From: an uncultured virus (IMG/VR IMGVR_UViG_3300005823_000001)
Lineage: Duplodnaviria; Heunggongvirae; Uroviricota; Caudoviricetes
Direction: 5' to 3' (one strand)
Virus record (IMG/VR): IMGVR_UViG_3300005823_000001
DNA: 20,000 bases
The notes under the pieces are model-generated. The model was not told the DNA's origin. It ran no database searches and saw only the letters and a program-made list of their open reading frames with translations. A program made the translations under genes and the position numbers. This document shows, one piece after another, positions 1 through 20,000 of the stretch (position 1 is the first letter of the stretch; each line of letters begins with the position of its first letter).

Positions 1-668
1 GCTTTACCAGCTAGCACATTCGGTGTCGCCGGTAGCTTAGGTTTCACAGCAGCTACACCCTCTGGTACTTCGCGCCGGTTACCAGTAGGTACGATAGTCC
101 AGCTAGTCTGTAGGCCCTGGCCACGGCGCTCTATCTCGTAGTCCTGTAGGGTTAGGTCGCCATCTTTGCGATAGCAGGCAACAAGGTCTTGCCATAGGGA
201 TTGGCCCTGGCCGAATCCTCTCTGCCAGAACACAGGCCCATTGACTATCTGCTTGAACACTACCTCATTGGTAGACGCTATGCGTACCTTCTTCCAGGCC
301 TGATCCGGATTCTTCTCTGCGTCTGGATTCTGATTATGCCGGTATATTTGATACACCCAGCACCAGATACCAAACTGCTCAGCCCGTCGCTCACCGTTAT
401 CGCATAGGTCGCACTCTAGGTCATCCGTACCAGGACACCATCTAGGTACTTTCCATATGTCGCCGGACTGGACAGTGATTTCTACCTGGTGAAAATAGGC
501 AGTACCGAAATGGGGATCGTCCTCATGGCCGGTAGCCATAAAACGGACTATAGCCCGCTCATAAGGGCCAAGACGTAGCAACGGCACCTGAGGCCGGAAG
601 CTACCTTGTGCGGGCTCTTTGGCTTGGCGCTCCAATATCGACCGTATTCCTGGGTACTTCTTAGGCAT
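1..668 (-). CDS. T4 gp32-like Zn-binding single-stranded DNA-binding protein (3' end runs off the window; not in the supplied ORF track)
   Basis: Manual translation from ATG at 668 is open to the window edge: MPKKYPGIRSILERQ...AIVRFM...YFHQV...RWCPGTDDLECDLCDNG...DYEIERRGQGLQTSWTIVP. The H...C-x7-C-x2-C pattern and the 'I.R.G.GL.T.W.I.P' segment resemble phage gp32-like SSBs. It lies downstream of primase/helicase and overlaps the upstream gene by 8 nt. Confidence 0.75.
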   Translation of the reverse strand, partial: MPKKYPGIRSILERQAKEPAQGSFRPQVPLLRLGPYERAIVRFMATGHEDDPHFGTAYFHQVEITVQSGDIWKVPRWCPGTDDLECDLCDNGERRAEQFGIWCWVYQIYRHNQNPDAEKNPDQAWKKVRIASTNEVVFKQIVNGPVFWQRGFGQGQSLWQDLVACYRKDGDLTLQDYEIERRGQGLQTSWTIVPTGNRREVPEGVAAVKPKLPATPNVLAGK

Positions 669-1008
669 CAGTGCAAACCCTCCTCTTAACTAGCTCCTGC
701 CTTATCTCTCGTAACGTGGTATCAGGTAGTATATTAGCATCTATCAACTTACAGGCTATTCGCTCCTTATAAGAATCTAACGCGCGTCTATTGATGCATA
801 GGCGTCTCGCTAAAGCTTGAACACTAACGCCGCTGAGTATACAGCAGAGGAAGACAAGCTCCGTTTGCGTAAGGCTCTCTGTAACTTGGACATAGCATTC
901 TACATCTGCTAGCTCTACTGCCTCAACGCGAAACTCCACTATACGTCTTTCAGGATTTCTATAATGAGCAAGGTAGTCATCTAGTGAGAAGCAGAATATG
1001 GCATACAA
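661..1008 (-). CDS. HTH DNA-binding protein, sigma-70 region 4 / LuxR-like
   Basis: TTG start with AGGAGG (1015-1020) 6 nt upstream. LTQTELVFLCCILSGVSVQALARRLCINRRALDSYKERIACKL fits the region-4/LuxR HTH pattern (L[ST]xxE...G.S..[EA][IL]A..L.[IV]...[TA][VL]......I..KL). Confidence 0.7.
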   Translation of the reverse strand: MYAIFCFSLDDYLAHYRNPERRIVEFRVEAVELADVECYVQVTESLTQTELVFLCCILSGVSVQALARRLCINRRALDSYKERIACKLIDANILPDTTLREIRQELVKRRVCTDA

Positions 1009-1078
1009 TCCATACCTCCTGGTGGAGCCTACCTACGTTATTCAGTTGTAACGGCGGTATTCGATATACACCTCCTGT

Positions 1079-1127
1079 CCCTCCATTTTAATTATGGCGA
1101 AGTTGACGGGCTCTCGCCGCCAATTTT
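1079..1127 (-). promoter_or_regulatory. Bipartite promoter-like motif, copy A (AAAATTGGCGGCGA-N17-CATAATTAAAATGGAGGG)
   Basis: Matches copy B (9825-9873) at 14/14 and 17/18 nt in two blocks separated by an unconserved 17-nt spacer. CATAAT -10 at 1091-1096. It overlaps the primase 3' end and points into the HTH gene. Confidence 0.75.
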
Positions 1128-2047
1128 AGGCTAAAATGGCATCTTTTTTCAAGAACGTCCTTGACCATGTACGGCGGACACTCCTGTATATCTTTGAATC
1201 CTAACGGCAATTCTACTACGCTGGTGTAGGCCTCAAACCGCCGATAGCACATTTCCTCTAGCCGGAGGCCCGCGCTATCAGCATCGAAACACAGTATAAT
1301 CTCGCTTGGGCCTAGGCCCTGCACCCAAGCCGTCTGCCATTCACTCATATCTGAGCCTAAGATGGCTAGGGCTGGCCCCCAATGCTCCCATACCCAAATG
1401 CAGTCAAGCGCACCCTCTACTAACACCACGGCCTCAGGATTGCGCTCTATTCTGTCCATCCCGAATAAGTGCATGGCCCGCTGGAATCCCTTAGTATATA
1501 GATACTTGTGTGGGCTGCTAGGGCCAAACCTCTTGATAACAGCTACCCGCCGCCGGTCATCATCGTAAACTGGTATGACTATAGCCTTGTCATTAGCATC
1601 ATAACCTATACCCCAGCGTTTAATCATCGCCGGTGTATACCCGCGCTCCAGAAACCAACGAGGCACCACGTCAAAACGGAAGTCAGTGTCCTGGGGTAGG
1701 TTTTGCGGCAGAGGAGGCCTCTGGGCCACCAGGGAGCCGCTGGTGGGCAATTTGCGTAAAGTTTCCAGCAGGATCGCGGGCTCAACCGGCACGGCCTCGC
1801 TGAACATATCCACCTCAGCCGCTAGACGAGATTTTCCTAGCTTAGTCGCTAGTGTAAGCAGGTTCCCTCGCCCGCAACCGGAAAAGCATATCCATAGGCC
1901 CGTCTTTAGGTTAATACCAAAGCTAGGGTTGCTGTCCTCATGGAATGGACAGTGTGTATACATCTGGCCCTCACCGGTTATCTGGCCCACTATACCCCAG
2001 GAGCGCAATACCCGCGCTACGTCTACCTCCATACCCTCAAAGTTCAT
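1088..2047 (-). CDS. dnaG: DnaG-type DNA primase (CHC2 zinc finger + TOPRIM)
   Basis: CPFHEDSNPSF...WICFSGCG zinc finger; VLVEGALDCI and LCFDADSAG TOPRIM motifs; GFKDIQE. ATGA overlap with the helicase stop. Confidence 0.93.
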   Translation of the reverse strand: MNFEGMEVDVARVLRSWGIVGQITGEGQMYTHCPFHEDSNPSFGINLKTGLWICFSGCGRGNLLTLATKLGKSRLAAEVDMFSEAVPVEPAILLETLRKLPTSGSLVAQRPPLPQNLPQDTDFRFDVVPRWFLERGYTPAMIKRWGIGYDANDKAIVIPVYDDDRRRVAVIKRFGPSSPHKYLYTKGFQRAMHLFGMDRIERNPEAVVLVEGALDCIWVWEHWGPALAILGSDMSEWQTAWVQGLGPSEIILCFDADSAGLRLEEMCYRRFEAYTSVVELPLGFKDIQECPPYMVKDVLEKRCHFSLKLAARARQLRHN

Positions 2048-3273
2048 CCTATCTCCCTAATGATTCCCTTATCTACTTCCCATGCTAGCGTTTTGCTATC
2101 TGTGATGGCCATGCCTCGCCTATTCTTTTCCATACGGTATATTAATTGGCTCTCTTCATTTAGCCGCCTAGCTAGACCGATAACCTTGTCGCAGGCATGA
2201 GCAAAGCCCTGGCCAAAAGCACACTGATTTATCTTAGGGATTCTATCTGGACGCACATCGCGGGTAGCCTGGTCGCTAAGTATGATAACTAAGTTATACG
2301 CTTCTGCCATACTCTTGAGGCTGTAGCTAATATCCCTTACCTGCTCCCATACCTTGTCACCGGCACCGCCACTTATCATAAAGCCTAGGCCATCTATAAG
2401 TACTAGGTCGGGCTTATGCTCACGTACCAGCTTACGCACCGCATTAAAATCCAGGTTGATATCCTCTACGTGGTCTACTGTGAGCCAATCCTCACGTTTT
2501 GCCATACGGCTCAGAAGTTTCTTATAGGCCTCCTCATCTATAGGATGGCCCTGCTGTAGGGCTAAATTGCTTATCTCCATACCGCTCTGGCCTGCCAAGA
2601 GTGTATCTACTCGTAGCTCAAGGTCACGGGCTGCCATCTCTGGCGATACAAATAGGACACGAGAGCCACCACGCCAAGCAGTTACGCCAAAATAGCAGAG
2701 TAACCACGTCTTGCCTATGCCGGTAGCAGATACAACACCTACTAGCTCACCATCCTGCCATCCTACTCCTGTAGCATCTATACTCAACAGGCCAGTGGGT
2801 ATACCCTTTACCATGAGCGCTCGTCTTCTATTCAGAGCCCTGGCCCTGTAATCTCCTAGGCGTTCTATAGCACCAGCGTCCGTCTTGCTTGCATGGCCCT
2901 CGTCAACCGTAACACCTATATCTGATAAGTCCATTCGTAAGCCCTGTATGGCTCCTACAGGGTCATCTTTCAATCTAGGTATATGTTTCTCTAATGATGC
3001 AGCCGCTTTACGGTAGGCGTCCTGGTCTATAAACCGCTTAAGCCAATATGGAAAGTCATCTTTCCTATTCCAGGCGTAATCAGGGAATTGAGCATTTAAT
3101 ACATCGACACCTGGTATCTCTAGCTGTTTCTCGTAATAACCACATATGAATTCTACTACGGTCTTGAGCCGCGTGAATCGCTCCGGCTGCACACCGGCCC
3201 GTAACATGATAGCTAGCTCATCCGGTGTAGTAAGAGAGCATATAAGGTTTTGTTCTGTAGCTAAATCTGGCAT
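2044..3273 (-). CDS. dnaB: DnaB/SF4 replicative helicase
   Basis: GIPTGLLSID, Walker A SATGIGKT, VLFVSPEM, Walker B VLIDGL, LSDQATR, KNRRG. Adjacent to the primase. Confidence 0.92.
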   Translation of the reverse strand: MPDLATEQNLICSLTTPDELAIMLRAGVQPERFTRLKTVVEFICGYYEKQLEIPGVDVLNAQFPDYAWNRKDDFPYWLKRFIDQDAYRKAAASLEKHIPRLKDDPVGAIQGLRMDLSDIGVTVDEGHASKTDAGAIERLGDYRARALNRRRALMVKGIPTGLLSIDATGVGWQDGELVGVVSATGIGKTWLLCYFGVTAWRGGSRVLFVSPEMAARDLELRVDTLLAGQSGMEISNLALQQGHPIDEEAYKKLLSRMAKREDWLTVDHVEDINLDFNAVRKLVREHKPDLVLIDGLGFMISGGAGDKVWEQVRDISYSLKSMAEAYNLVIILSDQATRDVRPDRIPKINQCAFGQGFAHACDKVIGLARRLNEESQLIYRMEKNRRGMAITDSKTLAWEVDKGIIREIG

Positions 3274-3722
3274 AACTCATCACACATATCTGCAAGGGTG
3301 GCTCGCGCTCCGGTTAGGTTAGCAGGATGGCCCCAGCTATAGGCTGCATCTATCTCATCATATCTAATAATAGTATCTCTAAGCTCTCTGTCTTTGGTTA
3401 CATACAGGAGGTAATAGGCCTTAGCTAGGAGCTTATCATGGAATACCTCGTCTTGTATATCCTCAGAGAGCCAACCGGCTACGCTCCTGATAGACGGGTC
3501 AGCCCAGCTATGGACATGTTGTATAATAGCGTAGCCGATTTGGTAGGCATCAAACCTAGATAATAACGACGAGAGCAGAGCCGTTTCTATTGCTCTGCTC
3601 TCGCCCTGGTACGATTTGCGGTATATGTTTTTGTACCACCAGGCCCACAGTTGCCACAGCAGAGTAGGAGTAGTTAGGTTGAGTAGCTTGCTGCGGCTAC
3701 CCTGTAGACTACTTGGTGCCAT
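3261..3722 (-). CDS. Hypothetical helical protein (possible helicase loader or replication accessory)
   Basis: 153-aa ORF with a purine-rich upstream sequence (GGGAAGGTAGGA), overlapping the helicase start. Function is inferred from position only. Confidence 0.65.
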   Translation of the reverse strand: MAPSSLQGSRSKLLNLTTPTLLWQLWAWWYKNIYRKSYQGESRAIETALLSSLLSRFDAYQIGYAIIQHVHSWADPSIRSVAGWLSEDIQDEVFHDKLLAKAYYLLYVTKDRELRDTIIRYDEIDAAYSWGHPANLTGARATLADMCDELCQI

Positions 3723-3754
3723 TCCTACCTTCCCATGTCCTATCAGAATATCGT

Positions 3755-4885
3755 CTACTCGCTAGCGGCCTTCTTAGCTCGCCGCTTCCGCTTGGGCTTA
3801 GGGGCTTCCTCTACCGGCTCCGGCTCCTCCACTACCGTAGCCTCAGCGTCTATGACCGGCTCCTGGTCGCCGTCTTCCTCCACAATGGCTACCTGGTGGC
3901 AAGTAGGGCAAGAAGTAAGGTGGCCCAGGAAGTGACCAGCTAGCCGCTGCATACGGTAGACCTTGAAAGCCCATCCAAAGTCATCACGGCCCATAGAGGT
4001 GTGGCTTGCCACGTAGGTCATGTGCTGTAGCAAGTCGTATACGGTCTGAGGTGGCTCCTCTGTGACGAGCTTCATAATGGCCCGCCGTTGCGGTACTTGG
4101 TGCTGAGCTAGGAGCCGGTCAAAATTGTCTAGGACTCCCTCTTCCAATGGCGTCTCAGCACTCCGCTGTACGTCGGCTAGCAGATGGTCGGCACCACTCC
4201 ATACCTTACGCATCTGCCGCCTAGCCCAATGGTACGTGCCTCTGGCCCTGGCGTCATCATCATCGCCCTCGCCATCGCCAGAACGTCGCCACCTCCGGCC
4301 TCTGTGCTCGGCGCTTATCATGCCATTGGTACACCGGAGCCGGTAGGCCACAAGCTCGATGGTCAAGGCCTGAAAGCCAATAAGAGAGCCTGACACCTGG
4401 ATGCCTACCCGCGTGATGTCACCAACAGATACAGCCGTCTCTCGCGACCCTAGGCCCACGAAAGAGAAATGCTTAAGCGTCTTGGTATTGGCCAGCCAGT
4501 CTACCGGCTGTATGGCCCTATCCAAAGACTCGATAAGCTCCTCAGGTCGGTAGGGCTCCAGCGCCGTAGTGCTAGCCTCTACGACACGGCCCTCCGATGG
4601 CTCTACCAGGATGTTGAATGGCTGGCCCGCCTCAGCTAGGCAAGTCAGTTGGTGCCGGTAGTGAGGCAACACAAGCTCGTTAGGTAGCCCGTTGAAGTAA
4701 TCGCTAGGCACCGGCAGAGCGGCCCCTATAGCCTGGATGTTGCCTAGGTTGAGCGGCACCCTCGCCTGGTCAGCTAGCTTGATACGGCGGCCCCGCGTAT
4801 CGAATTCGATACTAGCAGGGTCTACGGTATGCAAGTTGCTCTGGCTAAGTGGTGCGAACACCTGCAATACGTCTTCCTTATTCAC
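3755..4885 (-). CDS. DUF932-like phage protein with C-terminal CxxC and acidic/basic tail
   Basis: YRLRCTNGMI matches the RxxCxNG signature of the DUF932 family. GTGA overlap with the SNF2 stop. Confidence 0.7.
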   Translation of the reverse strand: MNKEDVLQVFAPLSQSNLHTVDPASIEFDTRGRRIKLADQARVPLNLGNIQAIGAALPVPSDYFNGLPNELVLPHYRHQLTCLAEAGQPFNILVEPSEGRVVEASTTALEPYRPEELIESLDRAIQPVDWLANTKTLKHFSFVGLGSRETAVSVGDITRVGIQVSGSLIGFQALTIELVAYRLRCTNGMISAEHRGRRWRRSGDGEGDDDDARARGTYHWARRQMRKVWSGADHLLADVQRSAETPLEEGVLDNFDRLLAQHQVPQRRAIMKLVTEEPPQTVYDLLQHMTYVASHTSMGRDDFGWAFKVYRMQRLAGHFLGHLTSCPTCHQVAIVEEDGDQEPVIDAEATVVEEPEPVEEAPKPKRKRRAKKAASE

Positions 4886-6516
4886 TTATACCCCCTTGCT
4901 AAGGCGATCATGTCGCCTATGCTAAGCTTACGCTGCCTTACCTCGTCTACTCCTGCCAAGAAATCACTAGCTAGCCGTAACTTCTTGTACAGAATAGTCC
5001 AGATATACTCGTCTATAGTGTCTCCTCCCTTCAGATTGATTACGTTAACTGTCTTATCTTGGCCAATACGATGTAGCCGGTCTTCCCTTTGGGCTAGCTT
5101 GGCTGGATTCCAAGGGTAATCATAGTGTATCACATAATCAGCCATCGTGAGATTAATACCATAGGCACCCACCTCAGTCATGACCAGATAAGGACATGGG
5201 CTGCTCTCAAAGCTATCTAGTATATCAGACCGTGTTTCCATCTTTGTCTTACCTGTTACTATAAGGCAATCTAACCTCTCCTGAATAGCCCTGGCTACCT
5301 CGGCGTACTGTGTGAATATGACTACCCGATGGCCACGGCCTATCTCCTCAAGTATATTCTGTAGCTCATTCAACTTACTCGTACCGGCCCCATCTACCAA
5401 TAGTGGTGGATAGTCCACTAGTTGCTTTAGCCGCGTCAGCTTAGCTAGGATATTAGGCATCGTCTCACGGTCTATGGTGTGCACCCAAGATACGAAATCC
5501 CTTACGGCCCTGTTGTACTCCTGGCGCTCCCTGTAGCTAAGCTCCACTATGTAATCCTGTACTATCTTGGCCGGTAGCTGGGGCTCAACGTCGGCCTTGA
5601 GCCGTCGTAGGAAATACGGCGCTACCTTTATCTGCACCTCTTCTAGGCCCCTGTAGCCGGTCGTCTTGCCCCATAAATCTTTAATACAATGCTGTTCTAC
5701 GAATAGCCATCCTGGGCCTAGGAGTGTTGGCTGTACGAATTCCATGATACTATGTAGCTCTTCCAAGGTATTCTCTATTGGCTGGCCAGACATGGCAATA
5801 GCGTACTTGCACTGTAAGCGCTTAAGCCGTTTGGTGGTCTGAGCCCTATAGTTCTTTACCCTGGTGGCCTCGTCAGCCACTATACAACCCCACTTGTAGG
5901 GCATGATATCTGCATCATGTAAAAGAAGCTCGTAATTAGCTATCTTAATCTTGGGCTCGGCCTTGGCCCAAGACTCCCGCCGGTCAGCCTTGCTGCCGGT
6001 GATGATTTCACAGCCCATACGGGCTGTATGCTTGTGTATCTCCCTCTCCCAATTCACCTTTACAGAGGCCGGACACAGGACTAAGGTACTACTCGGCTCC
6101 CATGCCATTATAGCAGCGATGGCTTGAATGGTTTTGCCTAGGCCCATCTCATCTGCTAGTAACACCCGCTTACCTTCTGTTACAAACTTAGCCCCTACTC
6201 GCTGGAATGGCCGGAGTGTACTTATCATGCCTGGTGTCTCGAATTCGGCATCTTCTAGGTCGCGAGTAGCCAACTGGCGCTCTGTTAGCCGCCTCTGGTG
6301 GCTCAGGAAGACGGTAAGAACCTCCTCGTAGGCCCAAGTGTAGCCCCGCTGTCTGAGGACACCCTCAAGACGCTTCAGTTGGCCTAGAGGGAATTCCCAA
6401 CGCTTATGGCGAGGATTCCACCGGCGGCCTGGTATAGTCCTGTAGGCCTCAACGAGGCCTAGGTCAAAAGGCGATACCGCCGTAAGGTTCTTACCGTCTA
6501 GGCTGAGTACTATCAC
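4882..6516 (-). CDS. SNF2-family helicase/ATPase with N-terminal HARP-like domain (SMARCAL1-like)
   Basis: LRPFQ, LLADEMGLGKT, LCPASVKVNW, VADEAT, SGQPIEN, RRLKADV, GINLT, WNP...QREDRLHRIGQ. N-terminal IPGRRWNPRHKRWEFP is HARP-like. Confidence 0.92.
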   Translation of the reverse strand: MIVLSLDGKNLTAVSPFDLGLVEAYRTIPGRRWNPRHKRWEFPLGQLKRLEGVLRQRGYTWAYEEVLTVFLSHQRRLTERQLATRDLEDAEFETPGMISTLRPFQRVGAKFVTEGKRVLLADEMGLGKTIQAIAAIMAWEPSSTLVLCPASVKVNWEREIHKHTARMGCEIITGSKADRRESWAKAEPKIKIANYELLLHDADIMPYKWGCIVADEATRVKNYRAQTTKRLKRLQCKYAIAMSGQPIENTLEELHSIMEFVQPTLLGPGWLFVEQHCIKDLWGKTTGYRGLEEVQIKVAPYFLRRLKADVEPQLPAKIVQDYIVELSYRERQEYNRAVRDFVSWVHTIDRETMPNILAKLTRLKQLVDYPPLLVDGAGTSKLNELQNILEEIGRGHRVVIFTQYAEVARAIQERLDCLIVTGKTKMETRSDILDSFESSPCPYLVMTEVGAYGINLTMADYVIHYDYPWNPAKLAQREDRLHRIGQDKTVNVINLKGGDTIDEYIWTILYKKLRLASDFLAGVDEVRQRKLSIGDMIALARGYK

Positions 6517-6818
6517 TATTTGGTAGCCGCCTTTTGTCTTCTATATGCTGCCCAACACGCCTGTAGCCACATTTGCTCAGGCCCGCTAATCATAATCCCT
6601 GGTAATCCTACTATCCCTCGCGCATCTATTTTCACTATGCGACAATTTTCCCATCCTGCATCGCCACCATAGACAAGTAGTAAACCATCCTGGCATATCG
6701 CTATCCACTGTTCGCCATGCTCATTCTCATAGTAGCTGGCGAATTCTGCTTTGTTTGCGTCTATCTCCGGTGGCGAACCACAACCCTCTACATGCTTATT
6801 ATCAGCCTTGAACAGCAC
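6516..6818 (-). CDS. Hypothetical protein
   Basis: GTG start with AGGAGGT RBS (6823-6829). TAGTG coupling to the SNF2 gene. Confidence 0.8.
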   Translation of the reverse strand: MLFKADNKHVEGCGSPPEIDANKAEFASYYENEHGEQWIAICQDGLLLVYGGDAGWENCRIVKIDARGIVGLPGIMISGPEQMWLQACWAAYRRQKAATK

Positions 6819-6827
6819 AGCTACCTC

Positions 6828-7703
6828 CTATAGCTCAAGCGTTTGCAGATGTGTACGGAATTGCGCTGTAGCTCTTTCCTCTTCGGCATCTACCTCCCAT
6901 AGGGCTTCATAGTCAAGTATCCCGTTAGCCCTTTCTATAAAGACTCTGGCTTGCTCGTCTCGTAGCGCTTCCCATTGGAATGTACCAGGCCGCTCAGGGT
7001 TTTCAGGTATGTCGTACTCTACCTCATGGCCTGGATTGAGACCTATGCGCTCAAAGTCTATATCATCCCTGGCCCTGGCTACTAGTGCATCGCTACAGTT
7101 GTATTCGCCTTTAATCAGGCCCAGCGTCCATACATAGATGTCCCGCCAAGCAGAATAGGGTATCTCCATACCCTTAGGGTCATAGTCGCCGTAGTAGAAG
7201 ATTTTGATAGGCTTCTGATGGAGGATATACCGACGGGCTAGGCGCTCAGCCGCTTTCCACTTCTCCGGTATAGAAATGTCGCCGTGAAAAGCAAGTAGGC
7301 TGATATTGCCATCCGCGTAATGGTCGAATTGGGCAGACATAGCAGAGGCCTCAAACCAACACTCCGTGTATACCGGTTGCTTTTGCCATCGGTCTATAGC
7401 ACAGTGGCTCCGCTCCTGTAGGGCTCGCAGCCATTCAGCAGGATTGGTATAGCCGCCACCGCGTACTACAGCAGCACGGCTATCATCGGCTAGGGTAGCC
7501 GGATGCCAACCGTTATAGAATTCCTTACGGGCTTTGGATAGAAGGCCAAGCAAGTGCTTGTATCCGGCCTTCTCGCTGTAGAGCCCTTCCTGTAACAGCC
7601 GGTAGAATACCCACCTAGCTGTTACCTGATAGGGCACCGAATCGACATAGCCTTTGGCCATATCTATAATGACCTTGTTCCTAGCAGCAGGTGTATAGGT
7701 CAC
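6828..7703 (-). CDS. Winged-helix + TOPRIM (Topo VI-A/JetD-like) protein
   Basis: QVTARWVFYRL, DRWQKQPVYTECWFE, YYGDYDPKGMEI, FERIGLN and WEAL follow the W..QP..VEVW.EK / D.DPSG..I / RIAL / ELDAL pattern of this phage family. Confidence 0.75.
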   Translation of the reverse strand: MTYTPAARNKVIIDMAKGYVDSVPYQVTARWVFYRLLQEGLYSEKAGYKHLLGLLSKARKEFYNGWHPATLADDSRAAVVRGGGYTNPAEWLRALQERSHCAIDRWQKQPVYTECWFEASAMSAQFDHYADGNISLLAFHGDISIPEKWKAAERLARRYILHQKPIKIFYYGDYDPKGMEIPYSAWRDIYVWTLGLIKGEYNCSDALVARARDDIDFERIGLNPGHEVEYDIPENPERPGTFQWEALRDEQARVFIERANGILDYEALWEVDAEEERATAQFRTHLQTLEL

Positions 7704-7911
7704 TGTGCGTTCCTCCTAGCATCTCTACAGCGGCCCTCATTAGCCGCCTACGAGACTTAAAGCCTACGCTCCTGGGGTTATCTGTCTTAGTTACAGGCCT
7801 ACCATCTAGCCAACCGTGATGATAGGCCCTATGCCCAGGATGCGGGCTACTACGCAGCATAATCAACGTATGCCCTTTGAGCGGCCCGTATGGTATCTTG
7901 CTGTTTGCCAT
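7681..7911 (-). CDS. Small basic hypothetical protein
   Basis: ATG immediately after the upstream TAG. Fills the gap in a tightly packed operon. Confidence 0.65.
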   Translation of the reverse strand: MANSKIPYGPLKGHTLIMLRSSPHPGHRAYHHGWLDGRPVTKTDNPRSVGFKSRRRLMRAAVEMLGGTHSDLYTCC

Positions 7912-7912
7912 C

Positions 7913-8206
7913 CTAGAACCTTCTGGCTATGTGAATGGCCCCTAGCAGGTAATTCCATACCTCACGGATAGTCATGTTGATGGCCACTACCTGCATGTCA
8001 TCCGGTATCGGTAGTGCGTGTTGGAATACGTGCGATATAGCCTCTGTAGGCTGCTGGTTAATACGCCGCCATATGGAATAACGTATTGCGCCGTTCTCCT
8101 TTTTACGCCATATAGCAAAGTAGTTGTAGCCGATCTGGTCGTATAGCTCGTGGCAAGCATCGCCCAAGCTCTTGTCGGTTACCCTCTGCCGGTGCGGAAT
8201 CGTCAT
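7913..8206 (-). CDS. Hypothetical protein
   Basis: ATG 2 nt after the upstream stop, with AGGAGG upstream. Confidence 0.75.
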   Translation of the reverse strand: MTIPHRQRVTDKSLGDACHELYDQIGYNYFAIWRKKENGAIRYSIWRRINQQPTEAISHVFQHALPIPDDMQVVAINMTIREVWNYLLGAIHIARRF

Positions 8207-8208
8207 AG

Positions 8209-8610
8209 CTACTTGGCCTCCTGGTGGCTCTCCCTGACATGCGCCATAAGGTCATCAAGGTCATCGTATAGCTCTTCACACGCAGGACAGGCATACGGCG
8301 CTACTGCCATTAGCTCTAGGTCGCAATCGTCATTACACTTCTGACCGTCCGGCTCCTCACCTCGCAGATAGAAGGTGTCACACGCGGTACACTTGTAGCC
8401 CTCTATATGACGGATGAGGTAGAGAGTCTCGCCTATAGCGAGTACGAAGCCATCACCCTCTGTAATTGTGATGGACTTAAGAGCACGGCCTATCTTTTCG
8501 GCTACCCCATAGGCATCAATGTAAGCTAGGCCATTGAGGGGAGTATCTTCTAGCTCACTAGCTGCTACCCTAAGCGCCTTGCTTAGCTTGACGGCGGTAT
8601 TCGGGTGCAT
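8209..8610 (-). CDS. Zinc-finger protein (CxxC...CxxxC plus C2H2)
   Basis: The likely start is ATG 8610 (GGAGGT at 8615-8620) rather than 8637. C-terminal YACPACEELYDDLDDLMAHVRESH is a C2H2 finger; also CTAC and CNDDC. Confidence 0.75.
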   Translation of the reverse strand: MHPNTAVKLSKALRVAASELEDTPLNGLAYIDAYGVAEKIGRALKSITITEGDGFVLAIGETLYLIRHIEGYKCTACDTFYLRGEEPDGQKCNDDCDLELMAVAPYACPACEELYDDLDDLMAHVRESHQEAK

Positions 8611-8786
8611 CCGTACCTCCAACTCTTCATACCACATACCGTGCAGATAACCTTCTCACGGTTATGCTCAGGAAGGACACCTGCTACCTTTTCGCCGGTC
8701 AGCTTCCAGGTATGCTTCATACCATCCTTAGCACAGGAGAAGTCATCAGCCGTTGCCTGCCTAGCAAACTCAATACGGCTATTCAT
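8583..8786 (-). CDS. Small putative zinc-ribbon protein
   Basis: ATG 8786 is coupled to the upstream stop (TAATG). MNSRIEF...SCAKDGMKHTW...ICTVCG. Confidence 0.6.
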   Translation of the reverse strand: MNSRIEFARQATADDFSCAKDGMKHTWKLTGEKVAGVLPEHNREKVICTVCGMKSWRYGCTRIPPSS

Positions 8787-9274
8787 TACGCGCCTGCCTG
8801 CTCTAGCTGGTCTACCAAGTCCCACCTAGCCCAAACGAGCATAGGCCGATTCGTGTACCCTTGTAGCTCTGTCCACCGCATCTGTGACTCGGACGCTGTA
8901 CGGACTAGAGCCGGTACACCATCGTCATCGGCCCGCCATGAGTAGTACTTAGTAGGCTCTCCTGGCTTCTGGTAGTAAGAGTCCATTGGCTTCCTAGGGT
9001 TACCAGCAGGGAAGGTTGCCTGTATGATGTGCCCTGCGGTATTCCATGCTATCTGGTCGGCCTTGTACGATGGCTGGTCATCGCACCCTACAACCGCATG
9101 TAGCTTGTAAACGTAGGTCTTTCGCCTACTTGTGCGCTCCGGCTGTGTGCCACCATCACGTAGGCAACCATGGTTCTTGCCATTACAGCTACACCGGCAG
9201 ATATCCTCTCTGGCATGCCAGCAAGCGTCCCCACAAGTATGTGCGTACATCAGCGCTTCTGTAATAGGATTCAC
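8786..9274 (-). CDS. Cys-rich phage protein (CxxxCxxAxxxxCxCxCxGxNHG), first gene of the early operon
   Basis: GTG start with AGGAGGT RBS (9278-9284). TCGDACWHAREDICRCSCNGKNHG. Directly downstream of the leftward sigma-70 promoter. Confidence 0.8.
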   Translation of the reverse strand: MNPITEALMYAHTCGDACWHAREDICRCSCNGKNHGCLRDGGTQPERTSRRKTYVYKLHAVVGCDDQPSYKADQIAWNTAGHIIQATFPAGNPRKPMDSYYQKPGEPTKYYSWRADDDGVPALVRTASESQMRWTELQGYTNRPMLVWARWDLVDQLEQAGA

Positions 9275-9311
9275 GTTACCTCCTAGCTGCTATATCCTAC
9301 TCGCTACAGAT

Positions 9312-9340
9312 ATTATCCTCCACTTTACCCCACAAGTCAA
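9312..9340 (-). promoter_or_regulatory. Leftward sigma70/sigmaA-type promoter
   Basis: TTGACT (9340-9335)-17 nt-GATAAT (9317-9312), with A-rich upstream sequence. Confidence 0.85.
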
Positions 9341-9389
9341 GTTTTTCCTCTGTACGAGTGGATTTTTCTTCCAAATTTCTTTTGGCTGT

Positions 9390-9830
9390 ATCCTCTATCT
9401 CATGCTTGAGGGTACAATGGCCCCCTAGGAAAGAGGGTCACTGTACACCAGCTTGAGGTATACAATCCGGTGCTTTCAACCGGACGGCCTTATCTCCATA
9501 TCTCAGCTGAGGAATTGTCTCGTTTCCGATGGAGTGCTGCCCAGGTCTGCCATTACCAGCTATTCAGCCGTGGCCTCAACAGGACGGCTTCTACCCGTAG
9601 GCGACTAGATAGTGTCTGGGGTGTCCAGGTCAGTTACTCACGTAGCCCCTGGCTCCCTGGCCTAAGGGATACCGAATCCTACGGTCTACCGGTAAACCGG
9701 CTCATTATGTCAGCTAGCATCGGCCAAGCTAGCTTGATAGGGAGAGGCGGCCCCGCCGCTAACCGCCTCTCCCCTAACCAGGAGGTAACGGAGGGTATAT
9801 GGGGGTGCGGCCACTTCATCCATGCCCTCC
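9390..9830 (-). ncRNA. Putative structured non-coding RNA or long structured leader (family unrecognised)
   Basis: About 10 adjacent stem-loops fill a region lacking a credible long gene. The first hairpin begins 7 nt downstream of the CATAAT of motif copy B. The strand is inferred from the promoter; G-U pair polarity is mixed. Confidence 0.55.
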
Positions 9831-9873
9831 ATTCTAATTATGACAGGTTTTGCAGCCGGTCGCCGCCAATTTT
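9825..9873 (-). promoter_or_regulatory. Bipartite promoter-like motif, copy B (AAAATTGGCGGCGA-N17-CATAATTAGAATGGAGGG)
   Basis: Near-identical to copy A in both blocks. Also an extended -10 (TGtCATAAT, 9845-9837). Lies back-to-back with the rightward promoter. Confidence 0.75.
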
Positions 9874-9883
9874 GGAGAAAGAT

Positions 9884-9912
9884 TTGACTTTTCTTGCGAG
9901 GTGAGGCATAAT
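9884..9912 (+). promoter_or_regulatory. Rightward sigma70/sigmaA-type promoter 1
   Basis: TTGACT (9884-9889)-17 nt-CATAAT (9907-9912), followed by GTGAGG and ATG 9932. Confidence 0.85.
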
Positions 9913-9931
9913 ATATGGTGAGGGTAGTTAT

Positions 9932-10210
9932 ATGGTGCTACAAATGACTAGGGAGCGTAAGCGGAAAAGGGGTACTCCTAAGGGTACACGGCTATCTCGT
10001 GCTCATCGTGATGCTATAAGTCGCGGTATGAAACGTAATAAGCAATTTATGGAGGCAATACAAGGCCCGCGTAATGACGATTGGCGAGCTAAGATAGCTG
10101 CATCCTCACAAGTGAATAAGGATGAAAACCCTAAGGAATGGGAGCGCTTATACAAGCGTCACCTGGCCCGCCTCCGGCTCCTACGGCTTGCTGAGGAGCA
10201 GGCTAACTAA
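9932..10210 (+). CDS. Small basic protein with NUMOD3-like motifs
   Basis: KGTRLSRAHRDAISRGMK and PRNDDWRAKIAAS resemble NUMOD3 (G...S.E.R.KIS..MK). Has its own promoter and RBS. Confidence 0.7.
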   Translation: MVLQMTRERKRKRGTPKGTRLSRAHRDAISRGMKRNKQFMEAIQGPRNDDWRAKIAASSQVNKDENPKEWERLYKRHLARLRLLRLAEEQAN

Positions 10211-10246
10211 ATACGATAGTCTATCGCGTTTCTCCTTTCTGGTGTT

Positions 10247-10285
10247 AAGTGGCCTAGTTGGTCGAGCTAGGCCACTTGACTTTTC
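10247..10285 (+). terminator. 11-bp perfect hairpin, possible intrinsic terminator or operator overlapping the next -35
   Basis: AAGTGGCCTAG (10247-10257) / CTAGGCCACTT (10267-10277), followed by GACTTTT. Confidence 0.5.
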
Positions 10286-10304
10286 CGGTGAAGTCCATCA
10301 TAAT
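10276..10304 (+). promoter_or_regulatory. Rightward sigma70/sigmaA-type promoter 2
   Basis: TTGACT (10276-10281)-17 nt-CATAAT (10299-10304), followed by a GGAGGTG RBS. Confidence 0.85.
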
Positions 10305-10326
10305 ATAAATCGGAGGTGAACACTAT

Positions 10327-10518
10327 ATGAGAATGATGTGGAATAGTGGTTTTGAAACCGGCCCCAGCCCAGGCCCCACTCGTATCAAGGTAGCTAAAGG
10401 CAAAGTGCCTATACTCCAAGCTACTGTGCTAACGGATGATGATATATGGGACACCATTTGGTCATCCGGCCCGCGTAATATCTGGATAGTGCATAACCCA
10501 CATCCTAAGTGGGGATAG
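10327..10518 (+). CDS. Small hypothetical protein
   Basis: GGAGGTG RBS (10312-10318), ATG 10327, directly downstream of promoter 2. Confidence 0.7.
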   Translation: MRMMWNSGFETGPSPGPTRIKVAKGKVPILQATVLTDDDIWDTIWSSGPRNIWIVHNPHPKWG

Positions 10519-10526
10519 GAGATAGC

Positions 10527-10994
10527 ATGAAAAAGAAGGAAGCTATAGAGGCCCTCCGGCAAGCTGAGCGCCGGTTGAGAGCCATCAAAGATGAGCAGGA
10601 TAGCCTTAGCTATGAGCATGATGGGATGTGGGAGACTATCTACCGGTGCTTTGACGCCATAGAGGGTGCCGGTCAACCGGCCCGTTTCCTTACTGAAGAG
10701 GGAATGGTATTAGCCAGAGAGCTAGCCCGTCATCCTCAGGATGGCCGCATAGACCTTAAGGCCCTGGCCGCAAAGCTTACACCTGAACAATGGAAGGCTG
10801 TAACCCGTACTGAGCGGGTATTCGATGAAGGTCGCCTCAATAAGGCGGTCGAAAAGGGTATAGTGCCTCTCGCGCTAGTAGAGGGCTCTGTCCTCAGTAA
10901 GGCACCGGTGCCACGTCGCATACATAAGACGTGTACCAAAGATGAGGCTGAGCAGCTACAGTCTCAAGGCCGCCTGCTGCGAATCGTAGCTTAG
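10527..10994 (+). CDS. Hypothetical phage protein (N-terminal coiled coil)
   Basis: The likely start is ATG 10527 with AGGAGA (10517-10522). Protein-like composition. Confidence 0.75.
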   Translation: MKKKEAIEALRQAERRLRAIKDEQDSLSYEHDGMWETIYRCFDAIEGAGQPARFLTEEGMVLARELARHPQDGRIDLKALAAKLTPEQWKAVTRTERVFDEGRLNKAVEKGIVPLALVEGSVLSKAPVPRRIHKTCTKDEAEQLQSQGRLLRIVA

Positions 10995-11008
10995 TAAGGG
11001 GAGCAACC

Positions 11009-11653
11009 TTGCGTGTATGGATAGGTATCCTATCTTTAAGTATTGTCATACTAGCAGCTATAGTAATAGCAGGAGAGTATAGTGGAGAACCTAGAGCCTC
11101 GCTGGATGGGCCTGATAATAGTGGTATCGTGTTCCGTCGGGATTATCCTGATAGGGGCAGCTATAGAACTGCTGATATCCTGGTATGGGAAGCGAAAATG
11201 GCAACGCCTATACCAACGATTAAGGCGGCCTCGCTAACACCTACAGTATTCGATTTCCACACCCAAACCCCTGTTATAGCATCCTCTTATGGCCCATATT
11301 ATGATGAGGTAGTATGGATTACCCACTACCTCTGCATAGGTGACAGCACCGGTATATATTGCCCTACCTGGATGTGTGATACATGCAACCTTACTAGGTG
11401 GGGAGCAGAAGTAGGGCCATATGTAGCAGCCTGCGATCCGGCGAGGAAGCTATGGCAATTCGAGCTATTCGGTGATGTATTCACCTGCTGGGATACCGGC
11501 TCAATGGTATGGGGAGCGCATGTGGATATTTGGTGCTACGATTTTGACCACTTTGGAGTGCCAGGTACGCCTGAGTACGAGCTACCTTGCCCGCCGGTTA
11601 CTAATGCTGCCTATGAGAGGGTTATTTGGAAGATACCTACTGAGGCTCAGTAA
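11009..11653 (+). CDS. Membrane-anchored/secreted 3D-domain (double-psi barrel, lytic transglycosylase-like) protein
   Basis: N-terminal hydrophobic helix. ITHY...T.WG...VAACDP...WDTGSMVWGAHVDIW contains the three Asp of 3D domains. TTG start with AAGGGGAG RBS. Confidence 0.75.
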   Translation: MRVWIGILSLSIVILAAIVIAGEYSGEPRASLDGPDNSGIVFRRDYPDRGSYRTADILVWEAKMATPIPTIKAASLTPTVFDFHTQTPVIASSYGPYYDEVVWITHYLCIGDSTGIYCPTWMCDTCNLTRWGAEVGPYVAACDPARKLWQFELFGDVFTCWDTGSMVWGAHVDIWCYDFDHFGVPGTPEYELPCPPVTNAAYERVIWKIPTEAQ

Positions 11654-12350
11654 CAGTATACCCCATCGCCTTTAGTCGCCATATATAGTGCTTAGCGGCC
11701 TTGAGAAACGGAGGCCCTTGTATACTAGGGTCATCCTCGTAGTGCTTGAGCCATCCCTCATTATCTGCTCGTATCTCGTCCTTTTCTTGCTCTAGCTCAA
11801 TTCCCCGCTCTAATTTCTTTATACGCTCTTCCCAATTCGACATAGGCTCTTCTCCTATATTGTCTAGCTCTGGCACCCATTCTTGCCACCTATTACCAGG
11901 ACAGGCCGTACCATGTCCAGGTAGAGCCCAATCCCTATGGCCCTTGACCGGCACTCGCCGCTCTAGCTCCCAGCGCCACTTCTGCACTAAGGCCCTAGCT
12001 GTCTCCATCGCCGCCGGTGTAGGCAAATCGTTCTGGAGATTTCCTACAAAGGCGAAAGATAGTATCTCGTGATTACGAGAGGCGACACCGGCCCGCTGCT
12101 GAATGATAGACCCACATATGTAGCCTCTGCCGGACATGAATACTAGGGCTGTATAACCAATGCCTCCCCACAACCTAGGAGCCGTATTATGAAAGAGGTT
12201 GATGAATTTGATATGATTTAGCTCATCCTCTACTGTCGGGTTAACCCGCATATAGAAGCTGACGGTATGATGGGCTCCGATGCCTATAATACCATCGGGA
12301 TTCCTAGTATCGTAACCTGCGTCAACGATGGTGCTTACATCTGCGAACAT
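11637..12350 (-). CDS. Endolysin, N-acetylmuramoyl-L-alanine amidase (Amidase_2/PGRP-like)
   Basis: GIGAHHT, WGGIGY, FVGN, VKGHRDW and TACPG Zn-amidase motifs. Located in the lysis cassette. Confidence 0.9.
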   Translation of the reverse strand: MFADVSTIVDAGYDTRNPDGIIGIGAHHTVSFYMRVNPTVEDELNHIKFINLFHNTAPRLWGGIGYTALVFMSGRGYICGSIIQQRAGVASRNHEILSFAFVGNLQNDLPTPAAMETARALVQKWRWELERRVPVKGHRDWALPGHGTACPGNRWQEWVPELDNIGEEPMSNWEERIKKLERGIELEQEKDEIRADNEGWLKHYEDDPSIQGPPFLKAAKHYIWRLKAMGYTVTEPQ

Positions 12351-12356
12351 CGTGGA

Positions 12357-12860
12357 TCACCCCAAAATCGGTGCTTTCTTATCTAGGCTAACTGGCTCCA
12401 TATATCCTTTTCCACAATGGGGGCAAATCAAATCCGATGTACGTTGTCCATATCTAATTGGGTTAATCCATAGCTCCAGATTTTCTAGCCGGTTATCAGC
12501 CTTGTTGCCATTCTTGTGATGTACCGATTCACCCTTACGTAGAGGCCGTCCTAATATATGAGTCATTACTACACGGTGTTCCTCAATAGCTACGCCGTCA
12601 AAGAACCTAATGTACATATAGCCTCTACCGTCTCGGAAACGGTCGTGTCGTGGCAATTTGCGTACACGGTTGTAAGCGTTTTGCCTCCATCGTCGCCTCA
12701 GGCACTTTCGGCAGTAGACACCCATTAGGGTTTCTACTTCCATACCGCAATCTAAGCAAGTGGCTATTTTATATCCACGCTCTGCTCGTAATCGTTGTAC
12801 ACAATCCGAGCAGTATATATAACACGATGTTGCTATGCCGCATTCTCGGCACTCTTTCAT
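12357..12860 (-). CDS. HNH (HNH_3-type) homing endonuclease with CxxC zinc ribbons
   Basis: [38 protein letters not shown]; four N-terminal CxxC and one C-terminal CPHC; GAGGAGG RBS. Confidence 0.9.
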
Positions 12861-12952
12861 CTACGCCCTCCTCAGAAGTGGGATTTAGCGGCCCTGAGCG
12901 CCAAATCTGGGCCTTCCGGCGATGAAATCAGTGTCAACCCCTAGCCCCATTT

Positions 12953-13198
12953 CTAGCCGGTCGTCCGCTTTATAGCCCAAAAAGCCAAGGCTCCACCGGC
13001 AACGGCCCTAACCAGACCACCGCCTATATTGACTAGCCATTCCTTCCAGTCGGTAATCACTGTAGGGTCAAATTGTACCAGGATTTCCAGTACGAAGATG
13101 CACCCCGCCACCAGACCAGCCATCAGCAATTCAGCTACAAGCCGGAAATTGTACTGGCTGATATCCTGTACACCCTCGTCTAGCTTTTTAGGTAGCAT
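12953..13198 (-). CDS. Putative holin (2 hydrophobic segments, basic C-terminus)
   Basis: LVAELLMAGLVAGCIFVLEILV and WLVNIGGGLVRAVAGGALAFWAI; upstream of the endolysin; GGGAGG RBS. Confidence 0.65.
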   Translation of the reverse strand: MLPKKLDEGVQDISQYNFRLVAELLMAGLVAGCIFVLEILVQFDPTVITDWKEWLVNIGGGLVRAVAGGALAFWAIKRTTG

Positions 13199-13217
13199 AA
13201 CATCCCTCCCTCTACAA

Positions 13218-13277
13218 GCCTGAGCGGGTATACACCATAGGGGGAGTATGGTGCGCCTTTCGCGTACCCGCTCAGGC
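13218..13277 (-). promoter_or_regulatory. Three-way-junction RNA element upstream of the holin
   Basis: A perfect 13-bp closing stem GCCTGAGCGGGTA/TACCCGCTCAGGC encloses a 7-bp hairpin (CACCATA/TATGGTG) and a 3-bp hairpin. Confidence 0.65.
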
Positions 13278-13289
13278 CGTCACCCCCTG

Positions 13290-13496
13290 CTAATATAAGC
13301 GGCCTGCTAAAATAGCTACAGAAGCCAGAACAACTGGTATTGCCCATCTAAGGAGGCTAATCATACCATTCATCTTGTCTAGCCGTGTTTCTATAGAATC
13401 GAGGCGACCTTTGACATGTACTATGTCTTCATCTAAGCGCTTATTTAGACCCTCGCACATCTCCTTAAGTATAGCGGTAGCTGATTTTCCTGGCAT
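13290..13496 (-). CDS. Small coiled-coil protein with C-terminal TM helix (XhlA-like lysis accessory)
   Basis: VKGRLDSIETRLDKMNG heptads, then LLRWAIPVVLASVAILAG. AAGGAG RBS. Confidence 0.7.
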   Translation of the reverse strand: MPGKSATAILKEMCEGLNKRLDEDIVHVKGRLDSIETRLDKMNGMISLLRWAIPVVLASVAILAGRLY

Positions 13497-13508
13497 GTAT
13501 AGTACTCC

Positions 13509-14297
13509 TTACTTGGCGGTAAAGAATTTATATCCTATAGCAGTTTGTATCTCATCTCCAGGCCCCCAATTAGGGCTCTCCGGTATCCAGATGGAGCCGC
13601 CGGTATGCTCTAATATACAGCTTGGGAAGTTATACAAGCGTCCGGTCATTACACACATAGGGCCATGAGTGGAGCCGGTGCAGGGTATAAGGGCTAAATT
13701 GTGCATTAGCTCATGCATTACGGCTCCATAGGCCCTATTAGCTGTCCAGAAGCCATCTACGCCATCTCCTGTCTCGTGGTTAGTGATGGCCTCTATACCC
13801 ATCGTCATAAAGAAGGATATACCAGGCACACGCATAAAGCCAAGTCTACCTGGTACTTGGCCCTCCGTCTGGCCGAACCAATCACCTCCTACAGTGCCAT
13901 ATAGGTTAAGCTCGTTGGTAGGATCATCGAGGAAGATATACCAGGCGTTATGGCCATCGAAATTACAGTACCCGCTATCCTTTAGACGATTCACTATAGA
14001 TAGCAGGCTGTAGCCCTTAGATGGGCCTGGTATTTGAGCAGCATGTAGCTTCCAGTTAGGAATCTGTATACTAAACTTGTTCAGCCATCCGTTTATCCTA
14101 CCAGGAATCTTAGCCAAGCCGCTTTTGTATTCGGTCTTGGGCTCACGGTCAAAAGCTACCACTATGAGGTTAACGGTATAAGCGTTTTCGCTAGATGTTG
14201 TTGGCCAAGCCTGTCTTAGCTGGCCTATAGTGGTTAGCTTAGCCGCCTCAAATGTAGCTGCTATTTGCGCTTCTAGCTTCTCCAAGTCAGTAGGCAT
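13509..14297 (-). CDS. Putative zincin metallopeptidase
   Basis: YGAVMHELMHNLAL (HExxH) followed by a CVM Met-turn-like motif. Confidence 0.65.
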   Translation of the reverse strand: MPTDLEKLEAQIAATFEAAKLTTIGQLRQAWPTTSSENAYTVNLIVVAFDREPKTEYKSGLAKIPGRINGWLNKFSIQIPNWKLHAAQIPGPSKGYSLLSIVNRLKDSGYCNFDGHNAWYIFLDDPTNELNLYGTVGGDWFGQTEGQVPGRLGFMRVPGISFFMTMGIEAITNHETGDGVDGFWTANRAYGAVMHELMHNLALIPCTGSTHGPMCVMTGRLYNFPSCILEHTGGSIWIPESPNWGPGDEIQTAIGYKFFTAK

Positions 14298-14300
14298 GCA

Positions 14301-17300
14301 TCACCTCGTTACCGGCTGTAGCAACTTAAGCTCGCCTATAGCCCCTAAGTTCTCCTCGCCCTCATCCATGCGCTTTACATCGTACTTATACGGCTCAGGC
14401 CGCCTATTCCAAGCCAATAGAGGGTTAGTATCAGAATCGCTAATAGCGACATGCGCTACGGTAGCGCTCTGTTTAGTTACACCTCCAATAGCGCCACTGT
14501 CTTTCTCTATAAGAACATCATCAGCTATGGCTGTTTCACGTACAGTAGCTTTAAGCAGCCAGGTGCTTATATCCGTACCGTCGGGGAAGGTTACACGTAT
14601 AATAACGTCACATCCTTGATAGAATTCAATATCTGTCTCTACTGCCACATCTACACCTCCTACTATGTCTATATACTTTTCGATAGTGGCTTGTATGTCT
14701 ATGATTAGACCAGGTAGTGTAGCCCGTACCGTTAGACTGCCTACGCCAGCTAGAGCGGCAGAGCCCTTATAAGCGACGGCTGCTGCTGCCGACGCCTCAC
14801 CAATACCGGCCAAGGTAGCACTACCCTTAAGGATGCTGATAGCAATAGCGCTAACGTCGCCAACACCGGCCAATGTAGCTGAGCTACGACGTACCGCTCT
14901 ACCATCTGCTGTAAGGGCTCCGACACCGGCCAAGGTAGCAGAGCCTACCTTTTCCACCTTGCCTATAACAGATACATTGCCTACACCAGCTAGGGTGGCT
15001 CGGCCATACACCTCGCCGCCTACAGTACCAAGGGCTGATAGGTTTCCTATACCGGCTAGTGTAGCAGCCCCTACTAGGCCCATTATAGCATGAGCTTGCA
15101 AATCTCCCGCACCGGCCAATGTAGCTGAGGCTAAGCGTACACAGGCACCGGCCCCTGACAAGGCCCCTACACCCGCTAAGGTAGCGCTTCCTAGGGTTAT
15201 AACTCCACCTGATACACTAACTGTACCTACACCGGCTAGGGTAGCGGCCCCTGGACGTACAAGACCACTACTAGCGGTACACCCACCTACACCGGCTAAC
15301 GTAGCTATGCCAACATGCTCAACGGTAGCTGAACAGGTAAGGCCACCTGCGCCAGCTAAGGTGGCTTGGCCATATACCTCAGCACCTACAGTGCCAAGGG
15401 CTGATAGGTCGCCTATACCGGCCAGCGTACCTGAGCCCGCAAGGGTAGCAGATCCGCTAGCGCTCAAATCACCTATACCGACTAAGGTAGCAGAGCCGCT
15501 AGTTATCCGGCTACCCGTAGCAGATAAGGTTCCTACACCTGCTAGAGTGACTGTACCTGCCCTTGTTACGTTAGCAGCACATGTAAGCGCTCCGGCCCCA
15601 GCTAGGGTAGCTGAGCCCGTTACTATCGCTTGAATAACGGTAGCGGAAGCAGATAGGTTACCTATACCAACGAGTGTAGCTGAGCCTATCCGTTCTACGC
15701 TGGCACTACAAGTAAGGCCACCTATTCCTGCTAGGGTAGCTGAGCCTGTTACTATCGCCTGAGTGACAGTAGCTAAAGCAGTTAGACTGCCTATACCTGC
15801 TAGCGTAGCCGAACCTGCCCTTATTACGCTGGCATTACAAGCAAATGCTCCAACCCCAGCAAGTGTAGCTGAGCCTGTTCGTTCCACACCGGCGCTAGCT
15901 GATAGGTTGCCTACACCCGCTATAGTAGCGGCCCCTGGCCTGATAACACCACCACTAACAGATAAGGTTCCTATGCCAGCTAAGACGCCTGCACCCGTAG
16001 CCTCTATAGTAGCGCTACATGCGCAATCACCCACACCTGCTAACGTAGCTGTACCATATACCTCAGCACCTACAGTACCTAAGCAAGATAGGTCACCTAT
16101 ACCGGCTAGAGTGGCTGTGCCAGTACGTTCGATAGTGGCACTACAGGTAAGAGAACCTACACCAGCTAAGGTAGCAGAAGTGCCACGTATAACAGTGGCG
16201 TTAGCTGAGCAATCGCCTATACCTGCTAGTGTGGCTGAACCTGAACGTATAACGCCGCCACTAGCAGATACATTACCAATACCGGCCAGTGTAGCAGCCC
16301 CTGGCTTAGTTAAGCCACCACTACACGTAAGGGCTCCAACTCCAGATAGCGTAGCTGAGCCTGTCGCTTCCTTAGCAGCGCTACAAGCAAGAGAGCCTAC
16401 ACCAGCTAGGGTAGCTGAGCCATATACTTCAGCACCAACAGTAGCTAAGGCAGATAAGTTTCCTACACCAGCCAGTGTAGCTGAACCTATAGCCTCAATG
16501 CTAGCGCTACAAGTGAGATTGCCTACACCGGCGAGCGTAGCTGAGCCTGGACGTATCAGGCCAGCAGCAATAGATAAGCCACCAGCACCAGCTAGGGTAG
16601 CTGCTCCTGGCCTTACTAAGCCGCCACTACAAGTAAGATTAGCTACACCGGCTAAGGTGGCTGTACCATATACTATTGCCTGGATGACAGTAGCACTACA
16701 AGATAGAGTGCCAACGCCTGCCAGCGTAGCTGAGCCGGTACGTTCTACGCCGCCTAAGGCAGATAAAGTACCTATACCAGCTAACGTAGCTGCACCTGGC
16801 CTAGTAATGCTTGCGCTACAGGTAAGGCTGCCTATGCCAGCCAAAGTAGCTGTGCCGTATACTATTGCTTGAATGACACTAGCTGAACAAGTAAGGCCAC
16901 CAACACCCGCTAATGTAGCAGAGCCCCCTAATATTCTTGTAGCTGCGATAGATAGGTCGCCAACACCGGCTAGTGTAGCTGCGCCTACCGCTTCTTTTGC
17001 AGCTACACAAGTAAGGTTACCGGCTCCTGCTAATGCGGCTGAACCTATACGCTCTACACCGGCGCTACAACTCAAATCACCCGCACCAGCTAGGGTGGCG
17101 CTACCTGGCCTTACTAGGCCGCCACTACAAGTAAGGCCGCCTATTCCTGCTAATGTAGCTGAGCCGATACGCTCAATACCGGCGCTAACAGATAGGTCGC
17201 CTACTCCAGCTAGGGTAGCTGAGCCGGTGCGCTCAACGCTAGCACTACAAGTAAGGTTACCGGCTCCCGCTATAGTAGCTGAGCCACCTAGACGCCTAGT

Positions 17301-20000
17301 AGCCGCAGCAGATAAATCACCAGCACCAGCTAGGGTAGCACTACCAGGACGTTCTACACCGGCACTACATGATAGGTCACCGGCTCCGGCCAAAGTAGCA
17401 GCGCCAGAAACGTATTCATACAGGATTGAATAGACTGTAGCTACTTTAGTTAGGTCATGCGTATAGTTCTCGTAGCCTAGCGTTATAGGTTCTGTTGGAG
17501 TTGTAGCTGGTGATACTTCTGAGCCAAATAGTAGCTGTAAGACAACGAAATCTCCAATATCGCCCGCCGCCGCTCCGCTTCCTGGTACAGTCTTTTTCTC
17601 TCCTGGTAGCCAATCATCTATAACATCAACTACCGCATCTATTGATGGATATACCCCTGTAGTTAAGAAGGTTCCGGTTTCTCCAAGCGTCCCAGTAGGC
17701 TCTGTATATGCGGTCGCGACTCCTCCAAATAGGACTACGGCTGCGCCAAGATTGTCTACACCGTCCCCATAGCACCTAAGAGCATCGACATCGCATATTC
17801 GATTACCATACCATTTTAGCGGTGCCCAATAGCTCTGAGACGATAACCCTACCTGCTTAAGTAGCCGGTCGTAAGCTGTATTGGGTATAACATTCTTTAA
17901 GGTGACTAGCTTACCTGGGTCATTGTGCCAAGTAGGAACCATAATCGTCCTGTTATCACCGCATAGCAAAACCTCATCCGGCCCATATTCTGTATCAGCC
18001 AACCAGATGTGCTGAGCCGACATATCAGAGACTTTGATACGTGAGACAATACCAGGCTCACCGGCTGCGTGGAAGACGGCCCATATATAGTCGTCTGACT
18101 CTGTGGCTATGGAGCCGCAGGGCCAATGTTCAGGGCATATAAAGGTTGCCACCTGCGTAGACAAATCCGTCTTCTGAACCTTGACTATCTTGCCTACATG
18201 AGGGTCATCAATCTCTAGCCCGCAGAAGAAGTAGTCAGTAATAAGGGCTATGTCATCGGTGATGTAGGCTCCTAGGTCGTCTTTTTCCTCCTCAGGTAAG
18301 CCGCTGCCTAATCCAACTCTAAAAATGTACTTATTAGCGGTAGCGTATAGCTTACTTGTCTGACTATCGTAGCGGAGATTATGGACGTTGTAGGCCGTTT
18401 CACTTAGAATTCTGGCATCAGCGGCCCACCAAGAGCCAGGTACAACCTTTATAATGACACCGTCAGCGCAACCAAGATAGAGATTTGTTCCGTCACTGGT
18501 TATGGTATAGGGTATCTTATTTTCACTTATGTTGTGATCAGTCCTAGTCAATGTCTCAGCCGTGGCATCAAACTCGGCTATGTGCGTCCAGCTATCCCCT
18601 GCGTTGTAGACAACGTAAACCTTATCGCCTACTATCACCAGGTCGTCTGCCCAGCTTTCTCCACCTGGAGATTCCCACGCTTCATAGTCACTAGGGTTAT
18701 CAGGGTCAACCCGTATTAGATACCAGGGTGCCGTGCGGGTACAGAAGAAGGCTCGGCCCTCACCGGCATGCCAACCTGAGCCGTGGAATTGCTTTATACC
18801 AGCAGAGCATGTAGCAGAAAGCTTATCTGGTGGCCTTGAGCCTAGGAGGGTTGTTATATCGTCCCACGAGATTTTAGCTTCTGCCCCTACCGGCCCGAAC
18901 CAACGACGCCAACCGTTATAGGTTGTAACAAGAGGGCTATATGGAGTAACCGCTACAGGTATAGGAGCAGGAGGCGCAGCTACCTGTCCGCTGCCTACCC
19001 AAGGATCATTGAGCGTAATAGCTACCTTATTAGCATTATTCAAGGCTGAAATGGCCGCAATATCTGGTGGCTTGTAAGCGATATGTAGAGTAGCTACGCA
19101 AGGTTGACCGTGTAGGTCAACAGCCTTAGCTACTCGGTCGTCGCCGGTTGAGACATTATCGTAGAAGATGAATTGTATAGCCTGGTCTATATCCCATCCG
19201 GCACGGTCTACCACTTCTTGTATAATGCTCTTTAGGTCTGGTGTTCTAGTATCTGCTCCTCGCTCACCGTTTGACCAGGTAGGAATAGTCCAATCTGCAT
19301 AGGCTCCTGTAAGCTGAGCCAAACGAGAGTCAAAATCGGAAGCATCTGCTATTTGCGAGGAATCATCTGCATCATGCGCACGTATTCTAGTATATGTGTT
19401 TCCTGCTCCTGCTGCCGCACCTGTAAAGTCGATATAGGCCTCTAGGATGGTAGACCATCTTTGTATAGGTACGCTAGGAAACCGTACTACGCCGTGCTTA
19501 TCTGGCCCCACTAATACAAAAGTATTTCCTACCTTGTCATAGCCGGTGCTGGTGCGAGTGGCATCGTCGCCGGAGGCCGCAGGATGTACCTCATGGGCCT
19601 GCCAAGGGCTTACAGCTACCTCAATTTCATGTATACGTTGTTCGCCGGAAGTTTGCAGGGAGTATATCCAAATGTAGCGCCCAGGAGCGAAAAAGTAGTC
19701 ACTCTCTTGCCATCCAGAAGCGTCTAGGATTTTCTCGTCGGCCAGATAGAATTCAGGGTCATAAAAGCCTGTATAAAACTTTATACCGTCGCTTCCACCA
19801 AAACGAGCAGTATCCGGCTGATATATCCTAACCTTGTGTATCCAGTATTTTGCTCCAAGGTCAATAACTATCCAAGGCTTATTACCGGTTACTGCCCAAT
19901 AGGTAATGGTACTCCCGTCAATAGCATGAGCCGTTGGATGGCTAGGGTGAGTAGGGTCAGCCATATCATAGTAGTCGCCTACTCGAACAGGCGTGATAAG
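14301..20000 (-). CDS. Giant multi-domain virion fibre/receptor-binding-like protein (5' end outside the window)
   Basis: The frame stays open upstream of ATG 19964 to the edge (LITPVRVGDYYD-M), so the protein is at least 1899 aa. It has a discoidin/F5-8-like domain (AIDGS...W...IDLG...KVRIY...GRYIWI...IHEIEV), a DNRLRE/CBM-like domain, a probable beta-propeller, a 44-repeat stalk and a BppU-like C-terminus (FYQG.D...YKYDV...GELKL...VTR). Confidence 0.85.
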   Translation of the reverse strand, partial: LITPVRVGDYYDMADPTHPSHPTAHAIDGSTITYWAVTGNKPWIVIDLGAKYWIHKVRIYQPDTARFGGSDGIKFYTGFYDPEFYLADEKILDASGWQESDYFFAPGRYIWIYSLQTSGEQRIHEIEVAVSPWQAHEVHPAASGDDATRTSTGYDKVGNTFVLVGPDKHGVVRFPSVPIQRWSTILEAYIDFTGAAAGAGNTYTRIRAHDADDSSQIADASDFDSRLAQLTGAYADWTIPTWSNGERGADTRTPDLKSIIQEVVDRAGWDIDQAIQFIFYDNVSTGDDRVAKAVDLHGQPCVATLHIAYKPPDIAAISALNNANKVAITLNDPWVGSGQVAAPPAPIPVAVTPYSPLVTTYNGWRRWFGPVGAEAKISWDDITTLLGSRPPDKLSATCSAGIKQFHGSGWHAGEGRAFFCTRTAPWYLIRVDPDNPSDYEAWESPGGESWADDLVIVGDKVYVVYNAGDSWTHIAEFDATAETLTRTDHNISENKIPYTITSDGTNLYLGCADGVIIKVVPGSWWAADARILSETAYNVHNLRYDSQTSKLYATANKYIFRVGLGSGLPEEEKDDLGAYITDDIALITDYFFCGLEIDDPHVGKIVKVQKTDLSTQVATFICPEHWPCGSIATESDDYIWAVFHAAGEPGIVSRIKVSDMSAQHIWLADTEYGPDEVLLCGDNRTIMVPTWHNDPGKLVTLKNVIPNTAYDRLLKQVGLSSQSYWAPLKWYGNRICDVDALRCYGDGVDNLGAAVVLFGGVATAYTEPTGTLGETGTFLTTGVYPSIDAVVDVIDDWLPGEKKTVPGSGAAAGDIGDFVVLQLLFGSEVSPATTPTEPITLGYENYTHDLTKVATVYSILYEYVSGAATLAGAGDLSCSAGVERPGSATLAGAGDLSAAATRRLGGSATIAGAGNLTCSASVERTGSATLAGVGDLSVSAGIERIGSATLAGIGGLTCSGGLVRPGSATLAGAGDLSCSAGVERIGSAALAGAGNLTCVAAKEAVGAATLAGVGDLSIAATRILGGSATLAGVGGLTCSASVIQAIVYGTATLAGIGSLTCSASITRPGAATLAGIGTLSALGGVERTGSATLAGVGTLSCSATVIQAIVYGTATLAGVANLTCSGGLVRPGAATLAGAGGLSIAAGLIRPGSATLAGVGNLTCSASIEAIGSATLAGVGNLSALATVGAEVYGSATLAGVGSLACSAAKEATGSATLSGVGALTCSGGLTKPGAATLAGIGNVSASGGVIRSGSATLAGIGDCSANATVIRGTSATLAGVGSLTCSATIERTGTATLAGIGDLSCLGTVGAEVYGTATLAGVGDCACSATIEATGAGVLAGIGTLSVSGGVIRPGAATIAGVGNLSASAGVERTGSATLAGVGAFACNASVIRAGSATLAGIGSLTALATVTQAIVTGSATLAGIGGLTCSASVERIGSATLVGIGNLSASATVIQAIVTGSATLAGAGALTCAANVTRAGTVTLAGVGTLSATGSRITSGSATLVGIGDLSASGSATLAGSGTLAGIGDLSALGTVGAEVYGQATLAGAGGLTCSATVEHVGIATLAGVGGCTASSGLVRPGAATLAGVGTVSVSGGVITLGSATLAGVGALSGAGACVRLASATLAGAGDLQAHAIMGLVGAATLAGIGNLSALGTVGGEVYGRATLAGVGNVSVIGKVEKVGSATLAGVGALTADGRAVRRSSATLAGVGDVSAIAISILKGSATLAGIGEASAAAAVAYKGSAALAGVGSLTVRATLPGLIIDIQATIEKYIDIVGGVDVAVETDIEFYQGCDVIIRVTFPDGTDISTWLLKATVRETAIADDVLIEKDSGAIGGVTKQSATVAHVAISDSDTNPLLAWNRRPEPYKYDVKRMDEGEENLGAIGELKLLQPVTR
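14706..17405 (-). repeat. 44 tandem coding repeats, consensus GSATLAGxGxLxCSAxVxRx (60-bp unit)
   Basis: Manual count: 36x20 aa + 4x22 aa + 4x23 aa = 900 aa = 2700 nt, matching the coordinates exactly. Confidence 0.95.

Follow-up and report, generated by a model that had tools for sequence, protein, structure and literature searches.

The DNA analysed here, termed the window, is a 20-kb stretch out of the 66.7-kb contig of a sediment phage, the uncultured virus IMGVR_UViG_3300005823_000001; the remaining ~46 kb of the contig may hold another activator or sigma factor. The early operon ends with a gene for a helix-turn-helix (HTH) protein, and next to its first gene lies a gene-free stretch (9275-9931) in which no ORF among those scanned has a family match. 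Three canonical promoters of the form TTGACT-17-(C/G)ATAAT are present, at 9340 (-), 9884 (+) and 10276 (+). The features considered below are:

3-668, minus strand: SSB-like gene after the HTH gene, running off the window (PHROG SSB families, best E 3e-5)
661-1008, minus strand: stand-alone LuxR/NarL-type (sigma-4 clan) HTH protein, 115 aa, TTG start
1013-1023, minus strand: HTH ribosome site, 11-nt complement of 9787-9777
1042-1086, minus strand: HTH leader holding a 14-codon upstream frame that is in phase with the HTH gene but closed by two stops; arms like those of the RNA's 5' hairpin
1079-1127, minus strand: promoter-like motif (copy 1), running over the primase's C-terminus and its stop codon
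1088-2047, minus strand: DnaG-type primase, with motif copy 1 in the 3' end of its gene
8786-9274, minus strand: first early gene (gene 9274), 162 aa, Cys/His-rich N-terminus, no family
9274-9288, minus strand: ribosome site and first start base of gene 9274, best partner of the anti-Shine-Dalgarno segment (15 bp)
9312-9340, minus strand: canonical early promoter TTGACT-17-GATAAT, whose transcript lacks the anti-Shine-Dalgarno segment
9404-9833, minus strand: predicted non-coding EGFOA-type RNA, ~430 nt, both ends predicted; the terminator scan lists no terminator between it and gene 9274
9404-9452, minus strand: 3' hairpin with a G-rich arm, then CUCAAGC; several homologues end similarly
9536-9560, minus strand: EGFOA core hairpin, 4-bp stem and 17-nt conserved loop (9556-9540), from Rfam match and comparison
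9580-9587, minus strand: EGFOA pseudoknot-2 strand CCGUCCU-G, whose last base covaries with the loop (G-C here)
9616-9620, minus strand: EGFOA pseudoknot-1 strand CCCAG, complementary to CUGGG in the loop
9740-9774, minus strand: strong hairpin of the 5' extension
9776-9790, minus strand: anti-Shine-Dalgarno segment, between two strong hairpins
9787-9833, minus strand: 5' hairpin (9833-9825 pairs with 9795-9787), arms resembling the HTH leader
9825-9873, minus strand: promoter-like motif, copy 2, with a 14-nt upstream block replacing the -35, a 17-nt spacer, an extended -10 and a conserved start region
9884-9912, plus strand: canonical promoter, divergent from the RNA
10276-10304, plus strand: canonical promoter

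An initial annotation of this DNA had proposed a structured RNA in the gene-free stretch, and the region does fold better than shuffled sequence (z -3.35 and -3.36 on the two strands; 0 of 100 shuffles fold as well). Fold scores are alike on both strands, and the RNA, with a predicted start near 9833, is assigned to the minus strand by its EGFOA motifs. The annotation's view of it as an undescribed RNA is not supported: loop, closing stem, both pseudoknot partners and the covarying pair are those of EGFOA (Rfam RF02955), and sequence and covariation together indicate that 9833-9404 is very probably a divergent copy of this catalogued RNA, which has no assigned function. The best Rfam match of the region is EGFOA at 9560-9536 (17.4 bits, E 0.98, model positions 71-95 of 108), far under the gathering cut-off of 37.7 bits, which four other loci carrying the EGFOA loop also miss. 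The 17-nt loop is identical to that of one homologue (L177), and elements that the search pattern did not include appear in the right order (CCCAG, CCGUCCU-G, closing stem). Of 496 segments of 160 nt across the window, one has CCCAG ahead of CCGU-n-CUG. The copy further resembles the family in its large gene-free region, its own putative promoter ~300 nt upstream of the loop and its 3' hairpin. It departs from it in a promoter without a canonical -35, in the short distance from the CCGUCCU strand to the stem, 19 nt versus 28-68 nt in 17 homologues, and in closing helices that are weak and change from one constrained fold to another; the three-way junction of the Rfam model (an 8-bp closing helix and a side hairpin) appears reduced or absent.

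Homologues were fetched with a pattern taken from the window's own loop, so that the profile match (E 1.5e-6) is partly circular, as is the match to a model (R1) that includes the window sequence. The pattern retrieved seven viral loci, five of which pass the EGFOA cut-off, and the cut-off was passed by 4 of 15 scanned genome loci (of 20). Among 67 distinct loop matches, 16 have both the stem and the upstream element, six the stem only, two the element only and 43 neither. In the stem and pseudoknot 1, 95.9% of cells are paired, with 16 two-sided changes (0/500 shuffles; slid controls 21-43%). All 18 sequences that were selected for carrying the upstream element keep the pseudoknot-2 pair, in three pair types (G-C in 10, A-U in four, C-G in four). 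Four phage homologues have -35 boxes at -324, -311, -296 and -243 from the loop; the window's motif, at -316 to -268, thus stands at the distance of their ordinary sigma-70 promoters. EGFOA promoters in two phages (G002 and G008) are sigma-70-like and common to other genes of those phages.

The genomic contexts are diverse. EGFOA follows the large terminase gene (terL) in three phages, lies upstream of a CBASS-type operon in one case, and occurs as three same-strand copies among restriction and ABC-3C genes within one chromosome region (G018). Two copies in another genome (G014) are 94% identical over -310 to +181, with unlike flanks, and 4 of 67 genomes of one family carry the RNA. One copy (L146) is circularly permuted: its two pseudoknot strands both come after the loop, and it retains the A-U pair. 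Such distributions suggest that EGFOA is accessory and spreads in a cassette-like manner, as a unit of ~0.5 kb with its own promoter. The comparison thereby yields facts at the level of the family, namely the second covarying pseudoknot pair, the ~0.5-kb unit, the permuted copy and the repeats between defence genes, none of which we found in print in the accessible EGFOA/RF02955 literature. EGFOA was reportedly first described by Weinberg et al. in 2017. The main text of PMC5737381 does not name it. The available text of a preprint (bioRxiv 10.64898/2026.07.01.735769) reports that EGFOA RNAs fold and form trimers and dimers, as resolved by cryo-EM.

The two copies of the promoter-like motif, said in the initial annotation to lie upstream of both the HTH gene and the structured region, are indeed related: 37 of 49 positions are identical (76%; blastn E 3e-5). 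The upstream block (-43 to -30), which ends in CGGCGA on the minus strand and is not palindromic, is identical at 14 of 14 positions, and the second block, made up of CATAAT and the start region, at 17 of 18; the 17-nt spacer has diverged (6/17). Blocks and spacer differ in conservation with a Fisher p of 4e-6, and the flanks of the two copies are unrelated. The second block has two matches at no more than three mismatches in the window, against 0.02 expected, and neither block has a third copy there. Copy 1 falls in the primase gene's final 13 codons and lacks the TG of an extended -10, which copy 2 possesses (TG-n-CATAAT, 9845-9837; CATAAT itself 9842-9837). The arrangement is likely that of a bipartite promoter. 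The motif is absent from the 21 other EGFOA sequences examined, and searches for relatives found none with HTH gene, motif and RNA together.

The HTH gene starts with TTG at 1008, 6 nt after AGGAGG, and the one distant homologue, P0003, begins at the same place; the TTG start noted earlier is confirmed, its weakness being presumed. Both stops in the leader are confirmed by another study's contig, with 0 differences over 541-1149. The protein has two known relatives. Its profile matches include EvgA (E 6e-5) and PF00196 (LuxR/GerE; 17.6 bits, E 0.003, Pfam cut-off 23.5 bits), and its model fold, at a pLDDT of 55-56, matches EvgA (Z 9.0, rmsd 3.0, 81 aligned), NarL (8.2), SigK (7.8) and sigma-E region 4 (7.4). 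The region-4-like HTH of the annotation is thus upheld as a member of the LuxR/sigma-4 clan, modelled as LuxR/NarL-like in a near tie with sigma region 4 (within about 1 Z). It shares a four-helix HTH with the C-terminal domains of EvgA, NarL and GerE and with sigma-70 region 4, but has no receiver, ligand or sigma-2 domain and falls below all curated cut-offs. As a candidate sigma-70 family factor it gave no sigma-2 or Sigma70_r4 Pfam match (E <=1), only the HTH aligning. No match to the T4 MotA/AsiA, Mu Mor/C, lambda CII or RinA-type activators was obtained in Pfam, PHROGs or NCBIfam, and 12 other EGFOA phage records (two of them partial) hold no homologue.

The long, hairpin-rich 5' extension of the RNA carries the anti-Shine-Dalgarno segment, a feature absent from the 21 other EGFOA loci examined; at 12 other loci, no pairing of this kind with the next gene exceeds shuffles (best 5/40). 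Positions 9787-9777 are the exact complement of 1023-1013, as the initial annotation required in calling the RNA antisense to the HTH ribosome site. The antisense is nevertheless not specific to that site, because gene 9274 pairs longer (15 versus 11 bp), and three more early genes pair over 9-11 bp. With the ribosome site of gene 9274, 9790-9776 forms 15 uninterrupted pairs (11 Watson-Crick, the rest G-U), a cis helix seen in 0 of 400 shuffles and with pair probabilities of 0.96-1.0 in the fold of 9833-9230. A third 11-nt match lies upstream of the 19964 ORF. The targets were chosen post hoc. An 11-nt match to any of 24 start regions arises in 117/3000 shuffles and 64/742 real windows (4-9%), and the match is centred on the Shine-Dalgarno consensus. 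Matches of at least 11 nt to two start regions are found in 5/3000 shuffles, a match to the HTH start region specifically in 63/20000, and matches to both HTH and gene 9274 in 0/20000. Across the window, the strongest non-self duplex of 9800-9768 is with the HTH start region; the seed duplex has -19.2 kcal/mol versus opening costs of 3.4 and 5.5 kcal/mol. A special status for the extended HTH duplex is not supported: 2 of 60 and 3 of 14 shuffles match its -33.7 kcal/mol. Exposure of the segment depends on the fold. Folding of the 5' fragment places it in a small hairpin whose loop contains UCCU, and within the RNA it has competing partners that vary with the assumed 3' end, 9653-9646 reaching a probability of up to 0.98. 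That the segment functions at all is possible but doubtful, and the HTH mRNA is an unlikely target.

On balance, we favour an EGFOA RNA gene expressed from a shared promoter class, any use of the anti-Shine-Dalgarno segment being most likely in cis. The gene-free stretch would be a self-contained gene (promoter 9873-9825, ~430-nt transcript, double-pseudoknot core, 3' hairpin), and one promoter class would drive both the RNA and the HTH-SSB unit; since that unit uses it too, the RNA is probably transcribed alongside the replication (middle) genes and not with the TTGACT early genes. The 14-nt block replacing the -35 would most likely bind an activator or alternative sigma factor. The promoter perhaps needs a factor from the phage, though it is rather unlikely that the HTH protein is that factor. 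The core most likely works as other EGFOA RNAs do, as a folded protein-binding or self-associating RNA and an accessory cassette on mobile DNA; that it acts in phage-host conflict is a speculative guess from neighbourhood, and in three phages the neighbour is the large terminase gene instead. The 5' extension would be lineage-specific, and its action, if any, most likely in cis: read-through transcripts from the upstream promoter would hide the gene 9274 ribosome site, whereas transcripts from the 9340 promoter would leave it free.

Against any such action, the segment could well be incidental, a C/U-rich linker, in part the 5' hairpin's 3' arm and in part an internal pairing strand, in a plain EGFOA gene that happens to use this promoter class. 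The background rate, the recurrence of such matches upstream of the 19964 ORF, the alternative cis partners and the lack of the segment as a family trait all agree with this; the rarity of double matches in shuffles, the 15-bp helix with the adjacent gene and the identity of the two best partners (the neighbouring gene and the one that shares the promoter) do not. At the other extreme, the HTH protein would bind the block and activate itself, the SSB gene and the RNA, which would silence HTH translation in trans as a feedback timer. The common motif, the position of a LuxR/sigma-4 HTH gene at the end of the early operon, the shuffle counts for the HTH site alone and jointly with gene 9274, the seed-duplex and opening energies, the best-partner rank and the UCCU loop in the 5' fragment are in keeping with such a timer. 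It is nonetheless improbable: gene 9274 pairs longer, 11-nt matches and the extended energy recur in controls, the match core is a consensus, and neither an HTH homologue (12 other phage records) nor the motif (21 other sequences) accompanies EGFOA elsewhere. LuxR-type proteins, moreover, usually bind inverted repeats as dimers, and the block is not palindromic. Quite unlikely, too, is a version in which EGFOA is wired into the phage cascade, the HTH protein activating itself, SSB and RNA and the leader then shutting gene 9274 in cis and the activator and other early genes in trans. No description of such wiring was found in the EGFOA/RF02955 literature and under related terms.

The shared promoter class itself might instead be an ordinary host promoter (extended -10, weak -35), duplicated locally with its leader, with no phage activator and the HTH protein otherwise employed. 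We regard this as a minority explanation: it fits the TG-n-CATAAT of copy 2, the hairpin arms common to the leaders after both copies and the sigma-70-like promoters of G002 and G008, but copy 1 lacks the TG, and a block of 14 unchanged bases that stops precisely 17 nt ahead of the -10, next to a spacer that has diverged, points to a sequence that is read. It is less likely that EGFOA is a catalytic or self-spreading element (a ribozyme, or an RNA/ssDNA recombinase substrate), uninformative on gene regulation. The invariant double-pseudoknot core, the permuted copy and the repeated ~0.5-kb units between accessory genes would suit this; no shared recombinase or reverse transcriptase occurs among 118 neighbours scanned at 21 EGFOA loci, and the purification of complete transcripts after hours in magnesium, as stated in the available part of bioRxiv 10.64898/2026.07.01.735769, is weak evidence against self-cleavage for those constructs. 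Very improbable is a phage replication origin or its primer RNA: the region is gene-free, between divergent promoters and at the turn of the cumulative GC skew, with a G-rich 3' hairpin, but the turn follows the coding-strand switch, the phage encodes its own primase, and homologues lie after terL, in defence islands and in three copies in one chromosome region.

EGFOA is a family of solved structure whose function is not yet known, and the present copy offers a concrete handle on it: a promoter class that it shares with the unit of regulator and SSB, and an added leader directed against ribosome sites, for which two targets can be named. Wiring of EGFOA into the phage cascade, if real, would give the family its first regulatory function, together with a translational lock dependent on promoter choice; should the switch be false, what is left is a further divergent phage copy of EGFOA. 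We consider it new only as a variant, the orphan RNA being already known and the feedback switch a slim prospect. The window gives no sign of a lysogenic cycle. Among phage activators, Mu Mor/C, lambda CII and the RinA type also invite comparison. T4 middle promoters have a MotA box at -30 and act with AsiA, according to PMC2988021. Like MotA/Mor-type systems, the locus combines a normal -10 with a private upstream block and closes its early operon with the gene of a small candidate activator; the apparent differences are a stand-alone LuxR/NarL-type HTH protein and a motif upstream of the HTH gene itself. A c4/CI-type identity was considered, and no such Rfam match appeared at E <=5 over 600-10600 or at E <=10 over 9330-9890. 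Here the RNA is 430 nt long with an EGFOA core and one antisense element, and no antirepressor or immunity context is seen. It is nonetheless comparable to P1/P7 c4 (PMC12197685) and the P4 CI RNA (PMC4825925), presented in the accessible passages as structured phage RNAs at an operon head with short complementarity downstream, which in c4 lies around a ribosome site.

The RNA encoded ahead of the early genes appears, from sequence and pairing, to be a divergent variant of EGFOA, an orphan RNA family (Rfam RF02955). The elements concerned, all on the minus strand, are:

9833-9404, minus: predicted EGFOA-type transcript of about 430 nt
9560-9536, minus: core hairpin of this RNA, with the EGFOA loop at 9556-9540
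1079-1127 and 9825-9873, minus: copies 1 and 2 of a promoter-like motif
661..1008, minus: gene of a 115-aa helix-turn-helix (HTH) protein, TTG start
8786..9274, minus: gene 9274, the first early gene, 162 aa

Region 9385-9833, which the initial annotation had proposed to be structured, does fold better than 100 of 100 shuffled sequences, on either strand; its GNRA-capped hairpins, three on the minus and two on the plus strand, do not settle the strand of the RNA. The plus-strand 144-aa ORF at 9470-9904 has neither a Pfam nor an NCBIfam match. Rfam gives no match over 10 kb, and on 561 nt its best match is EGFOA at 9560-9536 (17.4 bits, E 0.98; cut-off 37.7). A pattern derived from the loop retrieves seven viral loci, five of them above the EGFOA cut-off, and 20 genome loci; four of the 15 scanned among the latter exceed it. 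A looser pattern retrieves 65 viral loci. Among 67 distinct loop matches, 16 combine a 4-bp closing stem with an upstream CCGU-n-CU element and 43 have neither, the stem or the element standing alone in six and two, respectively.

The window carries the stem and, in order, CCCAG (9620-9616), complementary to CUGGG of the EGFOA loop, and CCGUCCUG (9587-9580). Both elements lay outside the search pattern, and among 496 160-nt windows taken from the 20-kb sequence one holds this pair of elements. In 18/18 sequences, the window and 17 homologues selected for carrying the CCGUCCU element, the final base of CCGUCCU-N pairs with the loop base before AGAC (G-C in 10, A-U in four, C-G in four). An alignment of 15 sequences shows 95.9% pairing in the stem and first pseudoknot, along with 16 two-sided changes, a result reached by none of 500 shuffles, and slid-partner controls give 21-43%. 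A profile of the 17 homologues matches the window at E 1.5e-6, a partly circular comparison; control loci totalling 788 kb give E 34 at best. Two features count against full membership: the score below the cut-off and an element-to-stem junction of only 19 nt. Strain covariation is absent, as the three variant positions found in four DNA runs all fall outside the RNA. Part of the RNA 5' extension (9727-9756) resembles 4772-4796 on the same strand (13 and 11 nt to either side of a 5-nt gap, E 0.23), within the gene of a 376-aa protein whose homologues belong only to its own cluster.

EGFOA copies delimit a unit. Two copies in one bacterial genome share 94% identity between -310 and +181, beyond which their flanks differ, and a second pair is alike over -285 to +155; the unit in the window spans 9873-9404, equals these in size and has a similar 3' hairpin followed by CUCAAGC. 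This heptamer occurs on both sides of the hairpin (9404-9410 and 9451-9457), related heptamers follow the 3' hairpin at five other loci (L127, L135, L147, L175, L207), and it is possibly a protein site or an element end. One locus (L146:5001-5120, plus strand) holds a circularly permuted EGFOA, in which the loop hairpin comes first, followed by both pseudoknot strands, CCCAG at 5092 and CCGUUCUA at 5113; the covarying pair is retained as A-U, and about 100 nt upstream there is a TTGACT promoter. Another rearranged variant is seen in an actinophage-like genome, G007 (L205/L224, loop 53716-53740, minus strand), with CCCAG 20 nt upstream and again downstream of the loop and no standard CCGUCCU strand. 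In genome G018, three same-strand units of about 0.5 kb lie within 12 kb (L250:12175, L251:1219, L251:5115), separated by ABC-3C, Rep3/T5orf172 and PD-(D/E)XK genes and placed after a type I restriction locus, an array whose sequence has the look of cassettes. Three further genomes (G014, G017, G035) carry two copies each, and EGFOA is present in 4 of 67 genomes of one family.

What EGFOA does has to be approached from its contexts. A literature search on EGFOA/RF02955 gave one relevant paper and no published function: in that preprint (bioRxiv 10.64898/2026.07.01.735769), EGFOA are putative small RNAs of unusually large intergenic regions, and structures of a trimer and a dimer are shown. EGFOA is not mentioned by name in the main text of PMC5737381. 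The neighbours (118 proteins at 21 loci) are mixed: tail and small early genes in some phages, and also a tubulin-like gene, a TnpB-like gene, and Mrr, CBASS-type and ABC-3C genes. Our tentative guess, which we do not hold strongly, is that EGFOA travels on mobile DNA as a self-contained RNA cassette, with a protein or itself as binding partner and a part in phage-host conflict; the main rival of this guess, a ribozyme or self-spreading element, we consider rather unlikely. In three phages (L173, L190, L184; EGFOA loop at 5019, minus strand), EGFOA directly follows a gpA-type large terminase gene and has its own sigma-70 promoter, with a portal gene downstream in L173. Terminase adjacency together with the reported oligomers makes a packaging-RNA role an idea worth testing.

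The initial annotation had further noted a common promoter-like motif upstream of the HTH gene and of the RNA, and this holds: the two copies are 76% identical (E 3e-5). Identity is distributed in blocks, 14/14, then 6/17, then 17/18 (Fisher p 4e-6), between unrelated flanks, a pattern suggestive of selection on a bipartite promoter. From the end of the first block to CATAAT there are 17 nt, the same spacing as in the TTGACT promoters at 9340, 9884 and 10276, and beyond the -10 the predicted transcripts have like starts and common 5' hairpin arms. No third copy of either block occurs in the 20-kb window. Copy 1 overlaps the last primase codons; copy 2 has an extended -10 and could function without any -35 factor. 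Sigma-54 and MerR-type readings were rejected by eye, the spacing being wrong and the consensus missing. Relative to the EGFOA loop, copy 2 lies at -316 to -268, and in four phage homologues TTGACA/TTGACT promoters begin 243-324 nt before the loop. In two genomes (G002, G008) the EGFOA promoter resembles other promoters of the same phage, so that sharing a promoter class with other phage genes seems usual for EGFOA; what is unusual in the window is the missing -35. The RNA would have a promoter of its own, common to the HTH-SSB unit and probably dependent on a factor.

The HTH protein had been called region-4-like, a label that is fair for the clan; LuxR/NarL-type describes it better, given a Pfam GerE match below the cut-off (E 0.003), a two-sequence profile match to EvgA (E 6e-5), ESM Atlas matches at 0.92 to phage clusters labelled Sigma70_r4_2/GerE, and structural alignments. 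Both structure models have low confidence (pLDDT 56 and 55); the second aligns with EvgA at Z 9.0 (rmsd 3.0, 81 residues) and NarL at 8.2, slightly ahead of SigK at 7.8 and sigma-E region 4 at 7.4, and Foldseek at E 0.001 returns no match for either. Searches yield two other sequences only. One, P0003 (34% identical), begins at the TTG position. The other, the ENA protein P0002, reads through both stops of a 14-codon frame in the HTH leader (1042-1086, minus strand) that is in register with HTH; it comes from one 2-kb contig with five codon differences and an unlike end, an independent contig carries the stops, and the read-through is a probable sequence error. None of 12 other EGFOA phage records, two of which were covered only partially, has an HTH homologue, and none of 21 other EGFOA sequences has the motif. 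At T4 middle promoters, MotA bound at -30 replaces the -35 contact (PMC2988021); by this analogy HTH is a fair candidate reader of the motif, and a better one may lie in the roughly 46 kb of contig beyond the window.

The exact complementarity of 9787-9777 to the HTH ribosome site is likewise real. The overlapping segment 9790-9776 forms 15 uninterrupted base pairs (two of them G-U) with gene 9274, the gene that follows the RNA, at its ribosome site and the first base of its start codon; this exceeds the 11-nt match to HTH and speaks against the proposed HTH-specific antisense. At other start regions, the segment pairs 11 with early gene 6818 and nine with early genes 8206 and 7703 and the HTH leader frame. 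Eleven Watson-Crick pairs with any of 24 start regions arise in 117/3000 shuffles and 64/742 real windows, and with two start regions in 5/3000 shuffles. The extended HTH duplex (-33.7 kcal/mol) is the best non-self duplex in the window, its energy being equalled by 2/60 shuffles and by 3/14 when any start region counts. For HTH and gene 9274, targets named after the fact, the counts are 63 and 57 of 20000, and 0/20000 for both together; the 15-bp helix appears in 0/400 shuffles. A third 11-nt complement joins 9607-9597, in the linker between the pseudoknot strands, to 19972-19982, upstream of the first ATG of the 1887-aa ORF at 19964, which is open past the window edge and of uncertain start; such matches therefore recur.

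In the 5' fragment the segment folds into a small hairpin whose loop contains UCCU, and in longer folds it has various internal partners; in a predicted 9833-9230 transcript it pairs with the gene 9274 site at a probability of 0.96-1.0. No terminator between the RNA and gene 9274 is listed in our scan. Pairing with the next gene beyond shuffles is found at 0/12 other EGFOA loci, and an 11-nt match covering the Shine-Dalgarno core at 0/21. Judged by sequence, the segment seems lineage-specific, moderately non-random and a better fit to its neighbour gene 9274 than to HTH. It would be an anti-ribosome-site addition to the leader, most likely directed in cis at gene 9274. The nearest known arrangements are the P1/P7 c4 RNA (PMC12197685) and the P4 CI RNA (PMC4825925); the window RNA may act alike without being a member of either. 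The observations behind the proposed switch thus stand and its interpretation survives in part: a wider version that includes the cis lock is improbable, and the full feedback loop, in which HTH activates itself, the SSB and an RNA that then silences HTH, is very improbable indeed.

The window belongs to a 66.7-kb contig seen in DNA runs from marine sediment and the subsurface, in three studies; the nine runs listed include no RNA run. Its layout is that of a tailed phage: a leftward early/replication arm (SNF2 helicase, DnaB, DnaG primase, HTH, SSB-like gene), a short rightward arm, and lysis and tail genes, with no tRNA or tmRNA in the window. The best GenBank matches to its DnaB reach 25% identity. 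No close phage relatives were found: IMG/VR is empty for HTH, P0003, the HTH-P0003 alignment, DnaB and the motif, and GenBank phages give just three DNA matches to the window, at chance level. A motif scan of metagenomes yields at least 118 loci; among the matches listed, none resembles the window by blastn or tblastx. G007 was rejected as a relative, its tblastx likeness reducing to two marginal protein matches (E about 0.04). The 1887-aa protein (14301-19964, minus strand) repeats a unit of 20-23 residues around G-x-A-T-L-A-G-x-G-x-L about 40 times and is probably a tail or virion fibre. In the early arm, 6828-7703 (minus strand) encodes a 291-aa toprim-like protein (PHROG topoisomerase, E 5e-22; weak JetD/DUF2220, E 2e-4). 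The promoter and ribosome site at 9279-9342 recur in a second context in contigs of three sequencing runs (X7, X8, X9) with one difference, at 9309, and look like a repeated early-promoter cassette, present elsewhere in this phage or in a related one.

What the first reader, a model, noticed from the sequence alone, without database searches (positions are those of the whole stretch)
9390..9830. About 440-nt densely structured non-coding region, a candidate novel phage ncRNA
Seen stems: 9790-9830 (GGAGGG/CCCTCC-closed), 9740-9750/9763-9773 (11 bp perfect), 9712-9718/9728-9734, 9689-9700, 9654-9669, 9625-9652, 9566-9589, 9494-9534, 9466-9484 and 9412-9446 (15 positions, one mismatch on the minus strand). 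They are packed nearly end to end in an otherwise gene-dense genome. The first stem starts exactly at the predicted TSS of motif B. I see no tRNA, tmRNA, RNase P, SRP or intron core. There is no U-tract terminator on the minus strand, so it could instead be a roughly 550-nt leader of the early operon, or a structured replication origin. A second TGaCATAAT (9712-9704) could split it into two RNAs.
Basis: partly seen in the sequence, partly recalled or inferred. Interest (0 to 1): 0.75.

Follow-up and report, generated by a model that had tools for sequence, protein, structure and literature searches.

The report
Long structured phage early-gene control region
This is the 657-base non-coding gap between the two diverging early gene blocks of an uncultured marine-sediment phage; it folds somewhat better than chance and is most likely a promoter and leader region, not a proven new RNA gene.

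Summary
The ten stems exist and the region is non-coding, but "dense structure" is only modestly above chance. Fold z is -2.75 (+) and -3.00 (-). 4 of 60 control windows of the same phage reach that, and hairpin density ranks only 16-23%.

There is no Rfam hit, no tRNA and no homologous DNA anywhere searched. All public copies are identical, so covariation cannot be tested, and no RNA run was listed.

The early operon therefore already has a proximal promoter with a roughly 30-nt leader. Both TGNCATAAT extended -10 motifs of the window lie inside the gap, on the minus strand.

If they fire, the minus-strand RNA forms a 14-bp helix (9789-9776 with 9288-9275, two G-U pairs). This helix buries the ribosome-binding site of the first early gene, with pair probability about 1. 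The 593-nt leader folds at z -5.19. The helix alone is only about p 0.05.

Best reading (about 0.35): tandem-promoter, long structured leader with promoter-dependent masking of the ribosome-binding site. Rivals: a processed or trans-acting RNA, a DNA-level element, or a neutral spacer. Interest is low to moderate.

The parts
9275..9931 (.). Whole non-coding gap between the divergent early gene blocks, 657 bp, by far the largest gap in the window
   Evidence: ORF list; flanking genes annotated
9390..9830 (-). The reported structured stretch; ten stems present; strand not proven, minus slightly favoured
9837..9845 (-). TGTCATAAT extended -10-like motif (distal candidate promoter P1); predicted start near 9830, at the foot of the first hairpin
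   Evidence: position of start inferred from usual -10 to +1 spacing
9790..9830 (-). Hairpin closed by GGAGGG/CCCUCC; would be a 5'-terminal stem-loop of a P1 transcript
9776..9789 (-). Anti-Shine-Dalgarno segment GUUACCUCCUGGUU, lying between two hairpins
   Evidence: (I1)
9739..9774 (-). Strongest hairpin: 11 perfect pairs on both strands, 14 pairs with G-U on the minus strand, about -30 kcal/mol; no U-tract after it
   Evidence: (I3)
9704..9712 (-). TGACATAAT extended -10-like motif (second candidate promoter P2)
9412..9446 (-). Strong hairpin (local structure 9398-9458, -27 to -30 kcal/mol)
9334..9383 (.). A+T-rich stretch just upstream of the proximal promoter (UP-element-like); one of 10 such stretches in the window
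9312..9340 (-). Proximal consensus sigma-70 promoter P_L, TTGACT-17-GATAAT, for the early replication operon
9279..9342 (-). Promoter plus 5'UTR plus SD module; a second copy (7 differences in 64) sits in other flanks in three runs
   Evidence: record 8, tables 7 and 8
9275..9288 (-). Translation-initiation region of the first early gene (AGCUAGGAGGUAAC, next to the GTG start at 9274-9272), partner of the anti-SD segment
8786..9274 (-). First early gene, 162-aa Cys-rich protein of a family with no Pfam hit here (67 relatives)
9884..9912 (+). Consensus sigma-70 promoter P_R1, TTGACT-17-CATAAT, for gene 9932-10210
10276..10304 (+). Third consensus promoter P_R2, TTGACT-17-CATAAT, preceded by a terminator-like hairpin
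9470..9904 (+). 144-aa open frame (164 codons stop to stop) that gene callers have called; judged spurious

Best explanation
The 657-bp gap is the untranslated control region of the phage's early genes. Host RNA polymerase starts leftward at the proximal consensus promoter P_L (9340-9312) and rightward at P_R1 (9884-9912).

The 440-nt stretch between them is most likely also transcribed leftward, from one or two extended -10 promoters (9845-9837 and 9712-9704). That would make it a long, structured 5' leader placed in tandem with P_L.

In transcripts from the distal promoter the RNA begins with a stem-loop (9830-9790). The next 14 nt (9789-9776) pair with the Shine-Dalgarno region of the first early gene (9288-9275). 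This closes a roughly 515-nt domain and hides the ribosome-binding site. Transcripts from P_L lack the anti-SD segment and leave the site open. Which promoter fires would then decide whether gene 1 is translated.

Shown: the stretch is non-coding, the promoter-consensus matches exist, the stems exist, and the helix is thermodynamically predicted. Inferred: that the extended -10 motifs fire, that the RNA exists, and that masking matters in vivo.
For: NON-CODING. The 144-aa frame has no relative among 5.8e9 clustered proteins (only itself among 27 candidates). Among 1.84e9 representatives it finds only itself plus a repetitive 48-residue match at E 4.6e-5. The adjacent gene has 67 relatives. Its sense-codon score of -0.114 is at or below that of 31 of 32 real-gene pieces and lies inside the off-frame distribution.

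PROMOTERS. TTGACT-16/18-NATAAT occurs 3 times in 20 kb, all within 9312-10304, against 0.03 expected; 0 of 200 shuffles reach 3. The only two TGNCATAAT motifs of the window both lie in the gap on the minus strand. The P_L module 9279-9342 recurs elsewhere with other flanks, so it is a self-contained unit.

STRUCTURE. The 593-nt minus RNA 9832-9240 has MFE -233.4 and z -5.19, with 0 of 100 shuffles as good. Both MFE and centroid contain the 9789-9776/9288-9275 helix. The helix has 14 bp, and its 2 G-U pairs exist only on the minus strand. Its pair probabilities are 0.73-1.00.

SD ACCESSIBILITY. The unpaired probability of the SD is 0.00-0.03 in P1 transcripts, 0.32-0.33 in P2 transcripts and 0.59-0.65 in P_L transcripts.

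NO STOP BEFORE THE OPERON. No minus-strand hairpin plus U-tract was found, so nothing predicted would stop such RNA before the operon.
Against: The helix alone is weak statistically. Duplex energy is -27.6 against a shuffle mean of -23.0; 47 of 1000 shuffles and 8 of 150 other window segments do as well. Any strong SD finds a CCUCC partner easily, and the same segment also pairs with the TIR of gene 661-1008.

Two TGNCATAAT in 20 kb is not itself unusual: 37 of 200 shuffles have two or more. Both lack a -35 match in the scan.

The plus strand folds nearly as well: z -4.57 for 593 nt and -2.75 for 441 nt. Comparable z values occur in coding controls: 2 of 22 windows of 593 nt at <= -4.29 and 4 of 60 windows of 441 nt.

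0 of 17 distant relatives of gene 1 show an upstream anti-SD signal, though their gene order differs. No transcription data and no sequence variation are available.
Confidence: 0.35

Rival explanations
1. A discrete regulatory RNA. Transcription from the distal extended -10 promoter gives a roughly 95-135-nt RNA (9830 to about 9735-9698). It would have a 5' stem-loop, a single-stranded anti-SD seed and a strong 3' hairpin. Released by processing or by U-tract-independent termination, it would pair in trans with the ribosome-binding site of the first early gene (and perhaps other strong SDs) to shut off early translation, like P1 c4 or P4 CI.
For: The 103-nt fold shows two hairpins with the 14-nt seed mostly in the linker. 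Mean unpaired probability of the seed is 0.51 in the 96-nt form. Co-folding with the P_L mRNA 5' end forms the helix with a ddG of -13.4 kcal/mol. A second, colinear 10-of-12 complementarity (9706-9717 with 9283-9294) flanks the hairpin (I4). In P1, c4 is encoded in the same operon as its targets and has a downstream binding site (PMC8198154, passages read).
Against: No terminator-like site was found on the minus strand. The 103-nt RNA folds at only z -1.78, and 12 of 200 shuffles do as well. No Rfam family, C4 included if it is in release 15 (recalled), matches. Seed significance is about p 0.05. No RNA data.
Confidence: 0.17
2. A DNA-level element rather than an RNA. It could be a replication origin next to the replication genes (transcription-activated, using the A+T-rich stretch 9334-9383), or a set of binding sites for phage regulators between divergent promoters, with the hairpins acting as cruciforms or single-strand initiation signals.
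For: The gap borders the primase/DnaB/SSB/SNF2 operon. Stems score similarly on both strands, as DNA palindromes would. An A+T-rich 50-nt stretch lies at 9334-9383. Cumulative GC skew has a local minimum at 9400-9800.
Against: No tandem or iteron-like repeats. No word of 4-7 nt is enriched after correction; the best is CCCC/GGGG at 8 against 1.8, p 6e-4 over 128 tests. No DnaA-box-like site lies in the gap. The stretch is G+C-rich (56%). The A+T-rich stretch is 1 of 10 in the window. The skew turn coincides with the switch in gene direction.
Confidence: 0.15
3. A largely neutral spacer, for example the decayed remnant of lost early genes, whose hairpins are what 56% G+C sequence gives by chance.
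For: Hairpin count is ordinary. Coding controls reach the same z. There is no conservation beyond clonal copies, no Rfam hit and no repeated motifs. A 164-codon open frame with non-coding codon usage could be a relic.
Against: Phage genomes this dense rarely keep 440 bp of junk between strong promoters. The whole-leader z of -5.19 (0 of 100 shuffles) and the near-certain long-range helix are at the tail of the controls. Both extended -10 motifs of the window fall here.
Confidence: 0.23
4. It holds one or more unannotated small protein genes. Candidates are the minus-strand 46-aa frame 9819-9679 (GGAGGG five bases before its ATG), the 40-aa frame 9832-9710, and the plus-strand 144-aa frame 9470-9904.
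For: The layout -10 motif, GGAGGG, ATG at 9845-9817 resembles that of P_R1 and gene 9932 (by eye). A gene caller has called the 144-aa frame in public data.
Against: Sense-codon scores are -0.184 (46 aa), -0.058 (40 aa) and -0.114 (144 aa), against a real-gene mean of +0.115. There are no homologues for the 144-aa frame. Its composition is Arg/Ser-rich and Lys-poor. The frames run through the strongest hairpins.
Confidence: 0.07

Closest known systems
Tandem early promoters with a long processed leader, as in coliphage T7 (A1, A2, A3 upstream of gene 0.3; recalled from textbook knowledge, no paper read here)
   Same: Several host-polymerase promoters stacked in one direction ahead of the first early gene, giving leaders of hundreds of nucleotides that contain hairpins.
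   Different: Here only the proximal promoter has both hexamers and the upstream two are extended -10 motifs only. The region lies between divergent promoters. No RNase III site or processing is shown. There is no sequence relationship.
Phage P1/P7 c4 and P4 CI antisense RNAs
   Same: The regulatory RNA is encoded upstream in the same transcription unit as its target and pairs with a downstream site. The same-operon arrangement and downstream binding site come from PMC8198154 (passages read). That the site covers a ribosome-binding site is recalled.
   Different: No match to any Rfam model. One 14-bp contiguous pairing instead of two loop-presented segments. No evidence of processing. The phage shows no lysogeny genes in the window.
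cis-acting SD sequestration by an upstream anti-SD in 5' leaders (general bacterial mechanism; reviewed in PMC4611024, seen only in the search listing)
   Same: A CCUCC-containing segment pairs with the ribosome-binding site and lowers its accessibility.
   Different: The partners are about 490 nt apart and enclose a multi-hairpin domain. The switch proposed is promoter choice, not a ligand, temperature or protein.
Large structured phage-associated RNAs such as ROOL and GOLLD
   Same: Hundreds of nucleotides, G+C-rich relative to surroundings, found in phage genomes.
   Different: No match at gathering score or at E <= 10. No conserved relatives were found, so no family can be defined.

Membership tests
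Any Rfam 15 family (4227 models; ROOL, GOLLD, raiA, C4, RNase P, tmRNA, SRP, group I/II introns and phage pRNA are recalled to be among them) | Covariance-model score at or above the family's gathering score | tested here: not met
   0 matches in the whole window. In 9200-10000 the best of 5 sub-threshold hits is 17.4 bits against a gathering score of 37.7, at E 1.4.
tRNA / tmRNA | Cloverleaf or tmRNA detected by ARAGORN | tested here: not met
   0 genes in the window.
Sigma-70 promoter | -35 and -10 hexamers with 16-18 nt spacing | tested here: met
   10 of 12 matches at 9340-9312 (-), 9884-9912 (+) and 10276-10304 (+). The pattern occurs 3 times against 0.03 expected. Activity not tested.
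Extended -10 promoter | TGN immediately upstream of a TATAAT-like hexamer | tested here: inconclusive
   TGTCATAAT at 9845-9837 and TGACATAAT at 9712-9704. The count in the window is not above chance (37 of 200 shuffles). Their clustering in the gap is suggestive only.
Intrinsic terminator bounding an RNA gene | G+C-rich hairpin followed by a U-tract on the transcribed strand | tested here: not met
   The only terminator-like site in 9100-10400 is 10259-10274 on the plus strand.
Structured ncRNA in general | Fold energy clearly below shuffles and below the genome's own background | tested here: inconclusive
   z is -2.75/-3.00 for 441 nt and -5.19/-4.57 for 593 nt. Controls reach these values in 4 of 60 and 2 of 22 windows.
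Structured ncRNA in general | Compensatory base changes in relatives | not testable with these tools
   No related DNA was found. All public copies are identical.
c4/CI-type antisense RNA | Complementarity to a downstream site that covers the target's ribosome-binding site | tested here: met
   A 14-bp helix 9789-9776/9288-9275 covers the SD. Chance level is about 0.05.
c4/CI-type antisense RNA | Processing to a discrete small RNA | not testable with these tools
   No RNA run was listed.
Replication origin | Iterons or initiator boxes next to an A+T-rich unwinding element | tested here: not met
   No tandem or direct repeat family of note. No enriched words. No DnaA-like box in the gap. The A+T-rich stretch is present but not unique.
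Protein-coding gene (144-aa frame) | Homologues and gene-like codon usage | tested here: not met

The most novel reading that the evidence does not exclude
The gap encodes a roughly 540-nt minus-strand RNA domain with no known family. Its closing helix is an anti-SD clamp on the first early gene. It would act as a promoter-selected, or after processing a trans-acting, translational timer of phage early expression: a large structured relative in logic, not in sequence, of the c4/CI antisense systems, in a lytic-type phage.
Probability: 0.15. Interest if true: 0.55.

Novelty: new member of a known kind. Interest (0 to 1): 0.3.

Why it matters
If the long leader and its anti-SD clamp are real, this phage would set translation of its first early gene by promoter choice. 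That is a simple timing device that could be tested with reporters, in a phage lineage with no cultured relatives. If not, the finding is an ordinary promoter-rich intergenic region. Either way it shows that hairpin-dense stretches of 56% G+C fall within this genome's own background. The gene-called 144-aa frame also seen in public data is probably spurious.

Tried and rejected
RELATED DNA
- blastn of the gap against 50,697 phage records: no match.
- Exact 34-nt hairpin in IMG/VR: 0.
- Protein-anchored scans with the SNF2 helicase in IMG/VR, metagenomes and genomes gave only relatives of <=36% identity, mostly bacterial.
- Gene 1 and the topoisomerase-like gene in IMG/VR: none.
- A profile of gene-1 relatives gave 19 IMG/VR loci, the full-length matches <=41% identical. 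blastn of the gap against all 69 loci held gave a best E of 0.44.
- tblastn of gene 1 against phage records gave 2 distant hits.
- The one distant locus with a similar divergent gap (L054) has an unrelated sequence.

VARIATION. Four runs with lower word share were laid in the hope of finding variants. Their contigs were identical across the gap, with 0 other letters. The 90% clusters of three proteins differ only in how the first residue is written, plus one substitution in the 92-aa protein.

EXPRESSION. No RNA holder was listed.

WHOLE GENOME. None is held for this window.

EARLIER NOTES OF THE SCAN. Nothing was found.

OTHER IDEAS DROPPED
- Anti-SD signal in relatives: 0 of 17.
- Tandem duplication of a roughly 100-nt unit: rejected.
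- AGCT-motif enrichment: rejected, because 38.5% of windows have at least as many.
- Alternative reading frames and small ORFs: no support.
- Pfam at E <= 10 for the plus-strand early proteins and gene 1: nothing.
- The -41.5 kcal/mol duplex with the TIR of gene 661-1008 rests on large interior loops and was not pursued.

Full report
CONTEXT. The window is part of an uncultured tailed phage.
- The minus strand from 9274 down to 3 carries an early/replication block. It includes an SSB-like protein, a DnaG-type primase (1088-2047), a DnaB-like helicase (2044-3273), an SNF2 helicase (4882-6516) and a topoisomerase-like protein (6828-7703).
- The plus strand carries small genes with no hit in Pfam or PHROGs (9932-10210, 10509-10994, 11009-11653).
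- From 11637 the minus strand carries an amidase, an HNH endonuclease and an 1887-aa protein.
- The same DNA stands in 9 runs of 3 studies, from marine sediment and subsurface metagenomes. The longest contigs carrying its proteins are about 66.7 kb.
- The finding lies in the 657-bp gap 9275-9931 between the two diverging blocks.

CHECK OF THE OBSERVATION. The two TGNCATAAT motifs are where stated. There is no tRNA or tmRNA and no Rfam match at gathering score. At E <= 10 only five chance-level hits appear. No hairpin plus U-tract exists on the minus strand.

The claim of unusual density does not hold up.
- The stretch has 6 local structures of -12 kcal/mol or better per 441 nt. The window mean is 4.5, and 16-23% of windows have as many.
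- The summed energy ranks in the top 1.4-2.6%, but it is matched by G+C-rich coding stretches.
- Against dinucleotide shuffles the 441 nt give z -2.75 (+) and -3.00 (-).
- 4 of 60 non-overlapping control strand-windows from positions 1-14112 do as well (20-25 shuffles each; the last 5.9 kb were not scanned).

IS IT CODING? One plus-strand frame is open for 164 codons, or 144 from a GTG, and public gene calls include it. Several tests speak against it being a gene.
- It has no relative among 5.8 billion clustered proteins.
- A full HMMER pass over 1.84 billion representatives found only itself and a repetitive 48-residue match at E 4.6e-5.
- The neighbouring gene 8786-9274 has 67 relatives, the closest at 63% identity.
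- With stop codons taken out of the model, its codon score is -0.114. Only 1 of 32 real-gene pieces of equal length scores that low, while 21% of off-frame pieces score higher.
- Lys is 0.7%, and Arg plus Ser make up 24%.
- The short minus-strand frames score no better.

I therefore treat the gap as non-coding.

TTGACT-17-(G/C)ATAAT occurs three times in 20 kb, against 0.03 expected. The sites are 9340-9312 on the minus strand, and 9884-9912 and 10276-10304 on the plus strand. The early operon thus has a proximal consensus promoter, P_L. By my estimate from usual spacing it gives a leader of about 30 nt, with a start near 9305. The finding lies between two back-to-back consensus promoters.

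The 64-bp unit 9279-9342, which holds the promoter, the UTR and the SD, recurs with 7 differences in a different context in three runs. That marks it as a self-contained module which ends 2 bp beyond its -35 hexamer. The stretch just upstream (9334-9383) is A+T-rich, as UP elements are; that comparison is recalled.

THE LONG-RANGE HELIX. An 11-nt perfect inverted repeat joins 9780-9790 to 9274-9284, the ribosome-binding site of the first early gene. Several results bear on it.
- Folded as minus-strand RNA from the predicted distal start to just inside the gene (9832-9240, 593 nt), the MFE is -233.4 kcal/mol against -196.8 +/- 7.1 for shuffles. That is z -5.19, with 0 of 100 shuffles as good.
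- Both MFE and centroid contain a 14-bp helix, 9789-9776 with 9288-9275. Two of its pairs are G-U and so exist only on the minus strand.
- Its pair probabilities are 0.73-1.00.
- The unpaired probability of the SD is 0.00-0.03 in transcripts from about 9830, 0.32-0.33 from about 9697 and 0.59-0.65 from about 9305.
- The minus fold uses 21 G-U pairs of 180, and the plus fold 12 of 181.

CAVEATS, GIVEN EQUAL WEIGHT.
- The duplex alone is matched by 47 of 1000 shuffled upstream regions and by 8 of 150 other window segments. It contains the generic anti-SD core, so it also pairs with other strong SDs.
- The plus strand of the same 593 nt gives z -4.57.
- 2 of 22 control windows of 593 nt reach z <= -4.29, with 16 shuffles each.
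- No anti-SD signal is seen upstream of gene-1 homologues in 17 testable IMG/VR loci of 19, where the lowest count was 64 of 200 shuffles. Those loci are <=41% identical and differently arranged.

RIVALS.
- A discrete small RNA is structurally attractive: a 5' hairpin, the seed in a linker and a strong 3' hairpin, with a trans ddG of -13.4 kcal/mol. But it lacks a terminator and folds at only z -1.78.
- An origin or operator array finds no iterons, no tandem repeats, no enriched words and no DnaA-like boxes.
- A neutral spacer cannot be excluded, because every structural statistic lies within the tail of the genome's own background.

COMPARATIVE AND EXPRESSION DATA. None could be obtained.
- There is no similar DNA in phage records, IMG/VR, or the loci fetched.
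- The contigs of four further runs are identical over the gap.
- Cluster members differ only in how the first residue is written, plus one substitution in the 92-aa protein.

VERDICT. This is a real non-coding control region with strong divergent promoters and several strong hairpins. Structure is modestly above chance, and a novel ncRNA is not demonstrated. The most likely reading (about 0.35) is a tandem-promoter long leader whose anti-SD segment masks the first early gene's ribosome-binding site. It would be a new instance of a known kind of regulation, of low to moderate interest until transcription or covariation is shown.

PAPERS. For PMC8198154 I read three passages on c4. PMC4611024 was seen only in a search listing. 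Statements about T7, P4 CI, UP elements and 5' stem-loop stabilisation are recalled, not read here.

Noticed in passing
window 8786-9274 (-): The first early gene encodes a 162-aa Cys-rich protein with invariant C14, C26, C28, C30, N34, H35 and W134 (a CRCSCxGxNHG-type motif). It has 67 relatives in metagenomes, no hit in Pfam or PHROGs and no informative source name. In one distant locus (L054) it also sits directly behind a near-consensus sigma-70 promoter.
   Followed up: partly
window 9279-9342 (-): A second copy of this 64-bp promoter/UTR/SD module (7 differences) lies in a 980-nt contig with different flanks in runs X7, X8 and X9. Its depth is about 1.3 times that of the phage contigs in each run. 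It is probably another early promoter of the same or a sister phage, in front of a different reading frame.
   Followed up: partly
window 6175-6892 (+), 7498-8092 (-), 10144-10584 (+), 11908-12348 (-): Windows outside the gap fold as far below shuffles as the finding, with z from -3.5 to -5.2 on few shuffles. 7498-8092 (-) is the sense strand of early genes, and 10144-10584 (+) includes the terminator-like hairpin and P_R2.
   Followed up: no
window 15763-16872 (+): A 369-aa open frame runs antisense to the 1887-aa gene and has a mildly positive codon score (+0.117 bits per codon). It is probably a by-product of the codon bias of the long gene.
   Followed up: no
window 13290-13496 (-), 8583-8825 (-), 10327-10518 (+): Small frames of 68, 80 and 63 aa have gene-like codon scores (+0.216, +0.158, +0.108). 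They may be real small genes.
   Followed up: no
window 9932-10210 (+): The first rightward gene encodes a very basic 92-aa protein. By eye (recalled motif, no Pfam hit even at E <= 10) it carries one or two NUMOD3-like DNA-binding motifs, so it could be a regulator acting on this region.
   Followed up: partly
L054 4300-4390 (-): By eye, the equivalent divergent gap of a distant relative seems to hold a tRNA-like gene and repeated TGTGTCA/TGACAC words. Neither was tested with ARAGORN or a repeat tool.
   Followed up: no
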